Source: a virus. From it: a stretch of DNA of 64,000 nt. Position 1 is the stretch's first letter, and each line of letters opens with the position of its first letter. Positions 1 through 64,000 of the stretch are shown here, one piece after another. The position numbers were made by a program, and so were the translations under genes. Under the pieces are notes generated by a model that was not told the origin of the DNA, made no database searches, and worked only from the letters and a program-made list of their open reading frames with translations. The stretch is from the IMG/VR virus record IMGVR_UViG_3300028840_006907, positions 64,001 through 128,000 of that record. One strand, written 5' to 3'.

Positions 1-441
1 AAGAAATTTCTCCGGCAAACAGATCTACTCGAAACGGAAGTTCTTGCCCAAGACGGGGATGGCTTTAAAAAGGCCATACTTCGTAAGAGTGCCCGTCAAG
101 TTGATTCAAAGATATCTTGGGTAGTCTTTAAACGGGATGGCTATATGTGCCGTTACTGTGGCCGTGATGACGTACCACTTACTGTTGACCATTTGGTGCT
201 CTGGGAAGATGGTGGTCCAACCATTGAAGAGAATTTGCTTTCAAGTTGTAAAAATTGCAATAAGAAGCGTGGAAGTATGCAGTATGCTGATTGGTTGAAA
301 TCACAGCGATACAGAAATGTATCGGAAAATCTGTCTGAGGAAATAAAGAGAGCAAATGAAGCTCTTATCTCAACATTAGATGCTATTCCTCGAAAGTTAC
401 ATATTCCATCACGTGGAGGGAAGAAAAAGAAAAAAAGATAA
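1..441 (+). CDS. HNH endonuclease (5' end truncated by window edge)
   Basis: Frame is open from position 1; HNH-type motif CRYCG...VDHLV...CKNCN in translation. Confidence 0.6.
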   Translation, partial: KKFLRQTDLLETEVLAQDGDGFKKAILRKSARQVDSKISWVVFKRDGYMCRYCGRDDVPLTVDHLVLWEDGGPTIEENLLSSCKNCNKKRGSMQYADWLKSQRYRNVSENLSEEIKRANEALISTLDAIPRKLHIPSRGGKKKKKR

Positions 442-469
442 TATATAACAAATAAAGAAGGAGCTTTAT

Positions 470-751
470 ATGAATTATGGTAATTCTGCTAGAAAAGCAT
501 TATTTGGTAAAATTTATGGATCTCCTGGTGCAGATTGGGGTAAAGTACATGCTATATTAAAAAACAAAGAAGCATCAGAACGAAGATCGTCGTCATCTAG
601 TAGTGGGGGTTGTACAGGAGGATATACCCCAACATTTACTCCTCGTGGACCTCGTACAGAGTTCGAAGAAGGGTTTAAAGGTAAATGCAAACATTGTAAT
701 TATACAATTAATTTTCATACCCCTAAAAAGAAATGGTGCCCTCTATATTAA
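470..751 (+). CDS. hypothetical small Cys-containing protein
   Basis: 93-aa ORF; AAGGAG about 8 nt upstream of ATG; C-terminal CxxC. Confidence 0.45.
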   Translation: MNYGNSARKALFGKIYGSPGADWGKVHAILKNKEASERRSSSSSSGGCTGGYTPTFTPRGPRTEFEEGFKGKCKHCNYTINFHTPKKKWCPLY

Positions 752-759
752 AATAAGGA

Positions 760-1410
760 ATGTTAAAAATGTTATTAGAAACTGAATATTTATCATGTAT
801 TTCTGAAATAAATCCTAATTTCGAAAAGATAATAGCTTTCCATAATTTAAAGGAATTAATAAATTTATATTCTGAGAGTTTCCGCATTTATCATAATTTG
901 GATCACATCGAACATGGTTATACATTACTTGAAGAAGTAAAAAATTTGTGTGATGATTATTTTCTGGTTTTATATGCTTGGTTTTACCATGATTGTATAT
1001 ATGTGCCCAATGCTAAAAATATTAATGAAATAATCAGTGCTGATAGAGCTGTATTTGATGGATCTCGGTTAGGTTTTGGTATTGATGCAGTGAGGAAAAT
1101 TCGGAATTTAGTTATGGCAACGGAACATGTTAAACCCATGGTTAATACTAATGATGAGAAAATTATACATGATGTTGATCTAGCAATACTTGGAGCAAAT
1201 CCAGATGATTATGATAGTTATTCAAGTGATATTAGAAAAGAATACTGCATCTTTCCGTGGAATCAATATCGAGATGGGCGACTTTTTGCAATGAATACTT
1301 TTTTGAAATTAGATCAGATTTATTTTACTGATTATTTTAAAGACCTTTTTGAGAAGAGAGCCCGAGCGAACATAAAACGTGAGATGAAAGCAATAAGGGA
1401 AATAGGGTAA
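760..1410 (+). CDS. hypothetical protein (His/Asp-rich motifs, possible metal-dependent hydrolase)
   Basis: 216-aa ORF; HNLDH and YHD motifs only; second ATG at 769 has better RBS spacing. Confidence 0.4.
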   Translation: MLKMLLETEYLSCISEINPNFEKIIAFHNLKELINLYSESFRIYHNLDHIEHGYTLLEEVKNLCDDYFLVLYAWFYHDCIYVPNAKNINEIISADRAVFDGSRLGFGIDAVRKIRNLVMATEHVKPMVNTNDEKIIHDVDLAILGANPDDYDSYSSDIRKEYCIFPWNQYRDGRLFAMNTFLKLDQIYFTDYFKDLFEKRARANIKREMKAIREIG

Positions 1411-1656
1411 ATTTTTATATAAAGTTTGGGGACTGCAGGTGCGTGGGATATATGTCTGCGAAACTTTATCTTACCTTGGTGAGCCTTGCAGTCCCTCTTT
1501 CTATTTAATATGTCAATTTTAATACTTGTAATTTTTACTCTTTGTGCATTTATAGTGTGGTGGTTTATTACCCATACCATTTATTCAGCTAAGTGGTATC
1601 TTTTAAGTTTAATAGGTAAACTCAGAAAAAAATTTAAGAAATGGAACCGGTTTTAA

Positions 1657-2097
1657 ATGGGATCATTATTAACATTAATTATAAGTGGTAAAGTTAAAGA
1701 AAGAATTAAAGAGATTGTAAAATATGCTGAAGCGCATCGGGTAGATTTTGAAACTCTGATGAGTATGAAAGATTATGGTAATCCAGGTTACACCGGTCCC
1801 ATTCCTGCCGGACTGAATCAAAACAATACGATGAAGATCTATGATATTAAGGGTTACCATTATTATAAAATTGCTTATACTATTGAGCAGATGGAACAAC
1901 TTTGGGTTAGACATTTCTCTGCTTCAGTAAGTACGAATGAAATGCCTAATTTGAAAATGCTTATGATGTGTCTTCCTGATTTCGGTTTTAAAGAATGTAA
2001 TATAAACAAACTTTATGTTGAGCCTCTTCCACCTGCATTACATATATTAGAGCCACTTGATATGACCTGGGAAGAGTTCACAAAGAAATATAAATGA
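1657..2097 (+). CDS. hypothetical protein
   Basis: 146-aa ORF, no recognisable motif. Confidence 0.4.
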   Translation: MGSLLTLIISGKVKERIKEIVKYAEAHRVDFETLMSMKDYGNPGYTGPIPAGLNQNNTMKIYDIKGYHYYKIAYTIEQMEQLWVRHFSASVSTNEMPNLKMLMMCLPDFGFKECNINKLYVEPLPPALHILEPLDMTWEEFTKKYK

Positions 2098-2340
2098 AAA
2101 AGAAGTACCAATTGATAGTGGCCCAATCAGTGGATCGTGAAAATGATATTCATACCTTATTTATGTACTATGTAAGCTGGTGGAGAGCCAAATTAAACCA
2201 GTTTACCCATTATATCTTCAATAAGAAGTGCTCCTCAACAACATTAAGAAGAATACCTTTCGTTTAATTTACCTTAATTTCCGAGTAATTTTCTATTAAT
2301 ATTTGTTGCAATATCTAAACCAATTTGGAAGGATATTGCA

Positions 2341-5300
2341 ATGTACTCTATTGATGATTTTATTCAAACTGTTTTTTCATATACTCTTCAGAAACAGAAA
2401 TTCTTCGCAGCAGCAGAACGTGCTTTAAAGAAAAATCTCCAATCCTATATACGCCCCGACTTTTTCGGAACTAGTTCGGGAGATGTCCGACTAGATAATT
2501 TACTTGTATCTCTCGCCAATAGATTGGGTGAAGCTGATGTTGAAGATAAAAGAATTTTTCTTGAAGATGCAGTAAGTGATTTTGTCTCAGAAGAGAAGGC
2601 TGACGAGTTAAGAGCAATCCTTGAAACCAAATTGGAAAGAAAACATAAAATCCCTGAAGAACTAGCTGATAAATTTATCAGTAAATCAGGTTTACTTGTT
2701 GATGAAGAGAAAAAAGAATTTGATCGTGTGAAGAAAGATATGGTCAAATTGATCTCAGGTTTTATTTACGGTTTCTTCGAAAATAAATTTAAAGAATTTG
2801 TACGAGCAAAAAAGAAAAAAGAAGATATCGGTAGAGAAGTAGCCCCGGATCTAGAAGTCCTGCCTGATAGTGAATTAATTGATCAAGCTGAAAAAGAACA
2901 AGAATGGCAAGAAGGTTTAACTAAAGATCTGTTTGGATATATCAATAAAAATGTTCCGGAAAAAAGGCGCTATGCTTATAAAATGATCTTGTTAAAAAGA
3001 TTTATGGTAGCACCAGCTAGTAGGATGGGTTTTGTTGAAATGGCAGAAAAGACAGGAATACCCAAATCATCTCTGGAAGAATGGGAAAAAGATTTGGGCC
3101 GTAGACTTGCTGAATATCTCTCTGCAGGTGGCCTTGGCCCTAAATTCGTTAGTGAGGGTGGCCTTTATAAAAAAGATGTTAAAGTTCCCGATTATAAAGA
3201 TGTTTTTAAAAACAAAGAGAATTCGAATGATTTCAAAGATTTCATGGAAGGCAAACAACCAAAAACCGGTAAACCCATGAGTGAGAAGGTAAAAAAAATA
3301 TTAGAGTTGTTTGCTGAAGGTAAAGATACCAAGGAAATCGAATCACAGACTGATGCGAGTATTGGTCAGATAAAAAAATTAAAAAGTACTCATTTCTCTC
3401 CCTGGTATAAAGAGTGGTATGCTGAAATGCTTAAGGATGTCAGAGAAGCTACAGAACGTATAAAGAAAGCTCTTATGATAATTAATGGTGAGACACCTCC
3501 TCCAGCTTCTCATGAGAAATATGTGAATATGGCAATAGCTAAAAAATACCCTCTTGAACTTACTGTAACTTTTAGTGCCAATTATGATAACCAGGATTTA
3601 ATAAAGGAAAGTGATCGAGTTGATCCGGAAAAAGACCCGGTTGATTTTAAATACAAACATTACCAGGTAAAATTAGAAAGGACCAGTAGACCCCGAATTG
3701 AATATACTTTTGATCAAAAATTAACCGATAAAGGTGATTTTGAAGGTAGCCCTCGATCATCATTGGTCATTGAAGGAAATCCTGGTCATGAAGGTTTGAG
3801 AAGAAGGCTCGATGAATATGTCGAGCAAGAAATGAAACCAGAGGGTATCCTTCCTTACGGTCCTTCGGTAAAGGGTAGAAAACCTGTCCAGATCCCTGTT
3901 GAATATGTAAATGAATCTCTTGATAGTACTAAGACCTATGATGGGTCTAAAAAAAGAAGATATCGTGGATTTATTGATTTCGCTGACAAGTACAAAGGTT
4001 TCATGGTAAAAGACCAACCTCATTTAACCCGGGTTCAGGAAGAAAGTAAAAGGGAAGAGAAGAAATTGTTACCTAAGGGTGGAAAAAATGAAATTCGAAA
4101 ATTGATCCAGCATTTAAAAGAAAATATTGGTGATGAAATGGAAGAGACTACACCCGATAAGAAAAAAGTTGAGGTGTGGAAAAAACAGATTAAAGAATTA
4201 CAGGATCATTTGAAGAAAGATTCTGAAAAAGAAATAGTGGATTTTGTCTCAAAACATAAAGAGAGGTTTAAATTCGCTGTCTCTGAAGAGCGCATGAAAA
4301 ATGTTCGTGAATTGATGAAACTCAGAGAACTAGTAGAAAACCAAGAACAACGATTGTTACAAAGAAAAATGAAAGGTGATCCTAAAGATAAGGATACAGT
4401 TAAACTTAAAGAAGATATAGCAACAAATAAAGATAAAATCACTAAGCTCGAAAAAATCCTTGAAGAAACAAAAGAGCCATTTCCTCCACCAGAATCGGCT
4501 AAAGTTCAAAAGTTATTAAAGGAACTTTCTGATCTCGGTATTAAAGACAGAAAATTAGAAGAATTCCTGACTTCAACTGATCTCCAATTTTTTGTTAACC
4601 AGGTACAAGGTGCTCTGGCCAAGGAAGCACAAGATAATATCGCAGGTGTTAAGAAAAACAAAAATATGAGTGATGAGGAAAAGAAACAGGAATATGAAGC
4701 TATTGAGAGAAAACGTGGTGTAAAGCTGAATAAATTTATCGAGTTGTTTGAAGCTGTACCTGAAGACATGAAAAAACGTCTGGAGAAATATAAAAAGGCT
4801 GATCCCAGTGGGTATAAAAAATTAGAAAAGAAGCATGGGGCTCTTTTAAACTGGGTAAATAATCCTGAAAAAGCCCTCTCTAAAGTAAAACAGAATCTTT
4901 CTACACCGAAAACTCTTGAGGCTCCAAAAGGTAAACAGGAATCAGTGGTACCTATGGAGGAAGAGGATGCTAAATACATGCTCAATTGGCTTGAGGCCCA
5001 GTTACAGGGTTTCGATGTTATAGGAGAAAGATTTGGTCAGGCAGCTTTAAAAGCAGAAGGTTTAAGTCCACAAGAGAGAGTTAAGGTAGAAAAACAATTA
5101 AAAGATACAGAAAAAGAGTTTCAGGATTTACGAAATAGAATAGGTGAAATGGAAGGTAAAGGGAAGGCTACCACTAGTGAAATCAAAGATCTGAAAAAAG
5201 ACATACCGACTTATATGAGAACAATAGAAGGTTTAAAAAGTTCTCTTTCTGATTCAAAAGAATCTCCTGCTATGATTATGGCACAAGTTTTAACTGATCG

Positions 5301-6885
5301 ACTTTCTGATTTCACTAAAATGTACAATCCGTTATCAAAGACTTTATGGTTTAGCCCAAAAACCTATGAGAAGAGAGCAGAAATTGTTACCAGTGAAGAT
5401 GATCCAGCTTTAGCTTCATTGCAAAAGAACATTGCTAAGGATACAGTTTCATTTTCAAAACTCAGCATCTTCGATAAAGAATCCATTAGATCTCTGGCAA
5501 GTACCATCCGGTCAGGTTTATCAAAATTCAAAAAGGAGTTACCAAGAATGGCCTCTTTTAATCCAATCTATTTAACAGTAGAAGAAAAAGCCCTTATGGA
5601 TAAACAAGCTAAGGAAGAAGATCACTTTGAAAAACGTGTTAAATTTGTTTTTCCTGAAGGTGAATTGAATGATGCCAAAAATATGGTAACTCAGCTCAAA
5701 GAGAAGAAATTAGATGATGCATCGAAAAAAGCTCAGAAAGAATTATCAGAATTAATTAAAAATGTCACAAGTGCCTATGATGATTTCGATATAGGTAAAA
5801 TTAAAGCATTGGCAGAAAAAGAGGAGATTTCTGAATCAAAAGCTGCTGTTCGTTTAAAAAGAATAAAAGACTCATTGGCTAAATATGCTCTAAGTCAATT
5901 CATTCTTAAGTGGCAAGATGTCATAGACATGGGATTTAAAGATACTCCAAGAAAGAAAGGACCTTTGGGAGGACCGGAATCCCAAAAATATGATAAAATT
6001 TTGGAAATAATTGAAGAGGATGTACCTGAGTTATTTAAAGAGGCTCCTCCTGAGAAAGAAATAAAAGAAGCTCCTAAAGGCTTACCTACTCCTAAGGAAA
6101 TCAGAGAACGTATCGAAATGGAATTTGAAGAAGGATTTCCAGCACAAAAAGAAAGAGAATACAGAACTCTGAAGGACAAAGGTCATAAATTATTCAAAGA
6201 TCCTTCTGGGGCTGGTGGTGGCGGTGGCGGAAAAGGTAAAAGTCGCCCAAAACCTATAAAGAAACATCCTCCTGCCCATACATATGAAACACTTAAGAGT
6301 AATTTCAAAGAAGCTCTGAAAACAAAATCAGTTCATGACATAGTACTTAGTGAAATAGGCAGGTATTTACATAATGTGAGAAATTATGTGAAAGGTGGCT
6401 CTTATTTCGATGTGGATGATGTTGTTGCTGGAGTTGTCGATGTATTGAAAAATTTTAAAAAAGTCATCAAATCATTAAGAGTAACCATGGATCCAGGAGC
6501 TACTGCAGATATAAAACTGAAAGATGAAAAAGAGGCAAAACAACTTTTTAATAAATTATCAGATATTTACAAATTAATAGATATGATTGCTGCTGATGAA
6601 AGTGGGAAACCTGTTATAAAAATAGGTCCTATACCAGGTGATCTGAGTAAGATAAAAACTCAACGTGGTGAACCCGATACCTGGTTCCCGAAAGGTCTTA
6701 TGGAAGCTGTTCAAGTAAAAAAACGAGAAGAGATTGAAGAAGGAGCAAAAGAGAAAGCTCCTGAAAAGTCAGTTTCAGCAAAAAAAGTATCAGCACAATT
6801 TTTGGCTTTTAAATTAGCACATAAGTTTTCCTTTTCAGATTTACAAAAGATTGAAGGTCTGAAAGAAGATATAGATAAAAAATAA
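2341..6885 (+). CDS. large Lys/Glu-rich coiled-coil protein (1514 aa), possibly virion-associated
   Basis: Single uninterrupted 4.5-kb ORF, GGAAGGA RBS, low-complexity charged sequence with a Gly-rich stretch. Confidence 0.55.
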   Translation: MYSIDDFIQTVFSYTLQKQKFFAAAERALKKNLQSYIRPDFFGTSSGDVRLDNLLVSLANRLGEADVEDKRIFLEDAVSDFVSEEKADELRAILETKLERKHKIPEELADKFISKSGLLVDEEKKEFDRVKKDMVKLISGFIYGFFENKFKEFVRAKKKKEDIGREVAPDLEVLPDSELIDQAEKEQEWQEGLTKDLFGYINKNVPEKRRYAYKMILLKRFMVAPASRMGFVEMAEKTGIPKSSLEEWEKDLGRRLAEYLSAGGLGPKFVSEGGLYKKDVKVPDYKDVFKNKENSNDFKDFMEGKQPKTGKPMSEKVKKILELFAEGKDTKEIESQTDASIGQIKKLKSTHFSPWYKEWYAEMLKDVREATERIKKALMIINGETPPPASHEKYVNMAIAKKYPLELTVTFSANYDNQDLIKESDRVDPEKDPVDFKYKHYQVKLERTSRPRIEYTFDQKLTDKGDFEGSPRSSLVIEGNPGHEGLRRRLDEYVEQEMKPEGILPYGPSVKGRKPVQIPVEYVNESLDSTKTYDGSKKRRYRGFIDFADKYKGFMVKDQPHLTRVQEESKREEKKLLPKGGKNEIRKLIQHLKENIGDEMEETTPDKKKVEVWKKQIKELQDHLKKDSEKEIVDFVSKHKERFKFAVSEERMKNVRELMKLRELVENQEQRLLQRKMKGDPKDKDTVKLKEDIATNKDKITKLEKILEETKEPFPPPESAKVQKLLKELSDLGIKDRKLEEFLTSTDLQFFVNQVQGALAKEAQDNIAGVKKNKNMSDEEKKQEYEAIERKRGVKLNKFIELFEAVPEDMKKRLEKYKKADPSGYKKLEKKHGALLNWVNNPEKALSKVKQNLSTPKTLEAPKGKQESVVPMEEEDAKYMLNWLEAQLQGFDVIGERFGQAALKAEGLSPQERVKVEKQLKDTEKEFQDLRNRIGEMEGKGKATTSEIKDLKKDIPTYMRTIEGLKSSLSDSKESPAMIMAQVLTDRLSDFTKMYNPLSKTLWFSPKTYEKRAEIVTSEDDPALASLQKNIAKDTVSFSKLSIFDKESIRSLASTIRSGLSKFKKELPRMASFNPIYLTVEEKALMDKQAKEEDHFEKRVKFVFPEGELNDAKNMVTQLKEKKLDDASKKAQKELSELIKNVTSAYDDFDIGKIKALAEKEEISESKAAVRLKRIKDSLAKYALSQFILKWQDVIDMGFKDTPRKKGPLGGPESQKYDKILEIIEEDVPELFKEAPPEKEIKEAPKGLPTPKEIRERIEMEFEEGFPAQKEREYRTLKDKGHKLFKDPSGAGGGGGGKGKSRPKPIKKHPPAHTYETLKSNFKEALKTKSVHDIVLSEIGRYLHNVRNYVKGGSYFDVDDVVAGVVDVLKNFKKVIKSLRVTMDPGATADIKLKDEKEAKQLFNKLSDIYKLIDMIAADESGKPVIKIGPIPGDLSKIKTQRGEPDTWFPKGLMEAVQVKKREEIEEGAKEKAPEKSVSAKKVSAQFLAFKLAHKFSFSDLQKIEGLKEDIDKK

Positions 6886-6923
6886 AAATAAAATAAGAGC
6901 CCTCTTAGAAGGCTTGTAAAGGC

Positions 6924-7682
6924 TTGGAGACATCTGTGAAGTATAGCGTACTTGTACCCTACTATAAACGCCTAGGGCACCTACATAATACCTTTATTTC
7001 CTTTCTACACCATTATTCAGATAGAAATGATTATGAGGTTGTCATAGCAGAAGATTATAAAAATGTCCAGAATAAAAAAGACCATGACGGTCTATCAGAA
7101 ACCATTGAGAAATTCCGTGAAAAAATACCGATAATTCATTTAACTCTTTCTATGGAAACCTGGAATCCAGCTCATGGTTTTAATGAAGCTGCAAAGTGGG
7201 CTTCTGGTGAATATTTCGTTGTAACCAATCCAGAATGTTTCCATCAAGTGAACATACTGGCTGGACTCGATAAAGAATTTGAAGAAGACCCCAATGTCTA
7301 TGTTGTATGTGGTTGTATGAATTATGTCCGTTGTAATTTTTTTATTAAAAACTTTAATGATCTAAATGGAAAATTTCAGAGATGGTACCAACACTCAATA
7401 CATAGAGCAGCCCACTATCATTTCTGTTCAGCTATTTCAAAACAGAATTGGGTAAAAATAGGAGGATTCGATGAAGACTTTGCTATGGGTATAGCCTATG
7501 ATGATGTCGATTTTAAATTAAGCATTCAAAAAGCCAAGATACCCTTTCATATCCGGGATGACCTTCTTACTATACATATTGACCATGGTTCCTTCCCATC
7601 TCCTCCAAATGCTCAGAAATTAGTTAATCGAAATAGAATCACCTATCAAAGAAAATGGGAAGGAAGTAATGAATCTTACTAG
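6924..7682 (+). CDS. putative glycosyltransferase-like protein
   Basis: 252-aa ORF with non-ATG start (TTG 6924 or GTG 6936); weak GT-A-like features only. Confidence 0.35.
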   Translation: METSVKYSVLVPYYKRLGHLHNTFISFLHHYSDRNDYEVVIAEDYKNVQNKKDHDGLSETIEKFREKIPIIHLTLSMETWNPAHGFNEAAKWASGEYFVVTNPECFHQVNILAGLDKEFEEDPNVYVVCGCMNYVRCNFFIKNFNDLNGKFQRWYQHSIHRAAHYHFCSAISKQNWVKIGGFDEDFAMGIAYDDVDFKLSIQKAKIPFHIRDDLLTIHIDHGSFPSPPNAQKLVNRNRITYQRKWEGSNESY

Positions 7683-9762
7683 TTATACCGCAGCCGACAG
7701 TATCCCGATAAAATTGATTAAGAACTTTAAATTGTTAAAGTCCATGACAACAAAAGGAGTCATCTTACCAATCCATGTCCAGTTCATACCCACAAATAGA
7801 TGTAACATGAAATGTGGATTTTGTAGCTGTGCTGAAGATGACAGAAAAACAGAAATGTCCCTTAAAAATGCTAAGAAGATCATCAGAAAATTAAAAAAAC
7901 TCGGTACTCAATCCGTAACCATCACCGGAGGAGGAGAACCACTCCTTTATCCTCATCTCCAAGAATTGTTTTCTCTGTTTAAAGATGCCGGGATAAAAAT
8001 CGGTTTTGTTACCAATGGCCTCTTATTAGGTAAATGTACCTATGAAGATGTAACCTGGTGTCGGATTTCTAATTCTGATGAAAGAAAAATGGACATGGAC
8101 TATTATCACACAATAGCTTATGCTGTTGAAGATAACCCAAACGTGGACTGGGCCTTTAGTCATGTCGTTTCTCCAAAACCAAATATCTCCGAAATAAAAC
8201 GGATCATAGAATTTGCCAATCTCCATGATTTTACCCATGTCCGATTAGTAGCTGATCTATTGAATTATAAAGAAGTAGATTTAATGCAGTTAAAAATCAC
8301 TCTTCGAGATGAAAATGTCGATGATGATAAAGTCATCTATCAAAGTAGAAATACCCCGCTCAGAGGCGGAGACTGTTATATATGCTATCTTAAACCCATG
8401 ATAGGGGCTGACTGTAATGTGTACGCTTGTTGTTTAGAGGCTAATGAACCTGTATTAATCCAGAGAAATAACGAAAGGATGTATTTATCTATAAAGGATG
8501 TTGTTCCAGGGGATTATGCTTGTGAATATGGAAAGATTTTAAATGTGTTTCATAAAGAGGGTGAAGAAGGCTTGGAAATAGTTTTGCAAAATAATAGGAC
8601 TATTTATGTTTCGAAAGATCATCTTATGCTTAAATTGACAAACCCTGAAATTAGACATAAGAGAAAGAAGTTATTATCTGACTATGAATTAGATACAATA
8701 GAATCTTCTGAATTAAGAATTGGAGATTTACTTCCGGTCAAATATAAATATGATATTAGTGAAATAAAAGAAGATACTATATCTGAAGAAGAAGCAGAAT
8801 TAATAGGATATTATGTAGCTGAAGGTTGGTCCAATGAACGAACTTGTATAGTTGATAAAAAATATCCTACTAGAACTACCACTATAGGATTTATGCTAGG
8901 GAAAGAGTCAAGAGAATATATAAGAAGATTTGAAGAAATTTGTGATATTTTGAATCTAAATTTTTCTATGACTGAACGTAGAACTGGTATGCAGTATCAG
9001 ATAGGTGCACATAAACCCTACGATGACTTAATTGTACACTGTGGTAATAAAGCAGAATTAAAAAAGATCCCTCCTTTTATTTTAAACGGCTCTGATAAAA
9101 TAAAGTGGAAATTTATTCAAGGCTATTTTGGAGGTGACGGGAATTTTCAAACTCCTTCTAAAAGCTATGATGGTTTTAAAATGAGAATGAGTACTGTCAG
9201 TAGACAACTAGCTAATGATATAATTTATCTCTTTTGTACTTTAAATATTCATGCTTCTATGAGAGTTGAGAGACGTGAAGGAAAAATGATAATAGAAGGA
9301 AGAGAGGTAAATGCTAAAGATCGGTATCATATAAATATAGGGGGAGCCTATAATTTAGAAAAAGCCCCATTCCTAAATGTAATTCAAACAAAAGAAAGAA
9401 GTCCTAAAAGAGCCCTCGGTTTTTTGAAAGATGAGGATAAGGGCATTATGTTTGTACCAGTTAAAGAGATCAGAGAGAAAAAGTTAGGAAAATTAGTAGA
9501 CATTCAAGTGGAAGGTTCAAATAAATTTATATCTTCATTTGGTATAATAGTTCATAATTGTGGCGTCCAGTATGCTCTTAAAAAGCCTTCAAAGAATCTT
9601 CCTAAGAAACTGAGCCTAGGAAGTGCTTTTGATCTTGAGAAGATAATTGAGAACAGTAATAAGCCCCTGGACGGGAGCATGTGTTATCGATGCTATTATA
9701 GTAATTATAACAAGATACTAGGATCCATCCTGGATGATACCGATCATATGGAGTTTGTATGA
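7669..9762 (+). CDS. radical SAM protein interrupted by an intein
   Basis: CNMKCGFC (CxxxCxxC) Fe-S motif near N-terminus; about 376-aa insertion with intein hallmarks. Confidence 0.7.
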   Translation: MNLTSYTAADSIPIKLIKNFKLLKSMTTKGVILPIHVQFIPTNRCNMKCGFCSCAEDDRKTEMSLKNAKKIIRKLKKLGTQSVTITGGGEPLLYPHLQELFSLFKDAGIKIGFVTNGLLLGKCTYEDVTWCRISNSDERKMDMDYYHTIAYAVEDNPNVDWAFSHVVSPKPNISEIKRIIEFANLHDFTHVRLVADLLNYKEVDLMQLKITLRDENVDDDKVIYQSRNTPLRGGDCYICYLKPMIGADCNVYACCLEANEPVLIQRNNERMYLSIKDVVPGDYACEYGKILNVFHKEGEEGLEIVLQNNRTIYVSKDHLMLKLTNPEIRHKRKKLLSDYELDTIESSELRIGDLLPVKYKYDISEIKEDTISEEEAELIGYYVAEGWSNERTCIVDKKYPTRTTTIGFMLGKESREYIRRFEEICDILNLNFSMTERRTGMQYQIGAHKPYDDLIVHCGNKAELKKIPPFILNGSDKIKWKFIQGYFGGDGNFQTPSKSYDGFKMRMSTVSRQLANDIIYLFCTLNIHASMRVERREGKMIIEGREVNAKDRYHINIGGAYNLEKAPFLNVIQTKERSPKRALGFLKDEDKGIMFVPVKEIREKKLGKLVDIQVEGSNKFISSFGIIVHNCGVQYALKKPSKNLPKKLSLGSAFDLEKIIENSNKPLDGSMCYRCYYSNYNKILGSILDDTDHMEFV
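8431..9558 (+). mobile_element. intein with LAGLIDADG-type homing endonuclease domain
   Basis: Starts with Cys (CLEANEP), block-B-like SKDH, LAGLIDADG-like LIGYYVAEGW and FIQGYFGGDGNF, ends IIVHN followed by Cys. Confidence 0.6.
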
Positions 9763-10310
9763 TCCGTTATAAAGAGATCTATGAACGAGTATTTGACATA
9801 CCTCATTATTCCAGAAACCAAGACCGAAAGATTACCTGTTCCCAAGTACATAACTATTTAATAGGAACTGAAAAATCTATCATTGATATAGGATCGGGGC
9901 GTGGGCCTGTTCTTATAGAACTGCTGAATCATTTTCAGAGATCTCAGATATTGTCTTGTGATTTAAAAAAGTTCCATGATATTGAAGTCCCGTTCCTGAA
10001 ACTGGATTTAACTGAGTTCAAGGATCGGGAAGCAATATTGAGGGTCTTTCCACAGTTTGATTTCTTAACCTGTTTTGATGTCCTGGAACATATCGAGCGA
10101 CAGGAATTGCACGCTATTCTCAGATTCTTTAAAGAGCTATCTAAAAAACATCTAATTATTGTAGCAAATCACTCTGATAACTGGGGCCAGGAATTACATT
10201 TAATACAGGAGCCCATGGACTGGTGGGAGGAAAGTTTTGGTGAATATTTTAAGATATTGGATAAAAAGAGTATTCATAATGATAGAGCGTATGTATTCCA
10301 TTTAGAATGA
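9759..10310 (+). CDS. class I SAM-dependent methyltransferase
   Basis: Gly-rich motif I IIDIGSGRGPV and FDVLEHI-type motif. Confidence 0.5.
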   Translation: MIRYKEIYERVFDIPHYSRNQDRKITCSQVHNYLIGTEKSIIDIGSGRGPVLIELLNHFQRSQILSCDLKKFHDIEVPFLKLDLTEFKDREAILRVFPQFDFLTCFDVLEHIERQELHAILRFFKELSKKHLIIVANHSDNWGQELHLIQEPMDWWEESFGEYFKILDKKSIHNDRAYVFHLE

Positions 10311-10320
10311 GAGGTATAGG

Positions 10321-10572
10321 ATGTTTAAAGGACTGATCAATTCGATTAAGGAAGATAACGGTAATGCTTCTTCTACCAGATTTATTATGTATGGTACTGG
10401 AGCTGTTGTCTTAGGGACATATCTTTTTCATAACATACTTTCTGCAGTAAGAGGAGGAGAATTTATTGATTTCCCAGTAAACAGTGTCGTTGTTCTTGGT
10501 ATCGTTCTGACGGGTAAAGTTACACAGAAATTCGCTGAGTTTAAAGGTAGCAATGGGAAGACAGATGCTTAA
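10321..10572 (+). CDS. small membrane protein (holin-like?)
   Basis: 83-aa ORF with two hydrophobic segments. Confidence 0.4.
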   Translation: MFKGLINSIKEDNGNASSTRFIMYGTGAVVLGTYLFHNILSAVRGGEFIDFPVNSVVVLGIVLTGKVTQKFAEFKGSNGKTDA

Positions 10573-10976
10573 GTTTCTTCGTGCTTTAAAGGAAAAAATA
10601 AAACCAGCAAATCCTACTCGTAGAAGTACTGTGATTAAATATTTAATGAGTCACCCTTTTGATAAACACACAAAATTAATCCCATTTGATAAATATTTAA
10701 AAAATATCCGGAAAAAGCATTCATGAAATGTCCCTTTATATAGAAGGAGATTGTCATGAATGTAATAAAACTAGAAGACTGCAGGAAATATTTCAAAGAT
10801 GAAGGAAATTTTAGGAAATTTGTGGAAACTTTTGGAAATTTTTTTAAAAAAGTTTCTCTTATCTTATCCTTGGTGATGATATTATAGGCACAACTTTAAC
10901 TCCTGAGTCCACCAAGGAATATATTATCGAAAGAATTTTAAAGAGGGAAGATATCCTGATAAAGGTTATAGAGGAG

Positions 10977-11540
10977 TTATAGGGATTTATTTGCGTGTGG
11001 AAAAGGTTTAACCACAATTTCTCGATCCAGGAACTTGCACAATGTTGCATATTTATTTTTATCTTCAATATCTATGAGTAGGAATCGGGGTTTGTCTTTG
11101 AAGAACTCTATGATTTCTTCATTCCTCTTATGGTATCGATCTATTATTTCAGCTTTGTTCTCTGGAATAAATTCAATCTTCCATATCCAGTTATACATGA
11201 CTTGTGCATTTTTTAATTGAATCCAATTTAAAACTGAGTTAAACCATTTCTCGGGATCCCGGGTCAAATGAATGAAGTAGGCATCGGGGAACATATCATA
11301 GAGCATTTCATGACTCCCTTCTAAATTGAAAGGGATATCACAAAATAAATTGGCTGTATATTTTCTTAATCGAAAAGCTTTAAAAAGTTGAATCATATTT
11401 TCTTTGGAATGTTTAAGTCCACCTCCAAGATAGAGTCCATATGCTTTAGTAGAGGGAATAGGGTTGAAACCAAGCTTTTTTATGGCTTGTTCCATAGAGG
11501 TTGTACCGGTTTTATTTGAGCCTATACAAAAGACTTTCAT
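10977..11540 (-). CDS. sulfotransferase-family protein
   Basis: N-terminal GSNKTGTTS P-loop-like motif typical of sulfotransferases. Confidence 0.45.
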   Translation of the reverse strand: MKVFCIGSNKTGTTSMEQAIKKLGFNPIPSTKAYGLYLGGGLKHSKENMIQLFKAFRLRKYTANLFCDIPFNLEGSHEMLYDMFPDAYFIHLTRDPEKWFNSVLNWIQLKNAQVMYNWIWKIEFIPENKAEIIDRYHKRNEEIIEFFKDKPRFLLIDIEDKNKYATLCKFLDREIVVKPFPHANKSL

Positions 11541-11617
11541 TTATGTATGATCTTTTTCCCATCTTGCTCTGAACGATTCACTTTCTTCTTCTATCCATTT
11601 ATGGATTGTGTCATCAT

Positions 11618-11983
11618 TCACGTGGTTACCGGCTTCTCTTTCTTTTTTAAGGTGCTTCTCAATTTCCTTGATCTGGTCTTGCATAAATTCTTTTTGTCGT
11701 CCCATTCTTCCAGACCTCCCTTATTGAGAGTATCATTTTTAAGCGTTAAGTTCAAGTCTCTTAATGACATACATGGAACATCCCGTACTCGTTTGGAGTT
11801 CCATATAGGGCATACAGTATGATTACACCTATTAGGACCTAACCTACACTCGACATTAAAATGTCCAGGTTCTCCGGCATAGAGGAAATTTCGTTCTATG
11901 CAGTGCGCCTGGAATACCTGAAAAGGCATTATCTTTTCGACACTTACCCCGTTTTTATGTGATTTATTATTCATATTTTTCAT
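11618..11983 (-). CDS. hypothetical Cys/His-containing protein
   Basis: ORF-track start at 12127 lies inside the repeat array; trimmed to internal Met at 11983. Confidence 0.3.
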   Translation of the reverse strand: MKNMNNKSHKNGVSVEKIMPFQVFQAHCIERNFLYAGEPGHFNVECRLGPNRCNHTVCPIWNSKRVRDVPCMSLRDLNLTLKNDTLNKGGLEEWDDKKNLCKTRSRKLRSTLKKKEKPVTT

Positions 11984-12019
11984 TCTAGGAATGTAAAGTA
12001 TTAGAGGATTATTAAGGGG

Positions 12020-15018
12020 AGGGAAACCCCGCTCAGATGCAGGGAAGAAGATTTCATTAAGAAGTTTTAGGAAGAGCCCCGCAGAGGAGGAACCTCGCAA
12101 GATGCGGGGAAAAGGAACTTCAGGCAATTGGCTGGGATTAGCCCCGCGAAGGTGCGGGGAAAACAGTTTCCATGAACTATATTAGGGAGAGCCCCGTTGA
12201 CACGGGGAAAAACCCGTCTTTACTTAGTGAGATCGAGGAAGGAACAGCCCCGTTGATACGGGGATAAAATAATATGACTTTTACGAATCCTCTAGGGACA
12301 GCCCTGCAGAGTGCAGGGAAAAGTAACGTCTGGGAATTGTTTAGGATTAGCCCCGCGAAGGTGCGGGGAAAGCCATAGATTTTATATTGACACAGGAAAA
12401 ACCCCGGTATAGTCCGGGGAAAAGTACGTAATCAAGATGTAAGAGGATTAGACCCGGCGAGTCCGGGAAAAGATTGGCCCAATCACTATTAAGTAGGGTG
12501 GGATAGCCCCGCAGAATGCAGGGAATAGATGCCTCACTTCATACCACTGCGTCAACCCCAGTAGAGTCCGGGGAACATGAGTGTAAATCTCTGTCGTAGG
12601 TTCAACCCCGGAGAGATCCAGGGGAAATGGGTACAACTTTGTGTACAAGGGGTAGCCCCGGAGAAATCCGAGGAAAATGAGTGTAAATCTGTGTTGAGGG
12701 TCCAGCCCCGCTCAGTGCAGGGAATATTAAGGGTCAAAACCGGTTGCCCCTGCGTCAACCCCGGTGAAGTCCGGGGAACATGAGTGTAAATCTCTGTGGT
12801 AGGATCAACCCCGCAGAGTGCAGGGAAAAATTGAACTTTTTAATCAACCCTGTAACAGCCCCGGAGTCAGTTTTGACAAGTCCGGGGGAATATCACTTCG
12901 TAAAGGAGTGGCTGTCAAGGGGGCAACCCCACAGAGATGTGGGGGAAAGTAAGCCAACGTTCCGGCATAGGCATAGCCCCTGAATTTACAGAGGGCAATT
13001 TTTCCAGTGTCCAGAAGAAGATGCAGGGAGAACCCCGGAAAGTCCAGGGGAAAATGTGTCACAGAACAACTCTTTGTGATCTCCAGGGTGAACCTCGCAG
13101 AGGTGCGGGGGAAAAGTGTCAATGAATACCAGTATGAGTCAGCCCCGGTATAGCCCGGGAATAATTACTTCTAGTCTGATAGAAGGTGCAACCCCGGGAA
13201 GTCCGGGGAAATCGGTCATAGCCATCTGGACCAGGAAGAACCCCGGTGAGATCCGGGGAAAAGGACGTTTAAATCCTGACATAGTAGCTAACTGAGGCGT
13301 AGCTCCGGTCGGGTCAGCCCTGCAGAGAGCAGGGAACAAACATAGGTAATAAATCGGCACGTGACAGCCCCGCAGAGAGGCGGGGATATATAGCGTGAGT
13401 TGCAGGGTAAGGTTCAACCCTTGTTTACCAAGGGAAAAATACCGGCAGATAAGAATTTAGGATGACCCCCGGTGAAAGTCCGGGGAAAATAATTAATACG
13501 CAAAACAGCAGGGCCAGTCCCGCGAGATGCAGGGAATGTTCAGCCAGTTTGTGTAATATTTCAGGAGACGGTGGTGCAACCCTGTCAAGGACAGGGATAT
13601 GCAACATCTGTGGCTCTACGAGGATCAGCCCCGGCAAGTCCGGGGAATTATCTTTTTATAAATGCCAAAAATAACAGTTGGGAGGGGCCAATTCCGCTGA
13701 TGCAGAAAGACATTTCATAATTAATATATTTATGGAAGAGCCCCGGTGAAATCCGGGGAAGTCAAGTAATTACAGCTCGCTGACCACTGGGGGTAGCCCC
13801 GGTAAGATCCGGGGAAAAGTTTGTTTTGAAACAAACGCTAGGAACAGCCCCGCTCAGGTGCGGGAGAATCACTGCATATTTGGTTAATGGCCCCCCTGAG
13901 TCAATCCCGCTCAGGTGCGGGGAAAATAAAGAGATAGACTAATTCAATATGCAGGAAGAACCCCGCTATATGCAGGAAAATTTAAAAAGTATGGATATCT
14001 CCTTGAGTCAACCCCGGAGATCCAGGGAAATGTAGGCACTCGTTGTCCTTTGTCGAAGTGTGAAGGGCAAACCTCGTTGATACGAGGAACAAATTTAGTT
14101 TTACTTTTGAATAAAAGTGGTCAAGCCCCGCTCAGGTGCAGGGAATAGATAAGTATACCGACGATAGCCAGGACAGCACCTGTGGTTTAGCCCTGCATGT
14201 GCAGGGAATAGTTGAGTTGAAGATTGAAGAAAAAGATAAAGTAGGGTCAGCTCTGCATGTGCAGAGAATAGCCTTTCTTCAAGCGTTGACTTGGGAGTAG
14301 GTGGGGATCAGCCCTGCACATGCAGGGAATAGAATGGTGAATCAAATTCCATTTTGTCAAAGAACGGCGACAGCCCTGCCAGTGCAGGGAATATGATTTT
14401 AACGATGGTAAAATTGGGAAGGGGTCAGCCCTGCACATGCAGGGAATAGTCGCTAGTTCAAATCCAATCGCCCCGACAGGATCAGCCCTGCATACGCAGG
14501 GAATAGAAAATACTGACGATAAACTAGCGATATGGGATCAGCCCTGCATACGCAGGGATATAGCTTGACGAATGGCCGTTTTAATGCCAGGAGTAACCCC
14601 GCTGCGAGGAATAGTCATTTCAAATATATAGGTAAAGCCCCGCGAAAGAGCGGGGGTATAATATGGCGGATTTTGTTCTATTGGTGGAATCCGGGCCATC
14701 CCCGTAGATTGACACGGGGAGATCTTTTAGAAATCTACCAAGGTGCCTTTCCGGAGTCATCCCCGTATATACGGGGGAGATTTCAATTCAGGGAATTTCG
14801 GTACAAAATTGGTCGGTTTATCCCCGTATACACGGGGAATATTGTTTCAATAGGGCATAGCAGATCTAGGATCGGGGAATCCCCGCAGGGGCGGGGAACA
14901 TCTCGGATTTATTAATCAAATTCAAACGTTTTTCGGGGAATCCCCGCAGGGGCGGGGAACATTGTTTTAAGAGGTGGTAGTTACCTCGTAGGGGAATCCC
15001 CGCAGGGGCGGGGAACAT
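12020..15018 (-). CRISPR. CRISPR array 1: about 55 hairpin repeat units, three identical leader-proximal repeats, progressively divergent distal repeats
   Basis: Leader-proximal repeat (minus strand) ATGTTCCCCGCCCCTGCGGGGATTCCCC at 14874-14901, 14935-14962, 14991-15018 with 33- and 28-nt spacers; periodic CCCCGC/GCGGGG-type hairpins back to about 12020. Confidence 0.8.
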
Positions 15019-15127
15019 ACTAAGTCATAATGCCATTCAAATCAAAGGTTTATAGGAACCCTAATTTTCTACCAAAGAAAAATGTACTTGTCATGTATAA
15101 ATGTCAAAGAGCGTCAGAGAGAAATCC
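15019..15127 (-). promoter_or_regulatory. CRISPR leader 1 with conserved ~50-bp block shared with leader 2
   Basis: 15058-15112 nearly identical to 22627-22677; contains TTGACA on the minus strand. Confidence 0.5.
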
Positions 15128-17359
15128 CTAGTGGATATACCGAATCCATTCATATCGAATTTTCATCGTTTTATAAGGAGCTTTTTTTCTCCCTGGAAAT
15201 ATGTTTCCTTCAAAAAGGAAAAATTTTTGAACAATTTTAAATTCAGCGTTTGATGGTGTCAAGCTCTGTGGTGCATAATCCGAACGCCAGTAATTATTAC
15301 AATATATAAATTTTTCTTCTCTGTCTTTTTGTATAAGGCCCGGAAACACCACTAAAACTATCTTTTCGTTTTCAATAACAATATCCCCTTGATAAATAGC
15401 TATTTCTAAATCCAGACCATCCTGCTCTATCACACGAGCATATTTCGAGAGTTTCCCATCAATCTTTACTTTAGCTTTAGGGGGAATATCAAAAGTTATC
15501 CATTCACCTTTTATGTCCTTAATGCTTTGAATAGGTTTTTTAACTGGAATTTCTTGAAAGACATGATCTTGGTATTCTGCTTTTTTAAGGATTTCTCCAT
15601 CTTTTTCCATATTAAGCAATAAAGCCTTTTCCATGATGTCTTTAAGTTCATAGAGATCTTTTTCAGTTAAGGGCTCTTTTGTTCCGAATACGATGGAACC
15701 TACATTCTCTAATCGAGCGATTTTATCAAAACCCTGTTTCCGGACAAAGTCTATGGTAATATGTTCTATTTTTCTATTTCTTGAAAGTCTTATGATTCTT
15801 ACAAATTCAGTTTTAATTGTGTCTTTGAAATTATCAAAACTTAAATGATCTTCTACGTAGGGATGATACAAATCCGCTATAAGACTTAATAAAATTTCTA
15901 TGTCTTCAGGTTTATCCTGTTTACGGTTGTAATCATAAGCTTTAATAATTTCTTGTCTCATTTCCATTAATATATCAGGAGCCATTATTTCACTTAAACT
16001 GGTAGATCCTTTTTTGTCCCGATAAAAGGGAGCTGTTGGAAGTAAGGGAATCCTGATAGCAGCACAAAGTTCTGACATTACAATTGAGGTTAAGAACAAA
16101 TTCAATCTGTCTGAATATAATGCCCTGATATTATTACGTTCTTCTTTTTTAATAGGTGGAACATAAATGTATAACCATATTTTATCTTTTTTAGGGTAAC
16201 ATCTGAAAATACGAAACATTATTTGAGAGAAGGTCACCTGACTCTTTCCATAACTTGTATTATGTAAAACAGCAGCAGGAGGCCAATCATACCCTTCATA
16301 GAATATTCTGCAAGATACGGCGACCCAGTATTTTTTATGATTACGTCTCAATAACTCTCTATTTTTTTTCTGAGTTTCCGGTGTGACTAAATCCAGTACT
16401 TTGGACGCAGGATATATTTCGTGAATAGCTTTTAAATATTTTTTAAGGGTTCCTTCCTCTCTGAACCGGTTCCCCATGTCAGGTAATATGACAATGTGTC
16501 TTTGATCTTTGTGCTCTTTCATATATCTAATGATCTGAGTAAGGGGATCTTTCCTATAGTGAGTGAAACGGAAATTGAATTCTTTGATTTTTATGATTGA
16601 GAGATAGTCATTTAATGGGATAACCCATTTTTCAAAATGATGTTTATAAGCATTGGGGACTATTTCTCCTCTGTCTGTGCGGTGGTAAGTAGCTGTATAA
16701 AAATTTACGTTACAAGTAGGTTCATGGATGGTACATACATCTCTGACAAAATCACCCAAATGAGTGGAATCTAGTGGGGTTGATTTTGAATGATGGCATT
16801 CATCTACATGTACAGTTAAATTTCTAAGGGCTTTCTTTTTTTCATAGTTGGTTAATTTTTCCCAGGTCATGACAAACCCTCTATGGGTAGCTGTAGCAAT
16901 AGGGCCTGTTATATGTTTTTCATTGTACGGGTATTTTCGAGGATCTGCTAAAAGGAATTCTTTAAGTCCTTTAATGGATTGAGGGTTTTCACTATTGAAT
17001 TTATGTTCTTTTGGTACTTCCCACAATCTTACCATACCTTTATATTTGATTTTTATTTGTCTATTTTGGGATCTGCAGAAATTTTCACCTATTTCTATTG
17101 TTGGTGCGATAAAGATATGTTTTCGAGTATTTTTAGATATTATGATTTCATCCAGGGATATGCATACTGCTAAAAAAGTTTTGCCGACTCCCCCTGGTGC
17201 ATCAAAGATCATGTATCTGAATTTTTTCCCATATTCTTTTGCATTGCATTGCCAGCCAGAGGGTATCATGATCCCTGATTCAAGTTTTTTATTATAGGTA
17301 CCAAGGTCAACCGGTTCTATTTTAATAGATTGCTGGAAAAGCGGTAATAGCTTTTTCAT
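15128..17359 (-). CDS. SF2 helicase, Cas3-like helicase module without HD nuclease domain
   Basis: Walker A DAPGGVGKT and DECHH box; in-frame stop 18 codons upstream excludes an N-terminal extension; no HD dipeptide. Confidence 0.6.
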   Translation of the reverse strand: MKKLLPLFQQSIKIEPVDLGTYNKKLESGIMIPSGWQCNAKEYGKKFRYMIFDAPGGVGKTFLAVCISLDEIIISKNTRKHIFIAPTIEIGENFCRSQNRQIKIKYKGMVRLWEVPKEHKFNSENPQSIKGLKEFLLADPRKYPYNEKHITGPIATATHRGFVMTWEKLTNYEKKKALRNLTVHVDECHHSKSTPLDSTHLGDFVRDVCTIHEPTCNVNFYTATYHRTDRGEIVPNAYKHHFEKWVIPLNDYLSIIKIKEFNFRFTHYRKDPLTQIIRYMKEHKDQRHIVILPDMGNRFREEGTLKKYLKAIHEIYPASKVLDLVTPETQKKNRELLRRNHKKYWVAVSCRIFYEGYDWPPAAVLHNTSYGKSQVTFSQIMFRIFRCYPKKDKIWLYIYVPPIKKEERNNIRALYSDRLNLFLTSIVMSELCAAIRIPLLPTAPFYRDKKGSTSLSEIMAPDILMEMRQEIIKAYDYNRKQDKPEDIEILLSLIADLYHPYVEDHLSFDNFKDTIKTEFVRIIRLSRNRKIEHITIDFVRKQGFDKIARLENVGSIVFGTKEPLTEKDLYELKDIMEKALLLNMEKDGEILKKAEYQDHVFQEIPVKKPIQSIKDIKGEWITFDIPPKAKVKIDGKLSKYARVIEQDGLDLEIAIYQGDIVIENEKIVLVVFPGLIQKDREEKFIYCNNYWRSDYAPQSLTPSNAEFKIVQKFFLFEGNIFPGRKKAPYKTMKIRYEWIRYIH

Positions 17360-17382
17360 TGTCTTTTTCCTCTCAAATAAGT

Positions 17383-17412
17383 CCTGGAAAGCCTTTTCAG
17401 GGGCTTTCCAGG
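17383..17412 (-). other. 11-bp stem-loop between micro-ORF and helicase gene
   Basis: CCTGGAAAGCC / GGCTTTCCAGG inverted repeat with 8-nt loop, about 25 nt upstream of helicase ATG. Confidence 0.4.
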
Positions 17413-17444
17413 ATTAATGTACTGTGTATTCTATATCAACACTT

Positions 17445-17600
17445 TCAATCGTTTTTATCAATCTCCGTGGCTAATACCGACATAAATGACATTCCGGTTC
17501 CTCCTGGTAATTCAATAATAGAAGGTCTTTTGATGTTCTCTTCTAAATTCCTAGAAGCGAGTTGCCAAGAATAGGCTTTTATAGTTTTTGTATTATTCAT
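17445..17600 (-). CDS. micro-ORF (51 aa) between cas6e and helicase
   Basis: GGAGAT 8 nt upstream of ATG at 17600; no known motif. Confidence 0.25.
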   Translation of the reverse strand: MNNTKTIKAYSWQLASRNLEENIKRPSIIELPGGTGMSFMSVLATEIDKND

Positions 17601-17628
17601 TTTAAAATCTCCATATAAAAGGTTTATT

Positions 17629-18273
17629 TTAATAAGATTTATACGGTGCAATAAGCATCATACCACATCCGAAACCTTTACTCTTACCAATTCCATTATA
17701 AATAGTATTCACAAAAAGATTTTTATTGACTACCTGAAGGACTCCTCGTAAATCAATACTGAAAAAAGATACAACTTTACCATCTTTTTTTTTGAATTTA
17801 CAGAATTGAAAAGATTGAACGGAATGCTTTTGAATCATATTTTTAAAACCGTAACTTTGGCCACGTTTCTGAAGCCAATTCTTTGAGGATTCGTGAGCAA
17901 TGAAATTCCAATTATAGGGTTCATCAAGAACTTTCATTTCATTTGCCAGATCCGTCATGATTGAAACCTTTTTCCTGGTTTTCAATTTACAAACTTCGGC
18001 ATTGAGTCTGAGATCGTATTGAAGAAATATTCCAGATTTTAAATTATTTAAATCGAATACTTTTGTTTGTGTAGTGTATTCGTCCTCTGGAGGATTTGGT
18101 TTCTTTTTTGATATGATATAAAGTTCACCATTATAGAGATAATAAAGGAAATCTCTTACCCTGTTAGATCTTTGATCACCAAAAAATTCCCAGACTTTTT
18201 GATGAAGCTCATATATACCTTCGGTGGGAGAATATCTTCTCAAGCTGTCACTGTAAATTTTACTCAGAAACAT
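17629..18273 (-). CDS. cas6e: Cas6e (CasE) endoribonuclease
   Basis: Start set at internal Met (GGAGG RBS); MFLSKIY N-terminus and C-terminal GIGKSKGFGCGMM resemble E. coli CasE. Confidence 0.75.
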   Translation of the reverse strand: MFLSKIYSDSLRRYSPTEGIYELHQKVWEFFGDQRSNRVRDFLYYLYNGELYIISKKKPNPPEDEYTTQTKVFDLNNLKSGIFLQYDLRLNAEVCKLKTRKKVSIMTDLANEMKVLDEPYNWNFIAHESSKNWLQKRGQSYGFKNMIQKHSVQSFQFCKFKKKDGKVVSFFSIDLRGVLQVVNKNLFVNTIYNGIGKSKGFGCGMMLIAPYKSY

Positions 18274-18910
18274 TCGATACCTCCTTCCATCCCATATACT
18301 CAATTCGGGATCGGTATTGTTTGGGACCGGTTACCTGATCAAAACGTTGATTGCTTTTTACTATTTTGATACTGGTATCGGTACCTTCCCAAAATATTCG
18401 GTTCTTTTCACGCCCTTTAAGACTACCATTAAGAAATTCAGGAAGAGAGTACTGTTCAAACGCCTCTGAGAGGCTCTCAGCCTTAACGATCTTAGGATCG
18501 GGTGGTATGTCATAGGAACAGCATTTCCTTCCAAGAAAGGGGGTATAGATGGGCCTATTAAGGGCTTCCATTATTTTCTTCAAAGTATAGGGACAGTTTT
18601 CATTCTCCCATATACATACGGTAAAGATGGCATTGACTAGGTAAAATCTATTCGAGACAATTCCTGGTCCGACTCTGACAATATGGAAATCTTTTAGAAT
18701 AGTACCAGGATTATCTTCCCTACAGGCAAATCCTAGTTGGGCAATCTGAGTTAATTCTTTCACCATTTCTCTTGAGACTCCAAGAGAAGCAGCGATTAAC
18801 CCGCTTACGCCAGATTTGGTAGGGTGATCATCTGTCTTTCGGGTATTACCCTGAAGGGGGAGACCCCAGGCGGATAGAGTACCCGAAAGAAGGAATAATA
18901 AATAATTCAT
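18260..18910 (-). CDS. cas5e: Cas5e (CasD)
   Basis: MNYLLFLLSGTLSAWG and YTPFLGRK resemble E. coli CasD MRSYLILRLAGPMQAWG and YTPYLGRR. Confidence 0.8.
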   Translation of the reverse strand: MNYLLFLLSGTLSAWGLPLQGNTRKTDDHPTKSGVSGLIAASLGVSREMVKELTQIAQLGFACREDNPGTILKDFHIVRVGPGIVSNRFYLVNAIFTVCIWENENCPYTLKKIMEALNRPIYTPFLGRKCCSYDIPPDPKIVKAESLSEAFEQYSLPEFLNGSLKGREKNRIFWEGTDTSIKIVKSNQRFDQVTGPKQYRSRIEYMGWKEVSNVSE

Positions 18911-18933
18911 AATATTATAACTCCTGGTAACAA

Positions 18934-20019
18934 TTAGAAATCGATGAATTTAATAAGTTCGTTAAGTGATCCTTCTTTTGTGAGTACATTCAAGATCCTA
19001 TAATCCATTTCATGGTAACATGAATCAAAACTACTTTTCATGTCAAGAAGGGCTTTGACAGCATTTTCCATAACCGCAGGACCTTTAATAGGAGTATGGA
19101 AGGCTTGACAGAGACTTCGTGGGGCAGTTGGAGCTTTTTCGATCATAACGAATGCTGGCCATGTTTGACTATCAGCACATCTGTTTTTATTAGCTGAGGG
19201 GGATGAAGTGGTTAATACTTCGACTATCTGTCGGATGGTTTTGATAGCTAGTTCTTTATTACCTTGAAGATTTTTCGTTAAGAGCTTGGAATTGATTACA
19301 AAGAAACTATAATAGACACCCTGGGTAAAATAGAAATTATCTAGGTGACCTGAACCTTTGGTTCCTTCTAATCCAAGGTTATCGGTAGCTGTAAAATAGT
19401 CGGTTTGGACAGATCCTATATCATTGACAGTAAAAGCGAAATTTGAGGACAGTGAAGCTTCAACATCATATTGGGGCAGTTTTGCAATCATGCGACCGGT
19501 AAGGGCTGTTCTGATTCCTGTATTTTCTTTTAAAAAGAAGAATTCTTGATCAGTGGGTTTATGCCCCTCAATAATTTTGTCAATCAGTTCTTCAATATGT
19601 TGTCTTTCGCTCGGTTGAATTTTAATGGTTTCGGTTTTAAGAAGATCAACCTTTTTTTTCTTTTTCTTTGTATTTTTATCATCTTCTTTTTCAGTGTGCT
19701 TTTTGATATCAACAAAAGTACCAATAAATTTAAATGCGTATTCTTCAGCTTTTTTAGGTGATATTCCACCATCAATTAATCTTTTCTCGACATATTTTCC
19801 AATAAGAGGAGTCTGAAGACCTATATCGATTTCGCACCTTTCAAATAGAGCCTTGTTTAAATCATATTTTCGATTTTGTGAAGACGAATAACCTCGGTTG
19901 GTATCATTAAGTTTCATTGTTTTAGGACGTCCGTCCTGGCCTCGGTTTATGCTAGATACAGCTACACCAGTGAGAAGGTGAATTAACCAGTAGGGGTCTT
20001 TAATAATAGTTTTAGACAT
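18934..20019 (-). CDS. cas7e: Cas7e (CasC) backbone subunit
   Basis: 361 aa; N-terminal SSINRGQDG...SSQ pattern like Cas7e SxLNRDD...SSQ. Confidence 0.75.
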   Translation of the reverse strand: MSKTIIKDPYWLIHLLTGVAVSSINRGQDGRPKTMKLNDTNRGYSSSQNRKYDLNKALFERCEIDIGLQTPLIGKYVEKRLIDGGISPKKAEEYAFKFIGTFVDIKKHTEKEDDKNTKKKKKKVDLLKTETIKIQPSERQHIEELIDKIIEGHKPTDQEFFFLKENTGIRTALTGRMIAKLPQYDVEASLSSNFAFTVNDIGSVQTDYFTATDNLGLEGTKGSGHLDNFYFTQGVYYSFFVINSKLLTKNLQGNKELAIKTIRQIVEVLTTSSPSANKNRCADSQTWPAFVMIEKAPTAPRSLCQAFHTPIKGPAVMENAVKALLDMKSSFDSCYHEMDYRILNVLTKEGSLNELIKFIDF

Positions 20020-20045
20020 AAATACTCCTTGATATTTATTATTTA

Positions 20046-21989
20046 TTATATGTTATTTGAATATTCTCTTTCCCAGTAGAACTTGACATCTTTGCTCCAG
20101 TGGGCATACCCTTCCATGAAACTGATGATGTTAAATCCTTCCATTCGAGAAACAACATCAGCAAATACTTTCCAGTTTTTTTGTATATCCGTTTTATTGA
20201 AACTCATCATTTCGTCAACATGTCGGCGGTTAATTTTTTGAGAACCCATTTGGGCACCGAAAGATTGAGAAAAATCCAGATCCTTAGCTTTAAAAACAAT
20301 TAGTAGAAGAGGTACGAAAAGAGTCTTCATATCTTCTGATCTTAAAGCAGGGAAATGCATAGACATTTCTAAAATAAAATTCAAATAAAGGTCTTCATGT
20401 TTTAAGATATCGATGTCAAAACATCGGGTAAATACCCTATGTTTTTCTGTATTTCTAATAGTCCCGTACCAGGACAGGAATGGTTTGGTAAAGACCTGGT
20501 TAAAATGAGGTAGGTTTAATTTCCTGTATTCGATATGGGCGAAATTCTCATATTCTAATGGTTGTAGTTTAAGAGGTTTAACAACTTTTTTATTTAAGGT
20601 TTCGATAAATTGTTCCTTAAAATATTTCTGTAAACCTCTCTTTTCAGTACCTACATTTTTTTCAAATGTATCGAAAGCTTTAACTACCATCTTTTCCAAC
20701 CATTTTTCGATATTATGATTCTTGAGAACTTCATAGAAGTATTCTTCAGTTTCTGTCAGAAATTCGTGAAATATTAAAGGTTCGGTTTTATCAGTTCCCC
20801 AGAACTTTCTTATATAATTACAGGTATACCATCCTATAAGATATGAGTGTTCTCTGATATTTAAAGTAAACGCACTATCTTTATAGAGTTCTTCTGGGAT
20901 ATCGAATTTATTTTCCTCCCATCCAAAGAGTTTGGCTTTAGCCATATTATAACCGAAAGTCCATAATCCGAAATCAGTTATTCCAAGATATTCTCGGTTC
21001 TCCATGAAATGACTCACCACTAAAGCTGGAGTTAATTTTTTAGCTGGTAGTAGATAGGTCACAAGATCGAGATGGCTGGTAAAGTCCAGGGGTTTCCGGA
21101 AACCTGTTTCTTTGCCTTTTATAATGGGTGAAAGGATATGACGTGGTTTGACATAACAGTTACCATAATTCCTCGTTTTTATCTTTCTAACCATTAATTT
21201 GGAATGATTGCCACAGATAGTACATGATTCATCAAATTTATCAAAGATAAGATGAATACGTAGAGGCATTTCCCAGAGCGGGTAATAAGGATTCATCTCA
21301 TCCAGGGAAACAGTAGCTTTGTTTTTACTATCAACGGTATCACTAAGCCATGGGAGTGTTACACCTTTTGGATTTCCTCCGAATTCAAACATGGTCTTTT
21401 TAATAATAACATTAGACCATATTGTTTCCCATAACGTGGAACCGGTAATAATAGTGGTAAGAGAACCATTGGCACCGGCTGTTATCGAAGTACGGTATCC
21501 TTGGCCTCCCATAATGGCACTGAGTTGATTAAGATAAAGGGCAATTGTAGCACAGGATTGGCAAAAAGTATGTATCTTTGCTTTTTGGAAGAAATCTTTA
21601 CCAGCTTTAATTGTCGCTGTCCCTGGAGTATCAAAGAGGAGATTACCAACATTTACGATTCTTTCAAGGTCCTGTGGCCGTTTATCCTGTAAAAAACGAG
21701 GACCTTTGCCATCTAGTTCAAAGAGTTTTGGTTTAAGTTTTTCTAGGATGGCTTTTTGGTTTGGTGCTTTTTTGAATAGTTTTTTCCATTCTTTCTTACT
21801 TGTAGGAGCAAGATAAGTGTTGAAAAAACCTATGAGAAGCCGTACACCTACAGCATTGAAATCGGGTCTACCGAAATCGAGAGCTATTATAGGGTTATTA
21901 GGTTTTGAAGTTATTTTGTAGGGTGGAATGTTTTCCCTGGTACCGTCTTTTCGGATGACGGGGATCCAAGGGTCCTTAATTACATTCAT
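20046..21989 (-). CDS. cas8e: Cas8e (Cse1) large subunit with about 145-aa C-terminal extension
   Basis: MNVIKDPWIPV and CQSCATIALY match Cse1 DNWIPV and CGGCTAIALF; GGAGGT RBS. Confidence 0.8.
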   Translation of the reverse strand: MNVIKDPWIPVIRKDGTRENIPPYKITSKPNNPIIALDFGRPDFNAVGVRLLIGFFNTYLAPTSKKEWKKLFKKAPNQKAILEKLKPKLFELDGKGPRFLQDKRPQDLERIVNVGNLLFDTPGTATIKAGKDFFQKAKIHTFCQSCATIALYLNQLSAIMGGQGYRTSITAGANGSLTTIITGSTLWETIWSNVIIKKTMFEFGGNPKGVTLPWLSDTVDSKNKATVSLDEMNPYYPLWEMPLRIHLIFDKFDESCTICGNHSKLMVRKIKTRNYGNCYVKPRHILSPIIKGKETGFRKPLDFTSHLDLVTYLLPAKKLTPALVVSHFMENREYLGITDFGLWTFGYNMAKAKLFGWEENKFDIPEELYKDSAFTLNIREHSYLIGWYTCNYIRKFWGTDKTEPLIFHEFLTETEEYFYEVLKNHNIEKWLEKMVVKAFDTFEKNVGTEKRGLQKYFKEQFIETLNKKVVKPLKLQPLEYENFAHIEYRKLNLPHFNQVFTKPFLSWYGTIRNTEKHRVFTRCFDIDILKHEDLYLNFILEMSMHFPALRSEDMKTLFVPLLLIVFKAKDLDFSQSFGAQMGSQKINRRHVDEMMSFNKTDIQKNWKVFADVVSRMEGFNIISFMEGYAHWSKDVKFYWEREYSNNI

Positions 21990-22210
21990 ATGATACCTCC
22001 GCGATTTATGAATGGTTGCGGAAATTTAATTATTTATGTTTTTACTCAACTTATTTATGTTTTTTTGCTTAGCTGAGACTTTGATTTAATTTTTTAATTA
22101 ACCCATTAGTTATAAAGTTAATTATAATCTAAAATAAATATAAATGCAACATTTTTTCAAGTACTTTATATATAACTATAATATTTCGAATTGTTTATAG
22201 CATGAGAAAT

Positions 22211-22236
22211 ATTTCCTCCGTTTACACGGAGGAAAT
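22211..22236. other. perfect 10-bp palindromic hairpin between array 2 and cas8e
   Basis: ATTTCCTCCG TTTACA CGGAGGAAAT. Confidence 0.35.
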
Positions 22237-22264
22237 TTAGGATTATATCAGAGATGGGCTCTGA

Positions 22265-22586
22265 GACAGCCCCGGTAAAGTCCAGGGAAATAAAAATTAG
22301 TGATAATTCGGGAATCAGCAGGAGGAGAGCATCAGCCCTGCGTATGCGGGGAATAGTGTTATCGTCTTACAGGATGTAAAGCAGAGACAGCCCCGCGTAT
22401 GCGGGGAATAGAAATTAATACATCTCATAAAATCTAGCATCAGCCCCGCGTATGCGGGGAATAGTTATTTATCTATACTTCCTACAACTCCCATAACGCA
22501 TCAGCCCCGCGTATGCGGGGAATAGCTCGTTGGTTTTCCCATTCCACAAAAGTTCAACGCATCAGCCCCGCGTATGCGGGGAATAG
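22265..22586 (-). CRISPR. CRISPR array 2: five 28-bp repeats plus a degenerate terminal repeat, four spacers
   Basis: Repeat (minus strand) CTATTCCCCGCATACGCGGGGCTGATGC at 22329, 22384, 22437, 22498, 22559; spacers 27, 25, 33, 33 nt. Confidence 0.85.
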
Positions 22587-22690
22587 ACTATAATATAATT
22601 AGTTGAAAATCAGAGAGTTACAAAGACCCTAATTTTCTACCAAAAAAAGTACTTGCCGTTTATAAATGTCAAAGAGCTTATCTTTAAAGG
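22587..22690 (-). promoter_or_regulatory. CRISPR leader 2
   Basis: 22627-22677 nearly identical to the array-1 leader block. Confidence 0.5.
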
Positions 22691-22857
22691 TATAAATCCT
22701 CTTCATCCTCAGGAGCCAGATCTATATCTGAAAGAGTTCTGCTCCCACCGAAATCTAATTCTAATACTTCATCTTCTCCACCTGTATTAAAAAAATCATC
22801 TTCTTCACTTGGCTCTTTAAGAATCTCATCAGCATCGTATTCTTCGATTGGTAACAT
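22684..22857 (-). CDS. small highly acidic protein (57 aa)
   Basis: Hand-translated MLPIEEYDADEILKEPSEEDD...; GAGGGG RBS; stop abuts leader 2. Confidence 0.45.
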   Translation of the reverse strand: MLPIEEYDADEILKEPSEEDDFFNTGGEDEVLELDFGGSRTLSDIDLAPEDEEDLYL

Positions 22858-22872
22858 AACATTTCCCCTCTT

Positions 22873-23316
22873 TTAATTGTTTCCTTCATTGATATAAAGA
22901 AATCCAGTTCTTTCCAATGTTAAATCTAAATCATTCTCTTTAAGTTTAAAGTTTTTTATTGTGTCTTGCACATCTTTTTTTCCATTCATACATACCCATA
23001 ATGCGTGTTGAAAGAATTCATCATTATCAGGTAACTTTGAGATGTACTTATGTGTAGGTGGAGGACAGTTTTCAGGTTTAATATCCTTTTTTAAAGCCAG
23101 TGCGGTTTTACCGCTATTAAATACATGTAATGGTAATCCTAAGAGATATACCCGACTTTTCATCTCTCTCAATGTCTGTTCTGCCTGGGATAATGTCATT
23201 TCATTGTTTTTCATTAATTCCATGATAGTTTGAGCCACAACCATTGCATTGTTATATTGTGGTTGATCTATAATTTTATTCATCTTTTTTAATACTTCTT
23301 TTATTATATCTGGCAT
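22873..23316 (-). CDS. hypothetical protein
   Basis: 147-aa ORF in a co-directional gene string. Confidence 0.5.
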   Translation of the reverse strand: MPDIIKEVLKKMNKIIDQPQYNNAMVVAQTIMELMKNNEMTLSQAEQTLREMKSRVYLLGLPLHVFNSGKTALALKKDIKPENCPPPTHKYISKLPDNDEFFQHALWVCMNGKKDVQDTIKNFKLKENDLDLTLERTGFLYINEGNN

Positions 23317-23317
23317 G

Positions 23318-23812
23318 TTAAATATTCTCTCCTTGTCCGGCTACAGTAATGCCTATTACTTCTTCTGGTTTTATGGTGAATTTAGTAAGGCTTTTAACAA
23401 CACCACTTGCTTTTGGATAATCTTTTAAGAAGATAAAGTTTATACATGTTTTAAGGGCTGTATAATTAATGGACTTTTCATTTAATAGAAGGACATATTT
23501 TAATCGGGGGTAATATTGACTGATTGTTTTTGTCCTTTCCTCAAAAGAAATAATATGAGAGATGGGAAATTGGTATCTTATCATTTTTATAATTAAGTTA
23601 TTACGTAGGTTAGATCCTGTAAGTAAAAATTCATTTCCTTCTAGAATAGGACGAAATTCATTATAATTATAATCAAGTCTTCCGAATACAGATAAGGTGC
23701 GATTAACTTGTTCATCATCTATGATATGGGTAAAAGAAAATTTTAAATACTTGAATAGTATTTTCTGCTTTTCTTCAAAAGACCCATGAGCCCATTTCCA
23801 GTTCTCAGTCAT
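23318..23812 (-). CDS. hypothetical protein
   Basis: 164-aa ORF, tightly packed. Confidence 0.5.
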   Translation of the reverse strand: MTENWKWAHGSFEEKQKILFKYLKFSFTHIIDDEQVNRTLSVFGRLDYNYNEFRPILEGNEFLLTGSNLRNNLIIKMIRYQFPISHIISFEERTKTISQYYPRLKYVLLLNEKSINYTALKTCINFIFLKDYPKASGVVKSLTKFTIKPEEVIGITVAGQGENI

Positions 23813-23815
23813 TTT

Positions 23816-24100
23816 TCACTCTTCCTCTTCTTCCGTAGCTTCTTCATACAAATTTATCATCCCGTCAACTTGGGTCTTGTGAGATCTTAATCTTTCCAAT
23901 AGGATTCTTTGGAGATCCTTTTTACTATTTATTTCTTCTTCATCATTGGTCCAGTACAGGCTATCACTGAAAAATATATAGATATCATTTCCATTGGTTT
24001 GTAGAGAAATAGTTTCGATAGTACTTAAATTATCAATACCGGTTTCAATCTCTTTATTTAGCTCTTTTATTATTTTCAGTAGTTCGGGAATATCCAACAT
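23816..24100 (-). CDS. hypothetical acidic protein
   Basis: 94-aa ORF. Confidence 0.45.
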   Translation of the reverse strand: MLDIPELLKIIKELNKEIETGIDNLSTIETISLQTNGNDIYIFFSDSLYWTNDEEEINSKKDLQRILLERLRSHKTQVDGMINLYEEATEEEEE

Positions 24101-24111
24101 TTATAATGCTC

Positions 24112-24444
24112 CTATAATTCAGTTACTTTAATTCCAAGATGTTTATAAAACCATTCTGCGACGATATGTCTATGGCAGAATTTTGTTTTATTTTCCCAGC
24201 ACAGGAGAATGGCATTCTCACCAAGTCGTTCATAAATTCTTTTAGGATCTAATTTATCCAGTACGTTTTCATAATAAAGTTTAATGTATTCTTTGGTATT
24301 GAGATCTTTTTTAAATTTATTTATGAGCCATCTTGGTGGAGCTAAAAGAGTAAAGTGTCTTCCTTTGAAACTGGGAGGATTTTTATATGCTATCGATACT
24401 GCATTTGGATTTTTACCTGATTTAGAGAAGTAGGATGTATTCAT
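24112..24444 (-). CDS. hypothetical protein (DUF488-like CHR motif)
   Basis: 110 aa; ILLCWENKTKFCHRH motif, recalled family only. Confidence 0.35.
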   Translation of the reverse strand: MNTSYFSKSGKNPNAVSIAYKNPPSFKGRHFTLLAPPRWLINKFKKDLNTKEYIKLYYENVLDKLDPKRIYERLGENAILLCWENKTKFCHRHIVAEWFYKHLGIKVTEL

Positions 24445-24896
24445 TATGTGTCACCGTCCATGGGTTTTGCTACTTGTACAAATATTTCATTTTCATATTT
24501 TATCCAATCCCATTTATCTTTAATCCATCTTCCTCTCATACTACAGGTATATTCGTTATTGTAATAGCAATTAAAAATAAGGTACAGCTCTTGTGTTTCG
24601 GTCCATCTCTTAAAGAATTCATCTATTCGAACACTGTTATTTAAATCTTTTGCATCAACTATTGAATCTACCTCAGTTCCAATAAGAATGGTCCTTTTTT
24701 CAGGATCAATGTGTACATCTTTGTTCAATCCATCTAAAGCTATTTCTAATTGTTGTGCTGTGTAGAGTCTGGGTAAGCCATCCGCTGTAACACAAAGTAC
24801 AGGGATTTCATCTTCAACAAATTCTCGTTCTGTTTTTTCGTCCATAGTAGAGGTGATCGTGTGTTTACTTGTAGTTGGTGAAACTATAATATTCAA
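24444..24896 (-). CDS. hypothetical protein
   Basis: 150-aa ORF. Confidence 0.5.
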   Translation of the reverse strand: MNIIVSPTTSKHTITSTMDEKTEREFVEDEIPVLCVTADGLPRLYTAQQLEIALDGLNKDVHIDPEKRTILIGTEVDSIVDAKDLNNSVRIDEFFKRWTETQELYLIFNCYYNNEYTCSMRGRWIKDKWDWIKYENEIFVQVAKPMDGDT

Positions 24897-24952
24897 AATT
24901 TATTATCCTTTCTTTATGGTAAAGTATATAAATATATCATTTCATAATATTA

Positions 24953-25150
24953 CTATTTTCTTTTATCGGGAAGATACCAGGAGGTCATAATAGCATACAT
25001 TCCCCCGATGATTAGAAGTACTTCTTTTATACCTATTTGTTCACCGTTAAGGAAAATTGATACTCCGTAACAAAAGAGTAAAAAAAGACCAATGATTAGA
25101 TAAGTTAATCGATTTATTTTAAGCATTTTTTCTGTCTCGCAATTTGACAT
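24953..25150 (-). CDS. small membrane protein
   Basis: 65 aa, two hydrophobic helices. Confidence 0.35.
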   Translation of the reverse strand: MSNCETEKMLKINRLTYLIIGLFLLFCYGVSIFLNGEQIGIKEVLLIIGGMYAIMTSWYLPDKRK

Positions 25151-25203
25151 AACAAAGTGAAAAGAACAGTTGAAACAATCTTTTTAATACTTTCAATCAT
25201 AAT

Positions 25204-25404
25204 TTACCAATCTTCAGAATCGGTTAAATTAATTTCCTCTCCACATAAACATTCGACATGAATCAAAGGACCCATGCCGGTAGGGGTAAATACGAATGAA
25301 AGTCTACCTCCAATGGCTCCAGCATCACTGTCGCATTTTTCACGATGTTTTTTATCCCACTCTTTGAATTTCCTGACTTGTTCTTCATCTAATTCAAATT
25401 TCAT
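25204..25404 (-). CDS. hypothetical small protein
   Basis: 66-aa ORF with Cys/His pairs. Confidence 0.35.
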   Translation of the reverse strand: MKFELDEEQVRKFKEWDKKHREKCDSDAGAIGGRLSFVFTPTGMGPLIHVECLCGEEINLTDSEDW

Positions 25405-25467
25405 AATTTACCCTTTTAATTATGTCCATGGATCAGGGAGATGTTCCCTGATCCATAATTAACATAA

Positions 25468-26352
25468 TTATTTTTTGAGTCCTTTTGCTAATTTTAAATC
25501 TTCAAGCCCAAAAACCCAAGTGGCCTGTTGTCCTGATTCAGAAATTTTATTAACCATCTCTTGTGTCTTGTTTATTTGATAATATGTTGCAAATGGGATG
25601 CCATTTCTTTTACAAGCTTTACCCATTGAATCAATTTTAGCTACTTCAAGTTTCACACTAACCAATTGAGCAGTTTCTTGGACTATTTTTTTATCTTGTT
25701 GAATATTTGATGCAGTTACATTTGTTAAAGTTAATGGCACTGAATTTCGTTGAAATATGGTATCTGCCATTGCATATAATTGGTTATTCAATACTTCTTT
25801 ATTCTTTTTAGTATTAAGTGTTTCAAAATTTTTAAATCCGGCAAAAACTATTCTGGCACTGGGTCTGCAATCCATTCCGGCATAAGTATCATAAACTGAC
25901 ATTAAGCTTATAATCTCTGTATTAGGGGTAGTACCTGGTTTAGATTTCATTTCACCTAATATTTTTGTGAGGTACTCAGTATTATTTCGAGAGAGGTTTA
26001 CTTTGTACCTGACATCTACAGTTAAGGGCGCTTGGTCTCCAAGAGTTATTCGATGGTCTTTGTCAGGGCTCTCTTTTACAAAGGGCTCTTTCTTGGTATA
26101 TACTCCAATTTCTACGAGAATTAGCTTGTTATGAAATTTAGTCTTTCTGTCTACTTTCCCTAGATTAACTAATTGTCCGGAGGTGTAAATTTTTAATTTG
26201 CCTCCACCGTCCATTTCAAATCCAGTGCTTATTTGTTTTACCCCAATATATTTTCGCGGTACTTCGACATATGTATCTCTAGCACAGCCTATCATCATGA
26301 GTAGGAATGAGGTAATTATTATGGTCGATAGAAGTTTTATGTACAGTTTCAT
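25468..26352 (-). CDS. putative lipoprotein
   Basis: Hydrophobic signal-like N-terminus ending in MIGC lipobox-like Cys. Confidence 0.5.
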   Translation of the reverse strand: MKLYIKLLSTIIITSFLLMMIGCARDTYVEVPRKYIGVKQISTGFEMDGGGKLKIYTSGQLVNLGKVDRKTKFHNKLILVEIGVYTKKEPFVKESPDKDHRITLGDQAPLTVDVRYKVNLSRNNTEYLTKILGEMKSKPGTTPNTEIISLMSVYDTYAGMDCRPSARIVFAGFKNFETLNTKKNKEVLNNQLYAMADTIFQRNSVPLTLTNVTASNIQQDKKIVQETAQLVSVKLEVAKIDSMGKACKRNGIPFATYYQINKTQEMVNKISESGQQATWVFGLEDLKLAKGLKK

Positions 26353-26384
26353 TTAAAGTGGTCTCCTTTTTTATAGTTAAATGG

Positions 26385-26693
26385 TTATTTGGTTGTATCT
26401 TGATAAACGGCTTCCCGTTTTTTCCCAACATCAGTTTCAAAAGTACTCTCTGGCATTTCCTGTGGTGGTATTAATCTTTCCTGATATCTTTTAGCGGTTG
26501 TAAATATCTGTAAAGCGATAATAACGATATTTAAAAGAATCCAAGTTTTTCCAAAATGCTTTTGAATTCCTTTGGGTAAAGATTTCTTTTTGAAACTGAT
26601 TATAGCTATCACAACATTTAAAATCAATAGAGTGGTTATTAAACCAGTCCACATTCTAAGATCTGATCTAAAAAGTTGTTCTATGAGATCCAT
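26385..26693 (-). CDS. membrane protein
   Basis: 102 aa, two hydrophobic segments. Confidence 0.4.
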   Translation of the reverse strand: MDLIEQLFRSDLRMWTGLITTLLILNVVIAIISFKKKSLPKGIQKHFGKTWILLNIVIIALQIFTTAKRYQERLIPPQEMPESTFETDVGKKREAVYQDTTK

Positions 26694-26714
26694 TATTTTT
26701 CATCACCTCCTTTT

Positions 26715-27032
26715 TTATTTCAGTGTTATAAACTTCCCATTAGGATTTGGCTTTTTTTCACATTTAGGACAGTACGGCATTTGTTCTTGTTTGACTTGTC
26801 CTGAACCTGACAAAGCAAAAAGTCCGTCATGAACAGGATGGGCTATTAAACCTACCAATATTTCATTACCACATTCAGTACAAATGAAATCATTATTTGT
26901 GCATTTGTAGGCATGTTTTTGGGAGAGCTTCTTATGGTAGACAGTATTGCATATAACGCATTTAGCTATATGTATCTCTTCTTCGATACCCCCTCCACGT
27001 GTAAATTTAAGTTCAACATCGCAACATTTCAT
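26715..27032 (-). CDS. zinc-ribbon protein
   Basis: Multiple CxxC pairs. Confidence 0.4.
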   Translation of the reverse strand: MKCCDVELKFTRGGGIEEEIHIAKCVICNTVYHKKLSQKHAYKCTNNDFICTECGNEILVGLIAHPVHDGLFALSGSGQVKQEQMPYCPKCEKKPNPNGKFITLK

Positions 27033-27322
27033 AATGCCTTCTTTCTTCTTTTTCGTCTATGTTCTAAAAGTATTTTTCCCATTTCATAATTTGTGATTTC
27101 TTTGGCACCCATTTCAATAGCTCTTTTTCTTCGGCTTTCTACCAAATCGAAATGAATAAAACCGGTTCTACTTTTTTGTATCCAGTTTTTTTTCATTCCA
27201 ATCTTTTCTGCAAATTCGAGTAATTCTTTAATACTAATATCAGAAAACATGTGACAGTTTTTCACATATCTTCCACGAAGTTTCCAAAGGTTATCTTTTA
27301 ATTCATCTACATATATTGTCAT
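27029..27322 (-). CDS. hypothetical protein (DUF4031-like?)
   Basis: 97 aa; YVDEL...CHM...HFDL pattern, recalled family only. Confidence 0.3.
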   Translation of the reverse strand: MTIYVDELKDNLWKLRGRYVKNCHMFSDISIKELLEFAEKIGMKKNWIQKSRTGFIHFDLVESRRKRAIEMGAKEITNYEMGKILLEHRRKRRKKAL

Positions 27323-27849
27323 GGTAATGTTAATCCGAATTTGTCAAAAATTCCTATGATTGCTTCAGCATTACCCATAGCATCATCTAGTGGATTATGG
27401 GTATGTTTTGTTTTTCGAAACTTCTTTTTCCAGTTCCTTTGAGCGTTGAATTTTTTTACAAGCCCACTATATAGATCCCCGATTCTCCTGGCACTATGTC
27501 CAAAAGGATTGTTATTACAAAAATGCCATAGATAATAATTTATGAATTGCCAGTCGAAAACGGGGTTATCCGAAATGAATACAATTCCTTGTTCTTTTTC
27601 ATTTATATTTTTTAACCATTGGTGAAATTTTTCTATTACTTTTTTGGGTGGAGGGAATTTTTTAACTTCTTTATATGAGAATCCTGAGACAACTAGAGCT
27701 GATTCGATAAATTTATTTGTTATAGGGCGTAATTGACTATAAAAAGTCCTGTTTAATTCTGGCTCTACAACTACCGCTCCGAAACAGACCATGGAATAAT
27801 CGCCGGGGCATGGACCGTCAGCTTCAATATCTACTGAGATAAGTTTCAT
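27319..27849 (-). CDS. putative 3'-5' exonuclease (DEDD-like)
   Basis: N-terminal VDIEADGP motif. Confidence 0.45.
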   Translation of the reverse strand: MKLISVDIEADGPCPGDYSMVCFGAVVVEPELNRTFYSQLRPITNKFIESALVVSGFSYKEVKKFPPPKKVIEKFHQWLKNINEKEQGIVFISDNPVFDWQFINYYLWHFCNNNPFGHSARRIGDLYSGLVKKFNAQRNWKKKFRKTKHTHNPLDDAMGNAEAIIGIFDKFGLTLP

Positions 27850-28031
27850 TGGTTTAACCTTTCATGTATTGTCTATTTATGTGTTTTTCATTTAGACCTA
27901 ATTTTTCAAGTGCTGAGGTAACCATATAATCCACTATTGTGATGTCAATTTCTTCTTCAAGATTTTCTTTAACAAGATTACCCGTTCTAATAATTTCTTG
28001 CACCATGTTTTCTTTTATAGTTTTTTTCATT

Positions 28032-28346
28032 TTAATTGGGATTTATAAATTTAAAAATTTCTTTTATAGCATCATCACAAGTATTATTTTTTGGAGAAGA
28101 TTTTAATATAGAATCAATTGCTGTAGCATAAAGCGCTCTGAGTTCAAATATAAATCGAATCTTTTCTTCTTTTGAAAGAGCTATATACATATCTCCTACA
28201 TTCTTGTCATGATTCATTATTTTTTCTTGGCAACTCGGACAAACAACTTGATTTAAAGGGCATCCTTTTTTACTATTACATGCTAAACATTTGGTTGGCA
28301 ATTTATCCTCTGTAATAAAACTGTGGCACAATTTACATCTATCCAT
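28032..28346 (-). CDS. Cys-rich zinc-binding protein
   Basis: Repeated CxxC motifs. Confidence 0.4.
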   Translation of the reverse strand: MDRCKLCHSFITEDKLPTKCLACNSKKGCPLNQVVCPSCQEKIMNHDKNVGDMYIALSKEEKIRFIFELRALYATAIDSILKSSPKNNTCDDAIKEIFKFINPN

Positions 28347-28362
28347 TTATTATCCTTAATTT

Positions 28363-28863
28363 TTAAAATTTCATAAAAGGTGGTAAATCTTCATCTGAAC
28401 CTCTTCTGAAAAAATCAGATAACATTTCAGATAACATATCAAGTATTCTTTCTACTCTTTTATTAGTAAATAGTTCCATAAATTTTTCTGAAAATTCCCT
28501 TCTCTGAATTGGATTAAGATCTATTAAAAGGTCTTTAATACTTTCTTTATTGGTATGTACTTTGTTAATACAGTCACTACAGAATATTTCCAGTAACATA
28601 CAGCTTTTTTGGCCATAGCAATCATGGCATCTCTCAATTTTGTTTTCTCCTTTTTTATATGTCTTTTTGCATAAGAGACATGATTCCTTTTTTTCTTTTT
28701 TATTGAAGTCAGTTTTGCAGGAATCTACTTTTTCTAGGCATGCTGTACATAAAGTATTCGGTCCAATACAATCTTTTTTATATTCGCATATTTCACATTT
28801 ACCACATTTTCTTATATCTTCTATAAGAGGTTTTTCACACTTTTTACATAATACTATTTTCAT
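28363..28863 (-). CDS. Cys-rich zinc-binding protein
   Basis: Repeated CxxC motifs. Confidence 0.4.
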   Translation of the reverse strand: MKIVLCKKCEKPLIEDIRKCGKCEICEYKKDCIGPNTLCTACLEKVDSCKTDFNKKEKKESCLLCKKTYKKGENKIERCHDCYGQKSCMLLEIFCSDCINKVHTNKESIKDLLIDLNPIQRREFSEKFMELFTNKRVERILDMLSEMLSDFFRRGSDEDLPPFMKF

Positions 28864-28895
28864 TATTTTCTACTCTTTTTTATATATAATTTTAA

Positions 28896-29093
28896 TTAAA
28901 GGGTTTCGAATTTTTCTTTTTCATCGTATTCATGTATAATTTTTCGCATTTGTTCAATCCGTTTTTTGAAATCGGGCATAGTTCTAATTATTTCAGAAAG
29001 AGGCATCCCCATTTTAATGACATATGTTGCTGTAGCATATCCTAATTGAAAAGCTTCAAATGCAAGATCTACCCGTGATTTATAATGATCCAT
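28896..29093 (-). CDS. hypothetical small protein
   Basis: 65-aa ORF. Confidence 0.3.
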   Translation of the reverse strand: MDHYKSRVDLAFEAFQLGYATATYVIKMGMPLSEIIRTMPDFKKRIEQMRKIIHEYDEKEKFETL

Positions 29094-29102
29094 ATACCTC
29101 CC

Positions 29103-29312
29103 CTATTTCAACATTTTAAAATGCTTAAAGGTATCCCAAAAGAAATTTATTGTACATATGATAAAATAGCCAGGTATCAATTTTAATAAGAGTTCTTTTT
29201 TTGTTTTATATTCTCCTAACCATAAATGCCCAAGAACAACAGTCCATTGCATTAATAAAAAATTCGCTATTACAAATAATACCCATACTAATCCTATAGA
29301 CATACTTACCAC
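29103..29312 (-). CDS. small membrane protein
   Basis: 69 aa, hydrophobic. Confidence 0.3.
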   Translation of the reverse strand: MVSMSIGLVWVLFVIANFLLMQWTVVLGHLWLGEYKTKKELLLKLIPGYFIICTINFFWDTFKHFKMLK

Positions 29313-30025
29313 ATTTCCCCAATGGCCTTTTTCTGTTTATTGGTTAATTTATAAACCAGCTTGCAATTAATACATTTCATTCTAGTTATATTCCCAAATA
29401 TATCATAAAGATCATCAGTTACCTTTCCAATCTTGTGACAAGAGTTTTGCTCACCTGCAGAAATGGTCCCATCGATATTAACTGATGGAGTGCACATTTT
29501 ACCCATCATTGCAAGACCCATCATAACTTGTGAAAGAGAGTTCGCCCCTGAATTTCGGCATAAGGATCTAAGGTTAAAACAATTAGGTGCTTTAGAGGTT
29601 ATTGGAAGTTCATTTTTAATGGCTCTTCCAAAGGGTGTTATCACTCTAAGCTGATGCTCATATGTAATATTAGGATGTTGTATAATAGGTACTTCTTTTG
29701 GATAGTACCGAGGATCATTGGTAATTTGAATATTTATTCCAATTTGAATGATTTCTTTTTTTAATGTTTCATCTTCAAGAAAAGTACCATTCGATAAAAG
29801 TGCTGGCATCAAACCTATATTTTTGGCTCTATTAATCATTTCAATAATGTCTGGATGTGAAGTTGGCTCTCCGCCTGTAAGCATTATTATAGGCATTTCA
29901 AGATTTTTTAAATATCGCAATGTCTGGTCATATGTTTTAAGATCCATATGTTCACCTTCCGGACATGCATTCACTGAACAATGAATGCAATTCATATGGC
30001 ATTTTTCAGTGACTCTTACGAGCAT
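29306..30025 (-). CDS. radical SAM protein
   Basis: CHMNCIHC (CxxxCxxC) near N-terminus, Gly-rich LTGGEP. Confidence 0.6.
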   Translation of the reverse strand: MLVRVTEKCHMNCIHCSVNACPEGEHMDLKTYDQTLRYLKNLEMPIIMLTGGEPTSHPDIIEMINRAKNIGLMPALLSNGTFLEDETLKKEIIQIGINIQITNDPRYYPKEVPIIQHPNITYEHQLRVITPFGRAIKNELPITSKAPNCFNLRSLCRNSGANSLSQVMMGLAMMGKMCTPSVNIDGTISAGEQNSCHKIGKVTDDLYDIFGNITRMKCINCKLVYKLTNKQKKAIGEMW

Positions 30026-30183
30026 TTCACTTATCCTTTCAAATATAATACTTACTTCTCCTCTATACTATATATACCAGATTTAAAGGCCAATTATCCC
30101 AAAATAATTTTAAATAATTTTGGGTATACTATATAACTCTATATTTATGAATGTATTATATAAGAAAAAAGTTGAGGGGAGAT

Positions 30184-30873
30184 TTAGTGTTTTCTATGTT
30201 TTCCAGTATTTAGAGATTTCTCATAATTCTTAGTGAGATGGTCATACATCTTTAAAAACCAACGATGCCATCGAGGTTTTTCTAACCAGCAGTCTTTTCC
30301 TACATGCCGAAATCCCATTTTAGAAGGAGGAGCACCTGTTACAAGATCATAGCCATTTTCTACGCGAGTTGTATCTATTGGAAGTTTATTATATTCATCT
30401 CTAAATGTCTTGTTTCCAATACGAGGACAACCATATACTATACAGGATAGGCCATTGATTCCTCTATTTTTGGCAAGGTGGCGTGCACATAAAACAGCCA
30501 GGGCTGCTCCACGAGAATGGCCTGTGGTATATATAGGCTTTTCATCATATGATTTTATGTATTTATCGATCATTTCTTTAAAGACAATCCAGCCATCATA
30601 GAAACCCTGGTGTATGGTCTTCGCCTCTTGGAGGGGGTAGATTTCAAAATCTGAGAGCCATCCTTTAATATTATCGGTACCACGAAAGGTCATGATAATA
30701 CGATTGGGATATTCAGCTATGAAAGCATAGTCAGTATTGTCTATTTTATGTATGAACTTGTCAGGTTCTTGGATATTATATCTATTTTTAGAAAGAGAGA
30801 CTAATTGTCCAGCATTGGTTGGTTCTTGGTATGCAATATTAGCAAAACCCCAGATATCTCTAAGTATCTTCAT
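30184..30873 (-). CDS. lipase class 3-like alpha/beta hydrolase
   Basis: GHSRGAA nucleophile-elbow motif (GHSxG). Confidence 0.5.
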   Translation of the reverse strand: MKILRDIWGFANIAYQEPTNAGQLVSLSKNRYNIQEPDKFIHKIDNTDYAFIAEYPNRIIMTFRGTDNIKGWLSDFEIYPLQEAKTIHQGFYDGWIVFKEMIDKYIKSYDEKPIYTTGHSRGAALAVLCARHLAKNRGINGLSCIVYGCPRIGNKTFRDEYNKLPIDTTRVENGYDLVTGAPPSKMGFRHVGKDCWLEKPRWHRWFLKMYDHLTKNYEKSLNTGKHRKH

Positions 30874-30906
30874 ATCAAAGCCTTATAACTATATTTTTGA
30901 TTATTT

Positions 30907-31197
30907 CTATTTAAGAGTGGATTGATACCCCGATACCTTAACATACTTTTTTGTGAGCGCTTTTCTCAATGATTTTATTTTTGGGATAATCTTTCTAAAT
31001 ATTAAAATTGCTTTCTCTGCATGAATACTAAAATCGGTTATAGCCTTATCCAGCCGAATCTTATTTAATTGGTATTCATCAAGTTTCACATGTTTGAAAC
31101 AATTGGCTATTGATTGGTTAATTTGGTGTAATCTTTTAAGTTCCTTTTCATTAATTTTAAGTATCATTTTTGGAATCGGTTTCATCTTCTTCCTCAC
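30907..31197 (-). CDS. hypothetical protein
   Basis: 96-aa basic ORF. Confidence 0.35.
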   Translation of the reverse strand: MRKKMKPIPKMILKINEKELKRLHQINQSIANCFKHVKLDEYQLNKIRLDKAITDFSIHAEKAILIFRKIIPKIKSLRKALTKKYVKVSGYQSTLK

Positions 31198-31316
31198 GAG
31201 GTTTTCTATTTAAATTACACCTTTCTGAATCTCGCTCTACGTTACATCCTTCAGGAGACATGTACCAAGCGCAATCAGAACAATTACCATAACCTAATTT
31301 TTTATCTGACATAATT

Positions 31317-32270
31317 TTATTCCTTAAAATAAAATTTAGATTTTAAATTATCGTAAGCACTCCAATTACCTTCAATAATACGATTAGTATATATAGTACT
31401 TAGATTGTATTCAGAGTCGATTATATCAGCTTTAGATAAAAGTATAGCTTCAGGAGTCATCGGGACTACTGCAGCCCCTAAATCCAGAGAACCGTGATGA
31501 CTTAATATTAAATGACCTAATATTTTTTTCATTCGGTTTCTTTCTTCCGGAGGAGCTTCTAATGCGTTTATGATTGGTATAATATTAGTATAACTTAAAT
31601 TGAGATGACTATGCAATCGTCCTATATCAGTCATTTCAATAGTCAAGTCATATGTATAGGAAAACATTTTTCCGTGATCATGAAGAAAAGCTCCCATGCA
31701 AATGATAGAAGGATCTATTGGATAAATATAACAGAAAGAGGAACAGATCTTCGTTACACATAAAGTATGCTCTAATAGACCGTGTAGATAAGCGTGATGG
31801 ACGTTACCCTTTCCTCCAGGGCACATTTTAAATTTATGCACAAATGTTTCATTATTTTTAAATTTATCCCAGAGATCTCTCATATATTTATTTTTAACTT
31901 TATCATCCATTATTTGAACTAGTTCAACCCACATTTCATCGGGATCATGTGGTGAAGTAGGAAGGAAATCTACAGGATTATAAGGATTTGTTTCTTCAAT
32001 TGAAGATACAATGATTTGATTCTGACCTTGATATACATTAACTTTCCCTTGAATACGACAAACTTTAGCATTTTTAACTATTTCGTAATAAGTATCTGCA
32101 TGATTGAAAGCGGTTGCTGCTATCTGTCCTTTTTTATCTCTCAACTCAAAAGTTAGAAAATTACCTTTTGAAGCGTTTTTGAATGGTCTTAGTGAAGCGT
32201 CTGCTATAACGAAGATTCCATCTATATCTGTTCCACTACTCAATGTTAATATATCTGCTGTGTTTACCAT
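31317..32270 (-). CDS. OB-fold plus HD-domain nuclease (YhaM-like)
   Basis: HHAYLHGLLEHT and FLHDHGK HD-domain motifs after an OB-fold-like N-terminus. Confidence 0.55.
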   Translation of the reverse strand: MVNTADILTLSSGTDIDGIFVIADASLRPFKNASKGNFLTFELRDKKGQIAATAFNHADTYYEIVKNAKVCRIQGKVNVYQGQNQIIVSSIEETNPYNPVDFLPTSPHDPDEMWVELVQIMDDKVKNKYMRDLWDKFKNNETFVHKFKMCPGGKGNVHHAYLHGLLEHTLCVTKICSSFCYIYPIDPSIICMGAFLHDHGKMFSYTYDLTIEMTDIGRLHSHLNLSYTNIIPIINALEAPPEERNRMKKILGHLILSHHGSLDLGAAVVPMTPEAILLSKADIIDSEYNLSTIYTNRIIEGNWSAYDNLKSKFYFKE

Positions 32271-32474
32271 TATTCTCCTCCTATATCTATGTCTATTTCA
32301 CCAATACCATCACCGACTTCTTCAATACCATCACAAATGATATCACAAAATGGTATATGCTTTCGGAAGATATAGCAGAAAATTATAATGAGAATTATTA
32401 TTGCAACAACAATTAAAACCCAACCCCACCAAGGCATAGGTCACTCCTTTATTATGTGTTATCTATTATTTTAT

Positions 32475-32885
32475 TTATACAAATTCAGTCATTGCTGTTA
32501 TATCAAATTTTAACTGAATCGGTATTGGTGCACCAAAATCCCATATAGAGAATTCTTTACAGTCAGTGCATCTATAAATTACTTCATTATCAGATTCTGT
32601 TATGAAACTTCCAGAAGTAATCAGCTCATTTCCGCAATTACATTTTAAAAAAGTGCATGGTTCATATGTAAATCTAACATCATACCAATCCAAACATTTC
32701 TGTGAAACTGAATTGAATGTTTCCATTCCTATTTGATTTTTTAAGCATCTTTGTAGGATATAAGCAGTTGAAAGGATTTTTAATTTTCCTTCAAGCTTTT
32801 TCCACCAAATGAATCTTCTCACAATTCTGGTTTTATTATAGACTTTCTTATGTATGCCTGGGTATGGATGAATATTGATCGCCAT
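32475..32885 (-). CDS. hypothetical Cys-containing protein
   Basis: 136-aa ORF. Confidence 0.4.
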   Translation of the reverse strand: MAINIHPYPGIHKKVYNKTRIVRRFIWWKKLEGKLKILSTAYILQRCLKNQIGMETFNSVSQKCLDWYDVRFTYEPCTFLKCNCGNELITSGSFITESDNEVIYRCTDCKEFSIWDFGAPIPIQLKFDITAMTEFV

Positions 32886-33242
32886 CTTGAATTACTCCAT
32901 AATATAAAAAGAACCTCATACTCTCAGTGCCTTTCAAGTCAAATTCCATTGCCAAATCCATGCATTAATCTGATATAGAATATATTTGTACTTGAGGTGA
33001 CATAATCGCCTGTCCCGCCTAGGCCAATCGTCTCTCGTTGGGCAAAGGATCGAACATATTAGTTGTCCCTATACCCTTGTGAGCCCGATTTTCAAGAGCA
33101 GAAATCTTTCTGGTATCGTCAAGAAAGATCCGCGACTGCACTTCGATAACATTTCTTTATCTTTTATTTTCGAGATACCACCGGAAATATCTTCATCAAT
33201 ACTTTGTAACCTCCTTTTGAGAGGGTATGAGGCCCTATTAAT

Positions 33243-33881
33243 TTAAAAAATACTTTTATATAATGTATTGTCACTATTTCCAATTTTATATGAAACTAGC
33301 GCTCCGAATTCTACAAATCGTTGCATTAATAAATATGCTTTGGCTCCAAATTTTTTAGAATAATCTTCAATCAATTCTGCCAGCTCTTCACGAGAAAATA
33401 AATGCGTGGTTATATCTTCACTTGCTTCGCTTAGATCTGAACTTATTTCTCCTTTAACAGAGCATAAAATCATAAATACCGATTCGTTCGTTAATCCTGT
33501 TGAACTATATATCGGAGGAGATACATGAAATATTTGATCGATATCTAATCCAGTTTCCTCCTTCATTTCTCTACGAGCCGCGATTTCGGGTGTCTCTCCT
33601 TTATCTATGAGCCCAGCAGGAAGGCCCCACTCGTAGTCTTCCAATGGTACTCTGTACTCTTTTGTTATCACCATTTTTCCATTATATAAAGCAGCGATAA
33701 CTACAGCTTTTTGATTATTAATTCTACGTACCCAATCCCATTTTTTATGTTCACCTCTTGTATCAATATATGGTGATGTAACCATTTGGATAAAAGGTGT
33801 TTTAAAATTAATTTCGATTAGATCCTTTAATATCCTCATTTTTCCATTAATCCTTAGAAATAAATGTTTCTGGTAACTCAT
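33243..33881 (-). CDS. Nudix hydrolase
   Basis: Nudix box GLIDKGETPEIAARREMKEETG. Confidence 0.7.
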   Translation of the reverse strand: MSYQKHLFLRINGKMRILKDLIEINFKTPFIQMVTSPYIDTRGEHKKWDWVRRINNQKAVVIAALYNGKMVITKEYRVPLEDYEWGLPAGLIDKGETPEIAARREMKEETGLDIDQIFHVSPPIYSSTGLTNESVFMILCSVKGEISSDLSEASEDITTHLFSREELAELIEDYSKKFGAKAYLLMQRFVEFGALVSYKIGNSDNTLYKSIF

Positions 33882-34335
33882 GTTCTGATATTATCATGGT
33901 TCTTGTATTTGTTACTCGTAATGTATGCCATTTATATTCAAGATCATCCCAGAGTCCCTTAAATGTAAAAAGGTATTTTTCTTTTTTATCATACACATTG
34001 TATTCAAGACCGAGCATTCTAGTTTCTACCCACCGTTCAAGAAAAGAATCTCCGTAAGTGTTGCTGTCTTTAATATCATATTCTATAAGAGCTGTGTTAG
34101 GATCATTGAATCTTCCACTTATAACCAATCTTCTTTTTTCTATATCAACACATACATATTTAGATAAATCACGGCAGACACTTTTCAGTTTATTTTTATC
34201 AATCTTTTTTGAAGATTGATCTAAAACAGCTATACAAGAACATACAGGGACATCGGTTTTTTTCATTGTCTCAGCACCTGGAGACACTAAATGTCTTGTG
34301 GAGCTTAAATAAACAGTGAATTGTTTTAAACCCAT
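33847..34335 (-). CDS. hypothetical protein
   Basis: 162-aa ORF. Confidence 0.45.
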   Translation of the reverse strand: MGLKQFTVYLSSTRHLVSPGAETMKKTDVPVCSCIAVLDQSSKKIDKNKLKSVCRDLSKYVCVDIEKRRLVISGRFNDPNTALIEYDIKDSNTYGDSFLERWVETRMLGLEYNVYDKKEKYLFTFKGLWDDLEYKWHTLRVTNTRTMIISEHELPETFISKD

Positions 34336-34425
34336 AATAACCTCGAATCGTTGAAGTTAAATGCTCCTATATATTATACAAGATTGGGATAAGTAATATT
34401 CACTTTTTTTAAAAAAAATTTAGGA

Positions 34426-34502
34426 TGGTACCCCAATCAGGACTCTAACCTGAAATCTTTGGCTCCGGAAACCAACGCTTTATACAATTAAGCTATTGGG
34501 GC
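34426..34502 (-). tRNA. tRNA-Arg (anticodon CCG), CCA encoded
   Basis: Hand-folded cloverleaf: GCCCCAA/TTGGGGT acceptor, loop TTCCGGA, atypical T-loop. Confidence 0.5.
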
Positions 34503-34511
34503 ATTATAAGA

Positions 34512-34586
34512 TGGCGGTGCGTAAGGGAATCGAACCCTTGCCAGGAGATCGACAGTCTCCGGTCCTAACCACTGAACGAACGCACC
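34512..34586 (-). tRNA. tRNA-Asp (anticodon GTC), CCA encoded
   Basis: GGTGCGT/ACGCACC acceptor, loop CTGTCGA, T-arm GGTTCGATTCC. Confidence 0.7.
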
Positions 34587-34595
34587 GTATTTTTA

Positions 34596-34760
34596 TTAAT
34601 CAATTTTTTTATTTCCGATAAAAAGACCGCAGTCGCATTGCCGAGCCATTTTCGTTTTATTCTTTATTACAATGCCTATTGCTTTAATAGGCTTTTTACA
34701 AGTGTTGCAAATATTTTGCTGTGTCTTTTTGTCATGCTGTTTCACTGCTGTTTTAGCCAT
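34596..34760 (-). CDS. micro zinc-ribbon protein (54 aa)
   Basis: Hand-translated MAKTAVKQHDKK...CNTCKK...CDCG; AAGGAG RBS. Confidence 0.35.
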   Translation of the reverse strand: MAKTAVKQHDKKTQQNICNTCKKPIKAIGIVIKNKTKMARQCDCGLFIGNKKID

Positions 34761-34782
34761 TACTTGTACTCCTTAAATGTTA

Positions 34783-34856
34783 TGGCAGGGACGGTCAGAT
34801 TCGAACTGACATCGCCGGTTTTGGAGACCGGGTGCTTGACCGTTAGCGACGCCCCT
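34783..34856 (-). tRNA. tRNA-Trp (anticodon CCA), CCA encoded
   Basis: Loop CTCCAAA, T-arm GTCAG TTCGAAT CTGAC. Confidence 0.65.
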
Positions 34857-34871
34857 GTATTGACAAATTTT

Positions 34872-35045
34872 TCATGATTTGAACCATTCACTACAACCTT
34901 CGGCTAGTTCTAATAAATGAACACAAGGTTTTGTTTCTTTTGCCAGAACACAGCCACACACTGTACAAATTACCACAGCAGGTTTCAAATCATGTTTCTC
35001 AATTTCAGCGAATGCTTTCACTATATCATTCACTATATCATTCAT
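34872..35045 (-). CDS. micro Cys-rich protein (57 aa)
   Basis: Hand-translated MNDIVNDIVKAF...CTVCGC... Confidence 0.3.
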   Translation of the reverse strand: MNDIVNDIVKAFAEIEKHDLKPAVVICTVCGCVLAKETKPCVHLLELAEGCSEWFKS

Positions 35046-35062
35046 TTTTTCTCCGAATTATC

Positions 35063-35135
35063 TGGGCGCAGACGGACTTGAACCGCCCACGAATGGCTTA
35101 TGAGACCACTACTCTACCGACTGAGTTATACGCCC
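35063..35135 (-). tRNA. tRNA-Met (anticodon CAT)
   Basis: GGGCGTA acceptor, loop CTCATAA, T-loop TTCAAGT; no CCA. Confidence 0.65.
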
Positions 35136-35143
35136 TTGACTTA

Positions 35144-35221
35144 TGGCACACCCGGCACGATTTGAACGTGCGACTTCTTCGTTCGTGGCGAAGATCTCTA
35201 TCCGGACTGAGTTACGGGTGC
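35144..35221 (-). tRNA. tRNA-Arg (anticodon ACG), CCA encoded
   Basis: Loop CCACGAA, T-arm CACG TTCAAAT CGTG. Confidence 0.6.
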
Positions 35222-35227
35222 GTATTT

Positions 35228-35728
35228 TTATAAAAAAGTTTTATACGTTTTTTTATTAATGATATATGATAATGTTGATTTTGCTGATTTATATTCCTTT
35301 GCTAATTTATTTAAACTTTCTCCATTTTTATTTCTGTTAATTATAGATTCTATCTCTTTTTTTGTGAATTTTCTTAATTTATACGCAGCTTTAACTGCTT
35401 GCTCTTTTCTTTCTTTTTCAGGTATATCAAATGAATTCTCTGATCTTGTACCAATTGATATATTAGAATCATTGAAATTTAATCTATTTCTATCTAAGTG
35501 TCTAGTCTCAATCCCTTCTTCAAAAACTTTATCCCCAAATAAAAAGTATGCTTTTAATTTATGTACTTTTAAATTTTTAATCTTTTTGTTTACATAGATA
35601 TTTATGGTAGGGTAACCTTTTGAATAATGGAATCTTAAAGGTTTTCCCATTGGCCCAATAACTTCATTTTTATCATTAAAATGATATCCTTTTTTTACAG
35701 CTATTTTTAAGACATCATTATTTTTCAT
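35228..35728 (-). CDS. HNH-family homing endonuclease
   Basis: Phage HNH-like GYHFNDKNEVIGPMGKPLRFH block and C-terminal helix-turn-helix; sits inside the tRNA cluster. Confidence 0.5.
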   Translation of the reverse strand: MKNNDVLKIAVKKGYHFNDKNEVIGPMGKPLRFHYSKGYPTINIYVNKKIKNLKVHKLKAYFLFGDKVFEEGIETRHLDRNRLNFNDSNISIGTRSENSFDIPEKERKEQAVKAAYKLRKFTKKEIESIINRNKNGESLNKLAKEYKSAKSTLSYIINKKTYKTFL

Positions 35729-35748
35729 ATATTAATTTTTCTTTCTAA

Positions 35749-35821
35749 TAGGGGTACGGGGAGTCGAACCCCGGTCGTGGGAGAGAAAATCCCATATCCT
35801 AAGCCATTAGAAGATACCCCC
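35749..35821 (-). tRNA. tRNA, anticodon probably TTC (Glu), atypical position 37
   Basis: GGGGGTA acceptor, T-arm CGGGG TTCGACT CCCCG, loop TTTTCTC. Confidence 0.5.
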
Positions 35822-35866
35822 ATAAAATAAAAAAGCTCCTGTCTGGTTCTCACCCGACAGGAGCTT
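35822..35866 (-). terminator. rho-independent terminator-like hairpin
   Basis: 10-bp stem AGCTCCTGTC/GACAGGAGCT followed on the minus strand by TTTTTTATTTT. Confidence 0.55.
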
Positions 35867-36023
35867 GTATTTGCTTTATTGTTAGACAATATTATACCCT
35901 ATCAGGTGATATGTACCTCCCGATCTCGTTCGCGCCATTCTATAGCGATTGATATAATATTGTTTGTTGTTTTCATAATAATTTAAATATACCCCAAAAG
36001 GAAAGATATGTCAACTTTAAATT

Positions 36024-36653
36024 TTATTTTTTCTTGAGTCGCTTATGAAAAGTATAAGCTTGAGCTGTTTGAAGTAAAAGAGTTAACCAGTTTTCTTCAA
36101 ATTCTGTTATTAGATAAGGGAATTTTTTGACATCTTTATCTAATTTTGCCCACTTCCAATTAATTGGATCATCGTTACTACTAACCCATATATCTCCATT
36201 GTGCTGATTAATATAAGCTACCCAAAGTTCATTTCTTTCATTAGTATAAGAGTGAAAACAGAATCCTGTTATAAACGGCCCATCGGGAAGTTTGAATGGA
36301 TCTTGGTATTCTTCGAAAAATTGTTTTGATGTTTTTAATCCTGTTTTAATACATCCTGGAATAATTATTTTTTCTATGACATTTTTTTCTGACATTTCTT
36401 CGTTCAATTTTAAAGTAAATTTTGTACTACCTGAGTGCCTTTTCTTCATTTCTTCTTCTGATAATTGTTTAACAATACCGTAATCTTTAAAAGAGGATAG
36501 GTTGAAGGAAGCCCCAATATTCTTTTTACTTTTATTATTAAAAGTAGCTTTTTTTGTCAATCCAGTAATATCTGATATTACATACCCTATGTAAGTTAAA
36601 TTTTCTTTACGCCTAATTTCTAAACCATTTTCTAATAGCTGTGTGTCTTTCAA
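36024..36653 (-). CDS. hypothetical protein
   Basis: 209-aa ORF. Confidence 0.5.
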   Translation of the reverse strand: MKDTQLLENGLEIRRKENLTYIGYVISDITGLTKKATFNNKSKKNIGASFNLSSFKDYGIVKQLSEEEMKKRHSGSTKFTLKLNEEMSEKNVIEKIIIPGCIKTGLKTSKQFFEEYQDPFKLPDGPFITGFCFHSYTNERNELWVAYINQHNGDIWVSSNDDPINWKWAKLDKDVKKFPYLITEFEENWLTLLLQTAQAYTFHKRLKKK

Positions 36654-36908
36654 AACATCTCCTTTGATTTATTATATGGATTTAAGATTTCTATATAATT
36701 AGAAATATATGAAAAATATAAGGAAAAATCAAGAAAAATTTAAGATATCGTGAAAAAGTCGTGAGAACTATTTAAGTATAAAAATCGGAAGTACATAGAT
36801 AGGGATGAATTATATTATTAATCGACACTTTTTTAAAATGATGAAGCCCTTTTGAGGGTAGTCGCACGGGATATCTGTGATTATGAAAATTATCATAGGT
36901 ATCCCATT

Positions 36909-37106
36909 TTATTGTATTATATGTAGCTGATTATCTATTTCCCAATTATCCTCATCTTTAATAATATCTTCTGGCCATCTGGCTGCAGGAGAAAATTCAT
37001 TATTTTGCCAAATTATAAATTTTTTCATAGCTTCTGATTTGTCTTTTGCTAATACAAGATATTGGTGGCATCCACATCCTTCAGCAAGGAATGTATAATA
37101 GTTCAC
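36909..37106 (-). CDS. hypothetical small protein
   Basis: 65-aa ORF. Confidence 0.35.
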   Translation of the reverse strand: MNYYTFLAEGCGCHQYLVLAKDKSEAMKKFIIWQNNEFSPAARWPEDIIKDEDNWEIDNQLHIIQ

Positions 37107-37193
37107 TTAAAAGAGCCTTTTTAATATGTAGGAATTTAAATTGGAGGATCCGCATTATGACGCAGATCCTCCAACAATGAAAGGAACTTAATA

Positions 37194-38192
37194 TTATTTA
37201 GATTTATTACTACCGGCGGCAATTTTCGAAACTTCTGAAATAGTCGCAGCGTCACCTTGTGCTTTCAGAGCTGCCTGTGCCATTGTAGCAACTTTTTCGT
37301 TGGCACTTAATACAGCTTCATTTGCTCTATTAATTTGTTTTTCCAGATCCACCACTTTAGCTTCAAGATTGGCAATAGTAGATTGAGCAATTTTAGCCTC
37401 AGCATCGGTATGGGATTTAACCATATTAGCCTGGAATTGCGCCGATTTCTTAGCTTTTTCCTCACCATTAGTAAAAGCTTCATCAATTTTATCTTGAATA
37501 CTCTTTTCAAGATTTTCAATCTTTCTAGAAAGTTCATCAATTTTACTATCTTTTTCATTGGCTATTTTTTCACGTTCACCGACTTCTTTTTCACGTTGAT
37601 CAAGGGATTTTGATTTCAACTCTAATTCATCAGCGACCTTATCAGCATCTTTACGACGGTTGCGTGTAGTATCATAGTTATATTGTTCTTCTTCACGAGC
37701 ACGTTCAATATCTTGTTTTTCTGTAATTTTTTCTGCTTCCTCATTGGTTTTCTTAATGGTGTCACGATAATATTCATCGGCTTCTTTCTTTTTCTCTTCA
37801 GCGTCAGCAATAATTTTCTTGGCCTCTTCATCTTTGTCAGCAATTAATTTTTCTTTAACCGCAGCCAGAGCAGCCAGGTCATTAGCACTAACTTCAATAC
37901 CATGAACTTCTTTTAATTCTGCTTTTTTAGCACCAATTGCAGTAACAAGATCATCGTATTCTTTTTTTAAGCCAACAACACCTTCGACAAGTTTTGTAAG
38001 AACAGTTTCAATAGTACTCGTGTCAATTCCAGAAGCATTTTTAACCGCACTTGATACAGCATCTTTGTTTGCTCTTTCAGTAGTACTGACAGGTTCATTT
38101 GCTTTTAATTTAGTTAATTCAGCTTTAGTTTCTTTATATGCATCCCATATTTCTTTTTTTGTGGAACCCATATATTTAATCTCTTCTGCCAT
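37194..38192 (-). CDS. Ala/Lys/Glu-rich coiled-coil protein (scaffold-like?)
   Basis: 332 aa of heptad-like charged sequence. Confidence 0.5.
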   Translation of the reverse strand: MAEEIKYMGSTKKEIWDAYKETKAELTKLKANEPVSTTERANKDAVSSAVKNASGIDTSTIETVLTKLVEGVVGLKKEYDDLVTAIGAKKAELKEVHGIEVSANDLAALAAVKEKLIADKDEEAKKIIADAEEKKKEADEYYRDTIKKTNEEAEKITEKQDIERAREEEQYNYDTTRNRRKDADKVADELELKSKSLDQREKEVGEREKIANEKDSKIDELSRKIENLEKSIQDKIDEAFTNGEEKAKKSAQFQANMVKSHTDAEAKIAQSTIANLEAKVVDLEKQINRANEAVLSANEKVATMAQAALKAQGDAATISEVSKIAAGSNKSK

Positions 38193-38334
38193 TTGAAATT
38201 CCTTTCTTTCAAAAGATTATTAATAAAAAGTTTGTACTACCCAACTATTTTTTGGTTGAGTAGTCCGTTAAATAATATTTAATTGTGAATATTTTTACTA
38301 GAGGAATTGGATGCTCCTTTACGGAGCACCTTTA

Positions 38335-39456
38335 TTATTTCATTCCGTGTTCCCAGTCCTCGACCTCATAAAGAAATTTTGTACCAGCAAGCAACTTCCG
38401 GTTATAGGAAGTACTCTGGATAAATATATTGTATTTGCCAAGATCTGCTTCTTTAGGAGCAAAAGAGACTCTTCCTTCTGGAATGCCTACGATCTCTCTT
38501 GCTTCACTACCACTGAAAAAATCTCCGGTGATTTTATCCTGGAGAATGACTTCTTTATATTCCTGAATCAGAACACGTTTAATAAATTCGTAGAATCCTC
38601 GGCCCTTCTTAAATGTCATCCCATTGTCTAGGACAAATTGTTTAATTGGACAATCTTCCTCAACATCCATAACCTGAAACCGTCCTGGTGGTACTGCAGA
38701 TAGCTTTGTGGTAGCATAACGCTCTTTATATTCTTTCGGAAGTGTAATTTCAGCTCCAGTAAGGGCTGTAAGGTTTTTGACCATGGAACGAGAGAAGTGA
38801 CGCTTCTTGAATCTCTTATTTACAAATTCAACAACTTTCTCTTTCCCGGCCTGGGAATAACATATAGCTTTAATCAGATCTGGAACATCTGAAAACTGAT
38901 TTAGTTCAAGATGAAGTCCTTCAGTTTTTCTGGCTACTTCTTTATAAAAACTGGTAGCATGACGACGGCCTAGTGCCTGAACTGCATATACGTGAACGCC
39001 CATTTCCAGGAGACAGTCTAGTTCGTTTCTCCAATCAAGATGTTTGTAATTTTGAGCCTCATTCTGTTTATGGGGAACATCATCACCGATAAGAACTAAA
39101 ACTTTGTTTTTGCCTGCTGTCCAGTTAAAGGCTCTGGCAGAATGAAGAACTAATTCATAACATTCCGGTGCATCACCACCGTAAGTATTACCACAATGAC
39201 GAATAAATTTTATTAATGAACTTTGATCGGTTGAGAGTTCATGTGTTTTAATAACATAAGTATTTCCATCATCACAATAATCCCCATGTGCAATTAACCC
39301 CATGCGAAAATTTGGTATGTCTTTAAAGAGATTTTTTGTAAACTTTTCGACCTCTTTTCGAACCTGGGTCAGGCATGGGTACATCGAGCCAGTAGTGTCA
39401 AAAGACACTAACACTTCGACGATTCCTTCTTTTTCATCCATAATTTTTTCCTCCAA
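38335..39456 (-). CDS. vWA-like domain protein
   Basis: MIDAS-like VSFDTTGSM near N-terminus. Confidence 0.4.
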   Translation of the reverse strand: MEEKIMDEKEGIVEVLVSFDTTGSMYPCLTQVRKEVEKFTKNLFKDIPNFRMGLIAHGDYCDDGNTYVIKTHELSTDQSSLIKFIRHCGNTYGGDAPECYELVLHSARAFNWTAGKNKVLVLIGDDVPHKQNEAQNYKHLDWRNELDCLLEMGVHVYAVQALGRRHATSFYKEVARKTEGLHLELNQFSDVPDLIKAICYSQAGKEKVVEFVNKRFKKRHFSRSMVKNLTALTGAEITLPKEYKERYATTKLSAVPPGRFQVMDVEEDCPIKQFVLDNGMTFKKGRGFYEFIKRVLIQEYKEVILQDKITGDFFSGSEAREIVGIPEGRVSFAPKEADLGKYNIFIQSTSYNRKLLAGTKFLYEVEDWEHGMK

Positions 39457-39495
39457 TTTATGATTTTGGATTTTTGAATTTGTTTATTTATGTAT

Positions 39496-39852
39496 TTATG
39501 TTTTTTTGGCTGGAAAACCTAAATATGTAAGTTTCCAATCTAATTTTTGAGTCCATCCTTTTTCGATGGCTATATTTCTTGCTTCTTTTCTTGTCCTTGC
39601 TTGAATAACTTTAAAAAAATCTTTACGTGCAGGTACAGTAAAAAGAAAGAGAGGGGGATTTCCGTTAGGCATCTCCACTTTTGGAAGATGTTGATCTTTA
39701 GAGAAAATCCTCTCTATAGTTGTTACCCGATACCCACACTTTGGATTGGTACATAATCTCCTTCGCCTAGTGACATAAGGAGTTTTACAACGTGAATCTA
39801 TTACTTGAGTAGCACTCTCACATTGAGGGCATTTAAATTTTGTATGTGTCAT
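39496..39852 (-). CDS. NrdR-like zinc-ribbon regulator without ATP-cone
   Basis: [16 protein letters not shown]...TRRRRLC...RVTTIERI matches NrdR N-terminal zinc ribbon. Confidence 0.5.
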
Positions 39853-40726
39853 CTATACTTTGTTCCGCTATATTTAACAAATATTTTCCGTAATTATTCT
39901 TTTCCATTGGTAGAGCTAGGTTCATTAATTGCCCCTCATTTATATAACCATTTCGGTATGCTATCTCTTCAGGAGAAGAAATGATCAGTCCTTGTCTGGT
40001 TTGTATAGCTTCTACAAACTGGGAAGCTTGCATCATGGATTCATGTGTACCCGTATCAAGCCATGCTACTCCTCGGCCAAGAAGTTCTACTTTCAATAAT
40101 TCTTTTTCAAGATAAATCTGGTTAAGGCTAGTTATTTCAAGTTCTCCTCTGGGGGAGGGTTTTACCTGATGAGCGTATTCCACAACATTTTCATCATAGC
40201 AATATAAACCGGTAACAGCATAGTTTGATTTTGGATATTTGGGTTTCTCTTCAATACTAATGGCTCTTCCGTGTCCATTAAATTCTACAACTCCATATCT
40301 TTGGGGATCTGTGACTTGGTAACCGAAAACAGTAGCACCATGATTAAGTGTTACTGATTTTCGGAGTTTATCAATGAATTTATGACCCCAGAATATATTG
40401 TCTCCTAAAATGAGTGTCGTAGGTGAATCCATGGCAAAATCAGCCCCGACAAGAAAGGCTTGAGCCAGCCCTTCAGGTTTAGGTTGTATTACATAAGAGA
40501 AGGACAGCCCCAATTTATGGCCATCTCCGAGTAATCGTTTATACGACTCTATATCCTGGGGTGTTGATATTATGAGAATTTCTCTAATTCCTGCAAGCAT
40601 TAGTATTGATAGAGGATAATATATCATCGGCTTATCGTATATAGGAATTAACTGTTTGCTTATTCCTATAGTAGCTGGATAGAGCCTAGTCCCTGATCCT
40701 CCGGCAAGGATAATACCTTTTACCAT
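39833..40726 (-). CDS. rmlA: glucose-1-phosphate thymidylyltransferase
   Basis: [19 protein letters not shown]...[16 protein letters not shown]-terminus. Confidence 0.85.
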
Positions 40727-40944
40727 TATTTTGTCTCTCCTTCAAAAGCTGCTTCTTTTTCATCACCTTTATTTTTATTAGCCATTTCGATGTATCTTTG
40801 TTCAATAAGATATGCTATCTCACCAGGTTCTAAATTTAATACAGCAAACCATCCTGGCATATCATTACGCATTAATCTTATTTGTACAACAGTAGGAGAG
40901 TGTTTTACATCACAGATGCTTATAACAGGCTTTTGTTTTGACAT
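40726..40944 (-). CDS. small protein with MPGWFA motif (paralog A)
   Basis: 72 aa; motif shared with adjacent ORF. Confidence 0.4.
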
Positions 40945-40952
40945 AATTCCCC

Positions 40953-41177
40953 CTATTTTGATTTTAATTTTCTTGGTAATTTAGAAAACCCGCTACGGTC
41001 TTCAATTCCATTTTGAATTAAATTTTCATCAATTTTATATTTCTCTTCAAGTAATTGAGTAATTTCTTCTGCATCTAAATCCAATTCTGCAAACCATCCT
41101 GGCATATTTTTTTCTTTTAGTGTGATTCTGATAGCCCCCTCAACAGGTATCACATCTAATATGCTAAATGATCCCAT
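40953..41177 (-). CDS. small protein with MPGWFA motif (paralog B)
   Basis: 74 aa; tandem paralog of 40726-40944. Confidence 0.4.
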   Translation of the reverse strand: MGSFSILDVIPVEGAIRITLKEKNMPGWFAELDLDAEEITQLLEEKYKIDENLIQNGIEDRSGFSKLPRKLKSK

Positions 41178-41189
41178 CCTTTCTCCTTA

Positions 41190-41441
41190 TTAACATTTGG
41201 GTGGTTGGTTATAACTGGACACATTTGCAAGAGAACCAAATGCACTTTTAACTCCTTTAAAAGTTGATGTGATTATATTGTCTATTGTTGAAATAGTAAC
41301 TTTACATATAGTTACTATCCCTGTAACAATCACCCACAATGAAAATCCTGCCGTAACTAGAGTGAAACAACAAACAATTGTTTCTTGCACGTTGAGCCCA
41401 TCATTAATTAATTCCACTATTGCTTGCATTAATTCATTCAT
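41190..41441 (-). CDS. small membrane protein
   Basis: 83 aa, hydrophobic. Confidence 0.35.
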   Translation of the reverse strand: MNELMQAIVELINDGLNVQETIVCCFTLVTAGFSLWVIVTGIVTICKVTISTIDNIITSTFKGVKSAFGSLANVSSYNQPPKC

Positions 41442-41466
41442 ATCTGATTCCTATTTTATTTATTAT

Positions 41467-41931
41467 TTAATCTTCCCAAACAGTGTATTTATTAACACCT
41501 TGCCAATTAGTCTTATCATAAATGATCACAGGTCTTAAGAGATCCGGATCCAGAGCCATGGGAATCAACCATCTTAAATTTGGAATGATATTATTTGGCA
41601 AGTTGTTAATATCTGCTATAATTACTTTCTCATCTGTGGGATTATGTTCGGGTAAAATCAGTGCTGCTTTATTCAAAGCATAGAAAAAATAAACTCTCCA
41701 TCCTGAACCATTTATGATAGCAAAGTTTTTAAAATCCGCGATAGTATAAGAAGTTTCTTCTTTAAATTCCCTGATCATTGCCTGTTCAGGAGACTCCATT
41801 GGTTCAATATGACCTCCTATTCCGTTTACTTTATTTATCTGCCATTCTGGTCGATTTTTTTCTATCAGCATTACTTTATTAGTATGCCCTAAACAATCAT
41901 TAAAAAGAAATCCGACTACCATTTCAGTCAT
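41467..41931 (-). CDS. Nudix hydrolase (second copy)
   Basis: Nudix box GGHIEPMESPEQAMIREFKEETS. Confidence 0.6.
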   Translation of the reverse strand: MTEMVVGFLFNDCLGHTNKVMLIEKNRPEWQINKVNGIGGHIEPMESPEQAMIREFKEETSYTIADFKNFAIINGSGWRVYFFYALNKAALILPEHNPTDEKVIIADINNLPNNIIPNLRWLIPMALDPDLLRPVIIYDKTNWQGVNKYTVWED

Positions 41932-42317
41932 TCTTTTACTACCTCGATTGCGGGTTCACCTGGTTTATATGAATTACAAAGAGAATCGATAAATTCTTCT
42001 ATTGTACCGTACCTTTCTCGGGCACCTAATCCTTTATATTTTTCATTGTTCCAAAATTGGTCTGCCCGTTTCTCCATATACTCTCGATGTTTCTCAGGAG
42101 TAAGATCTGTAAAGATCCTGGAACCAACGGGAGGATCGTAATTAGGAAGACAACAATCTCCTTCCCAGTTTATATGAAGCATGTCTTTACCACATTTTAT
42201 ACATGTGATACCAAACGGGGTAACACCATCACGGCTGTTCCATATTGTTTCGGAATATCCACAATCCTTACACTGATATTTCATTAAACAGAAAGCTTCT
42301 TTGTGTAGATATGCCAT
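41928..42317 (-). CDS. zinc-ribbon protein
   Basis: CKDCG...CIKCG pairs. Confidence 0.45.
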   Translation of the reverse strand: MAYLHKEAFCLMKYQCKDCGYSETIWNSRDGVTPFGITCIKCGKDMLHINWEGDCCLPNYDPPVGSRIFTDLTPEKHREYMEKRADQFWNNEKYKGLGARERYGTIEEFIDSLCNSYKPGEPAIEVVKE

Positions 42318-42329
42318 AGATCCTCCTTG

Positions 42330-42542
42330 TTAATGTCCAAATACTTCATCTGTATCATCTTCAACAAATGCTATAGGATCAGCTACTCCGAATTCTCCCA
42401 TATCTTTTACGCACTCATGGTAAACACAAGTGGGAGTTAACGGCTTGTTTGCTTTAACATTTTCTTTGAATTCAATCTCATTTATACCAATTTCAAAAGT
42501 GCGCTTACAATTTCTGCATAAAAGTTTAATATAATATTTCAT
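42330..42542 (-). CDS. small zinc-ribbon protein
   Basis: 70 aa. Confidence 0.35.
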   Translation of the reverse strand: MKYYIKLLCRNCKRTFEIGINEIEFKENVKANKPLTPTCVYHECVKDMGEFGVADPIAFVEDDTDEVFGH

Positions 42543-42790
42543 TTGGTTTTGTCCTTTTTAAGTCTGTTTTTAACCCGGTCCTTTTCTTGAAAATGCAAAT
42601 CTGCTGTTGACATGTGTGGGCATCCATCATATGGATCAGTGCAGAATTTAATTTCATGCCGAAAACCAATATGTGATTTTATTAATATTATTTTTTTGCA
42701 CCATATGTTTTTGTCTTCATCAGTTATAAGACAACAGACTGGTAGGGTTTCAATACCTTTATTAGAATTTTCTTCGTAATTTACCATCAA
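42539..42790 (-). CDS. hypothetical small protein
   Basis: 83 aa, overlapping stop/start. Confidence 0.35.
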   Translation of the reverse strand: MMVNYEENSNKGIETLPVCCLITDEDKNIWCKKIILIKSHIGFRHEIKFCTDPYDGCPHMSTADLHFQEKDRVKNRLKKDKTK

Positions 42791-42996
42791 TTTAAACCTA
42801 TATGATCAAATCGTTTCAAGGCACATTCTACACATTCATCATCACTTTTTATTTCTATTTTCGGATTTACATCACATCCGCAGTCTATGCATTTCTTTGG
42901 TTTAATTAATCTCGCTTTAATATTTAATTTTGTAAATAGTTGTATAAATTTTCCTATAAACTTTTCTTGTGTTTCTATTATAAAATAGTGGCTCAT
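42787..42996 (-). CDS. small zinc-ribbon protein
   Basis: 69 aa, CIDCG...CVEC. Confidence 0.35.
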   Translation of the reverse strand: MSHYFIIETQEKFIGKFIQLFTKLNIKARLIKPKKCIDCGCDVNPKIEIKSDDECVECALKRFDHIGLN

Positions 42997-43047
42997 TTAT
43001 TGTTCTTGCCCTTTTGCAAGGTTCCTTTCTTTTTAGGTTTAAATACA

Positions 43048-44658
43048 TTAGTACAGAGGCTTTCCTGGTGCTGATCTCATACTCATAGGTCTTGGTATTT
43101 CTTCTTTCGCTGTTTCATCTTCTATAATAGCTATCTCTTCATTGAATTTATATGCTTTTAAATTCTTTTTAGACTGTTCGAAAAAGGTGATAGCTTTATC
43201 GATTTCATCTATAAGTGTTGATGTTTCCGGATTATCCATATTAATAAAGACCTTTTCAATAATACCGCATGTTAATTCTGCTTGTGTAAAATTATTGTTT
43301 AAGCATCGTGTTAGTATTTTTTCCAGATCTTTTTGTAGAGGAAATTCAATATCTTCGAATTTGGTATAGAAGCGTTTTAGTTTATTGAATTTGGACAGCA
43401 TCACGACATATGCCTCATCCCCGGTTCTGGGAGGTTTTATTTCAACTATTTCATCGAATCTCCCTGGTCGGTCAATGATAGTTTTATGGACTAATTCTGT
43501 GTCGTTAATGGTTATTAAAAGAACTATGTTAAGGTTATTATTTGTATCATCTATTTCATTTATAAAAGCTCCAACACGTTCGTTTTTTTCCTTAAATCCA
43601 AGAGCATCGAGATCTTCAATAATAACAAGAGCTGGTTGAATCATCCGAACAAATTGAAAGCACTTTTTTATTCGGTAAACTGTGCTGAATTCTTCAGGAC
43701 CTAGTTTGATAATAGTTATATCCGTAAGGATCTCTTCGAGTTTTTTTATGATAATAGATTTACCGGTACCCTGAAGCCCTATGAATCCGAAACCCCTTTT
43801 ACGATTATACTTTAAAATTTTCCTTATTACTTGTGCAAAAGCAGGAACATCATATTGGTTGATATTCTCTTCAACCTTCTGACGTGGTTTTGTTATAAGG
43901 CCATTTCTGAATTCCAATATATTGTCATGGGTATTAAAGGTGACAATGAAATCTTTTATTATGAGTTCTTCTAGATCGCGGATAATTTCTTCTGCTGAGT
44001 AAGATGAATTTAACGCATATTGTAAATCAAAGTAATATGAGGAAGATATCAACTTTGTGATCTTTAAATCGAACAATATTTTCTCATCATTAAATTCAAC
44101 CAGAATAAGGATCTCATTAAATTCGTGATCGAGTGAAACCTTTTCTAATGGTTTAAAAGAATGATCATAGTAACCTATTATTTTATATCCATTTGTTTTC
44201 GGGCTTTTAAATAGCCAGAATATGATGTCTTCATTTAAATATTTAGTCTCGTAATAACTGACATTATGGATATCCTCTATCTCTAAAAATTCTTTTAATT
44301 TCTTCTGCCTCTTATCATATTCAGAAAGTTCTTTTTGGTTTATTTTATCTATATATTTCTTGATTTTAATACCCATCTCCAGGCCATAGAGTGAAGCCGG
44401 TAAGGTATAGCGAAATAAGTTGAAGGTGTTTTTAAAAGTGAGTTTTCGATTACCATTGGTTAAGAATTTAAATCCTTTATCTAAATCTAAGATAACAGAT
44501 AAAGCTTTTGTGATATCTGCTGGACTTCCGTAATTTTCACCAATAAAATTGAATAAATGATATAGTTTGTGGTTTCTGGGAACCAGATTCATCAGTGATA
44601 TATCTGTTTTGGGATTTTCATCTCCTGCTGTCGTTACTGGCATATTTACTCGTGGCAT
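43048..44658 (-). CDS. AAA+ ATPase
   Basis: Walker A GLQGTGKS and Walker B VIIEDLD. Confidence 0.6.
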   Translation of the reverse strand: MPRVNMPVTTAGDENPKTDISLMNLVPRNHKLYHLFNFIGENYGSPADITKALSVILDLDKGFKFLTNGNRKLTFKNTFNLFRYTLPASLYGLEMGIKIKKYIDKINQKELSEYDKRQKKLKEFLEIEDIHNVSYYETKYLNEDIIFWLFKSPKTNGYKIIGYYDHSFKPLEKVSLDHEFNEILILVEFNDEKILFDLKITKLISSSYYFDLQYALNSSYSAEEIIRDLEELIIKDFIVTFNTHDNILEFRNGLITKPRQKVEENINQYDVPAFAQVIRKILKYNRKRGFGFIGLQGTGKSIIIKKLEEILTDITIIKLGPEEFSTVYRIKKCFQFVRMIQPALVIIEDLDALGFKEKNERVGAFINEIDDTNNNLNIVLLITINDTELVHKTIIDRPGRFDEIVEIKPPRTGDEAYVVMLSKFNKLKRFYTKFEDIEFPLQKDLEKILTRCLNNNFTQAELTCGIIEKVFINMDNPETSTLIDEIDKAITFFEQSKKNLKAYKFNEEIAIIEDETAKEEIPRPMSMRSAPGKPLY

Positions 44659-44927
44659 TATTCTTTATCTTCTTCCTCTATTAATTTGTAACCCATACTA
44701 TGAGGCTCTTGTGGTTTAAAATATTTGTCATAAGTATCTGTGTCATCAATGTGAGCTATAATATAATCCCCTTTTATTTCTTTTACTTTCCCTATTATTT
44801 TATCTCCAAATTTAATTGGAGACCCTATAGGAGGTGCCCCTAAATTTGGGTTAATAGGAAATTTTATAAATTCCCCTTTTTCTTTTCGTTTTAAGAATTT
44901 TAAGAATATTTTTGGAAGAGCCATCAT
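44658..44927 (-). CDS. hypothetical small protein
   Basis: 89 aa. Confidence 0.35.
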   Translation of the reverse strand: MMALPKIFLKFLKRKEKGEFIKFPINPNLGAPPIGSPIKFGDKIIGKVKEIKGDYIIAHIDDTDTYDKYFKPQEPHSMGYKLIEEEDKE

Positions 44928-45202
44928 AATCCTAGTGCTTCTTTTTCTTTTTTGGTTAATTTTTTTAAAGCTCTTTTTCTGTAAATAACTTTGGGATCTG
45001 TTTTATCCAAATTATAGACTTTTCCTTCAACAATGACACGACCGCCACTGATCTCTTCTCCACTGGCTTTTAAAGGTCTGTAATCAACCCATTCTTCTTT
45101 CAAATCCCCACATTTTAATTCACAAGTTTCTTTATGGATAAATGCCTCTTTCATAAGATTCGACCCACCCATTGTACTTCTTTTCATTAAATAGACTTCC
45201 AT
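44924..45202 (-). CDS. hypothetical small protein
   Basis: 92 aa. Confidence 0.35.
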   Translation of the reverse strand: MEVYLMKRSTMGGSNLMKEAFIHKETCELKCGDLKEEWVDYRPLKASGEEISGGRVIVEGKVYNLDKTDPKVIYRKRALKKLTKKEKEALGL

Positions 45203-45612
45203 TATTTATTCCTTTTAATCAATGTCAAAAGAGTCAGCACTTCCACATTTGGGACACCTAGCTTTTCCATGGTTGTGGTCTCTTTTCCAATTCTCATAAA
45301 ACCACCATTTTTGAATCCAAAACTTTCGAAAGATCCTTTTAAATTGCTGTAACGCTAACCACCAGGAGTGCGGGTCAGATCTTTTCCAACCATTTTCTTC
45401 AGCATAATAGTCATCAAACCTAATTCGTGTTGGATACCAGTAACCTTTTTTAGTGAATACATATGAAAGGAAACAGGATATTGGATTATACCCCCATTTT
45501 ATTTTTATGATTGGGAAAGTATAATAACCATATTTTCCAAATTTAAAGTCCCAGAAATCATCCTGACTCCAATCACAGTTATGACAGTGTAAATAAGCGA
45601 TATTTAACTCCT

Positions 45613-46407
45613 TTATATATAGGTAGTGATTGTCTTTTCTACTGCCATAGGCAAAGTCTCAAAATTGGCATCTAATCTAATACAGGGAATTATACTAACA
45701 ATTTCTTCCATATTAAAATGCGATACTTCAAGTTCTCGTTTATAACCATCACTGTAATGATCGTAACATTTTTTATATTTATTAACAAAGTCTTGCCTGA
45801 CAACGAGATTTCTGTTTTCTTCTACAATAAGCCTCCCTTTGGTACCCTTGGTTCTCTGTACTACATTGTAGTATCTTTTCGCATATTTCGGAATTTTAAA
45901 ACGCCATAGATCATCAGGAGAAGCCCCACTGAATTTTACTGCTAATTTTCTTTTTTTCGATGGAGGTAAAAAACCGTCAATTAAAATCAATGCCTGTATG
46001 TTAGGTTTTTTATGATATGGTTTGAAAAAAGACAAGGCGGTAAGGGTATCCCCAACTCCGAAGCTCTTGGCAACAATGATATGATTAACATTATTTCCAT
46101 AATATTGCATAGTTTGTTGTAAAGCCTCAAAGAGACATTCTTCTGAGTCAGATCCAATAGTACCTCGACCAAAGATGAATACATAATTATCTTTGGTCTC
46201 AGGGGCCTTATTGCTCGTCCTGGCTTGTTCAACCCCGGTTAAGACTTCATAAAACAGGGAAGAATTGGTTTTCTCTATTTCTTGAACGTGAGGTAGCCAG
46301 ATAGTATTATAACCATCTAGTGCGTTCATATCAAAAGGATGTTCAGTGTCCTTTTGATGGAACCGGTTCATCCCAAGCATTACTGTTATAATAGTATATG
46401 AATCCAT
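45613..46407 (-). CDS. hypothetical protein
   Basis: 264-aa ORF. Confidence 0.5.
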   Translation of the reverse strand: MDSYTIITVMLGMNRFHQKDTEHPFDMNALDGYNTIWLPHVQEIEKTNSSLFYEVLTGVEQARTSNKAPETKDNYVFIFGRGTIGSDSEECLFEALQQTMQYYGNNVNHIIVAKSFGVGDTLTALSFFKPYHKKPNIQALILIDGFLPPSKKRKLAVKFSGASPDDLWRFKIPKYAKRYYNVVQRTKGTKGRLIVEENRNLVVRQDFVNKYKKCYDHYSDGYKRELEVSHFNMEEIVSIIPCIRLDANFETLPMAVEKTITTYI

Positions 46408-46654
46408 CCATTCTCCTAATTGTTGAAAAAGCTACATATATTTTACGACATAAGGAGACGCTTTCATTAAGTAGTTTTTTTGAAAATCTAAAATAGTTTT
46501 ATTCGGGAAAAATTTCTGTGGTTAAATATTTGATATTAAAGTATGATTTTAAAGGAATTATCTAAGTTAAATCATTTTTTCAACTCAACAACGTAATATT
46601 AATATACCTTCATAAATATAGAACACTCTTTATCACATTTTTTTAGGATGGATT

Positions 46655-47758
46655 ATGAAATTGTTTGTTACCGGTGGAGCAGGATTTATAGGAGCTAATT
46701 TCGTAAATTATTGGATTCAGAAACACCCCAATGACTATGTTACTGTTTTTGATAAATTAACGTATGCAGGGAATCTTAGTAGTTTATCAAAAGTAATGAA
46801 ACATCCTCATTTTAAATTCATTCGTGGGGATATTTTAGATTATAATTTATTATGCAAATCATTGAAAGAAGTAAGTACAGTTGTTCATTTCGCTGCGGAA
46901 TCCCATGTGGATCGGTCTCTTTCGGGATATGAAGCAGAGATGTTGTTTAATCGAACTAATTTGGATGGTACTATCACGCTTCTTCATGCTTGTTCTTTAA
47001 TGGATGTTGAGAGATTTCATCATGTCTCTACAGATGAGGTATATGGTGATTTAGGATATGATGATAAGCCATTTAATGAGAAATCACCCTATAATCCCCA
47101 TAACCCTTATGCTATAAGTAAAGCTGCGGCTGATTTTGCGGTTAGAGGATTTTCCCGTAGTCATGGGTTGGTATATACTATAAGTAATTGTACCAATAAT
47201 TATGGTAAATACCAAACCCCAGAAAAAATTATCCCTCGATCTATATGTCTTTTATTGCAGGATAAAAAGATTGAACTCTATACCGATGAACTAGGAAATC
47301 CAGGGACGAATATTCGAGATTGGATTTTTGTAGAAGATCATTGTAGGGCAATTGAGAAGATCCTTTTATATGGGAAAAATGGAGAAACTTATTGTATTGG
47401 TGGTAATTGTGAGCTAAAAAATATCGAATTGGTTAAAAAGATTTTAGCAATTATGTCAAAATTATTGGGTAAAACCTTTTTTGTTGAAAATAATGTCAAA
47501 CTAGTTAAAGACAGACCCGGGCATGATTTAAGATATGCTATGGATATTGAGAAGATTTCTTCTGAGTTGGACTGGATCCCTAAGCATTCATTTAATGAGG
47601 CATTTGAGTTAACCGTAAAGTGGTATTTATCAGAAGAAGGACAACAGTGGTTAAAATCAGTTGAAAAAACTTCTGGGGAAGTGAGAAAAGATCAGAGTAA
47701 AAAACATAAGAAGAGTTTTGATCTAAAGAATAAATTCAGCCATATTTTCAAACAGTAG
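46655..47758 (+). CDS. rmlB: dTDP-glucose 4,6-dehydratase
   Basis: MKLFVTGGAGFIGANFVNYW Rossmann N-terminus, YAISKAAAD catalytic YxxxK. Confidence 0.85.
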   Translation: MKLFVTGGAGFIGANFVNYWIQKHPNDYVTVFDKLTYAGNLSSLSKVMKHPHFKFIRGDILDYNLLCKSLKEVSTVVHFAAESHVDRSLSGYEAEMLFNRTNLDGTITLLHACSLMDVERFHHVSTDEVYGDLGYDDKPFNEKSPYNPHNPYAISKAAADFAVRGFSRSHGLVYTISNCTNNYGKYQTPEKIIPRSICLLLQDKKIELYTDELGNPGTNIRDWIFVEDHCRAIEKILLYGKNGETYCIGGNCELKNIELVKKILAIMSKLLGKTFFVENNVKLVKDRPGHDLRYAMDIEKISSELDWIPKHSFNEAFELTVKWYLSEEGQQWLKSVEKTSGEVRKDQSKKHKKSFDLKNKFSHIFKQ

Positions 47759-47760
47759 AA

Positions 47761-47800
47761 GTTGGCCTCTCCTATAAGAAGAGGCCAACCATTCTTTAAG
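47761..47800 (+). terminator. rho-independent terminator-like hairpin after rmlB
   Basis: Perfect 10-bp stem GTTGGCCTCT/AGAGGCCAAC then CATTCTTTAAG. Confidence 0.5.
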
Positions 47801-47872
47801 TGGTATACACAACTTAAAGAGCGGTCCTTCATGTTAACGTAGGTAATTTTCTCTGTAAGTTGTTGATTTATA

Positions 47873-48282
47873 TGGAGGTGAGGAGAGTTGAACTCCTGTC
47901 CGCGAAGGTATCTTGAGTAAACCTCTACATGTTTAGTCTATGGTTTAAATCTTATTCATAATCACGTTCACAGACAAACTTAATTAAGAACCAGTCTCTA
48001 GTCTCATTCATTGGTCAAGACTCCTCAATGAACCAGAACCCGTTTGGCTATCCGGAATTAACAGGGTTCAGTTAAAACCGGATTTGTCGTTTTTTGTTTA
48101 AACGACGGCTTCTTCTGCTTGATGAATAGCAGCAAGGTTAAGTGCTGAAAACATCGCACAGAAGTTAACTGTATTAGTTTTTTCAGTTATTATTGAAATC
48201 GGCTTTTTTACGAGGCCAACCGATTAACCTCGACATGCAGTTTACATTTCAACTCATCACGTCGAAAACCAAGTACACCCCC
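47873..48282 (-). ncRNA. ssrA: tmRNA (SsrA)
   Basis: Minus strand starts GGGGGUGUACUUGGUUUUCGACG, has GCAUGUCGAGG...GGUUGGCCUCGUAAAAAAGCCG, ends GGACAGGAGUUCAACUCUCCUCACCUCCA; 620-bp ORF-free gap. Confidence 0.65.
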
Positions 48283-48382
48283 AGAATTATCAAAGAACTA
48301 TTAATAGTATAAACTATTTCAATGAAAATATCAAATGTTTTTATCTTTATAAGGCTGTTTTTTAATTAGACTAAATACTAAT

Positions 48383-49201
48383 TTAACTTGATAAAGTTAA
48401 GCTTGGCACTTTTTTAATAGTAGTCTCAGTTTTACTCTCTTCAAAACTGACACCAACAGTAGTCTCATAAAAATCATATAATTTCTCTAATTGTTCTTCC
48501 AATCTTTGATTTGATTCAATAGCTATTTCTCTCGCTTGTTTAAACATGTTATAAGCCATTTTTAAATAATCTTCTTTGTTTTCATCGTAAGCTTCACGAA
48601 TTTCTTCCCTTGATACTTCCATTTTATCACTACAATAAAAATTATCAAAAAACTGGCTAGTTAATTCATATAGTATGATAGCTTTTTTCTCAGCATATTC
48701 TTTAAATTCATTATCAGTCATTTTATCAATATGATTTTGTTTAAATGCTGTAATCATGAGTTCTTTGACATCTCTACACATAATTAAATCTACAAGAGTG
48801 GCAAATGCTTTGTAATCTTCATGAGATGTGACATTTTTACTATCTTTAATATGTGGCATAAGAAGTTTACCATAAGTATTAAGCATGGCTGAACGGGAGA
48901 TAATTAATTGTTCTTCAACAGCAGACATTTGAGCTTTAAGAGTTTCCTGATATTTGATATTGCTATATACAGACATCACTTCAATTGTTTTTACCACGGT
49001 TTTTTTGAAATCAATGTTATGAGGGCATTTTTCATGAGGGGATGTTTTTCCTCCTTTTTGTGTCCCCAGTGCGAATACGAAAGATTTACCTATTTTTATA
49101 TATGGTTTTCCAAGAAAAATGATGATTAGTAATGTGATTAGGATAATGAGCAACACAGTCATAAGTTGCCAAAACTCAAATTTACTTAGAAATTCGACCA
49201 T
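48383..49201 (-). CDS. membrane-anchored hypothetical protein
   Basis: 272 aa with N-terminal transmembrane helix. Confidence 0.5.
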   Translation of the reverse strand: MVEFLSKFEFWQLMTVLLIILITLLIIIFLGKPYIKIGKSFVFALGTQKGGKTSPHEKCPHNIDFKKTVVKTIEVMSVYSNIKYQETLKAQMSAVEEQLIISRSAMLNTYGKLLMPHIKDSKNVTSHEDYKAFATLVDLIMCRDVKELMITAFKQNHIDKMTDNEFKEYAEKKAIILYELTSQFFDNFYCSDKMEVSREEIREAYDENKEDYLKMAYNMFKQAREIAIESNQRLEEQLEKLYDFYETTVGVSFEESKTETTIKKVPSLTLSS

Positions 49202-49300
49202 AAGATAAACTCCTCCGAAATATTTAAACGATTAAAATGCTGTTATCTTGTTGCAATTTCTGTTTAATAAATTTTCGGTATTAATACATTATTGGAGTTT

Positions 49301-49756
49301 TTAGCTCTTTTTGATGAATTTTTTAGTGAGTGCTGTAAAACGATTGTGTCTAATCTCTTCTTTTTTTGGCTCCATTCTAAGGATCTTATTACTCCATAAA
49401 AATTCGCCTTTTTTTAGTATAAACCATATATCTTCTTCTACTAAATAACCCAATTCAAGATGGTCATGTTTCTTAAATAGTCTCCCTAAAACATTTATAA
49501 TGTCATCTGGAATGATAAAGGTTATGACAGAATTTCTAAGATTTGCTACGAATTGCTTTATTTCGGTTTTTTTTATTGGGTCAATAATTTTTTCTATTAA
49601 AACAGTGACTGTATTTTTTCTTAGAATTTTGTTAGTATAAAAATTGTGCATTATTGTTCTCCTTAACAATAATACACAATTTAGGTAAGAAAGATTTAGA
49701 AAAAAATTAAATAATTTTATCCCAGTCGAATCCTGGGCCAATATCAAGTTTTCCAT
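49301..49756 (-). CDS. hypothetical protein (paralog of 50631-50987)
   Basis: Shares C-terminal EFLWSNKI...RFTALTK block with the ORF on the other side of the amidase. Confidence 0.4.
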   Translation of the reverse strand: MENLILAQDSTGIKLFNFFLNLSYLNCVLLLRRTIMHNFYTNKILRKNTVTVLIEKIIDPIKKTEIKQFVANLRNSVITFIIPDDIINVLGRLFKKHDHLELGYLVEEDIWFILKKGEFLWSNKILRMEPKKEEIRHNRFTALTKKFIKKS

Positions 49757-50627
49757 AGCCTCGATAGTTTACATGTGAACAAATTCCCTGGAAAGTCTGA
49801 GCTTCCTCTTTAGAAGGGAATAATCTGTAACGTTTATTCTCTGGAAGTAGTTCATGAGGAATATTGAATCTACTACATAGATAGGCTAATAAGTTACGAA
49901 GAGAGTCATATTGCTCTTCTGTGAAAGTAGCAAAATACGTATATTTGCGAAATGGCGTATCCAATTTAACATAAAATTCATCTTCATTAATGCCACAATA
50001 TTTCGTTCCGTAAACGGTATGTAAGTCTCCATTCTCTCTTACCAATGGGCCTATATTGGATAATTCAATAGCGATACTTCGTTTCGAATTTATACCATTT
50101 CCACCGACAGATCCTCGGCCCAGATGGTATGACCAATATCTTGGATCAAAAAGCTCGTATACAACACCATTTCGGCCTATCACATAAGCCGTAGACATAT
50201 GGACATCCTGCTCAGTCAGAGAGGCTAAATCACTCCGTAAAAACCCAACTGTAAAATGCAAGACTACCATATCTTTATCATATTCTGTCTCATAATAATA
50301 GCCAGTCACACCCTTTGGAGTTAAAATCGATAAAGGGAAAGTGAATGACCCATCTTCTTTCACATCATAAGAGACTCCGTCAGTATCTTTTTTTGTCCTT
50401 TCAAATTTTTCCTCGTGATTAGTAATACCTTCAGGGTACATCATTACCTCCTTTGTCTGATTGGTATTATCCTTTTCTGGTTCTTCTTTAATAGGCTCCG
50501 GCATTAAAGAAGTAGATGCAATAACTGATTCTTTTATTTTTGGTTGATCAGTTATTTTTTTGTTTGACTCGGTATTTGCAAACATTTGGCTTAAAAACCT
50601 GAAAAATGATTCTAATAAATTTTTCAT
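49707..50627 (-). CDS. N-acetylmuramoyl-L-alanine amidase (amidase_2/PGRP-like), probable endolysin
   Basis: HFTVG, YHLG, SIAIELSNIG and SHVNY...DIGPGFDW blocks parallel T7 lysozyme-type motifs. Confidence 0.6.
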   Translation of the reverse strand: MKNLLESFFRFLSQMFANTESNKKITDQPKIKESVIASTSLMPEPIKEEPEKDNTNQTKEVMMYPEGITNHEEKFERTKKDTDGVSYDVKEDGSFTFPLSILTPKGVTGYYYETEYDKDMVVLHFTVGFLRSDLASLTEQDVHMSTAYVIGRNGVVYELFDPRYWSYHLGRGSVGGNGINSKRSIAIELSNIGPLVRENGDLHTVYGTKYCGINEDEFYVKLDTPFRKYTYFATFTEEQYDSLRNLLAYLCSRFNIPHELLPENKRYRLFPSKEEAQTFQGICSHVNYRGYGKLDIGPGFDWDKII

Positions 50628-50630
50628 AGT

Positions 50631-50987
50631 TTAACCTCCTTCCTTTATAAGTGCAGTATACCGATTGAACCTTTTCTTTGGTTCTGATTTTACTTCTTTA
50701 GGTTTTTCTGTAGTGATTTTAAAGTTACTCCATAGAATTTCCTCACCTAGAATCACAAACCATAATCTGTGTTTTCGGATATAACCTACATCACATATAT
50801 TATTTTTAAGAAGTACTTGATTAATTTTATAAAGAGTACCATTTGGTATCTTTAAACTAATCGTCCTATCTACATTGCGTGCATAAGTATCACCACCCTC
50901 CGTAAAAAGTAATACTTTGTTATAAGTGTCTTGTAATTCATCTATGGGAACATAAATAGGAAATTTTTTACTCATAATTCTACCCAA
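50631..50987 (-). CDS. hypothetical protein (paralog of 49301-49756)
   Basis: C-terminal ILWSNFKI...RYTALIK block. Confidence 0.4.
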   Translation of the reverse strand: MGRIMSKKFPIYVPIDELQDTYNKVLLFTEGGDTYARNVDRTISLKIPNGTLYKINQVLLKNNICDVGYIRKHRLWFVILGEEILWSNFKITTEKPKEVKSEPKKRFNRYTALIKEGG

Positions 50988-51305
50988 TTCATTATATATT
51001 TAAAATTCACCCTCAATACATTATACAAGATGTATAAGAGAGAAATTTGGTACTATTTTACTTTTTGAATATATTTAAGAGTACATCTTCAACTTTTTGC
51101 TTTGTAAGTTTTGTCTTTTTAGTGGCATATAGATATTGAATATCCAATAAATATTTCTTGGCTTCATTCATCTCATTTGAGGTATCTGTCTTTGATGTTT
51201 TTAAGTCCATAAGGTTAAAAAATAAAATTAAAGGATTATTACAGAAATTAATTATATTAAAAACAGATTTATAAAGAAAAAAACCATATTTACAAGAGAA
51301 CTACC

Positions 51306-51476
51306 ATGCCGAAATGTAGCGTATGTGGCCAGGATAAAGGAACTGTTGATAGAAATATGTTTGATGGTATGTGTGCTGAATGTACGGATAAAGCTTTATA
51401 TGACCCTTCAGTTAGTAAAAAGGCTGAAGAGAATAATAAATTACTTAAACAATTAAATGAATTGAACATTTTTTAG
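51306..51476 (+). CDS. micro zinc-ribbon protein (56 aa)
   Basis: Hand-translated MPKCSVCGQDKG...CAEC; weak RBS. Confidence 0.3.
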   Translation: MPKCSVCGQDKGTVDRNMFDGMCAECTDKALYDPSVSKKAEENNKLLKQLNELNIF

Positions 51477-51484
51477 GATTAATT

Positions 51485-51946
51485 ATGCTAGATAAAGTAC
51501 CTACATTATATGTATTAATCGGTATCCCGGGTTCAGGGAAGAGCCGTTGGGCCATAAAGAATTCTCAGTATTACCGAATATGTCCTGATGATATGATGAA
51601 TCAGAAGAATAATATCAATGCTCATTTAATTGTAAGAGGAATGTTGATCACAGCTTTAAAATTTGGTATAGACACCGTTTTAGACGGGACTAATCTTAAT
51701 ACACGTTTTCGTAGAGAGATGTTTGCTAAACTCCCATTTCATAAAAGATGTGCAAAAATGTTTGAGATAGATCCTGAAATAGCTTTTGACCGCATGAGCA
51801 AAGATATAAAAGACGGTATTTATAGAGCCGATGTACCTAAATCCACATTTTATCGATATTATGGAGATTTTTTATATTGTAAAGAGGCTGTGAAAGAAGA
51901 AGAAGAATTCGATTCGATAGATTATGTTGATCAGGATTCATTTTAA
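51485..51946 (+). CDS. P-loop kinase-like protein
   Basis: Walker A GIPGSGKS near N-terminus. Confidence 0.5.
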   Translation: MLDKVPTLYVLIGIPGSGKSRWAIKNSQYYRICPDDMMNQKNNINAHLIVRGMLITALKFGIDTVLDGTNLNTRFRREMFAKLPFHKRCAKMFEIDPEIAFDRMSKDIKDGIYRADVPKSTFYRYYGDFLYCKEAVKEEEEFDSIDYVDQDSF

Positions 51947-52063
51947 GTCATCTACTTCAAAGACCCACAGAAAAACCATATATAGTAAGAAAAAATCTGT
52001 TTTCTCTGAAAAATGTATTATTTTAATATCTATATATAATATAGAGCATAGGAGGAAACTGAT

Positions 52064-52522
52064 ATGAATATAAGAGATAGAGTGTTAGATCTTTTAGAGA
52101 AAAGTTCGAAACCCTTATCTTCAGAAGAAATTGCAAAGCAATTGAAGCTAACTAATCGGCAGGTTCAAGAAGCAAACACAAAACTTAAAAGACAAAAGCG
52201 TATTAAATCACATGGTATTCGTCCATGTAAGTTTTCGTTTCTCACAAGAGAACTAGGGACAAAACTATCAACCAAAAAAGTCGAAAAGAAAAAAACTGAA
52301 AAGAAGAAAACGACTGTTAAAAATAGTTCTTCTTTTAAATTTAATGGCTACATATTGATGTTTTTAACGGAGGATTCTCCTGACCCTAAGATGCTCCATG
52401 ATTTTGATAATGCTAAAGAATTAACTGATAAATTCGAAGAACTTCAAGATATGGATGGATTGATTGATATAGCGGCTTATTCAAAAATTGGGATGGTTCG
52501 AAAACTACAATTAGAAATTTAA
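52064..52522 (+). CDS. hypothetical protein with N-terminal HTH-like segment
   Basis: 152-aa ORF, AGGAGG RBS. Confidence 0.45.
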   Translation: MNIRDRVLDLLEKSSKPLSSEEIAKQLKLTNRQVQEANTKLKRQKRIKSHGIRPCKFSFLTRELGTKLSTKKVEKKKTEKKKTTVKNSSSFKFNGYILMFLTEDSPDPKMLHDFDNAKELTDKFEELQDMDGLIDIAAYSKIGMVRKLQLEI

Positions 52523-52523
52523 T

Positions 52524-53405
52524 TTATTTGTCTATATAGTGATAGCCCATTTTCTCCCACTGCTCTCTGAATTGAATAGCTTCATATTCTATCCCTAATA
52601 AATTTATTAGTATCTTTTCACTCTTTTTTGTTTTTTGTTGAATAGCTTGTTTAGTGATTTTATAAGAGTTAGCTAATTCTTCAAAAGTCCATTTACCTTT
52701 ATTATCCAAATTATACCGATGGATAATAATATTTTGTTGTTGTTCATTTAAATAGTTTTTTATGACTCTTCGAATGATAACATCTATTTCCGAATTCTCA
52801 TATTCTTTTCCGGTTAAGTAATGTTCATCAAGATCAGGTATATTATTTATTAGAAGGATGTCTTCAATTTCATTTCCATTACCTATGGGTTCATAGAGAG
52901 ATTCAACTTTTAATAATTTAAATCTCAATTTTTCCTTTTCTGTATATCTAATGTGAGGCATGTATTTTGTAATTATATTCTTTCTCGCTATTGGTGGTAT
53001 CATACTCATTATAAAAGTGGTCTCTTTATAAGCTGGGTTATAGCATTTACTTGAATGGGTGAGAATAGTAAGATTGATTTCATTTATAATATCCTGATAT
53101 TCTACTCCACCTTGTAAAGAGGTATATATCTTCTTTGCTATATTCACGACTATTCCTTCGTGTTTGGCTGGATCTATACGGTATATCTGTCGTATTAAAA
53201 TTTCTTTTCCTTTTATGGATGGTGAAGGTCTTTCTTTAAAGAGGCGGTATTCAGCTATTTTATTTTTTATTTGTTTAATTCCCGCTTTTTTGGCTGTCTT
53301 TTCATCGGTACAATTTGTTACTACTGCTGTGAATACTCTTTTGGAACCACTGAGATTTAATTTATCAGCTTTACCTTGTAATTTTACCTTAACTTCAAAT
53401 AGCAT
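52524..53405 (-). CDS. sigma-70-family-like factor
   Basis: C-terminal TFEELANSYKITKQAIQQ resembles sigma region 4 HTH. Confidence 0.45.
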   Translation of the reverse strand: MLFEVKVKLQGKADKLNLSGSKRVFTAVVTNCTDEKTAKKAGIKQIKNKIAEYRLFKERPSPSIKGKEILIRQIYRIDPAKHEGIVVNIAKKIYTSLQGGVEYQDIINEINLTILTHSSKCYNPAYKETTFIMSMIPPIARKNIITKYMPHIRYTEKEKLRFKLLKVESLYEPIGNGNEIEDILLINNIPDLDEHYLTGKEYENSEIDVIIRRVIKNYLNEQQQNIIIHRYNLDNKGKWTFEELANSYKITKQAIQQKTKKSEKILINLLGIEYEAIQFREQWEKMGYHYIDK

Positions 53406-53564
53406 TATAACTCTCTTATTTTTTATATGAATATTTTCCAGGAATCACCCTAGCATGATCTGTGATATTTTGTTGTGGAATTTATTTAAATTACAGTTTA
53501 TGGGATTCTAATTATGACATGAATATTTAAAGAATATTACGATTTAATTTATTTGAAGAAGTTG

Positions 53565-53593
53565 TTGACTTTTTATTCGAAATTGAGTATACT
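53565..53593 (+). promoter_or_regulatory. sigma70-like promoter
   Basis: TTGACT, 17-nt spacer, TATACT. Confidence 0.5.
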
Positions 53594-53757
53594 ATACAAA
53601 TAGCAAATGAAATTTAAATTAAAGAAGGAAAAATGACTTCAATAAATCTAAGCGCAATTATAAAAACAGCGGGAGCCACCGGGACAACAGTCGTAGTGGG
53701 TACGGCAGGAGTATTGCCTTAGAGGAAGTCTATATTATATATAAAGTCAAAGAAAAA

Positions 53758-53792
53758 GGACTTCCTCGATAAAAAGAGGGAGTCCTTTTTTT
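53758..53792 (+). terminator. rho-independent terminator
   Basis: GGACTTCCTC/GAGGGAGTCC stem followed by TTTTTTT. Confidence 0.55.
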
Positions 53793-53794
53793 AT

Positions 53795-53868
53795 GCCGGA
53801 ATAGCTCAGTTGGCCAGAGCGGTTGATTTGTAATCAATTCGTCGGGGGTTCGAATCCCTCTTTCGGCT
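53795..53868 (+). tRNA. tRNA-Thr (anticodon TGT)
   Basis: GCCGGAA/TTTCGGC acceptor, loop TTTGTAA, T-arm GGGGG TTCGAAT CCCTC. Confidence 0.65.
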
Positions 53869-53934
53869 TGTAAATTTATTTGGAAAGGAGATGACATGAT
53901 GGCGAAAGTGTGATACTTAAACAAAGGAGCCGTT

Positions 53935-54234
53935 ATGTCTCATCCGAAAAACAAAAGAGAACGTTTTCTTATTGGGAAACGTAAAGGGGAAAAACGTTCT
54001 TATTTGTATTGGAGTGGTTATTCCAATTGGTTTGACCTTCCAGATTATTTCTATAAGAAAAGCCCTCGTAATAAGGGTGTTGAGTATGAGGAGAAAAAGA
54101 GATTACTCGAAAAGAGTAAAGCAATAAGAAGGGATACAACAAAGTTATGCTCTTGTCCTCAGTGTGGAAATCCGCGCAGACATTTTAAAGAGCGTACTTT
54201 ACAAGAAAAAAGATATTTTACTGCGGGGGGCTAG
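53935..54234 (+). CDS. basic zinc-finger protein
   Basis: 99 aa, CSCPQCG motif; 3' end overlaps next tRNA. Confidence 0.45.
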   Translation: MSHPKNKRERFLIGKRKGEKRSYLYWSGYSNWFDLPDYFYKKSPRNKGVEYEEKKRLLEKSKAIRRDTTKLCSCPQCGNPRRHFKERTLQEKRYFTAGG

Positions 54235-54294
54235 GCCTGGTGGTCTGGCAGGTCTCATAAGCCTGCAACTCAAGTTCAATTCTTGGCCCCGCAA
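54222..54294 (+). tRNA. tRNA with CAT anticodon (Met or Ile2)
   Basis: TGCGGGG/CCCCGCA acceptor, loop CTCATAA, T-loop TTCAATT. Confidence 0.5.
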
Positions 54295-54314
54295 ATGCAT
54301 ATAAAGGGGAAATA

Positions 54315-54683
54315 ATGGGAATGGATATACATGAGTGTTTTGAATATAAATTAAAATCATTTAATGAAATGGTTGCAAAGATCAATGAGAAACCGAAAGA
54401 AGATGAAGAGATCGATCTTGATAAACCTTATATCAGTCAATGGGATCATTTTGAGAGCTTCTTGAGGGAATTAATCTCTGATGATCACAGTCGGTTTAAA
54501 AGTGCTATTTTATGGCTTTTCTTTGCTGATGAAGAATTAGAGTTGCATGAAAAGATGAAAAACTTGTTTAACATATTAACAGATTTTGACGATAAACAAT
54601 TGATCTCTATGGTTTATGATTCGGGTTGTGATCGAGTGAAAGTTGATTTTGATAAATCGGAAAGTATAATTCATATGGAATAA
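54315..54683 (+). CDS. hypothetical acidic protein
   Basis: 122-aa ORF. Confidence 0.45.
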   Translation: MGMDIHECFEYKLKSFNEMVAKINEKPKEDEEIDLDKPYISQWDHFESFLRELISDDHSRFKSAILWLFFADEELELHEKMKNLFNILTDFDDKQLISMVYDSGCDRVKVDFDKSESIIHME

Positions 54684-54689
54684 AAATGG

Positions 54690-54765
54690 GGGCCGGAATG
54701 TTCCAAGGGGGCGAGAATGCCTTGCAAGCAATCTGCGGTGAGTTCGATTCTCACTCGGTCCACCA
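54690..54765 (+). tRNA. tRNA-Ala (anticodon TGC), CCA encoded
   Basis: G3-U70 wobble in acceptor stem, loop CTTGCAA, T-arm GTGAG TTCGATT CTCAC. Confidence 0.6.
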
Positions 54766-54919
54766 TAAGTAAAATAACAAAATCTTTCAAAAGGAAGTAG
54801 GCTTAAGAGTAGCCACTTTAATGAGTGATGAAAGGCGATGTGCACACGAATTTCGTGGAGTAGTTATCCGAATAGTCTTTGGTGTAACAACACACCTTTT
54901 GAAAGATTATTAATATAAT

Positions 54920-54994
54920 GCGAGTGTAGTTCAATGGCAGAACCCCACCCTTCCAAGGTGGTTGTTGTGAGTTCAAATCTCATCACTCGCTCCA
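54920..54994 (+). tRNA. tRNA-Gly (anticodon TCC), CCA encoded
   Basis: GCGAGTG/CACTCGC acceptor, loop CTTCCAA. Confidence 0.7.
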
Positions 54995-55001
54995 AATTTA
55001 T

Positions 55002-55076
55002 GCGGTAGTAGCTCAATGGTGGAGTTCCTCTTTGCCAAGGAGGAGGTTATCGGTTCAAGCCCGATCTACCGCTCCA
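55002..55076 (+). tRNA. tRNA-Gly (anticodon GCC), CCA encoded
   Basis: GCGGTAG/CTACCGC acceptor, loop TTGCCAA. Confidence 0.7.
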
Positions 55077-55166
55077 GGTCAAAGGCTCTGGCAGGTTGCC
55101 TTAAATAAAATGGGGTGTGGGTACCTAGGCACTTCTCACATCTCTGCCTGACCTGATTAAATTTAC

Positions 55167-55245
55167 GGGCGCGTAGCCTAGCTGGTTAGGGCACCTGTTT
55201 TACACGCAGGAGATTTCGTAGGTTCAAGTCCTACCGCGCCTACCA
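55167..55245 (+). tRNA. tRNA-Val (anticodon TAC), CCA encoded
   Basis: Loop TTTACAC, T-arm GTAGG TTCAAGT CCTAC; 7-nt variable region. Confidence 0.55.
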
Positions 55246-55253
55246 TAAATCAA

Positions 55254-55328
55254 GCCGGAGTAGCTCAGAGGCAGAGCAACGCTCTCGTAAAGCGTAGGTC
55301 AAGGGTTCAAGTCCCTTTTCCGGCTCCA
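55254..55328 (+). tRNA. tRNA-Thr (anticodon CGT), CCA encoded
   Basis: Stem ACGCT/AGCGT, loop CTCGTAA. Confidence 0.65.
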
Positions 55329-55424
55329 TTATGAAAGAAGAAATAATATGCCAAAAGCAGAAAGGGCAGATGCCCATTAACTATCTCTGGAAAAACAATT
55401 GATGGAAATTTCGTTGTTAAGGGT

Positions 55425-55655
55425 GTGTTTCCATTATTCTCTTCATTAACAGGCTTACCTCTTGAAGATATCCTAGAAGTTTTAAAACAGAATAATATGA
55501 TTGTGGATTGGCTGGATTTTTATGACCAGGCAATGGAAGAGAATTGGAAACCGAAACGGACTTTATTGAAAATTCGTGATTCGGTCGGAGAGGTATATGG
55601 ATCTAAGGTAGGAGAAGAGATCATGAAAAAATTTAAAATTTTTCGGGATATTTGA
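55425..55655 (+). CDS. hypothetical small protein
   Basis: 76-aa ORF. Confidence 0.4.
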   Translation: MFPLFSSLTGLPLEDILEVLKQNNMIVDWLDFYDQAMEENWKPKRTLLKIRDSVGEVYGSKVGEEIMKKFKIFRDI

Positions 55656-55705
55656 TATTCTAGTCTCGTATAATATTTATAGGGATATTTAAATATAAAT
55701 AATAA

Positions 55706-56290
55706 ATGGAGGGAAATATGGTAAATAAAGATCCAGAAGATGTGGCTTTATTCGACATGGATGGCACTCTCTGTGACTACGAGAAAGGACTTATAAAGAG
55801 CTTGGAACAACTCAGGTCACCAATGGAGCCTCCTGTAACGAAACCACCTTCAAAAAGTTCCCCGAACTATTTAAGGGTACGTGCGGATCTGGTACGTACG
55901 AATGAAGATTGGTATGTTAACCTTGATCGATTTGAACTTGGTTTTGATATCTGGAATATTGCTGAAGAACTCGATTATACCAGAATGATTTTAACCCAAG
56001 GCCCGAAACGAAATCCATTCGCATGGTCTGGGAAAAAGATGTGGATCGATAAGCATCTGGGGACGGATGTTGGCATCACCATCACGCGAGATAAAGGGTT
56101 AGTGTATGGACGTGTTCTTGTAGATGACTACCCAGGATATATCAATCGTTGGTTGGAATGGCGTAGGAACGGGTTGGTAGTAATGCCAGCTAGTAGAATT
56201 AATGGTGATTTCAAGCATCCTCAGGTTATCCGATATGACGGGAGTAATTTAAATGAAGTCAGAGAAAGAATGATTGCAGTGAAGAGGTAA
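55706..56290 (+). CDS. HAD-superfamily hydrolase (5'-nucleotidase-like)
   Basis: Motif I FDMDGTL. Confidence 0.5.
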   Translation: MEGNMVNKDPEDVALFDMDGTLCDYEKGLIKSLEQLRSPMEPPVTKPPSKSSPNYLRVRADLVRTNEDWYVNLDRFELGFDIWNIAEELDYTRMILTQGPKRNPFAWSGKKMWIDKHLGTDVGITITRDKGLVYGRVLVDDYPGYINRWLEWRRNGLVVMPASRINGDFKHPQVIRYDGSNLNEVRERMIAVKR

Positions 56291-56291
56291 T

Positions 56292-56693
56292 ATGAGAATG
56301 GTTTATTGTTTTCAAGATTTTGGGTCACACGGATTAATATATCCTCTTGAAGGTGATAATACTCCTAATATGGTTTTTTATATTGAGGAAAATGAAAACG
56401 GTATTTTAGATAATGCATATTTAATGAATACTATTTTTTGTAAAACAAAAGAGATATTCAATACAATTCTTAATAGAATTAAGAATGATCTATTTGAAGT
56501 GAAATATAAAGATTATTCGATTATGTTTAAAGCAATGAAATCGGATAAATCTTATGTGGGTAAATTAAAAAAGCCTTCGAATTCTCTATGGACATTAACA
56601 GAAATTGAAAAAAAAGATACAATCACTCAAATAGATTTATTTATAAAATGTGGCATTGTTCTAATAGGTTATTCTGAGGGAAAAGTAAAATGA
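56292..56693 (+). CDS. hypothetical protein
   Basis: 133-aa ORF. Confidence 0.4.
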   Translation: MRMVYCFQDFGSHGLIYPLEGDNTPNMVFYIEENENGILDNAYLMNTIFCKTKEIFNTILNRIKNDLFEVKYKDYSIMFKAMKSDKSYVGKLKKPSNSLWTLTEIEKKDTITQIDLFIKCGIVLIGYSEGKVK

Positions 56694-56902
56694 ATAATTT
56701 AAATAATTCCGAAGATTTAATTCAAAATTTATCTAATAGATCGCTTTTTTTATTAGATCAAGTCTCTGTTTTGAAAAACGATGAAGATTTTCTACTTTTA
56801 TGTTTACATATTGATTCATTGAAATCTTTCGAAAAAAAGATATTTATTAAATTACTTGAGAAAGAAAATATGGATTTTTATGAAAGATTTAAAAATTTAT
56901 GA
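56690..56902 (+). CDS. hypothetical small protein
   Basis: 70-aa ORF, overlapping stop/start. Confidence 0.35.
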   Translation: MNNLNNSEDLIQNLSNRSLFLLDQVSVLKNDEDFLLLCLHIDSLKSFEKKIFIKLLEKENMDFYERFKNL

Positions 56903-57333
56903 AATGTCCTGTTTGTAGTACTAAAATAAAAACAATGCCGAATGACGAAGATACGGTTTATTGCCCTAATTGCCATTCAGAGATTCCTCAAAGATTTGCT
57001 GAGAATTTTGAATTATATAAAGAAATGGGAAAAAGGATCAATCCATTCAATGAAATTGAAATCGCTCCTCAGGTCTTAGCGGATCAGTATGAAGATATTG
57101 CAAATCATTTTATACCACAAATCATTGGAGTAAAAGGATTCCTGATAACTGATGAATCGAGTTTGCTTGATTTTAATTTCGAAATTGTAGATGGGAAAAT
57201 AAAAAGAGAGACCAAAAAGACACTGAAGAAAATAAAAAAAATTTATGATGTAGATGTATCTGATATCAAAGATTTGAATTTAATGAAAATCTTTGAACGG
57301 TTAAGGATATTATCACCTGTATTTAATCAGTAA
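56899..57333 (+). CDS. zinc-ribbon protein
   Basis: CPVC...CPNC N-terminus. Confidence 0.45.
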   Translation: MKCPVCSTKIKTMPNDEDTVYCPNCHSEIPQRFAENFELYKEMGKRINPFNEIEIAPQVLADQYEDIANHFIPQIIGVKGFLITDESSLLDFNFEIVDGKIKRETKKTLKKIKKIYDVDVSDIKDLNLMKIFERLRILSPVFNQ

Positions 57334-57475
57334 AGTGAGGTATTATGCTTTATTTAATTATTAACTCAATAATGATTCTTATAGCTATAGGGGTTTTAGT
57401 AATGTTCTATAGATTCAGTGAACAAGATATTGGCATGGAGTATGCCAGGGACGGATTACCATATAAGGGGAAAAT

Positions 57476-58360
57476 GTGGATTTAATAATTGAAACAGATA
57501 TAGGTCATGATCCTGATGATTTCTTTGCACTCTGTTATTTCTTTTCTGTAGGAGTAAATGTACGGGCTATTTTAATCTCACCAGGAGATGAATCACAAGT
57601 TGCTATTGTTCGTTTTCTCCTCTCTGAACTGGGTAGAGAGGATGTAGTTGTAGGTGTCCCGGAACTGGGCAGAAGAAAGGAATATTTAACAAGTATTCAT
57701 AAATATTTTATTATAAGATATAATTATCCACGTTTTTCAGATGATTGTTGTGTTGGTGAAGAAATTCTTCATACTGTTTTTGATATATACCCTCAGAGTG
57801 AATTGTTTATTTGTGGTGCAATAAGAAATATTGGTAATTATCTTATCAGAAATGAAAATATAAAAATACCGAAAGCAGTCATGCAAGGTGGGTTTATAGG
57901 ATACGATACTCATGGTATTGATGTACCTAAATTAGATAAGTTCATTGGTAAAGAGAGTGTACCAACTTTTAATCTCAATGGATATGTCAGAGGTTCTCAG
58001 GCTTTTTTAAATCATTATAATATTGGGGAAAGATGGTTTGTTTCTAAAAATGTGTGTCACACAGCTATCTATGATTCAAAGATCCATGAAAAAGTTACGG
58101 CTATTCCGGCCAAGAACAGAGCAATGGAATTATTCCAGGAAGGAATGACAGAGTATTTAAGGAAACATCCTAAAGGTAAGAAATTCCATGATCCAACGGC
58201 AGCGGTATGCCATCTTCATCCTGAAATCGGGACTTGGGTAAAAGCCCGGTTATATCGATATCAAGGGGGATGGGGTTCTCGTATAGACGGTAATGGTGAT
58301 AATATTATAGTTGATATTGATCATAAAAAATTATGGGATTACATTGCAAAAGGAAAATAA
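57476..58360 (+). CDS. nucleoside hydrolase (IUNH-like)
   Basis: N-terminal IETDIGHDPDD matches the DxDxxxDD fingerprint. Confidence 0.55.
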   Translation: MDLIIETDIGHDPDDFFALCYFFSVGVNVRAILISPGDESQVAIVRFLLSELGREDVVVGVPELGRRKEYLTSIHKYFIIRYNYPRFSDDCCVGEEILHTVFDIYPQSELFICGAIRNIGNYLIRNENIKIPKAVMQGGFIGYDTHGIDVPKLDKFIGKESVPTFNLNGYVRGSQAFLNHYNIGERWFVSKNVCHTAIYDSKIHEKVTAIPAKNRAMELFQEGMTEYLRKHPKGKKFHDPTAAVCHLHPEIGTWVKARLYRYQGGWGSRIDGNGDNIIVDIDHKKLWDYIAKGK

Positions 58361-58369
58361 TAGTTTGAT

Positions 58370-58645
58370 ATGTTACAGATTGCTTTTGATGTAGATGGTT
58401 GTTTAATTCAACAAATTGGGGTAAAAGAAGATACTCCCCGATATGATGTTATTGCTCTTTATCGTTTATTTGAAAAATTTGAAAATGATCTGTACATTTG
58501 GTCCGGCGGTGGTATAGATTATGCTACTAGATGGAGAGATAAATTAGGTTTAACAGGTGAGGTCGTTCAAAAAGGCTCTTTTAAACCTGATATTGCTGTT
58601 GATGACGAAGAAGTTGATCTTGGTATAGTAAATTTAAGGGTTTGA
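58370..58645 (+). CDS. hypothetical protein
   Basis: 91-aa ORF. Confidence 0.4.
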   Translation: MLQIAFDVDGCLIQQIGVKEDTPRYDVIALYRLFEKFENDLYIWSGGGIDYATRWRDKLGLTGEVVQKGSFKPDIAVDDEEVDLGIVNLRV

Positions 58646-58646
58646 T

Positions 58647-58829
58647 ATGAATGCAAATAATGAAGAAAATCTGGATCAGGAAGATACTGGTTTTATATTA
58701 TGGTGTTTAGGATTTGTCCTTGGTGTATCAGAAGGTTTAGATGATAAACATAAAAAATTTATAAAAGATAATCATGATAGGGTTGCTTTAAAAATAGGCC
58801 GAATACATGAGAGGCAACAGGTAAATTAA
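58647..58829 (+). CDS. hypothetical small protein
   Basis: 60-aa ORF. Confidence 0.3.
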   Translation: MNANNEENLDQEDTGFILWCLGFVLGVSEGLDDKHKKFIKDNHDRVALKIGRIHERQQVN

Positions 58830-58993
58830 TGGGACTTATAGGAAAACCTAATAAAGAATATAAAATCCGATTAAAATATTGGACCAAAGGCATGGAAATA
58901 CAATGCCCTAGTTGTAAAACAATGGTTAAAGAACCCTATAAATGTCCTAAATGTTTTTCTATTCTTAAACCATATGTTAAGGGGAAAAGATGA
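58829..58993 (+). CDS. micro zinc-ribbon protein (54 aa)
   Basis: Hand-translated MGLIGKPNKEY...CPSCK...CPKC; start and stop overlap neighbours. Confidence 0.35.
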   Translation: MGLIGKPNKEYKIRLKYWTKGMEIQCPSCKTMVKEPYKCPKCFSILKPYVKGKR

Positions 58994-59796
58994 TAAAGTT
59001 AATTTATGCTACTGACCTTCATGGGGATCCTCGTAAGTATCGAGCTGTTCTGGAATTCGCTCTGAAACATGATATAAAGTTAATTCATCTCGGTGCTGAT
59101 ATATTACCGAAAGGTACCAATCTGTTAAAGATACAGAAAAGGTTCGTTAAGAATTACTTAAAAGATTTTCATACTGAGTGCGACTCTTATGGTATCAAAA
59201 TTTTAAGTTTCTTTGGCAATGACGATATCTATACTCGTAAGAAGTATTTTCGGGAATATGGTGAATTGCTCGATGAGAATCCATGTACAATAGAAGGCTA
59301 TGAATTTAAAGCTTACCCCTATGTCTTGGATTATCCCTTTGGTATAAAATCCGCTTGTAAACTGGATTATCCTGGGTGGAAATGTCCCGATCTTTATTTA
59401 ACCAATCCATGTGAGTTTAATGAAAAAGGTTATTATCTCATTGAAGATATAAATGATTACTTTCTGCAGAAGGGTACTGTGGAAGATGATCTTAAAGAGA
59501 TCCATGCCGATGATAAAACTATCATGGCGATGCATATGCCTCCGCAGGGACTCGGTATGGATGTCTGTTACGGGAACAGGCGTGTAGGTTCCAAGTCAGT
59601 CCTGGACTGGATCTATCGGGAACAACCCTTGTTATTTCTGTCAGGTCATATTCATGAAAGTCCTGAGATAACGGGTATTTGGAAGACTATGGTAGGTGAC
59701 ACAGTGGTTATTCAGCCCGGACAAAAAACCGATAAAACCACAATGGTTTATATCGAAATAGATGGTAATAAAGTTGATGCTCAATTAATAGGATAA
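58990..59796 (+). CDS. calcineurin-like metallophosphoesterase
   Basis: DLHGD, GNDD and GHIHE motifs. Confidence 0.65.
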   Translation: MIKLIYATDLHGDPRKYRAVLEFALKHDIKLIHLGADILPKGTNLLKIQKRFVKNYLKDFHTECDSYGIKILSFFGNDDIYTRKKYFREYGELLDENPCTIEGYEFKAYPYVLDYPFGIKSACKLDYPGWKCPDLYLTNPCEFNEKGYYLIEDINDYFLQKGTVEDDLKEIHADDKTIMAMHMPPQGLGMDVCYGNRRVGSKSVLDWIYREQPLLFLSGHIHESPEITGIWKTMVGDTVVIQPGQKTDKTTMVYIEIDGNKVDAQLIG

Positions 59797-59799
59797 ATT

Positions 59800-60072
59800 A
59801 TGTTTGAAAATTTACAGATAATAGTTTCTTCGGAAGAAGAGAAACAGGAATTATTAAGAGGGTGTAAGCATATTCATGATTTTACTGTGTTGTCTCAGGA
59901 TGATAAAAGCATCACAGCTCACGATGAATTTGGTGAAACTAGACCTCTTGAAAAAGATGTTGTTGGGGTATGTTTGAATTTCGATGAGTACCCTTTTGTT
60001 AATTTCCTAGCCGGACTATACGACTGTGATGATAAATCGATTCAAGAAGATATTATTAAAGTAAAACCCTAA
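59800..60072 (+). CDS. hypothetical protein
   Basis: 90-aa ORF. Confidence 0.4.
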   Translation: MFENLQIIVSSEEEKQELLRGCKHIHDFTVLSQDDKSITAHDEFGETRPLEKDVVGVCLNFDEYPFVNFLAGLYDCDDKSIQEDIIKVKP

Positions 60073-60169
60073 TTGCTCATACTAAATTATGATGTGATTA
60101 TAAAGTGAAAATATAAAAAGAAACAGTCTAATACCTGAAGAATACAGAAAAAATAAAAATAAAAAACTG

Positions 60170-60198
60170 GTTGACACGGTTATGTTTTTTTAGTATTA
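60170..60198 (+). promoter_or_regulatory. sigma70-like promoter
   Basis: TTGACA, 17-nt spacer, TATTAT. Confidence 0.55.
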
Positions 60199-60401
60199 TT
60201 AAGGGTAGTTATTGAAGATTAAATTTTTAAAAAGTAGGAAAATGATGAATTTATTTAAGGCCCAGAACACAGTCAAAAGCATAAGACTACTATCAAGTAG
60301 TTTTAAATGCTCATTGTGTTTATCCCATATGCTCTATTCAATTAGAGGAAAACAGGTATGGGTGGGGTCTATGTGAATGTGATTTAATACATAATACGGA
60401 T

Positions 60402-60444
60402 AAAAAAAGCCCCCGCCCGATAAAAAGGACGGGGGCTTTTTTCG
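60402..60444 (+). terminator. rho-independent terminator (A-tract, GC hairpin, T-tract)
   Basis: AAAAAAAGCCCCCGCCC gataaaaa GGACGGGGGC TTTTTT. Confidence 0.65.
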
Positions 60445-60462
60445 TTTATAGGGTTAAAAGTA

Positions 60463-60711
60463 ATGAAAACAGTAAAAGACAGAGCATATTCATTTAATCA
60501 TACGAAAGATCGGCTTCTTGAAAGATGCCAGGTATCTTTATCGTTCGATGAATACAATGAGCTTTGTCAGAGATATATTGATAATAAAGTAACAATTGAT
60601 AATGTGGAAGGAGAGCAGATAGTATTCCTGACTGGATTTAAAGGAAACATGATTAAGTTTGTCTGGTCAAATAAACGTAAGTTGATTACAACTGCTCTTA
60701 AAACAATTTAA
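60463..60711 (+). CDS. hypothetical protein
   Basis: 82-aa ORF. Confidence 0.4.
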   Translation: MKTVKDRAYSFNHTKDRLLERCQVSLSFDEYNELCQRYIDNKVTIDNVEGEQIVFLTGFKGNMIKFVWSNKRKLITTALKTI

Positions 60712-60767
60712 CAAAGGAGACAGCCATTATGGTTGATGACTTTAGTGACTTTAGAAGTTTTAATTAT

Positions 60768-60843
60768 GGCTGTCTGACCGATGTGGTAAAGGTGCTGGAC
60801 TGAAAATCCAGAAATTCCGGTTCAATTCCGGAGGCAGCCACCA
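60768..60843 (+). tRNA. tRNA-Phe (anticodon GAA), CCA encoded
   Basis: Stem CTGGA/TCCAG, loop CTGAAAA, T-arm TCCGG TTCAATT CCGGA. Confidence 0.65.
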
Positions 60844-60870
60844 TTAGTAAATTAGTGTTTTTTAATAAAA

Positions 60871-60946
60871 GGGCGTATCGGCAAGCGGTTAAGCCACTAC
60901 TCTGATAAGGTAGCATGCGAAAGTTCAAATCTTTCTACGCCCACCA
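60871..60946 (+). tRNA. tRNA-Ile (anticodon GAT), CCA encoded
   Basis: GGGCGTA/TACGCCC acceptor, loop CTGATAA. Confidence 0.65.
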
Positions 60947-60965
60947 TAAATCTTAGGAGGACAAG

Positions 60966-61732
60966 GTGTTCTGGGTTTTACAAAACAATCTTTTTAATGA
61001 AGTAGGGTTTCAGTCTTTGGTAGGAACTCTGGAAAGGATGAATATAAAACATATCATTGTGAAAGTGGTTCCTTTTGTAGGAGATATAATTCCTGACATA
61101 AACCCGAAGAACCCTGTCATAGCAGTGGGAGCCTATTCCATGTGGAAGGTTGCCAAAAGAAAAGATGGCACCCAGGTGTCTTTGTGAATGAGAATTTTAC
61201 GTATCCGAAATTGATAAAACATTATGGAGACAATCTCTTAAATAAAGAATGCAATATAACTACACTTGAGAATGTTCTCCCGAAATATAACGAATTTTTT
61301 ATAAAACCTTGTAAGGATAGTAAAGTTTTCTCAGGACAAAGGATGACCTGGGTAGAATTTAAAGAGTGGAGAGAAAGAATCTTAGAACTCGGATGGGAGG
61401 GTTCAGTAAAGGGAAGTACCTGTGTAGTACAGGCACCTGTAAAAGAAATCTACCGGGAGTACCGGTTCTTTATAGTGAATGGTAAAGTTGTCACAGGTTC
61501 GCAATACAGAGTAGGAATGCGGGTATTTTCAACGGAATGTCATGAAAAGGATGTAATTGAATATGCTCAACGAATGGTTGATCTCTGGAGTCCGGATGTA
61601 GGTTTTGTCATTGACATAGCACTAACTCCTGAAGGATTCAAAGTTATCGAGATAAACTGTTTAAATGCTTCAGGCTTTTATGCCTGTGATATGAGTAAAG
61701 TAGTTTTTGCATTGGAGAAAATTTATAATTAA
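60966..61732 (+). pseudogene. ATP-grasp-like gene split by a frameshift (or programmed frameshift)
   Basis: ORFs 60966-61187 and 61142-61732 overlap in different frames across the A-run AAAAGAAAAG. Confidence 0.4.
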
Positions 61733-61733
61733 C

Positions 61734-61819
61734 GCAGACGTGCTGGAATGGTAGACAGGCTTGGCTAAGGACCAAGTGTTCGTATGGGCGTGAGAGTTCG
61801 AGTCTCTCCGTCTGCACCA
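61734..61819 (+). tRNA. class II tRNA, anticodon reads AAG (Leu), CCA encoded
   Basis: GCAGACG/CGTCTGC acceptor, stem CTTGG/CCAAG with loop CTAAGGA, long variable arm. Confidence 0.5.
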
Positions 61820-61833
61820 TATAGGAAGTAAAG

Positions 61834-61998
61834 ATGGGCGAATGTAATTGCTGTTATATGACAATGGGAGAACATGCTTTGACTTGCCCTGCGTATAAAA
61901 GGGATAAAAGTCAGCCCTGTGATTGTTGCTATATGACAACAGGAGAACATGCTCTTACTTGCCCACAGTATGAAATTGAAGATAATGAGGAGGATTAA
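61834..61998 (+). CDS. Cys-rich peptide with internal tandem duplication (54 aa)
   Basis: AGGAAG RBS; CNCCYMTMGEHALTCPAY and CDCCYMTTGEHALTCPQY. Confidence 0.45.
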   Translation: MGECNCCYMTMGEHALTCPAYKRDKSQPCDCCYMTTGEHALTCPQYEIEDNEED

Positions 61999-62077
61999 GA
62001 TGGGACTGAACTCATCGTTGTTTAAACGTAAGTGGTTTGTAGATTAAGACCTGAGCCTGAGTGCTACAGGTCTGTAC

Positions 62078-62150
62078 GGGCTTGTGGCCAAGTTGGTAAG
62101 GCTCTTGACTTTTAATCAAGAAATCGTCAGTTCGATCCTGACCAGGCCCA
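62078..62150 (+). tRNA. tRNA-Lys (anticodon TTT)
   Basis: Stem CTTGA/TCAAG, loop CTTTTAA, T-arm GTCAG TTCGATC CTGAC. Confidence 0.65.
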
Positions 62151-62159
62151 TATGTAAAC

Positions 62160-62236
62160 GCTCCCGTAACTCAGTTGGTCAGAGTAGCTGATTCTTAATC
62201 AGCGAGTCGAGTGTTCAAATCACTCCGGGAGTACCA
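62160..62236 (+). tRNA. tRNA-Lys (anticodon CTT), CCA encoded
   Basis: Stem GCTGA/TCAGC, loop TTCTTAA. Confidence 0.6.
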
Positions 62237-62255
62237 TAAGTAAAGTAAATAATTC

Positions 62256-62344
62256 GGAAGGGAGCCAGATATTGGTTAGCTGGGGCTGTCTGCTAAACAG
62301 TTGTTCTATAAGGACTTAGGGTTCAATTCCCTATCCTTCCGCCA
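62256..62344 (+). tRNA. tRNA-Ser (anticodon GCT), CCA encoded
   Basis: Loop CTGCTAA, long variable arm, T-arm TAGGG TTCAATT CCCTA. Confidence 0.6.
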
Positions 62345-62360
62345 TAAAAAGAAGATTAGC

Positions 62361-62603
62361 ATGAAAGATGAAGATGAACTTAAATGGTGTGATGACGATT
62401 GCAAAAATTGTGATGACGATTCAATAATTAAAGAAATACATGCTATTCGGAAGGAACATGCTAAAAGGTTTAATTATGATATAAAAGCTATGGGAGACGA
62501 TCACAAATTAAAACATCCAATCATTGTAGAGATGATGACTGCAAGTAGAAAAGGAGATCATGAAACTGTTAGAAAATTAAGACAAAAGTTGAATTCTATG
62601 TGA
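62361..62603 (+). CDS. hypothetical Cys/Asp-rich protein
   Basis: ORF-track start 62301 overlaps tRNA-Ser; trimmed to ATG at 62361. Confidence 0.4.
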   Translation: MKDEDELKWCDDDCKNCDDDSIIKEIHAIRKEHAKRFNYDIKAMGDDHKLKHPIIVEMMTASRKGDHETVRKLRQKLNSM

Positions 62604-62767
62604 ATGAAAAGATTTTAAAAATGAATATGAAAAAGAAAGAACAGAAAAAGGCAATAAAATGGGGCAGAAGAAAGATATACATAGGAAGAAAAAGATTAAT
62701 GCCCGTAAACGAAAACCGTGTAATCGGGATTGCGAAAACTATAAAAAATTCAAGTGTTAATATATAG

Positions 62768-62845
62768 GGCCGAGTGGTGAAGTTGTTTTAACACGGTAGT
62801 CTGCAAAACTATTATGCGTCGGTTAGAATCCGACCTCGGCCTCCA
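62768..62845 (+). tRNA. tRNA-Cys (anticodon GCA), CCA encoded
   Basis: GGCCGAG/CTCGGCC acceptor, loop CTGCAAA, T-loop TTAGAAT. Confidence 0.55.
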
Positions 62846-62861
62846 GTTCTTTGAAATAAAT

Positions 62862-63061
62862 AAGTATATCGAGTCCACGCGCAGATGTTAAGTCTGTGAG
62901 GAAGCTCAGGACATCACCGCTGACGGAAGGAGACGTAAGTCGTAGGTACTTCCTAGGATGCAACACAAACAGACCTATGCCGGTGAGCGGGGCTATGATG
63001 GTCGGGTTAGTGGCAAAGATAAATGTGGACATAAAACAGAATCCTGGCTACGGATATACTT
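62862..63061 (+). ncRNA. candidate structured RNA with RNase P-like P1/P4 motifs (about 200 nt)
   Basis: No ORF, locally GC-richer; GAGGAAGCUCAGG and ACAGAAUCCUGGCU can pair with a bulged U; terminal helix AAGTATATC/GATATACTT. Confidence 0.3.
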
Positions 63062-63068
63062 ATTATAC

Positions 63069-63175
63069 GGAGAGGTAGGTTTAATTGGTAAAATCAGTGC
63101 TTTGCACAGCACCTAAGCTAGCAAGGTGCCATTCCAGGGATGGATTTCGGGGTTCAAGTCCCCGTCTCTCTGCCA
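63069..63175 (+). other. oversized tRNA-like element (107 nt) with canonical T-arm and CCA end
   Basis: GGAGAGG/TCTCTCT acceptor, D-loop with GG, GCA-anticodon-like loop, 34-nt extra region, T-arm CGGGG TTCAAGT CCCCG. Confidence 0.35.
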
Positions 63176-63186
63176 ATAAATTATAC

Positions 63187-63275
63187 GGAGGTAGACCGGC
63201 TGGACGAGGAGCCTGTCTTGAAAACAGGTAGGGCTGTAAAAGGTCTTCGGGGTTCAAGTCCTCGTGCCTCCGCCA
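63187..63275 (+). tRNA. tRNA-Ser (anticodon TGA), CCA encoded
   Basis: Stem CCTGT/ACAGG, loop CTTGAAA, long variable arm. Confidence 0.6.
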
Positions 63276-63352
63276 TAAAAACAATAGTTATCAAAAGGTA
63301 ACTATAAGTTCTTTGACATTTCGGTTATTATGAAGTAAGCACATATTTATAT

Positions 63353-63431
63353 GGTGAGCGTAGCTTAACTTGGTTAGAGCACTGGATTGTGGTTCCAGGA
63401 GTTGGGGATTCGAGTTCCCTCGCTCACCCCA
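63353..63431 (+). tRNA. tRNA-His (anticodon GTG) with encoded G-1, CCA encoded
   Basis: Extra 5' G opposite discriminator C, stem CTGGA/TCCAG, loop TTGTGGT. Confidence 0.7.
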
Positions 63432-63459
63432 TAAATTTTCATTTTATATAGAATGAAAC

Positions 63460-63549
63460 GAGTAGGAGGTCAGATAGTGGTTGGCTGCACCGGACTGTAA
63501 ATCCGGATCTCGTAAAGGGACGCTGGGGGTTCGACGCCCTCCCTACTCA
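63460..63549 (+). tRNA. tRNA-Tyr (anticodon GTA)
   Basis: GAGTAGG/CCTACTC acceptor, stem CCGGA/TCCGG, loop CTGTAAA, long variable arm. Confidence 0.65.
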
Positions 63550-63563
63550 TTTGTCAATTTTAT

Positions 63564-63649
63564 GGAGAGCAACCGAATGGTTAGGAGGCGGTTTCGAAAA
63601 CCGTTAAGGCTGAAAGGCTAACTAAGTTCGATTCTTAGGCTCTCCGCCA
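63564..63649 (+). tRNA. tRNA-Ser (anticodon CGA), CCA encoded
   Basis: GGAGAGC/GCTCTCC acceptor, loop TTCGAAA, long variable arm. Confidence 0.6.
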
Positions 63650-63985
63650 TTAACAAACAGATTTTAAAAAAGATGATGCTACTCTTTTAATTGCTTCTTT
63701 ATCGGCGTTTTCCATTTGATTAACAATTTTTTTGGCCCAGGTATATCCAGAATCACCTCCCCAAACAAGCCATGCTACATAACCTTTATCTTTCCATGGT
63801 TCATTTTTATATTCTGGGTTTATCTTTTTATTCTTTTGATGACGGTCGAAGAAAGCTTTCATTCTTTTGACTGTTTTGGGAGATAAAATATCTCTGTTTT
63901 TAAGATTAACAGCTCTTTGAACACCAGACCCAACACCTTCTGCTTTTGCCTGTTCAACTGTTAGTCCTCCTTTACCACCGGCCAT
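63650..63985 (-). CDS. hypothetical protein
   Basis: 111-aa ORF; start 15 nt from window end so RBS not visible. Confidence 0.4.
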   Translation of the reverse strand: MAGGKGGLTVEQAKAEGVGSGVQRAVNLKNRDILSPKTVKRMKAFFDRHQKNKKINPEYKNEPWKDKGYVAWLVWGGDSGYTWAKKIVNQMENADKEAIKRVASSFLKSVC

Positions 63986-64000
63986 TCTTCTATATCTTAA

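Follow-up and report, generated by a model that had tools for sequence, protein, structure and literature searches.

We found that a gene for a small, highly acidic protein, located beside a CRISPR leader in a huge phage, belongs to a family that phages share with bacteria. We favor the notion that this is a captured host gene, that its disordered acidic product acts as a decoy on the partner of the host's own copy, and that it is not a component of the leader or array. We hold this explanation tentatively, at a little under an even chance. Proteins of the family are 56-62 amino acids (aa) long and are encoded by huge phages and by Fibrobacterota. The family has not been described before, but small acidic proteins of phages that probably act as decoys are already known as a kind.

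The acidic gene is in a 64-kb stretch of DNA (the window, that is, the whole stretch analyzed) that is part of a huge phage of ~470 kb carrying a type I-E Cascade operon (Table 1). The window contains 22 tRNA genes and a tmRNA gene. The largest contig with the acidic protein is 469,617 bp long; the one fetched, from JGI sample 3300017963, has 388,651 bp. The tRNA genes are in three clusters (34426-35822 and 53795-63431 are listed together with the tmRNA at 47873-48282, minus strand), and the tag peptide of the tmRNA ends ...AIHQAEEAVV. Elsewhere in the window, a radical SAM ORF (7669-9762, plus strand) is split by an intein that carries a homing-endonuclease domain of the LAGLIDADG type, and an ORF of 1514 aa (2341-6885, plus strand) had no significant Pfam domain.

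The cas operon extends from 15128 to 21989 on the minus strand. Its Cas8e (647 aa) is ~150 aa above the usual length. The ORFs scanned around the cas genes included no Cas1, no Cas2 and no separate Cas11, and the system is non-canonical for this reason. A 743-aa SF2 helicase was weakly Cas3-like (E=0.006), with no HD nuclease domain detected.

The window has two CRISPR arrays. In array 2, whose first repeat ends at 22586, the repeats are oriented as in the type I-E consensus when read on the minus strand. The leader-distal part of the array (22328-22464) has spacers of 24 and 26 nt, compared with 32 nt in the proximal part. The distal repeats contain substitutions, as if the old end of the array were decaying. 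The two 32-nt spacers had no exact match in IMG/VR. There is no sigma-70-type promoter on the minus strand of the leader, and the conserved blocks do not fit TTGACA-17-TATAAT. Array 1 (~12100-15127, minus strand) is headed by a second copy of the leader, ~80% identical to that of array 2 as read from the alignment. This array is ~3 kb long and has ~50 type I-E-like hairpin repeats (TTCCCCG/TTCCCTG-N6-8-CGGGG/CAGGG) whose stems, loops and flanks vary from copy to copy, with short spacers of ~25-32 nt. The GC content of the window jumps to 0.50 at 12-14 kb because of this mosaic or degenerate array, which might supply crRNAs for several Cas6e/Cascade variants. A search of positions 10-26 kb of the window with Rfam gave nothing.

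Table 1. Acidic gene, its motifs and the surrounding CRISPR-Cas features (positions in the window)
Feature	Position	Strand	Description	Basis
Upstream 147-aa gene	22873..23316	(-)	same operon; context, not a constant partner	ORF
RBS GAGGGG	22865..22870	(-)	7 nt 5' of the ATG	read from sequence
Acidic-protein gene	22684..22857	(-)	57 aa, predicted disordered; stop codon included	ORF and translation
Motif 1, residues 1-16	22810..22857	(-)	ML..E(E/N)(Y/F)DADE(I/V)L(K/R)(E/D)	alignments, including MAFFT
Motif 2, residues 33-37	22747..22761	(-)	EL(D/N/S)FG	alignments
Motif 3, residues 49-56	22690..22713	(-)	acidic run ending D(L/M)(W/Y/F)	alignments
Array-2 leader	22587..22683	(-)	97 nt	conserved in L003 and L023
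CRISPR array 2	22328..22586	(-)	five type I-E-like repeats; spacers 32, 32, 24, 26 nt	
Terminator-like hairpin	22211..22236	(-)	between array 2 and cas8e	
cas8e (cse1)	20046..21989	(-)	first of cas8e-cas7e-cas5e-cas6e	Pfam and PADLOC matches
Second leader copy	about 15049..15127	(-)	heads array 1; directly after the 743-aa helicase gene	

The acidic ORF encodes MLPIEEYDADEILKEPSEEDDFFNTGGEDEVLELDFGGSRTLSDIDLAPEDEEDLYL, identical to the translation in a preliminary description of this DNA. That description had also reported ~40% Asp/Glu, a GAGGGG ribosome binding site, and a location immediately 5' of the array-2 leader, and we confirmed each of these. The protein contains 12 Glu, 10 Asp, 1 Lys and 1 Arg, such that Asp/Glu make up 22/57 residues (38.6%) and the net charge is -20. 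The window has 217 ATG-initiated ORFs of 40 aa or more, and this Asp+Glu fraction is the highest among them; the runner-up has 0.26. Purine-rich, Shine-Dalgarno-like sequences are found at the position of the ribosome binding site in nine homologues. The ORF starts 15 nt past the stop of the 147-aa gene on the same strand and is the final gene in a minus-strand block of small phage genes. Its stop codon ends at 22684, and the leader abuts it at 22683 on the same strand.

We found homologues of the acidic protein in 14 other lineages (15 counting the window), all 56-62 aa long. Six are in related phage contigs and eight are chromosomal in Fibrobacterota/Chitinivibrionales. A single-sequence search of 5.8 billion proteins gave no match beyond the protein itself. 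An exhaustive phmmer search yielded one homologue of 59 aa (P0006), and a phage contig (L003) reached through a homologue of the 147-aa neighbor had a 60-aa acidic gene at the same position. A profile made from four sequences then identified nine family members (56-61 aa) in protein databases, and a pattern scan across GTDB, with one genome for each species, identified six more, all in metagenome-assembled genomes of Fibrobacterota or Chitinivibrionales. The window protein matched the family profile with E=1.4e-20 and carries all three family motifs. Two long proteins found with phmmer (P0004, E=1e-14; P0005, E=1e-4) were rejected as repeat-amplified chance similarity. They contain repeated discoidin-like and NHL-like strands (…LEIDFSGSKTIDEIDV…, …VELPFGGSQTT…) and resemble only the central segment of the window protein.

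The comparison within the phage clade rests on ENA, JGI and Logan contigs. Searches of 50,697 GenBank phage records gave no match to the acidic protein (tblastn) or to the 12 kb around its gene (megablast). Scans of IMG/VR with Cas8e, the 147-aa neighbor, the acidic-family alignment and a Cas8e alignment gave no confirmed relative.

The pattern of sequence variation indicates that the ORF is a real gene. The ORF is very short, has no database annotation and overlaps a 45-aa ORF on the opposite strand, as might be expected of a chance ORF that has no product and whose acidity is a by-product of base composition. However, length, start, ribosome binding site and motifs are conserved in 15 lineages. 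All members begin with ML, and every indel that contributes to the differences in length is in frame in the alignments. Nei-Gojobori dN/dS was 0.06-0.37 in all pairs with unsaturated dS. For one pair with saturated dS (L020 and L021), there were 27 synonymous and 6 non-synonymous differences. We consider a chance ORF to be already refuted by this conservation, and give it practically no weight. The preliminary description had named a lack of conservation or synteny as grounds for abandoning its claim. We found the reverse: because the gene is conserved, and is syntenic upstream of cas8e in related phage contigs, we conclude that it encodes a real small acidic phage protein.

The bacterial homologues are on cellular contigs. 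Contigs L007 and L017-L022 have a GC content of 38-54%, compared with 30-41% in all but one of the 2-kb bins of the window. By Pfam, the bacterial contigs carry genes for TrkAH, EPSP synthase and a biotin/lipoate ligase. Additional genes, read from N-terminal sequences, are presumably those for MnmE, GlgA, UppP and CheY. Searching with the phage Cas proteins (tblastn) revealed no cas homologue in any of the eight bacterial lineages, in flanks of up to 10 kb. Based on these results we conclude that the ancestral role of the family is not tied to CRISPR. Fibrobacterota/Chitinivibrionales are probably the hosts of this phage clade.

In seven of the eight distinct bacterial lineages, the acidic gene is ~35-115 nt upstream of a gene for an LpxH-like calcineurin-type phosphoesterase. 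The best NCBIfam match of the phosphoesterase was UDP-2,3-diacylglucosamine diphosphatase (E=2.8e-28, below the curated cut-off). The pair of genes persists despite divergence of the LpxH-like protein to 29% identity. There is no LpxH-like gene in the 64-kb window (of the ~470-kb phage genome). In four bacterial lineages, the acidic gene is preceded by a gene for a protein of 220-250 aa (L007:9222-9884, L018:2455-3129, L019:2397-3152 and L025:3-524) that has an N-terminal Zn ribbon and weak TPR-like matches. It is possible that the Zn-ribbon/TPR protein, the acidic protein and the LpxH-like protein constitute a three-gene unit in bacteria.

The neighbors of the acidic gene differ among the seven phage lineages that contain it (the window, L003, L023, L005, L010, L015/L016 and L024). 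In the window, the order is 147-aa gene, acidic gene, leader and array, and cas8e. L003 has a 150-aa gene, the acidic gene, a gene for a Zn-ribbon protein (51 aa), leader and array, and cas8e; L023 has a 147-like gene, the acidic gene, the Zn-ribbon gene, and leader and array. In L005, a 147-like gene and the acidic gene are followed by the end of the contig. The order in L010 is 182-aa gene, acidic gene, 72-aa gene, Zn-ribbon gene and cas8e, with no array at that site. In L015/L016, a gene for a 61-aa membrane-like protein is followed by the acidic gene and the start of the Zn-ribbon gene, and the order in L024 is as in L015. P0003, which is 58% identical to the 147-aa protein, precedes the acidic gene in L003, L005 and L023 and is absent from L010, L015 and L024. 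Thus, the acidic gene is retained in 7/7 phage lineages while its neighbors change.

Several contigs (L002, L005, L015, L016 and L024) break 17-130 nt past the acidic gene, and the break in L002 is just beyond the first array repeat. These ends suggest that repeats or spacer heterogeneity interrupt assembly.

Adjacency to the leader is not a constant property of the acidic gene. Among the relatives seen, only the window phage has the acidic gene directly at the leader; elsewhere one or two small genes intervene. The Zn-ribbon gene encodes a basic CxxC...CxxC protein of 51-54 aa (L003:3543-3698, L010:6412-6576, L023:493-648) and separates the acidic gene from the leader or cas8e. The window has no homologue of it anywhere in its 64 kb, and this absence is the only reason why the acidic gene and the leader are adjacent in this phage. 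In L003 and L023, the leader begins right after whichever gene precedes it, which there is the Zn-ribbon gene. L023 also has a lone CRISPR-repeat-like hairpin (TTCCCCCGTAAATACGGGGATA, L023:665-690) between the Zn-ribbon gene and the leader. The second leader copy in the window follows the helicase gene, indicating that the gene 5' of a leader is incidental. We conclude that the leader is an autonomous module and that the acidic gene is not a component of the leader or the array. The preliminary description had taken leader adjacency to imply a regulator or inhibitor related to the locus. The intervening genes, the L010 site without an array and the second leader after the helicase gene weaken that claim.

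We also considered the linkage of the acidic gene to cas8e. In all of the phage contigs that are long enough to show it (the window, L003 and L010), the array or cas8e follows within 0.1-1 kb of the acidic gene, on the same strand. This would be expected if the product served the phage's own type I-E system as a dedicated accessory or regulator, was transcribed together with the pre-crRNA, and modulated Cascade or array expression, for example as an auto-inhibitor in the DNA-binding groove. It is also in keeping with such a role that, in the window, a terminator-like site follows array 2 but none separates this array from the acidic gene, and that the system is non-canonical, the Cascade having no separate Cas11 and Cas1/Cas2 not having been found. 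However, the wider block, including DUF4031, DUF488 and neighboring genes, is collinear among these phages, so the linkage to cas8e may be plain synteny; we found it only in the three collinear phage contigs. The position of the acidic gene relative to the leader and array is not fixed (zero, one or two unrelated small genes intervene, and the array is not at the L010 site), and the leader is self-contained. In addition, cas genes are absent from the flanks fetched around the bacterial homologues, and the acidic protein had no match in PADLOC. The preliminary description had proposed looking for conservation beside cas loci in relatives: the gene is indeed syntenic 5' of cas8e in related phages, but its bacterial homologues are without cas neighbors. 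Overall, we think it quite unlikely that the protein is a dedicated type I-E accessory. A captured host protein might instead have been repurposed as a modulator of type I-E Cascade, either as a disordered anti-CRISPR against host Cascade or as an auto-inhibitor or assembly factor of the phage's Cas11-less Cascade, co-transcribed with the pre-crRNA from the upstream operon. We regard this as very unlikely.

The Zn-ribbon protein is rich in Lys and Arg, and its gene comes next after the acidic gene in L003, L023 and L015/L016, and after one intervening gene in L010. The two products could thus form an acid-base pair in which the acidic protein neutralizes its basic partner as a chaperone or antidote. 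In contrast to this expectation, the window phage keeps the acidic gene without the Zn-ribbon homologue, and the bacterial loci do not contain that gene; the Zn-ribbon/TPR protein encoded upstream in bacteria is unrelated to it. We consider it highly improbable that the function of the acidic protein is to neutralize the Zn-ribbon protein.

The conserved features of the acidic protein are three short motifs (Table 1), with acidic linkers of variable length and sequence between them. Motif 1 is the best-conserved part and is nearly identical in phage and bacterial members; the first 15 residues are identical in some of them. Four residues of motif 2 (E33, L34, F36 and G37) are invariant in nine sequences. 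The D(L/M)(W/Y/F) of motif 3 is at the C-terminus or one residue from it.

The protein is predicted to be disordered. AlphaFold2 (AF2) models had a pLDDT of 67.8 and a pTM of 0.20 for the window protein, in which the sole helix was residues 49-55 (7 residues), and 61.3 and 0.17 for the bacterial member P0012. The input alignment had only nine sequences, so the absence of a predicted fold is weak evidence. By charge-hydropathy, 12/12 members tested were on the disordered side of the boundary, with net charges of -18 to -23. The acidic protein had no match in Pfam (E<=10), NCBIfam (E<=10), PHROGs (E<=0.01) or PADLOC, a search of PDB sequences with the family profile (E<=10) gave no match, and a Foldseek search of the model against the PDB gave 0 matches. 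The picture from these predictions is of an intrinsically disordered polyanion with three putative docking motifs, and not of a rigid, Ocr-like mimic.

Our preferred explanation begins with capture by the phage of a host gene for a small acidic protein. We infer the direction of transfer, from host to phage, from the breadth of the distribution rather than from a tree. Because all three motifs are kept, and the first 15 residues are identical in some members, the phage copy probably engages the partner of the host protein. The phage product would serve as a flexible acidic decoy on that partner, held in place by the hydrophobic and aromatic residues of its motifs while its polyanionic linkers cover a basic surface. 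The leading candidate for the partner is the LpxH-like metallophosphoesterase encoded immediately downstream in bacteria, a suggestion that comes from the gene neighborhood within one phylum. A basic nucleic-acid-binding protein is an alternative candidate, for which the disordered acidic middle domain of SPO1 Gp44 (below) offers a precedent.

If this explanation is correct, a huge phage carries a copy of a small disordered host protein with its motifs almost unchanged. The near-unchanged motifs would then point to mimicry of a host regulator rather than to a new CRISPR component. The bacterial family, in which the pairing of an acidic peptide with an LpxH-like phosphoesterase is conserved across Fibrobacterota, is itself undescribed, and it may be the sign of an as yet unrecognized regulatory step, perhaps one of lipid A synthesis. 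The sharing of homologues also points, indirectly, to Fibrobacterota/Chitinivibrionales as the hosts of this phage clade. With regard to CRISPR biology, the outcome is mainly negative, in that adjacency to a leader is no evidence of function here.

CRISPR-Cas systems of huge phages that have no Cas1/Cas2, and in which a helicase replaces Cas3, have already been described (Al-Shayeb et al. 2020, PMC7162821). Like the phages in that report, the window phage has many tRNAs, a tmRNA, compact arrays, and a Cascade and helicase without adaptation genes. The system in the window is type I-E-like, whereas the example quoted there is a type I-C variant, and that report is about the CRISPR systems as such and not about any small acidic gene next to them.

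The preliminary description had likened the acidic protein to Ocr-like or anti-CRISPR-like DNA mimics and had proposed a structural comparison with them. T7 Ocr, ArdA, AcrIF2 and AcrIIA4 are rigidly folded, with their carboxylates arranged in a DNA-like pattern. The acidic protein shares with them small size, a phage origin and a high density of Asp/Glu, and has the high negative charge density of Ocr and ArdA. Unlike them, it has no predicted fold, no family match and homologues on host chromosomes. The model is too disordered for comparison and the Foldseek search of the PDB was empty (with the nine-sequence alignment as input), and neither sequence and profile searches nor a compact fold placed it with Ocr or ArdA. 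Similarly, we found no homology to described anti-CRISPR families (Pfam, PHROGs). None of the three upstream genes had any Pfam or PHROG match, and hence none to an aca-type helix-turn-helix (HTH) protein.

These results bear on the notion that the acidic protein is an anti-defense mimic of nucleic acid, a polyanion that, early in infection, would block the site at which a restriction, BREX or Cascade complex of the host binds DNA. Its extreme acidity, its small size, its location in a block of uncharacterized small phage genes and its retention in all seven phage lineages while the neighbors change are what this notion predicts, and there is precedent for a disordered acidic DNA mimic in Gp44 of phage SPO1 (below). 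Weighing against it are the missing resemblance to the Ocr, Ard and Acr families in Pfam or PHROGs and to PDB sequences, the lack of a predicted compact fold, and the downstream neighbor, which is the leader or, in relatives, the Zn-ribbon gene. Furthermore, close homologues are chromosomal, under strong purifying selection, and in a conserved pair with the LpxH-like gene, which is not expected of an inhibitor of host defense. We therefore consider an anti-defense mimic unlikely.

The C-terminus of the family also resembles a known acidic tail. Single-strand DNA binding proteins (SSBs) have acidic C-terminal tails, e.g., ...DDDIPF in E. coli SSB. The tail and the acidic family share a disordered acidic stretch with a hydrophobic or aromatic end, which in the family is ...D(I/L)(P/A/S)PEEEEDL(W/Y/F). 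Unlike SSB, the family has no OB-fold domain, and the aromatic residue is last in some members only, being followed in others by L, S, Q or E. We take this as a resemblance only.

The middle domain of SPO1 Gp44 (residues 56-122) is a disordered acidic segment that is reported to mimic ssDNA and binds RNA polymerase (PMC8208478). That domain and the acidic protein are both phage-encoded, ~60 residues long, extremely acidic, almost without basic residues, and disordered (by prediction for the acidic protein), and for both a flexible imitation of nucleic acid is the proposed mode of action. With an Asp/Glu content above ~35%, scarcely any basic residues and predicted disorder, the acidic protein is of the Gp44 type in these respects. 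We detected no sequence relationship between the two in PHROGs or the PDB. Gp44 is a 27-kDa protein of three domains with a folded DNA-binding N-domain, whereas the acidic protein stands alone and, unlike Gp44, has three conserved hydrophobic/aromatic motifs and chromosomal homologues in bacteria. The earlier proposal of a DNA mimic survives in a looser form, in which a disordered polyanion acts as a decoy.

Follow-up and report, generated by a model that had tools for sequence, protein, structure and literature searches.

Results

Two tRNA arrays and a tmRNA in a huge phage contig

The stretch of DNA analysed here (64 kb, hereafter the window) carries two tRNA clusters on opposite strands, one of six genes on the minus strand at 34426-35822 and a longer array on the plus strand at 53795-63649. 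The criterion for a tRNA was a score above the gathering score of the Rfam tRNA model (RF00005, 29 bits) or a call by ARAGORN at default settings, and 23 tRNA genes were backed by ARAGORN and Rfam (6 minus and 17 plus), two of them through relaxed or class II models; ARAGORN made 21 default calls, and RF00005 gave 19 matches of 45-69 bits plus one of 30.1 bits. An initial annotation, read from the sequence alone, had counted about 25 tRNAs in these two clusters, a figure we recover as the 23 genes plus a weak Ala-like gene and an aberrant tRNA-like element, and ARAGORN upheld most of its hand calls. ARAGORN also confirmed the stated duplication of isoacceptors for Gly, Lys, Thr, Arg and Ser. 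The CCA end, which bacterial-type RNase P RNA recognises, is encoded by most of the phage pre-tRNAs (19 of the 25 in the window).

On the minus strand, all six genes were found by ARAGORN and exceeded the Rfam gathering score: tRNA-Arg (CCG; 34426-34502; 62.9 bits) and tRNA-Asp (GTC; 34512-34586; 60.6 bits), both with an encoded CCA end; tRNA-Trp (CCA; 34783-34856; 48.5 bits); a tRNA with anticodon CAT and a G1-C72 pair, either elongator Met or Ile2, whose CCA end is not encoded (35063-35135; 59.9 bits); tRNA-Arg (ACG; 35144-35221; 45.4 bits); and tRNA-Glu (TTC; 35748-35822; 48.7 bits), which has a G1-U72 pair, no encoded CCA end and the loop UUUUCUC. The last of these has U37, and is the tRNA for which a pyrimidine at position 37 had been noted; a 17-mer from its anticodon arm gave three matches elsewhere, all without tRNAs, which we attribute to chance. 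The two Cys-rich micro-ORFs and the HNH-family endonuclease that had been described among these tRNAs were all located on the same strand. The micro-ORFs encode 54 aa (34596-34760; CxxC...CxC, with an AAGGAG ribosome-binding site) and 57 aa (34872-35045; CxxCxC...C...C), and neither had a match in a PHROG search. The endonuclease is a putative homing-type HNH protein of 166 aa with a C-terminal HTH (35228-35728), matching phrog_59 (E 5.4e-15) and five more HNH phrogs, with a sub-threshold match to Pfam HNH_3 (19.8 bits against a cut-off of 24.8). A search with the neighbouring NUDIX gene returned no relatives of this cluster.

The plus-strand array had been described as 18 tRNAs plus one tRNA-like element, and our count agrees with this when the weak Ala-like gene is added to 17 well-supported ones; 15 of the genes are default ARAGORN calls, and tRNA-Tyr (GTA) and tRNA-Ser (CGA) were obtained from relaxed ARAGORN and Rfam class II alignments. 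The upstream part holds tRNA-Thr (TGT; 53795-53868; 66.5 bits), an initiator-like tRNA with anticodon CAT and a C1xA72 mismatch (54224-54294; ARAGORN, with only 22.7 bits in Rfam), the weak tRNA-Ala (TGC)-like gene (54690-54765; G3:U70, an anticodon stem of 3 bp, relaxed ARAGORN only and no Rfam match), tRNA-Gly (TCC; 54920-54994; 67.3 bits), tRNA-Gly (GCC; 55002-55076; 62.5 bits), tRNA-Val (TAC; 55167-55245; 62.3 bits) and tRNA-Thr (CGT; 55254-55328; 67.3 bits). Further downstream lie tRNA-Phe (GAA; 60768-60843; 60.2 bits), tRNA-Ile (GAT; 60871-60946; 62.1 bits) and a class II tRNA with A34 (61734-61819; 53.3 bits), in which the reported AAG anticodon is borne out: the gene is a tRNA-Leu with the loop CUAAGGA, and the anticodon is kept in the related viral contig L001. 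It is followed by a Cys-rich micro-ORF of 54 aa with an internal repeat (61834-61998, plus strand; CNCC...C / CDCC...C), and then by tRNA-Lys (TTT; 62078-62150; 69 bits), tRNA-Lys (CTT; 62160-62236; 66.5 bits), class II tRNA-Ser (GCT; 62256-62344; ARAGORN, and 32.9 bits in an alignment to the Rfam Sec model) and tRNA-Cys (GCA; 62768-62845; 60.6 bits). The distal part comprises tRNA-Ser (TGA; 63187-63275; ARAGORN), tRNA-His (GTG; 63353-63431; 58.1 bits), whose encoded G-1 could be placed at 63353 opposite C73, a class II tRNA-Tyr of bacterial type without an encoded CCA end (GTA; 63460-63547; relaxed ARAGORN, Rfam 25.5 and 20.8 bits), and class II tRNA-Ser (CGA; 63564-63649; loop UUCGAAA; Sec-model alignment 32.6 bits), the L001 orthologue of which is likewise Ser-CGA.

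The aberrant element between the RNase P-like RNA described below and tRNA-Ser (TGA) spans 107 nt (63069-63175, plus strand; Rfam tRNA 30.1 bits) and was reported by ARAGORN only with an 11-nt ‘intron’. By position and sequence it is the orthologue of tRNA-Ser (TGA) in the viral contigs L153 and L001, and it keeps the class II Ser-type acceptor, D, variable and T arms, G73 and CCA; in place of the anticodon arm it has a rod of 9 bp plus 3 bp (minimum free energy fold and alignment). A functional decoder has a 7-nt anticodon loop on a 5-bp stem, and this element offers loops of 6 or 8 nt only. Known tRNA introns in bacteria and phages are group I introns of hundreds of nt, and we therefore rejected both intron readings made by ARAGORN with its intron option, namely the ‘tRNA-Cys’ with an 11-nt intron at 63069-63175 and a ‘tRNA-Leu-AAG’ with a 7-nt intron at 63563-63649, the latter gene being the plain class II tRNA-Ser (CGA).

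A tmRNA gene lies on the minus strand at 47870-48282 (ARAGORN; Rfam RF00023, 159.9 bits over the full model against a cut-off of 47 bits). Its predicted tag is atypical, ending in FSALNLAAIHQAEEAVV before the stop and lacking a stop after LAA. Both this gene and the RNase P-like RNA had been overlooked by the initial annotation.

The window derives from a phage-like contig of 388,651 bp, well above the 200 kb beyond which a phage genome counts as huge or jumbo, and its content includes PHROG-type genes, PHROG-only proteins, the HNH endonuclease, an amidase (PHROG, Pfam) and a Cascade-type CRISPR-Cas module. With the tRNA array also syntenic with the IMG/VR viral contigs L001 and L153, the earlier attribution to a jumbo phage is supported. 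No virion structural genes were identified within the 64-kb window, so that the case for a phage is one of context; genes for rRNA and ribosomal proteins were likewise not found there. Bacterial features are seen in the class II tRNA-Tyr, the G-1 of tRNA-His, the C1xA72 initiator-like tRNA and the tmRNA. Recoding of any one stop codon raised coding density only marginally (from 0.74 to 0.77-0.81), and the standard code was therefore assumed.

A reduced RNase P RNA homologue within the plus-strand array

Beginning 13 nt after the CCA end of tRNA-Cys, a 206-nt RNA (62859-63064, plus strand) matches Rfam RNaseP_arch over the full span of the model (46.8 bits, E 8e-11) and folds with z = -2.8. It comprises a catalytic domain only. 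P1 is formed by 62859-62870 and 63053-63064, P2 by 62873-62878 and 63025-63030, and P3 by 62882-62896; CR-I (GAGGAA, in an A-rich J3/4) lies at 62898-62903, CR-IV at 63017-63025 and CR-V (ACAGAA) at 63036-63041. The long-range helix P4 pairs 62903-62911 with 63042-63049 and has a bulged U at 62906, P5 joins 62912-62915 to 62957-62960, and a P15/16-like arm occupies 62964-63012. Between the strands of P5, where the S-domain would stand, there is only a 29-nt stump hairpin (62925-62953). The universal catalytic core is thus complete, with P1-P4, a long-range P4 with its bulged U, CR-I, CR-IV (AGnnnnAU) and CR-V (ACAGAA...GGCU), as judged from the Rfam alignment, a manual and a model structure, a table of P4 pairings, covariation and comparison with E. 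coli rnpB.

As in bacterial type A (rnpB / M1, RF00010), P1, P2 and P3 follow one another, P4 is a pseudoknot with a bulged U, and J3/4 contains GAGGAA; a P15-like arm comes before GGGU(A/U)G, AGAU(G/A)AAUG stands ahead of the 3' strand of P2, and ACAGAA is joined by the 3' strand of P4 and by P1. The P4 of the window RNA, AGC(U)CAGGA/UCCUGGCU, shares its register with that of E. coli, AAG(U)CCGGG/CCCGGCUU. However, the window RNA measures 206 nt against 377 nt, it lacks P18, a hairpin of about 30 nt replaces the S-domain (P7-P14 with CR-II and CR-III), and in its CR-I GAGGAAGCUCAGG takes the place of GAGGAAAGUCCGG, a difference compensated in the 3' strand of P4. The S-domain that characterises type A is missing, about 117 model positions being deleted in the Rfam alignment. 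Nor does the RNA reach the gathering thresholds of clan CL00002 (46.8 bits against 84, and 28-73 against 84-100 for its relatives), while the E-values are 1e-6 to 1e-22 despite these sub-threshold scores. An RnpA-like protein was sought, and neither an RNR motif in an open frame nor a phmmer match was seen; the test is a weak one because of its query sequences and because it covered 64 kb of the 389 kb.

The RNA belongs to a covarying family found in viral and metagenome contigs

About 22 distinct relatives of the window RNA were found, all in viral or metagenome contigs, including a 635-kb phage genome (LR745206.1, 634,780 bp) whose GenBank record (‘uncultured phage’) carries no annotation. 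A covariance model, R1, was built from a structure drawn by hand on the window RNA and its L153 counterpart, and cmsearch with R1 recovered 24 copies, with none in 16 bacterial control loci or in chance loci. These 24 sequences were aligned to the model, since MAFFT/RNAalifold on the raw sequences had misaligned P1-P3. Cells of the alignment were paired in 94.8% of cases (vs. 65.3% in shuffles), double, compensatory changes occurred at 47 of 52 pairs, and the covariation score was 0.577, compared with 0.151 for shuffles (0/500) and 0.04-0.08 for slid controls; because the alignment was fitted to the model structure, the fraction paired is overstated, whereas the count of compensatory pair types is unaffected. 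The GC content of the family ranges from 27% to 60%, and the geometry is held by compensatory changes across very divergent phages: in LR745206.1, for example, P4 is fully compensated, ACU(U)CGACA/UGUCGGGU. The residues that are invariant, namely GAGGAA, the bulged U of P4, ACAGAA and AGAUAAAUG, are those of the catalytic core.

Most copies are embedded in tRNA arrays; a tRNA lies on the same strand within 100 nt of 14 of 23 copies, often 0-5 nt away on both sides. In size the family runs from about 340 nt through about 206 nt to about 160 nt. The largest form, in L208, retains a reduced S-domain and matches RNaseP_bact_a (72.8 bits, E 3e-22), showing CR-II/CR-III-like motifs in an alignment that spans the RF00010 model in full. 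Another member, L067, matches RNaseP_bact_a at 49.7 bits; its 3' part matches annotated rnpB in 5425 of 5426 E. coli genomes, and its last 40 nt are 87.5% identical to E. coli rnpB. A second copy in L201 and the copy in L198 have no recognisable CR-I, so not all copies of the family need be functional.

One strict sequence pattern, searched in 185,579 species-representative genomes, revealed no cellular copy; its 16 matches were all in high-GC bacteria, lacked the other anchors and any R1 match, and were attributed to chance. A scan of viral contigs with the 14-mer TGAGGAAGCTCAGG gave more than 120 loci, all chance except L001, and two-anchor patterns were used instead. Three family members were compared by blastn with 50,697 GenBank phage records; apart from the uncultured LR745206.1, only a Salmonella rnpB that had been mis-filed was matched.

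Discussion

Dozens of tRNAs in tight arrays, a tmRNA, CRISPR-Cas and a genome of more than 200 kb are all features that the window shares with the huge phages of Al-Shayeb et al. 2020 (PMC7162821), a paper in which RNase P is mentioned 0 times. tRNA arrays are ordinary for giant phages, but one of the two here also holds a member of the mini RNase P family. Phage T4 differs in having 8 tRNAs and a GIY-YIG enzyme, where the window has more tRNAs and an HNH enzyme, and its additional RNAs (species 1 and 2) are not known to be RNase P-like. The likeness lies in the arrangement: in the T4 tRNA region, too, a tRNA cluster is interleaved with a homing endonuclease gene (SegB) and with small stable RNAs, other than tRNAs, that arise from the same precursor (PMC2330249).

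Full-text searches turned up no report of a phage RNase P RNA, and camelpox was the only precedent found; nor did we come across an annotation of the family. A cellular parallel in form is the Type T RNA of Pyrobaculum and other Thermoproteaceae, reportedly described by Lai and colleagues in 2010, which is said to be about 200 nt long and to have lost nearly all of its S-domain while keeping the catalytic domain. Type T is, by the same account, archaeal and chromosomal, the only RNase P RNA of its cell, and works with archaeal proteins, whereas the phage RNAs carry bacterial type-A signatures, would supplement a host enzyme and reach about 160 nt. They do not belong to Type T (RF02357): their best clan match is RNaseP_arch or RNaseP_bact_a, never RNaseP-T, and their 3' core is E. 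coli-like. Engineered RNAs of B. subtilis and E. coli that consist of the C-domain only retain cleavage activity, especially with the protein subunit. These laboratory constructs share their architecture with the mini RNase P RNA but are artificial, whereas the phage deletion arose and has been maintained in nature.

The tRNAs are established, and so is it that the RNA is an RNase P RNA homologue with the core architecture, that it is conserved and covaries, and that it is embedded in tRNA arrays across many huge-phage contigs; judged from these sequence features, the RNA is most likely a phage-encoded catalytic subunit for the 5' processing of phage pre-tRNAs. We envisage that the array would be transcribed as polycistronic precursors, from which the mini RNA may be freed because it abuts tRNAs on both sides, its 5' end being generated by 3' processing of tRNA-Cys and its 3' end when RNase P cuts in front of the tRNA-like element that follows. 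It might then pair with host RnpA or a phage protein and cut the 5' leaders of phage pre-tRNAs, which would provide the phage with a tRNA 5'-maturation capacity of its own during infection. Counting against catalysis are the scores, all of which lie below the Rfam gathering thresholds, and the absence of the S-domain, which normally binds the tRNA T-loop and without which constructs are much less efficient.

Alternatively, the RNA might have no catalytic role and serve as a decoy or regulator, binding host RnpA or pre-tRNAs so that host RNase P is modulated or shut down, or it might be an inactive relic; we hold this to be unlikely, with a probability that is nonetheless appreciable. The substrate-binding S-domain is lost, two copies have a degenerate CR-I, and the conserved parts (P2-P4, J18/2 and J2/4) are also the region of RNase P RNA that RnpA contacts. 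The camelpox (orthopoxvirus) RNA, which like the phage family is virus-encoded and resembles bacterial or archaeal RNase P RNA, shows ‘some secondary structure similarity’ and is inactive in vitro (Jarrous and Gopalan, 2010, PMC3001073). However, the virus in that case is eukaryotic and without tRNA genes, whereas the phage family keeps all conserved regions of the C-domain inside tRNA arrays. A decoy would stop the maturation of the 20+ phage tRNAs as well, and the RNA lies in their midst; the residues held invariant are those of the catalytic core, the geometry is preserved by compensatory change in phages as divergent as these, and the graded series from L208 to the 160-nt forms looks like the streamlining of an enzyme.

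A plain tRNA repertoire that offsets a codon mismatch with the host, in which the extra RNA would be a spacer by accident or a piece of host rnpB that was captured and is now decaying, has in our view a still smaller probability. In its favour, huge phages commonly have tRNA arrays (PMC7162821), and this AT-rich phage (35% GC) has many tRNAs for codons that its genes use abundantly (AAA, GAA, GGA, ACA, GTA). The set covers 17 amino acids; yet it includes cognates for codons that are rare in phage genes (CGG, 8% of Arg; TCG, 6% of Ser; ACG, 7% of Thr), and within the window it has none for the commonest Arg codon (AGA, 44%) or Leu codon (TTA, 36%). A mere spacer would not conserve the core motifs of RNase P, and a decaying fragment would not show compensatory changes at nine-tenths of its pairs across some 22 divergent phages. 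Compensation for codon usage, which the initial annotation had proposed, is therefore not favoured as a sufficient explanation; together with the tmRNA, the initiator-like tRNA and the RNase P RNA homologue, the tRNA set has the look of a module for translational autonomy in general, not of one aimed at supplementing particular codons. Least probable is that the window comes from a bacterial chromosome, a megaplasmid or another element, with the tRNAs, tmRNA and RNase P RNA as the cell's own reduced translation genes, even though it holds a Cascade-type CRISPR-Cas module, its 64 kb yielded no virion structural genes, and some large plasmids carry similar suites of translation genes (Al-Shayeb et al., PMC7162821). 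Relatives occur in IMG/VR viral contigs and in a curated phage genome of 635 kb, the strict pattern found no true copy among species-representative genomes, and the window itself combines the homing endonuclease, the amidase and PHROG-only proteins with a lack of rRNA and ribosomal protein genes; a tRNA spacing of 0-15 nt with homing endonucleases is, moreover, typical of phages. We consider it probable, on balance, that the two clusters are genuine tRNA arrays of a tailed-phage-like genome of about 389 kb infecting a bacterium, and that the RNA in the array is a reduced type-A RNase P homologue which, by extension from its catalytic core, would mature phage pre-tRNAs.

More generally, huge phages may possess minimal RNase P ribozymes of their own, a natural family derived from bacterial type A, devoid of the S-domain (about 340 to about 160 nt), and transcribed within tRNA arrays and excised from them, a proposition that we regard as evenly balanced; such RNAs are predicted to be active alone or with host RnpA, making tRNA 5' maturation independent of the host enzyme or different from it in specificity. 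Tightly packed arrays, atypical tRNAs (Leu-AAG, Glu-U37) and host shut-off are possible reasons for an additional RNase P, and the mini RNase P raises the question of how phages handle host RnpA. Because no member of the family reaches the Rfam gathering thresholds, the copies escape standard pipelines; with a covariance model made for the family they could be annotated in viromes. The natural reduction series, from about 340 through about 206 to about 160 nt, bears on which parts of the ribozyme are needed for catalysis and substrate choice, and on whether the S-domain is dispensable in vivo. If functional, the mini RNase P RNA would add a ribozyme acting on tRNA 5' ends to the translation functions carried by viruses (tRNAs, synthetases, tmRNA, ribosomal proteins), and the family would then be the first case of a virus encoding a functional RNase P, with the smallest RNase P RNAs of bacterial type known.

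An RNase P-like RNA within the plus-strand tRNA array

Inside the plus-strand tRNA array lies a 206-nt RNase P-like RNA (62859-63064, +), which has the catalytic domain without the specificity (S) domain. In a permissive Rfam scan of this cluster, the 200 nt at 62862-63061 aligned with the archaeal RNase P model from end to end (model positions 1-288); the score, 46.8 bits (E 8e-11), falls short of the gathering score, 84. The alignment retains CR-I (GAGGAAGCUC), CR-IV (AGAUAAAUG) and CR-V (ACAGAAUCCUGGCUA), and the ~117 model positions deleted from it correspond to the specificity domain. The fold beats 200 of 200 shuffles (z = -2.8), and the RNA recurs in the syntenic contig L001, where P1, P2 and P5 carry compensatory changes and there are additional hairpins. 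Further members were retrieved from viral contigs and JGI metagenomes with two-anchor DNA patterns, and blastn located one in LR745206.1, a 634,780-bp 'uncultured phage' genome in GenBank. Searching with R1, the covariance model of the family, we obtained 24 copies in 23 loci (~22 with a complete core) and no match on bacterial control loci or chance loci; a strict pattern run on 185,579 genomes, each representing one species of bacteria or archaea, returned no true copy. Because all members score under the Rfam gathering thresholds, none has been annotated.

The structure behind R1 was drawn on the window and its counterpart in the related locus L153, and comprises P1, P2, P3, P5, a two-helix 'stump' and a P15/16-like arm; P4, a pseudoknot, was treated separately. 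Across the 24-sequence alignment, P4 included, standard pairs occupy 94.8% of cells vs. 65.3% in shuffles (0 of 500 reaching the observed value), a fraction inflated by the fitting of the alignment to the model; the variety of pair types cannot arise in this way. In the same alignment, both sides change in 47 of 52 pairs (shuffle mean 32.7), and the covariation score is 0.577 vs. 0.151 when shuffled and 0.04-0.08 with the partners slid. In P2 alone, each position is occupied by four to six kinds of standard pair. The window's P4, AGC(U)CAGGA/UCCUGGCU, keeps the register of E. coli AAG(U)CCGGG/CCCGGCUU, bulged U included; its last pair varies among members (A-U, G-C or C-G), and in LR745206.1 both partners are replaced in four pairs, which yields ACU(U)CGACA/UGUCGGGU. 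Three loci hold unusual copies: that in L159 (1736-1957, minus) apparently lacks P3 and pairs its P2 with sequence that follows the P4 3' strand, so that its topology may be rearranged, and L201 has two copies 300 nt apart (1882-2065 and 2371-2622, minus), the second of which, like the copy at 6696-6905 of L198, has no recognisable CR-I.

Ancestry and novelty of the family

For the members in L067 and L208 the best model is bacterial type-A (49.7 and 72.8 bits, respectively), and in 5425 of 5426 complete E. coli genomes the annotated rnpB gene (class A) matches the final 40 nt of L067 at 87.5% identity. The 338-nt L208 RNA keeps an S-domain in reduced form, where ACAGAAA resembles CR-II and GGAUGAA resembles CR-III; some members retain P18-like GNRA hairpins, and those in L199, L202, L206 and L209 span only ~160 nt. 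This type-A similarity, together with the graded sizes, makes the family look like a bacterial type-A RNase P RNA reduced stepwise in phage genomes. Other large non-coding RNAs also stand beside the mini RNase P RNA and tRNAs at family loci, namely a GOLLD RNA (L208 3479-3941, minus; 172 bits, above gathering), a tmRNA (L134 1020-1390, plus; 119 bits) and a sub-threshold match to the Y-RNA-like YrlA (L185 1299-1413, minus).

Huge-phage tRNA arrays and tmRNAs are already known (PMC7162821). Phage RNase P RNAs go unmentioned in that paper, in a 2023 survey of structured RNAs in IMG/VR (PMC10690425), in a 2024 history of RNase P (PMC11143913) and in a 2026 study of RNase P evolution (PMC12974513). 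A full-text literature search, which covered few subscription journals, so that an earlier description is possible, yielded no report of a phage RNase P RNA. We rate the window's tRNA arrays as a known feature and the RNase P-like family as a novel form of an RNA type already known.

tRNA genes, tmRNA and array variation

The initial annotation had counted about 25 tRNA genes in two clusters, and ARAGORN and Rfam bear this out with 23 solid genes, a further weak one and a tRNA-like element. Over the whole window, ARAGORN called 21 tRNAs and one tmRNA; Rfam at gathering thresholds returned 19 of these tRNAs, a 104-nt tRNA-like match and the tmRNA. The minus-strand cluster (34426-35822) has the content first described: six tRNAs (Arg-CCG, Asp, Trp, Met(CAT), Arg-ACG and Glu-TTC; ARAGORN and Rfam), Cys-rich ORFs of 54 aa (34596-34760) and 57 aa (34872-35045) interleaved with them, and a 166-aa HNH-endonuclease-like ORF (35228-35728) with matches to several HNH-endonuclease families in PHROGs (lowest E 5e-15) and a sub-threshold one to Pfam HNH_3. 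On the plus strand, ARAGORN by default called 15 genes, to which its relaxed mode and class II alignments in Rfam added Tyr-GTA (63460-63547) and Ser-CGA (63564-63649). In the weak Ala-like gene (54690-54765), the G3:U70 identity pair is present but the anticodon stem has only 3 bp. The proposed oddities were likewise found: Leu with A34 (loop CUAAGGA; A34 also in L001), Glu with a pyrimidine at position 37 (U37, loop UUUUCUC) and His with an encoded G-1, which faces C73. The tRNA-Tyr is class II, the bacterial type; a 'Met' tRNA (54224-54294) is initiator-like because of its C1xA72 mismatch; and CCA is encoded in 19 of the 25 genes. Two Cys-rich micro-ORFs also lie amid the plus-strand tRNAs, one at ~62361-62603 with CDDDCKNCDDD and one of 54 aa at 61834-61998 with an internal CxCC...C repeat.

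The phage-encoded tmRNA (47870-48282, minus) scores 159.9 bits in Rfam; its predicted tag reads ...FSALNLAA and then IHQAEEAVV*, with no stop after LAA, and ARAGORN reports 'Tag not identified'.

The tRNA-like element (63069-63175) aligns best with the tRNA-Ser(TGA) at the same position in L153 and L001, whose D-arm, acceptor, G73 and CCA it has. An insertion of ~17 nt turns its anticodon arm into a 9 + 3 bp rod with no 7-nt loop, and a normal, separate tRNA-Ser(TGA) comes next, at 63187. The element cannot decode; it may be kept as a processing handle at which the RNase P-like RNA gets its 3' end, or have a different role as a substrate of SerRS. At this place L001 has a 140-aa Cys-rich HNH-type ORF (7438-7860, plus; ...CRNCHGEINEG), a second putative homing-endonuclease insertion in these arrays. 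Between Tyr and Ser-CGA, L001 also has a tRNA-Sec-like gene with anticodon TCA (8313-8411, plus; Rfam tRNA-Sec 64.3 bits, gathering score 47), without counterpart in the window, a candidate phage tRNA for opal suppression or selenocysteine. In L197, a 501,337-bp viral contig of 27% GC with a family member, ARAGORN calls a tRNA with anticodon CTA (amber suppressor, labelled 'Pyl'), which hints at stop-codon recoding.

Source phage and neighbouring genes

That the DNA comes from a jumbo phage is upheld by the 388,651-bp JGI contig Ga0180437_10000019, to which a window protein maps, by phage-type genes (amidase, PHROG-only families, putative HNH endonuclease) and by the plus-strand array, which is syntenic in L001 and L153 (IMG/VR, JGI): Phe-Ile-[R2K ATP-grasp]-Leu(AAG)-Lys-Lys-Ser-Cys-...-Ser-His-Tyr-Ser. 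No close phage relative was found in GenBank. The window has 35% GC and fits the standard genetic code. Its auxiliary genes include those for a GDP-mannose dehydratase, a NUDIX protein and a sulfotransferase; another (7669-9762, plus) codes for a radical SAM protein split by an intein that bears a LAGLIDADG homing endonuclease domain (Pfam matches Radical_SAM, Intein_splicing and LAGLIDADG_3). The R2K-clade ATP-grasp gene within the array matches phrog_7313 from profile position 69 onward; it is a single 263-aa ORF in L001 (4678-5469) and apparently split in the window (60966-61732, plus) into ORFs of 73 and 196 aa, possibly by frameshift or programmed slippage.

The window also holds a Cascade-type CRISPR-Cas module. 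Some 3 kb of degenerate hairpin repeats (12025-15018), with no clean CRISPR array, form three sub-arrays (periods ~50, 55-62 and 56-61 nt) whose stems covary (CCCCGG/CCGGGG, CCCCGC/GCGGGG, CCCTGC/GCAGGG). They adjoin minus-strand genes (15128-21989) for a ResIII helicase, Cas6e, Cas5, Cas7 and Cas8e/Cse1, and no Cas1 or Cas2 was seen. The region 12025-21989 constitutes a type I-E-like Cascade carried by a phage, its repeats unusually divergent and its spacers short.

The motif TTCTTTGA(A/C)AT is enriched in the window (28 matches at ≤1 mismatch vs. 10.3 expected; 0 of 100 shuffles equal it), with sites at 62847-62857, 63309-63319, 48316-48326 (minus), 15101-15111 (minus) and 22666-22676 (minus). 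One site precedes P1 of the RNase P-like RNA by 2 nt. Others lie ~34 nt ahead of the 5' ends of tRNA-His and the tmRNA (there as TTCATTGAAAT, 34 nt upstream, 48316-48326, minus) and upstream of the repeat array and of the Cascade operon. The motif is a candidate -35 element of a phage promoter.

Proposed role of the RNase P-like RNA

A same-strand tRNA gene lies within 100 nt of 14 of 23 copies, often 0-5 nt off on both sides, and within 1.2 kb of 18 of 23; in the window, 13 nt separate the RNA from the tRNA-Cys CCA upstream of it and 4 nt from the tRNA-like element downstream. On the simplest reading, the RNA would be co-transcribed with the tRNAs and excised by the tRNA-processing machinery. 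We infer that it would act as the catalytic subunit of an RNase P on phage pre-tRNAs, probably with host RnpA as partner protein, and that this would benefit the phage; the many CCA-encoding genes fit bacterial-type substrate recognition by a catalytic domain. RnpA was not found in the 64-kb window, a weak test. The main rival is that the RNA is a decoy or an inactive relic, as might be argued from the camelpox RNase P-like RNA, the only earlier viral example found, which is inactive in vitro (PMC3001073). However, a decoy would block the maturation of the phage's own tRNAs too, and the conserved residues are those of the catalytic core, and for these reasons we consider a decoy less likely than a catalytic subunit.

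The initial interpretation, a jumbo phage whose large tRNA set would compensate for codon-usage mismatch, is partly supported, the jumbo phage being the part upheld. The tRNAs include cognates of codons rare in the phage's own genes (CGG 8%, TCG 6%, ACG 7%), and none of those in this window is cognate to its commonest Arg and Leu codons. Since a tmRNA, an initiator-like tRNA and an RNase P RNA accompany the tRNAs, a general translation-autonomy module is a better description of the set than codon compensation.

Follow-up and report, generated by a model that had tools for sequence, protein, structure and literature searches.

A one-piece tmRNA gene with a long tag ending in AVV on a phage-like element

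The minus strand at 47873-48282 carries a real and structurally complete one-piece tmRNA. It lies in the 64-kb stretch of DNA analysed here (64,000 nucleotides, called the window in the following) and is probably a functional molecule, with predicted activity, from a huge phage or phage-like element exceeding 388 kb. The only unusual trait of this tmRNA is a long tag of 28 residues which ends in AVV instead of the usual LAA. The sequence is new and has no close relative, and each of its unusual traits falls inside the published variation.

The tmRNA gene and its structural parts

ARAGORN, run on the 64-kb window, makes one tmRNA call only, on the minus strand at 47873-48282. These are the strand and the coordinates which a preliminary description, made from the letters, had proposed for a tmRNA. 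That description had suggested both ARAGORN and the Rfam covariance model for tmRNA as checks, and the two agree with it: the model RF00023 matches 47870-48282 (-) with 159.9 bits (E = 3.7e-63; the gathering score is 47 bits) and the match covers positions 1-374 of 374, i.e., the full length of the model, while ARAGORN also defines the resume codon and the tag. The whole 410-nt RNA folds better than shuffles (z = -4.87). A competing protein-coding gene, which would have spoken against the proposal, is not present in the region. In the ORF list of the window no ORF of at least 40 aa overlaps the tmRNA gene, and at 20 aa or more there are only two, a GTG ORF of 33 residues and a TTG ORF of 39 residues, the largest. 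The preliminary description went too far in calling this the only long ORF-free stretch in the window; the segment at 12.0-15.05 kb is a CRISPR-like array of ~3 kb.

The features of the gene and its surroundings are given here in the direction of transcription. Nucleotide i of the tmRNA corresponds to window position 48283-i.

48306-48334, minus strand: sigma-70-like promoter match, TTGATA-17 nt-TATACT, 10/12 (consensus scan, a pattern match only)
47873-48282, minus strand: one-piece tmRNA (ssrA) gene, 410 nt (ARAGORN and Rfam RF00023)
48257-48282, minus strand: 5' half of the tRNA-like domain, with acceptor strand GGGGGUG (nt 1-7), D-loop analogue and start of helix 2 (nt 22-26)
48197-48232, minus strand: pseudoknot 1 (PK1), CGAGG/CCUCG (nt 51-55/68-72) and AAUCGGU/GCCGAUU (nt 58-64/80-86) (Rfam and pair check)
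48185-48196, minus strand: single-stranded spacer UCAAUAAUAACU (nt 87-98), carrying U94-A95 at -5/-4 from the resume codon
48098-48184, minus strand: tag reading frame (nt 99-185), with GAA (Glu) as resume codon, 28 sense codons and UAA at 48098-48100
48112-48164, minus strand: long imperfect hairpin in the tag frame (nt 119-171; RNAfold)
48128-48145, minus strand: internal degron-like motif ALNLAA (codons 14-19)
48086-48106, minus strand: helix-5-like terminal hairpin, GUCGUUU[AAACAAA]AAACGAC (nt 177-197)
48036-48082, minus strand: pseudoknot 2 (PK2), UCCGG/CCGGA (nt 201-205/228-232), UUAAC/GUUAA (nt 208-212/221-225) and GAACCC/GGGUUC (nt 214-219/242-247)
47992-48034, minus strand: pseudoknot 3 (PK3), GGUUCAUUG/CAAUGAAUG (nt 249-257/270-278) and GAGUCU/AGACUG (nt 260-265/286-291)
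47943-47992, minus strand: region of pseudoknot 4 (PK4), nt 291-340, main stem nt 291-300/321-330 (Rfam alignment)
47901-47931, minus strand: 3' strand of helix 2 (nt 352-382), in which CAUGUA, GUUUAC and UCGCG pair with nt 44-49, 38-43 and 22-26
47873-47897, minus strand: T-arm and 3' strand of the acceptor, AGGAG[UUCAACU]CUCCU (nt 386-402), CACCUCC (nt 403-409) and discriminator A410
47760-47790, minus strand: terminator-like hairpin, 14 pairs and a T-rich tail (consensus scan, a pattern match only)

Each helix was checked by direct base complementarity. The acceptor stem, GGGGGUG/CACCUCC (nt 1-7/403-409), forms all 7/7 pairs including the alanine identity pair G3·U70, in which the U of CACCUCC pairs with G3. 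The D-loop analogue has the conserved GAC, and the T-arm has its stem at nt 386-390/398-402 with the loop UUCAACU; an anticodon arm is absent. Helix 2a (nt 22-26/378-382) forms 5/5 pairs, and in helix 2 all pairs are formed at nt 38-43/361-366 and at nt 44-49/352-357. PK1, with two stems of 5 and 7 pairs at nt 51-86, is situated just upstream of the mRNA-like region. PK2 to PK4 follow between helix 5 and helix 2, as found by Rfam alignment and manual pair checks; PK2 rests on both the alignment and the pair check, as does PK3, with 8/9 and 5/6 pairs formed, and the main stem of PK4 forms 8/10. A set of PK2 to PK4 is typical of one-piece tmRNA, in which the individual knots are dispensable. All structural features that define a tmRNA are present; only the xAA terminus of the tag, which is typical but not defining, is absent.

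A core closely matching E. coli SsrA had been part of the preliminary description. The segments on which this was based, GCAUGUCGAGG...GGUUGGCCUCGUAAAAAAGCCG, are present and form PK1, but the likeness was overstated, as only nt 17-83 can be aligned with E. coli ssrA, at 76% identity. The description was right in giving the gene a 3' end without encoded CCA (CACCUCCA followed by UAU). The RNA ends in CACCUCC-A and then UAU, and CCA must therefore be added post-transcriptionally. Rfam gives 19 tRNA matches in the window, of which one is weak; CCA is encoded after 15 of the 19.

The mature 5' end of the tmRNA is 24 nt downstream of the last base of the -10 hexamer in the promoter match, so that a short leader would have to be removed by RNase P. 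The terminator-like hairpin lies 83 nt past the 3' end, and its position is also that of the end of the convergent plus strand gene at 46655-47758.

The tag reading frame and its hairpins

The resume region reads U94 A95 A96 C97 U98 | G99 A100 A101. What fixes the frame in E. coli tmRNA is A86, which stands four nucleotides ahead of the resume codon, most often with U85 in front of it (PMC2481249). In the window tmRNA another UA is found three nucleotides before U94-A95; it would pick the same frame. The distance from PK1 to GAA at nt 99 is the same as that to the GCA of related viral tmRNAs. The resume frame is confirmed because the position of the UA ruler matches E. coli and the related viral tmRNAs, and the distance to PK1 matches the latter. 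The frame chosen in the preliminary description is therefore the correct one, whereas its suggestion that the resume frame might differ is rejected, GAA being found four nucleotides after U94-A95 as in E. coli. The tag encoded in this frame is EKTNTVNFCAMFSALNLAAIHQAEEAVV followed by the stop codon (ARAGORN, coding part nt 99-185; the frames were also enumerated). The other option that had been offered, an atypical tag end, describes what is found, a tag with AVV at its terminus and ALNLAA inside.

The AVV terminus gives the tag a hydrophobic last residue, as expected of tmRNA tags. A carboxyl terminus of the form (L/V/F)AA is absent, LAA being found only internally at residues 17-19. The (L/V/F)AA terminus is the form read by ClpX and is typical of tags without being strictly defining. 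ClpX needs the free carboxyl end of LAA, and since ALNLAA is not C-terminal it has no free carboxylate.

Natural tmRNA tags have 8-35 residues (PMC8012679). Resume codons for Gly, Asp, Arg, Ser and Glu are on record, Glu in Mycoplasma pulmonis (PMC1168896), and a hydrophobic final residue is the rule to which Carsonella is the only exception (PMC4131195). The Glu resume codon, the length of the tag and its hydrophobic end are all within this published natural variation.

The openness of the frame was considered as evidence of coding and dropped, since 28 codons stay open in 15% of the shuffles; the +1 frame has no stop codon for 41 codons either. Selection on the tag frame of the window is unmeasurable because there is a single sequence of this exact type.

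The mRNA-like region is strongly structured. Nucleotides 86-200 fold with -30.3 kcal/mol (RNAfold; z = -5.35 compared to shuffles), and two hairpins compete for the middle of the frame. One is the long imperfect hairpin at nt 119-171, the other a local hairpin at nt 146-171, CUU-G-CUGCU[AUUCAUCA]AGCAG-AAG, which forms in an isolated 58-nt fragment. The two are mutually exclusive and the minimum-energy fold prefers the former. Downstream of both, the terminal hairpin (nt 177-183/191-197) forms 7/7 pairs, also in the minimum-energy fold, and the UAA stop codon (nt 183-185) makes up the 5' edge of its loop. Stop codons of tmRNAs are generally found in the loop of helix 5 (PMC1168896).

This arrangement brings up a possible history of the tag, namely that an ancestral tag ended in ...ALNLAA, that its stop codons, in the loop of the hairpin which follows, were lost and that the ribosome now reads on through nine more codons (IHQAEEAVV) as far as the next hairpin. 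This would bury the LAA degron, and rescue would proceed without delivery to ClpXP, which is compatible with a functional RNA. Several observations point this way. An internal LAA arises by chance in 7.6% of residue shuffles and in only 0.4% of nucleotide shuffles of the frame, and the region has two hairpins in succession instead of the usual single one. The codons CUU GCU GCU make up the 5' arm of the local hairpin, and its 8-nt loop AUUCAUCA, which would hold the three codons after ALNLAA, is at the canonical site of the stop codon; the Rfam alignment puts the loop of helix 5 at the same spot. Against this, the loop has no remnant of a near-stop and the minimum-energy fold favours the different and longer hairpin at nt 119-171. 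The case made by the hairpin loop and the internal LAA is suggestive, not decisive, and we regard the loss of a stop codon as a tentative explanation with the balance somewhat against it.

The atypical tag could also be taken as a sign that the RNA is not translated, but acts as a decoy which soaks up SmpB, alanyl-tRNA synthetase or EF-Tu and so blocks trans-translation in the host. The molecule of mycobacteriophage DS6A, for which such a role has been proposed, is little more than a tRNA-like domain, and molecules of this kind inhibit tmRNA (PMC4131195). SmpB was not found among the matches listed for 67 ORFs of the window, in line with such a role. A decoy, however, needs the tRNA-like domain only, and in the present RNA PK1 to PK4, the UA ruler, an open frame and a stop codon in a hairpin loop have all been kept. 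We find an inhibitor of this kind improbable.

Viral relatives and genomic context

The nearest relatives are about 12 tmRNAs of uncultivated viruses in IMG/VR (loci L148-L150, L152-L156 and L158-L162, on contigs of 16-211 kb), in the following called the sister tmRNAs. They were retrieved with the exact 29-nt sequence of the T-arm and acceptor together with a looser PK1 pattern, and they score 84-145 bits with RF00023. The sister tmRNAs have the 5' end GGGGGUGUACU..GGUUUCGAC in common with the window tmRNA, PK1 is nearly identical, UA is found at -5/-4 in every sister with the same spacing to the resume codon, and the mRNA-like region is likewise long and structured. The 29-mer of the T-arm and the acceptor 3' end is identical in seven IMG/VR contigs. 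In the alignment of the viral tmRNAs G3·U is invariant (9/9), acceptor pairs 4 and 5 show compensatory changes, and helix 2 shows many of them.

The differences are equally clear. The sisters are 432-462 nt long as compared to 410 nt, some of them have a group I intron or an altered T-arm, their PK2 to PK4 align poorly with those of the window tmRNA, and the genes flanking them are unrelated to the genes of the window. Their acidic tags of 32-35 residues begin with Ala and have the terminus L(L/M)AA, whereas the window tag has 28 residues, starts with Glu and ends in AVV. The frame of the sister tags is open for 32-35 codons from a GCA at the canonical position, with the consensus AEDNTDSILAEAEYIFNNADEFLGGVEEEYLLAA. 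Variation among the sister tags falls at 29/35 third, 14 first and 11 second codon positions, the length of every indel is a multiple of three, and dN/dS between pairs ranges from 0.03 to 0.39. By this pattern of substitutions the long sister tags are clearly translated and under clear coding selection. Their motif A(E)DNTDSILAEAE.IFNN...EEYL(L/M)AA is not present in the window tag. In global alignments tested against shuffles, the window tag gives z = 0.2-2.5 with the sister tags at the nucleotide level and z ~0 at the protein level. In-frame homology was rejected, the scores being no better than those of shuffles. Since the alignment of the tags is at the level of chance, what the window tmRNA shares with its sisters is the scaffold and the long mRNA-like region, not the tag.

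This bears on the history of the tag. In the nearest viral relatives the mRNA-like region is just as long and the translated tag has 32-35 codons, so that the long tag may be the ancestral state, which speaks against the loss of a stop codon; no close relative was found to polarise the change. Our analysis is undecided between an ancestral long tag which has diverged in sequence and a shorter tag, ending in ALNLAA, which was extended by stop loss.

A tag without significant similarity to those of the sisters, with a non-canonical terminus and a Glu resume codon, might be read as the symptom of decay in a captured, once functional tmRNA which drifts without selection. The rest of the gene looks otherwise: its 159.9 bits are equal to or above the scores of the sister tmRNAs (84-160 bits), no helix is broken, G3·U70, the GA motifs and A(-4) are intact, and the promoter match is near consensus. 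A decaying pseudogene is accordingly very unlikely in our estimate.

We also consider a more far-reaching reading, that in some tmRNAs of giant phages the tag no longer serves as a simple ClpXP degron but has become a phage-specific signal. This is speculative and we hold it to be unlikely. If it were true, the strongly conserved acidic peptide of 32-35 residues in the sisters would point to a dedicated binding partner, and the LAA buried behind nine residues in the window tag would mean that rescue is uncoupled from ClpXP or that tagged host proteins are redirected. In any case the window appears to hold a clean and complete phage tmRNA whose tag is unable to use the standard LAA end. A tag without a usable LAA end offers a natural test of whether a phage, in rescuing ribosomes, also wants the rescued protein destroyed.

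The sister tmRNAs also uncover a shortcoming of the standard tool. ARAGORN missed about half of them, calling none at L152, L155, L156 and L158-L162, and where it made a call, the tag it gave (ADEEMLLAA) covered no more than the final 9 of the 32-35 translated codons. Catalogues of phage tmRNA tags made with default tools are therefore unreliable, and to annotators this may matter more than the tmRNA itself.

Closer relatives were sought in several collections. Neither blastn of the tmRNA nor megablast of the 16 kb around it gave a match in 50,697 deposited phage genomes. Pattern scans of IMG/VR with a fixed-spacing PK1, the 5' end, the start of the tag, helix 2 plus T-arm and the neighbouring protein brought up nothing like the window tmRNA. 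We had taken the tag to resemble the Bacillus-type tag GKTNSFNQNVALAA; a pattern built on this resemblance found nothing in IMG/VR, and the resemblance is unsupported. A scan of metagenomes with the PK1 pattern gave cellular-type tmRNAs only; it should be noted that this pattern required GCC after the A-run and thereby excluded the sister family. No close relative of the window tmRNA was thus found among the deposited phages or by the pattern scans of IMG/VR and metagenomes.

In a scan of genomes a PK1 pattern was found mostly in Pseudoalteromonas and Psychromonas, and also in other Alteromonadales and one genome of Verrucomicrobiales. These cellular tmRNAs are ~62% identical overall to the window tmRNA and all of their tags have 10 residues and end in LAA. 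Inference of a host from the shared PK1 was rejected: the shared pseudoknot is no evidence of a host because the cellular tmRNAs are only ~62% identical and have 10-residue tags.

The gene content of the window fits the phage-like context given in the preliminary description. The window has 21 tRNA genes in three clusters (ARAGORN) and an additional weak tRNA-like Rfam match of 104 nt which ARAGORN does not call, and it matches 36 PHROG families. One of its ORFs has homologues of 37-44% identity in jumbo phages of 300-358 kb and another matches gp268 of phage G. The genes which flank the tmRNA are ORFans or of phage type. A neighbouring protein of 272 residues is found on six contigs, the longest on record being 469,617 bp, and it assigns the window to the metagenomic contig Ga0180437_10000019 of JGI 3300017963 with 388,651 bp. 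A 2.1-kb contig (L002), with a protein 77% identical to this neighbour, is the sole partial relative of the phage that was found; another ORF takes the place of the tmRNA there, the contig has no tmRNA, and its synteny is uninformative. No virion gene (capsid, portal, terminase) was identifiable within the 64-kb window, which leaves a small chance that the source is a megaplasmid. That the source is a phage is well supported but not proven.

The window also contains a CRISPR-Cas set similar to type I-E (Cas8e, Cas7, Cas5, Cas6e and a Cas3-like helicase), which adjoins the GC-rich CRISPR-like array of ~3 kb already mentioned. Other genes are sugar-nucleotide genes and those for two NUDIX proteins, an amidase, HNH endonucleases and two radical SAM proteins, one with an intein.

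The gene might still be host DNA, either a bacterial ssrA brought in by misassembly or the attachment-site remnant of a temperate element integrating into ssrA. The ssrA gene is a common site of integration and fragments of it occur in prophages (PMC9004378), and PK1 matches that of Pseudoalteromonas and Psychromonas tmRNAs. Such a remnant would, however, be a 3' fragment, and here the match to the whole RF00023 model shows a full-length gene. The cellular tmRNAs with the same PK1 are too distant and all have short tags, and the same neighbourhood, with its ORFan and phage-type flanks, recurs on six contigs. Of all the readings discussed here we give host DNA the least credit.

Predicted action and comparison with known tmRNA systems

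As a functional tmRNA the RNA would be expected to work as follows. The gene would be transcribed from its own sigma-70-like promoter, RNase P would trim the 5' leader, and host enzymes would trim the 3' end and add CCA. Alanyl-tRNA synthetase would recognise G3·U70 and charge the RNA with alanine. SmpB, either from the host or from a gene in another part of the phage genome, would bring it to ribosomes stalled on broken mRNAs, and U94-A95 would direct the ribosome to resume on the tmRNA at GAA (nt 99). From there the ribosome would read the 28 codons, unwinding the long internal hairpin, and terminate at UAA, the stop codon in the terminal hairpin loop. The rescued proteins are predicted to end in A-EKTNTVNFCAMFSALNLAAIHQAEEAVV, i.e., to carry an extension of 29 residues (the charged Ala and 28 coded residues) with the terminus AVV. 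The phage would benefit by keeping a pool of ribosomes free during infection, in line with the large set of tRNAs nearby. A role in ribosome rescue during infection is plausible by analogy, and it fits the literature on huge phages (PMC7162821).

The molecule shares with E. coli SsrA the tRNA-like domain with G3·U70, helix 2, PK1, the UA ruler, a resume codon and tag frame, a stop codon in a hairpin loop and PK2 to PK4. Bacterial SsrA is ~355-363 nt long as compared to 410 nt for the window tmRNA, and the extra 54 nt relative to cellular tmRNAs of ~356 nt equal 18 extra tag codons. The bacterial RNA resumes with Ala and encodes a tag of 10 residues ending in LAA, whereas here the resume codon is for Glu and the tag has 28 residues ending in AVV. 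An additional hairpin in the mRNA-like region and the unencoded CCA are further departures from the E. coli model.

Mycoplasma tags are reported to be read by Lon and not by ClpXP. The tmRNAs of mycoplasmas provide precedents for a long tag, for resumption at Glu (M. pulmonis; PMC1168896) and for an end other than LAA; unlike the window tmRNA they are cellular genes and of an unrelated lineage.

We know of no tmRNA from a giant phage which has been studied functionally. Phage tmRNAs as such are well documented. They are on record in mycobacteriophages of the Bxz1 type and in Bacillus phage G (PMC4131195), they are nevertheless rare, with 402 cases in 18,146 phage genomes, or ~2% (PMC9004378), and huge phages carry tmRNA alongside SmpB (PMC7162821). 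The window tmRNA resembles the known phage cases in being a complete ssrA gene in what is probably a large phage genome of lytic type, rich in tRNAs and translation genes. It is a one-piece molecule, in contrast to the two-piece marine forms of Melnitz and the pelagimyophages. The tag of phage G, AKLNITNNELQVA, likewise has no LAA end (PMC12484599), and the tag of the window tmRNA is longer.

The tmRNA locus and its viral relatives

The ORF upstream of the tmRNA in the window has a sole homologue (77% identity) among the 5.8 billion proteins searched. It lies on L002, a Logan contig of 2133 bp from SRR31655986. The site taken by the tmRNA in the window is there occupied by an ORF of 282 residues; conservation of the tmRNA locus thus does not extend even to the nearest known relative.

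Related tmRNAs form an uncultivated viral family in IMG/VR (contig loci L148-L150, L152-L156 and L158-L162), which is absent from deposited phage genomes. These genes are 432-462 nt long and their conserved, acidic tags of 32-35 codons end in L(L/M)AA. The dN/dS values of 0.03-0.39 indicate that the long tags are translated. ARAGORN missed eight of these tmRNAs (L152, L155, L156 and L158-L162) and for the remaining ones it gives only the last 9 tag residues.

The unusual members among the viral tmRNAs include the following:

L159, 3844-4078, minus strand: group I intron in the tmRNA gene (Rfam RF00028)
L160, 2569-2803, plus strand: group I intron in the tmRNA gene (Rfam RF00028)
L155, 430-885: tmRNA with aberrant T-arm
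L162, 10531-10987: tmRNA with aberrant T-arm
L151, 2978-3360: viral tmRNA with two candidate tag frames

The two introns (~235-255 nt, RF00028 score 81-83 bits) split the T-loop and are followed by the 3' exon CCCCTCACGTCCA; just downstream lies an ORF on the reverse strand. The T-arm of L155 and L162 is CGGAG[GGCAGCA]CUCCG, which replaces the GUUCAACUC type. The D-loop region is altered in both, and their Rfam score is down to ~92 bits. For L151 ARAGORN proposes the tag ETVDYKLGYSTWW beginning 170 nt into the gene, while an alternative frame closer to pseudoknot 1 reads ...NDNNVISADFGKKVALAA followed by two stops; the latter looks like the real tag. A permuted-tmRNA match in Rfam (53 bits) overlaps this tmRNA.

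tRNA genes and a possible further translation-related function

ARAGORN finds 21 tRNA genes in the window in three clusters (34426-35822, 53795-55328 and 60768-63431). CCA is encoded after 15 of the 19 Rfam tRNA matches; the other 4 are without it, as is the tmRNA. Two features of the third cluster region are:

63069-63172: tRNA-like match of 104 nt
61142-61732, plus strand: ATP-grasp protein, R2K clade

The 104-nt match (Rfam 30.1 bits, CCA directly after), which is counted among the 19, has no ARAGORN call and may be a tRNA carrying an insertion. Many jumbo phages (300-358 kb) encode a homologue of the ATP-grasp protein with 37-44% identity; they include Ralstonia RsoM2USA and phages of Brevundimonas, Erwinia, Serratia and Caulobacter. 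Because such a homologue carries the annotation 'ribosomal protein S6 modification enzyme' in one record, the protein may provide another translation-related function.

Other protein genes

The window holds a sugar-nucleotide and modification gene set:

39833-40726, minus strand: glucose-1-phosphate nucleotidyltransferase-like protein
46655-47758, plus strand: 4,6-dehydratase-like protein, convergent with the tmRNA
6924-7682, plus strand: family 2 glycosyltransferase
10977-11540, minus strand: sulfotransferase

Further genes are:

7669-9762, plus strand: radical SAM protein, 697 residues, split by an intein that carries a LAGLIDADG homing-endonuclease domain
29306-30025, minus strand: second radical SAM protein, uninterrupted
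2341-6885, plus strand: ORF of 1514 residues, zero matches in Pfam or PHROG
31317-32270, minus strand: OB-fold and HD-domain protein, YhaM-like nuclease architecture
52524-53405, minus strand: protein with a weak resemblance to sigma factors (Sigma70 region 4; E = 4e-8 for the PHROG entry 'RNA polymerase sigma factor')

The CRISPR-like array and cas genes

12000-15050: CRISPR-like array, ~3 kb
15128-21989, minus strand: Cas3-like helicase, Cas6e, Cas5, Cas7 and Cas8e, adjoining the array

No Cas1 or Cas2 was seen within the 64-kb window. The GC-rich array (0.50) consists of ~50 palindromic units that recur every 48-62 nt. With distance from the cas genes the spacers shorten, and the repeats farther away decay into sub-families with covarying stems (CCCCGC/GCGGGG, CCCCGG/CCGGGG, CCCTGC/GCAGGG and CCCCGT/ACGGGG). 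The three units closest to the cas genes are near-identical 29-30-mers (reverse complement ATGTTCCCCGCCCCTGCGGGGATTCCCCG) in the style of the E. coli type I-E repeats.

Follow-up and report, generated by a model that had tools for sequence, protein, structure and literature searches.

A probable −1 ribosomal slip within a predicted R2K ATP-grasp ligase gene of a huge phage

In the lambda G/GT tail assembly chaperone genes and in dnaX, −1 frameshifting takes place on heptamers (G_GGA_AAG and A_AAA_AAG), both products are required at a set ratio, and the position of the shift is fixed family-wide; the dnaX signal combines an upstream Shine-Dalgarno (SD)-like element with a downstream hairpin. 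Frameshifting in dnaX is discussed by Atkins et al. 2016 (PMC5009743), where 'corrective' or compensatory frameshifting is also recognised as a class, with the G-run of herpesvirus thymidine kinase and mitochondrial cases as examples. Shifting by −1 has likewise been documented at Z_ZZN tetramers, A_AA.A included, and insertion sequence (IS) elements make use of them (Sharma et al. 2014, PMC4066793). In E. coli, the six active tetramers span 0.26–5.6% when combined with a strong pseudoknot, A_AA.A being the weakest of the six, and tetramer activity without a pseudoknot is near background (PMC4066793). Phage R2K enzymes, for their part, have been predicted to ligate peptides onto proteins in phage–host conflicts (Burroughs, Zhang and Aravind 2015, PMC4431377). 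We found no published case of frameshifting in an ATP-grasp or R2K gene, and literature searches on ATP-grasp genes and programmed frameshifting in phages gave nothing.

Here we describe an R2K ATP-grasp gene of a huge phage that has lost one base, and that is probably a functional gene whose full-length enzyme would be made through a ribosomal −1 slip at A_AAA_G. The site in the analysed sequence is called site 1; a sister clade of relatives carries a second site (site 2) elsewhere in the same gene. The arrangement resembles the A_AAG/A_AAA sites of IS1/IS3-family transposases (PMC4066793) in its overlapping ORFs, the second in the −1 frame, in a tetramer suited to the re-pairing of a single Lys-tRNA, in the early stop of the non-shifted product and, at site 2 only, in a hairpin at 8-nt spacing. 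It is unlike those systems in that the product is a huge-phage ATP-grasp ligase rather than a transposase, that the shift is not fixed in the family, many relatives being in frame, that A_AAA_GA occurs at two positions of one family, that site 1 lacks a recognised stimulator, and that A_AA.A is weak in E. coli.

Like lambda G/GT and dnaX, the locus has a −1 shift that is conserved and falls on Lys codons rich in A and G. Unlike them, it uses a tetramer, and the position of the shift differs between two clades; the short products differ as well (73 aa vs 169 aa), which makes it less likely that the short product has a function. As in corrective frameshifting (PMC5009743), a DNA indel would be offset during decoding, the truncated product has no obvious role, and close relatives have now an in-frame, now a shifted allele. 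Unlike the corrective cases, the shift here is old (dS near saturation), widespread and found in the majority of close relatives, and the conserved slip site together with an apparently co-evolved hairpin at site 2 brings it nearer to a programmed signal than to a rescue by accident.

The split gene and its predicted product

The window (the whole 64,000-nucleotide stretch of DNA analysed here) is identical at this locus to NCBI contig JAEORW010000001.1 (469,617 bp), and the same gene or ORF2 protein is present in four assemblies of the 469,617-bp phage contig (NCBI, ENA, Logan and JGI). A DNA similarity search against GenBank phages returned tRNA matches only and no annotated relative. The ATP-grasp gene is located within a tRNA array, with all features on the plus strand: tRNA-Ile(gat) (60871–60946) lies directly 5' of the gene and tRNA-Leu(aag) (61734–61819) begins 2 nt past its stop codon. 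The phage also encodes a tmRNA. Downstream, a conserved peptide of 54 aa, rich in Cys and ending in an acidic tail, is encoded and is a candidate partner of the ligase; searches of Pfam and PDB gave no sequence match for it.

Two ORFs overlap here in different frames, as the earlier note on this DNA had described: ORF1 at 60966–61187 and ORF2 at 61142–61732, the latter in the −1 frame relative to the former. ORF1 starts with GTG, 5 nt after an SD sequence AGGAGG (60955–60960, read from the sequence), and encodes 73 aa before a TGA stop at 61185–61187; ORF2 encodes 196 aa. In a relative, L062, AAAGGAGG stands ahead of an ATG start. Because the −1 frame has no stop from 61097 onward, the two open frames share 91 nt, or 46 nt when counted from the first ORF2 start codon.

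When the two frames are joined, a 255-aa protein results. Its alignment with PHROG 7313 is unbroken (residues 2–254 to profile positions 4–261 of 264, E=2e-61), and it passes the curated threshold of Pfam R2K_3 PF14243 (72.7 bits, cutoff 26.3) and matches R2K_2 PF18299 (51.8 bits, cutoff 26.2), the two Pfam matches spanning residues 95–247. The note's proposal of a joined protein of ~255 aa with an ATP-grasp-like C-terminal half is borne out, and the match to a single family covers the protein from end to end. Within it, the 0-frame part comprises codons 1–66 (60966–61163, the last being Lys66, AAA 61161–61163) and corresponds to a pre-ATP-grasp N-terminal domain, while the −1-frame part (61163–61732) runs from Arg67-Trp68 to Asn255 and a TAA stop and holds the ATP-grasp catalytic module.

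Uninterrupted 255-aa homologs with 71–80% identity are known, and these cover the shift site. An AlphaFold (AF2) model of one of them, P0001 (80% identical), has a pLDDT of 92.9 and an ATP-grasp fold; the nearest solved folds retrieved with Foldseek were those of LysX/ArgX and RimK, which are ATP-grasp peptide ligases (E down to 2e-12). Six residues, K120, E165, R167, D217, E229 and N231 (Lys, Glu-x-Arg, Asp and Glu-x-Asn), are unchanged in all 66 of 66 sequences. Their catalytic roles are assigned here from general knowledge of the ATP-grasp fold, and the Pfam R2K names are presumed to correspond to the family names of the published R2K classification. In its Pfam matches, modelled fold and invariant residues the protein is like the R2K-clade enzymes (PMC4431377), a family that is found in caudate phages and whose members that study predicts to be ligases of peptides or proteins. 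In the nomenclature of that study it would belong with R2K.2 (DUF4343), the phage-associated group, because it carries ExN and not the ExGD of R2K.3. Judged by profile matches and model, the gene is that of an R2K-clade ATP-grasp ligase of a huge (~470 kb) phage, with ligase activity predicted.

A shared one-base deletion and selection in two frames

Comparison with intact relatives located the lesion. Relative to L005, L006, L007 and L001, the window has exactly one base fewer between the Trp60 and Trp68 codons (20 vs 21 nt), and the note was right to see a single gene whose frame is broken in an A-rich run. The region reads GCC AAA AGA AAA GAT GGC in the 0 frame and ...AAG AAA AGA TGG CAC in the −1 frame. 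The A-rich stretch is AAAAGAAAAG (61155–61164), and the shift point is its second A-run, A_AAA_G at 61160–61164, rather than the first.

The window lineage (L004) shares its 1-nt deletion with L059/L060, L002, L003/L016, L015 (a GenBank metagenome contig) and L062, and all lineages shifted at this site have AGA AAA GAT GG. L059/L060 are 94.7% identical to the window at the nucleotide level, yet have a different gene neighbourhood. A query with just ORF1 yielded nine protein clusters (70–100% aa identity), each of exactly 73 aa and all nine ending in A[KR]RKDG[TS]Q[VAE]SL. No further stops or indels were found in any of the shifted loci. When close relatives (at least 65% identity) were clustered at 90% identity, 5 clusters were in frame, 9 were shifted at site 1 and 3 at site 2, i.e. 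12 of 17 were shifted; among more distant homolog loci (<52% identity), all ~30 were in one frame. The window lineage has no intact relative above 78% nucleotide identity. Two clusters with an 'MNENF' start, P0110 and P0112, were considered as distant site 1 cases and set aside, P0112 being merely truncated by the end of its contig. Two others, P0122 and P0123 (182 aa), are not separate cases and represent the same site 1 frameshift with another start call.

Despite the shift, both halves of the gene are under purifying selection, each in its own frame. In comparisons between shifted lineages, Nei-Gojobori omega was 0.05–0.14 on either side of site 1, with dS ~1 or saturated; by part, omega was 0.13–0.29 for the ORF1 portion in the 0 frame and 0.05–0.14 for the ORF2 portion in the −1 frame. 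The closest pair, the window and L059, gave an ORF1 value of 0.29, higher than in the other comparisons. In the ORF2 part of this pair, in which both members are shifted, 6 nonsynonymous and 18 synonymous changes were counted in the −1 frame (omega 0.075), and in the wrong frames omega exceeded 1.6. The Gly71 codon illustrates this at a single position: its variants GGT, GGC and GGA are synonymous in the −1 frame and would specify V, A or E in the 0-frame tail. These patterns make it very probable that the gene is functional despite its frameshift, with an activity that is predicted.

In a neighbour-joining (NJ) tree, the window groups with L002, L003, L015 and L005 (clade A), and four of these five lineages are shifted. 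The intact L005 is nested in clade A as the sister of the shifted L015 (100% bootstrap), which favours an ancestral and persisting shift. The simplest history would be an old deletion followed by one reversion, in L005, although clade A as a whole has a bootstrap support of only 53%. Mosaicism, as seen in L010, could mean that part of the sharing of sites stems from recombination instead of descent.

The proposed slip site and its counterpart in a sister clade

The 0 frame encodes the invariant residues Y57, S58, W60, K61 and A63, the −1 frame the family-invariant W68, P70 and G71. Since the 0 frame is thus kept to Ala63 and the −1 frame is used from Trp68, the change of frame must fall within GCC AAA AGA AAA GA TGG. 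This interval of ~14 nt contains a single slippery Z_ZZN motif, A_AAA_G, so that the proposed −1 slip site, A_AAA_GAT at 61160–61166, is the sole Z_ZZN between the Ala63 and Trp68 codons. An ancestral 1-nt deletion would have moved the last 189 codons into the −1 frame. During decoding, the tRNA-Lys on AAA 61161–61163 (codon 66) would re-pair with AAA 61160–61162, one base upstream, after which AGA 61163–61165 (Arg67) would be read next, followed by TGG (Trp68) and the remainder of ORF2. The predicted slip product, ...AKRK-RWHPG..., is identical in this stretch to the intact homolog P0003. The full-length 255-aa ligase would then come from the fraction of ribosomes that move one base backward at A_AAA_G, and those staying in the 0 frame would terminate 24 nt on, releasing a 73-aa fragment. 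We infer that recovery of the frame is ribosomal rather than transcriptional, that the slipping tRNA is tRNA-Lys, and that the efficiency is adequate for function.

Slip-site conservation exceeds what coding would require. Across four shifted lineages with 73–79% identity, no invariant nucleotide run of the gene is longer than the 12-nt AAGAAAAGATGG, and it is fixed in lineages 73–81% identical at the nucleotide level; at the same position, in-frame relatives have AAGAAAAAATGG, AGAAAGAGGTGG or AGGAAAGGATGG. The Arg that a slip would insert stands where intact homologs have K, R or G (site 1) and E, K or H (site 2), and both shift positions lie in a loop or at a helix end in the pLDDT 92.9 model.

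Several other routes across the deletion were considered and rejected. Tandem slippage on a heptamer finds no X_XXY_YYZ motif, and a P-site AGA or GTA would be unable to re-pair. For a +5 hop onto 61160 the take-off codon would be the first AAA (61155), and this route is ruled out by L003, which has CGA in place of that AAA. A slip at T_TTG beside the 0-frame stop would replace the conserved R-W-x-P-G-x-F. Elsewhere in the 64-kb window, other −1 ORF pairs with A_AAA_G, at 56.7 kb, 45.0 kb and 41.9 kb, were ordinary ATGA gene junctions.

Folding of 60 and 100 nt 3' of site 1, in 4 shifted and 8 in-frame lineages, revealed no conserved or unusually stable structure, be it a hairpin or a pseudoknot (z −0.8 to +1.2). 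A small GGCAC/GTGTC hairpin after site 1 is not kept in L003 or L015, and an Rfam scan of the gene gave no match. Upstream, an SD-like GGAAGG (61144–61149) 11 nt before the slip codon is a tentative candidate for a stimulator. It reads GGAAGG in the window and L002, GGAGGG in L015 and GGAAGA in L003; the intact L006 also has GGAAGG, so that the element is not exclusive to shifted lineages.

L009, L010, L011 and L022–25, and also protein clusters P0013, P0015 and P0018 (10 sequences in total), have lost a different single base, ~290 nt 3' of site 1. This is site 2, and the sister clade that bears it (clade B) has 100% bootstrap support. Here GTA AAA GAA ATC has become GTA AAA GA-ATC, again with A_AAA_GA in the 0 frame, and this motif is once more the sole Z_ZZN in the permitted interval. 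By count, 1–3 of the ~520 distinct single-base deletions per gene yield A_AAA_GA in a compensable position. Site 2 splits the catalytic core immediately before the invariant E165-x-R167, and the part of the gene 3' of it is still under selection (omega 0.07–0.14). From these alignments, A_AAA_GA evidently arose at two positions of one gene family by independent deletions.

At site 2 a stem can be formed by GAGTACCGGT with ACCGGTTCTC (8–9 of 10 possible base pairs, about −10.7 kcal/mol), beginning 8 nt past the 0-frame GAA codon. It is present in all of the site 2-shifted lineages and confined to them, eight in-frame relatives pairing at 3–7 of the 10 positions. Overall, L010 groups most closely with L001, which is in frame (99.7% bootstrap), and its loop is L001-like, yet it has both arms and the substitutions that form the stem. 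Evolution toward a programmed signal is suggested by the invariance of the slip site together with the hairpin of site 2. The shift may be compensatory and no more than tolerated, or it may be regulatory and hold the ligase low.

Competing explanations and implications

The earlier note had offered programmed frameshifting, a recent pseudogene and a sequencing error as explanations of the overlap, and had proposed a search for a downstream stimulatory structure. The first, taken as programmed or compensatory frameshifting, is the best-supported reading and probably correct, although no stimulatory structure was found at site 1; the search succeeded only at the second site, in the sister clade.

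The most durable rival, a split enzyme, is itself unlikely. Under this explanation, a 73-aa N-terminal domain and a separately translated ATP-grasp module would assemble non-covalently, with translation of the latter starting at GTG 61142 or, by termination–reinitiation, at the GTGA overlap at 61184–61187, where the 0-frame TGA meets a −1-frame GTG (61184–61186). Consistent with a split, site 1 lies, in the model, at the boundary of the N-terminal pre-ATP-grasp domain, at the end of helix 57–65, and all shifted lineages have a −1-frame GTG or ATG at the Met/Leu59-Trp60 codons. That codon is, however, a by-product of coding xTG-TGG and is present in intact relatives too. A GGGAG 10 nt before GTG 61142 could serve a second start in the window but is missing in L059, L002, L003 and L015, even though genes of these phages use a strong AGGAGG. 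Similarly, the GTGA stop–start overlap occurs in the window and L059, and one gene caller set the ORF2 start there, but L002, L003, L015 and L062 have GTAA, which leaves no start codon, and a restart at 61184 would lose W68, P70, G71 and F73, all of which are conserved in the −1 frame. A conserved ORF2 start with a ribosome-binding site or a stop–start overlap was thus not found. Nor would a split enzyme explain site 2, where the only upstream ATG is 17 codons off and has no SD, or the presence of A_AAA_GA at both sites.

Transcriptional slippage would give the same protein if host or phage RNA polymerase inserted an extra A at A4. Both sites have A4 followed by GA, one added A would restore the frame exactly, and from DNA alone this mechanism and ribosomal frameshifting are indistinguishable. 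Productive transcriptional slippage, as summarised from established knowledge in PMC5009743, requires much longer homopolymers, typically of seven or more; all shifted lineages have a run of only 4 nt, short of ~7 A/T. The RNA hairpin of site 2, at a spacing appropriate for a ribosome, also fits a translational mechanism better, and we regard polymerase slippage as very improbable.

No more probable is a recurrent or persisting pseudogene, in which an A-run contraction hot spot regenerates dead alleles, or recombination keeps them similar. Several observations speak for such a process: both deletions fall within A-rich runs, the intact L005 and L007 have AAAAAGAAAAAA, which is expected to be indel-prone, one 90%-identity cluster mixes in-frame and shifted alleles (P0001 and P0133 vs P0130 and P0131), and mosaic relationships are observed (L010). 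Against it, 12 of the 17 close clusters are shifted and a second lesion is found in none, and omega between lineages sharing the shift, including the window and L059, is 0.05–0.29 rather than near 1, with selection that is frame-specific. Moreover, the slip-site nucleotides are invariant, hairpin-forming substitutions accompany site 2, and the window lineage lacks an intact relative closer than 78% nucleotide identity. With dS near saturation, the recent pseudogene of the earlier note does not stand. Sequencing or assembly error, for which nothing but the A-rich context speaks, has next to no chance of being the cause, as the same deletion recurs in at least nine diverged protein clusters and was recovered from unrelated samples, in assemblies by MEGAHIT, SPAdes, JGI and Logan and in lineages 73–81% identical at the nucleotide level, with a run of only A4.

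Frameshifting by −1 at a Lys tetramer is already known; what is unusual here is that two independent A_AAA_GA sites alternate with in-frame alleles in one phage gene family. If ribosomal frameshifting at these sites is confirmed, a phage enzyme that is neither structural nor a transposase would join the short list of conserved −1 frameshift genes of bacteria and phages. One consequence is practical: gene callers cut these genes into 'hypothetical proteins' of 73 + 196 aa or 169 + 69 aa, an error of annotation that affects most close relatives in public databases.

More tentatively, with a chance that we put well short of even, A_AAA_GA might be an efficient host- or phage-specific −1 signal, recruited independently by a group of huge phages at two positions of one gene as a regulatory dial for the ligase. 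The dial would be heritable, reversible by indels and sensitive to the tRNA pool, keeping a potentially toxic protein-modifying ligase low, and the signal would perhaps depend on the phage's own tRNA-Lys(UUU/CUU) genes (62078–62236), 350 nt downstream. Were this so, the frameshift would be a regulatory device that toggles between in-frame and shifted alleles, and not a tolerated accident. Should frameshifting be confirmed, A_AAA_GA would also be a tetramer context of interest beyond E. coli, and the family, with in-frame, site 1 and site 2 alleles side by side, would offer a natural experiment on tolerated versus programmed frameshifting.

Genomic setting of the ATP-grasp gene

The frameshifted ATP-grasp gene (60966–61732, + strand), a predicted R2K ligase, is enclosed by a dense tRNA array on the same strand (60768–63431). 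Its start codon lies 20 nt beyond the end of a tRNA-Ile gene and its stop codon is followed after 2 nt by the start of a tRNA-Leu gene; release of the ATP-grasp mRNA from this array would have to involve tRNA processing. The window as a whole carries 21 tRNAs and a tmRNA (47873–48282). Genes for tRNA-Lys(ttt) and tRNA-Lys(ctt) are located 350–500 nt 3′ of the ATP-grasp gene, and these phage-encoded Lys tRNAs read the proposed AAA slip codon.

The window also encodes a calcineurin-like metallophosphoesterase (58990–59796, + strand; Pfam Metallophos, E=3.6e-5) followed by a 90-aa ORF, some 1.2 kb 5′ of the ATP-grasp gene. A similar arrangement at the sister-clade locus L009 (754–1647; Metallophos_3, a weak match) suggests that synteny is conserved. 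At L059, a locus 94.7% identical, a 229-aa HTH-domain gene rather than tRNAs precedes the frameshifted gene, which it meets in an ATGA overlap (594–1504). The ATP-grasp gene therefore changes neighbourhood with its frameshift retained.

Variation among homologous loci

The in-frame homologs L005 (~998–1012) and L007 (~876–890) carry AAAAAGAAAAAATGG (A5-G-A6) at the position where the window has its 1-nt deletion. A-runs of this kind are expected to favour indels as well as slippage by ribosome or polymerase, and alleles may use them to switch back and forth between the in-frame and the shifted form. Downstream of the deletion, the 0-frame TGA stop of the window overlaps a −1-frame GTG as GTGA (61184–61187), and in L059/L060 one gene caller began a 182-aa ORF2 at this GTG. 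The remaining shifted lineages have GTAA in place of the overlap. Another homolog, L047, matches residues 1–59 at its positions 66–260 (N-terminal) and residues 176–253 at 1501–1746 (C-terminal), in different frames and with ~1.2 kb between them, and may be an ATP-grasp copy that was interrupted by an insertion or rearranged.

A Cys-rich peptide downstream of the ligase

Downstream of the ATP-grasp gene lies a 54-aa Cys-rich ORF (61834–61998, + strand) in which CxCxYMTxGEHALTCPxY is present twice, an internal duplication, and whose C-terminal tail is acidic (YEIEDNEED). Conserved counterparts follow the ligase gene in L059/L060 (96%), L010 (72%) and L001/L012/L013 (73%), and sequence searches of Pfam and PDB with the peptide returned no match. 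The top fold matches of the ligase model, an AlphaFold prediction for an in-frame homolog, are LysX/ArgX bound to the carrier protein LysW, a small zinc ribbon whose tail is acidic. Given these matches to enzymes with an acidic-tailed partner, we speculate that the 54-aa peptide could be a substrate or carrier of the ligase.
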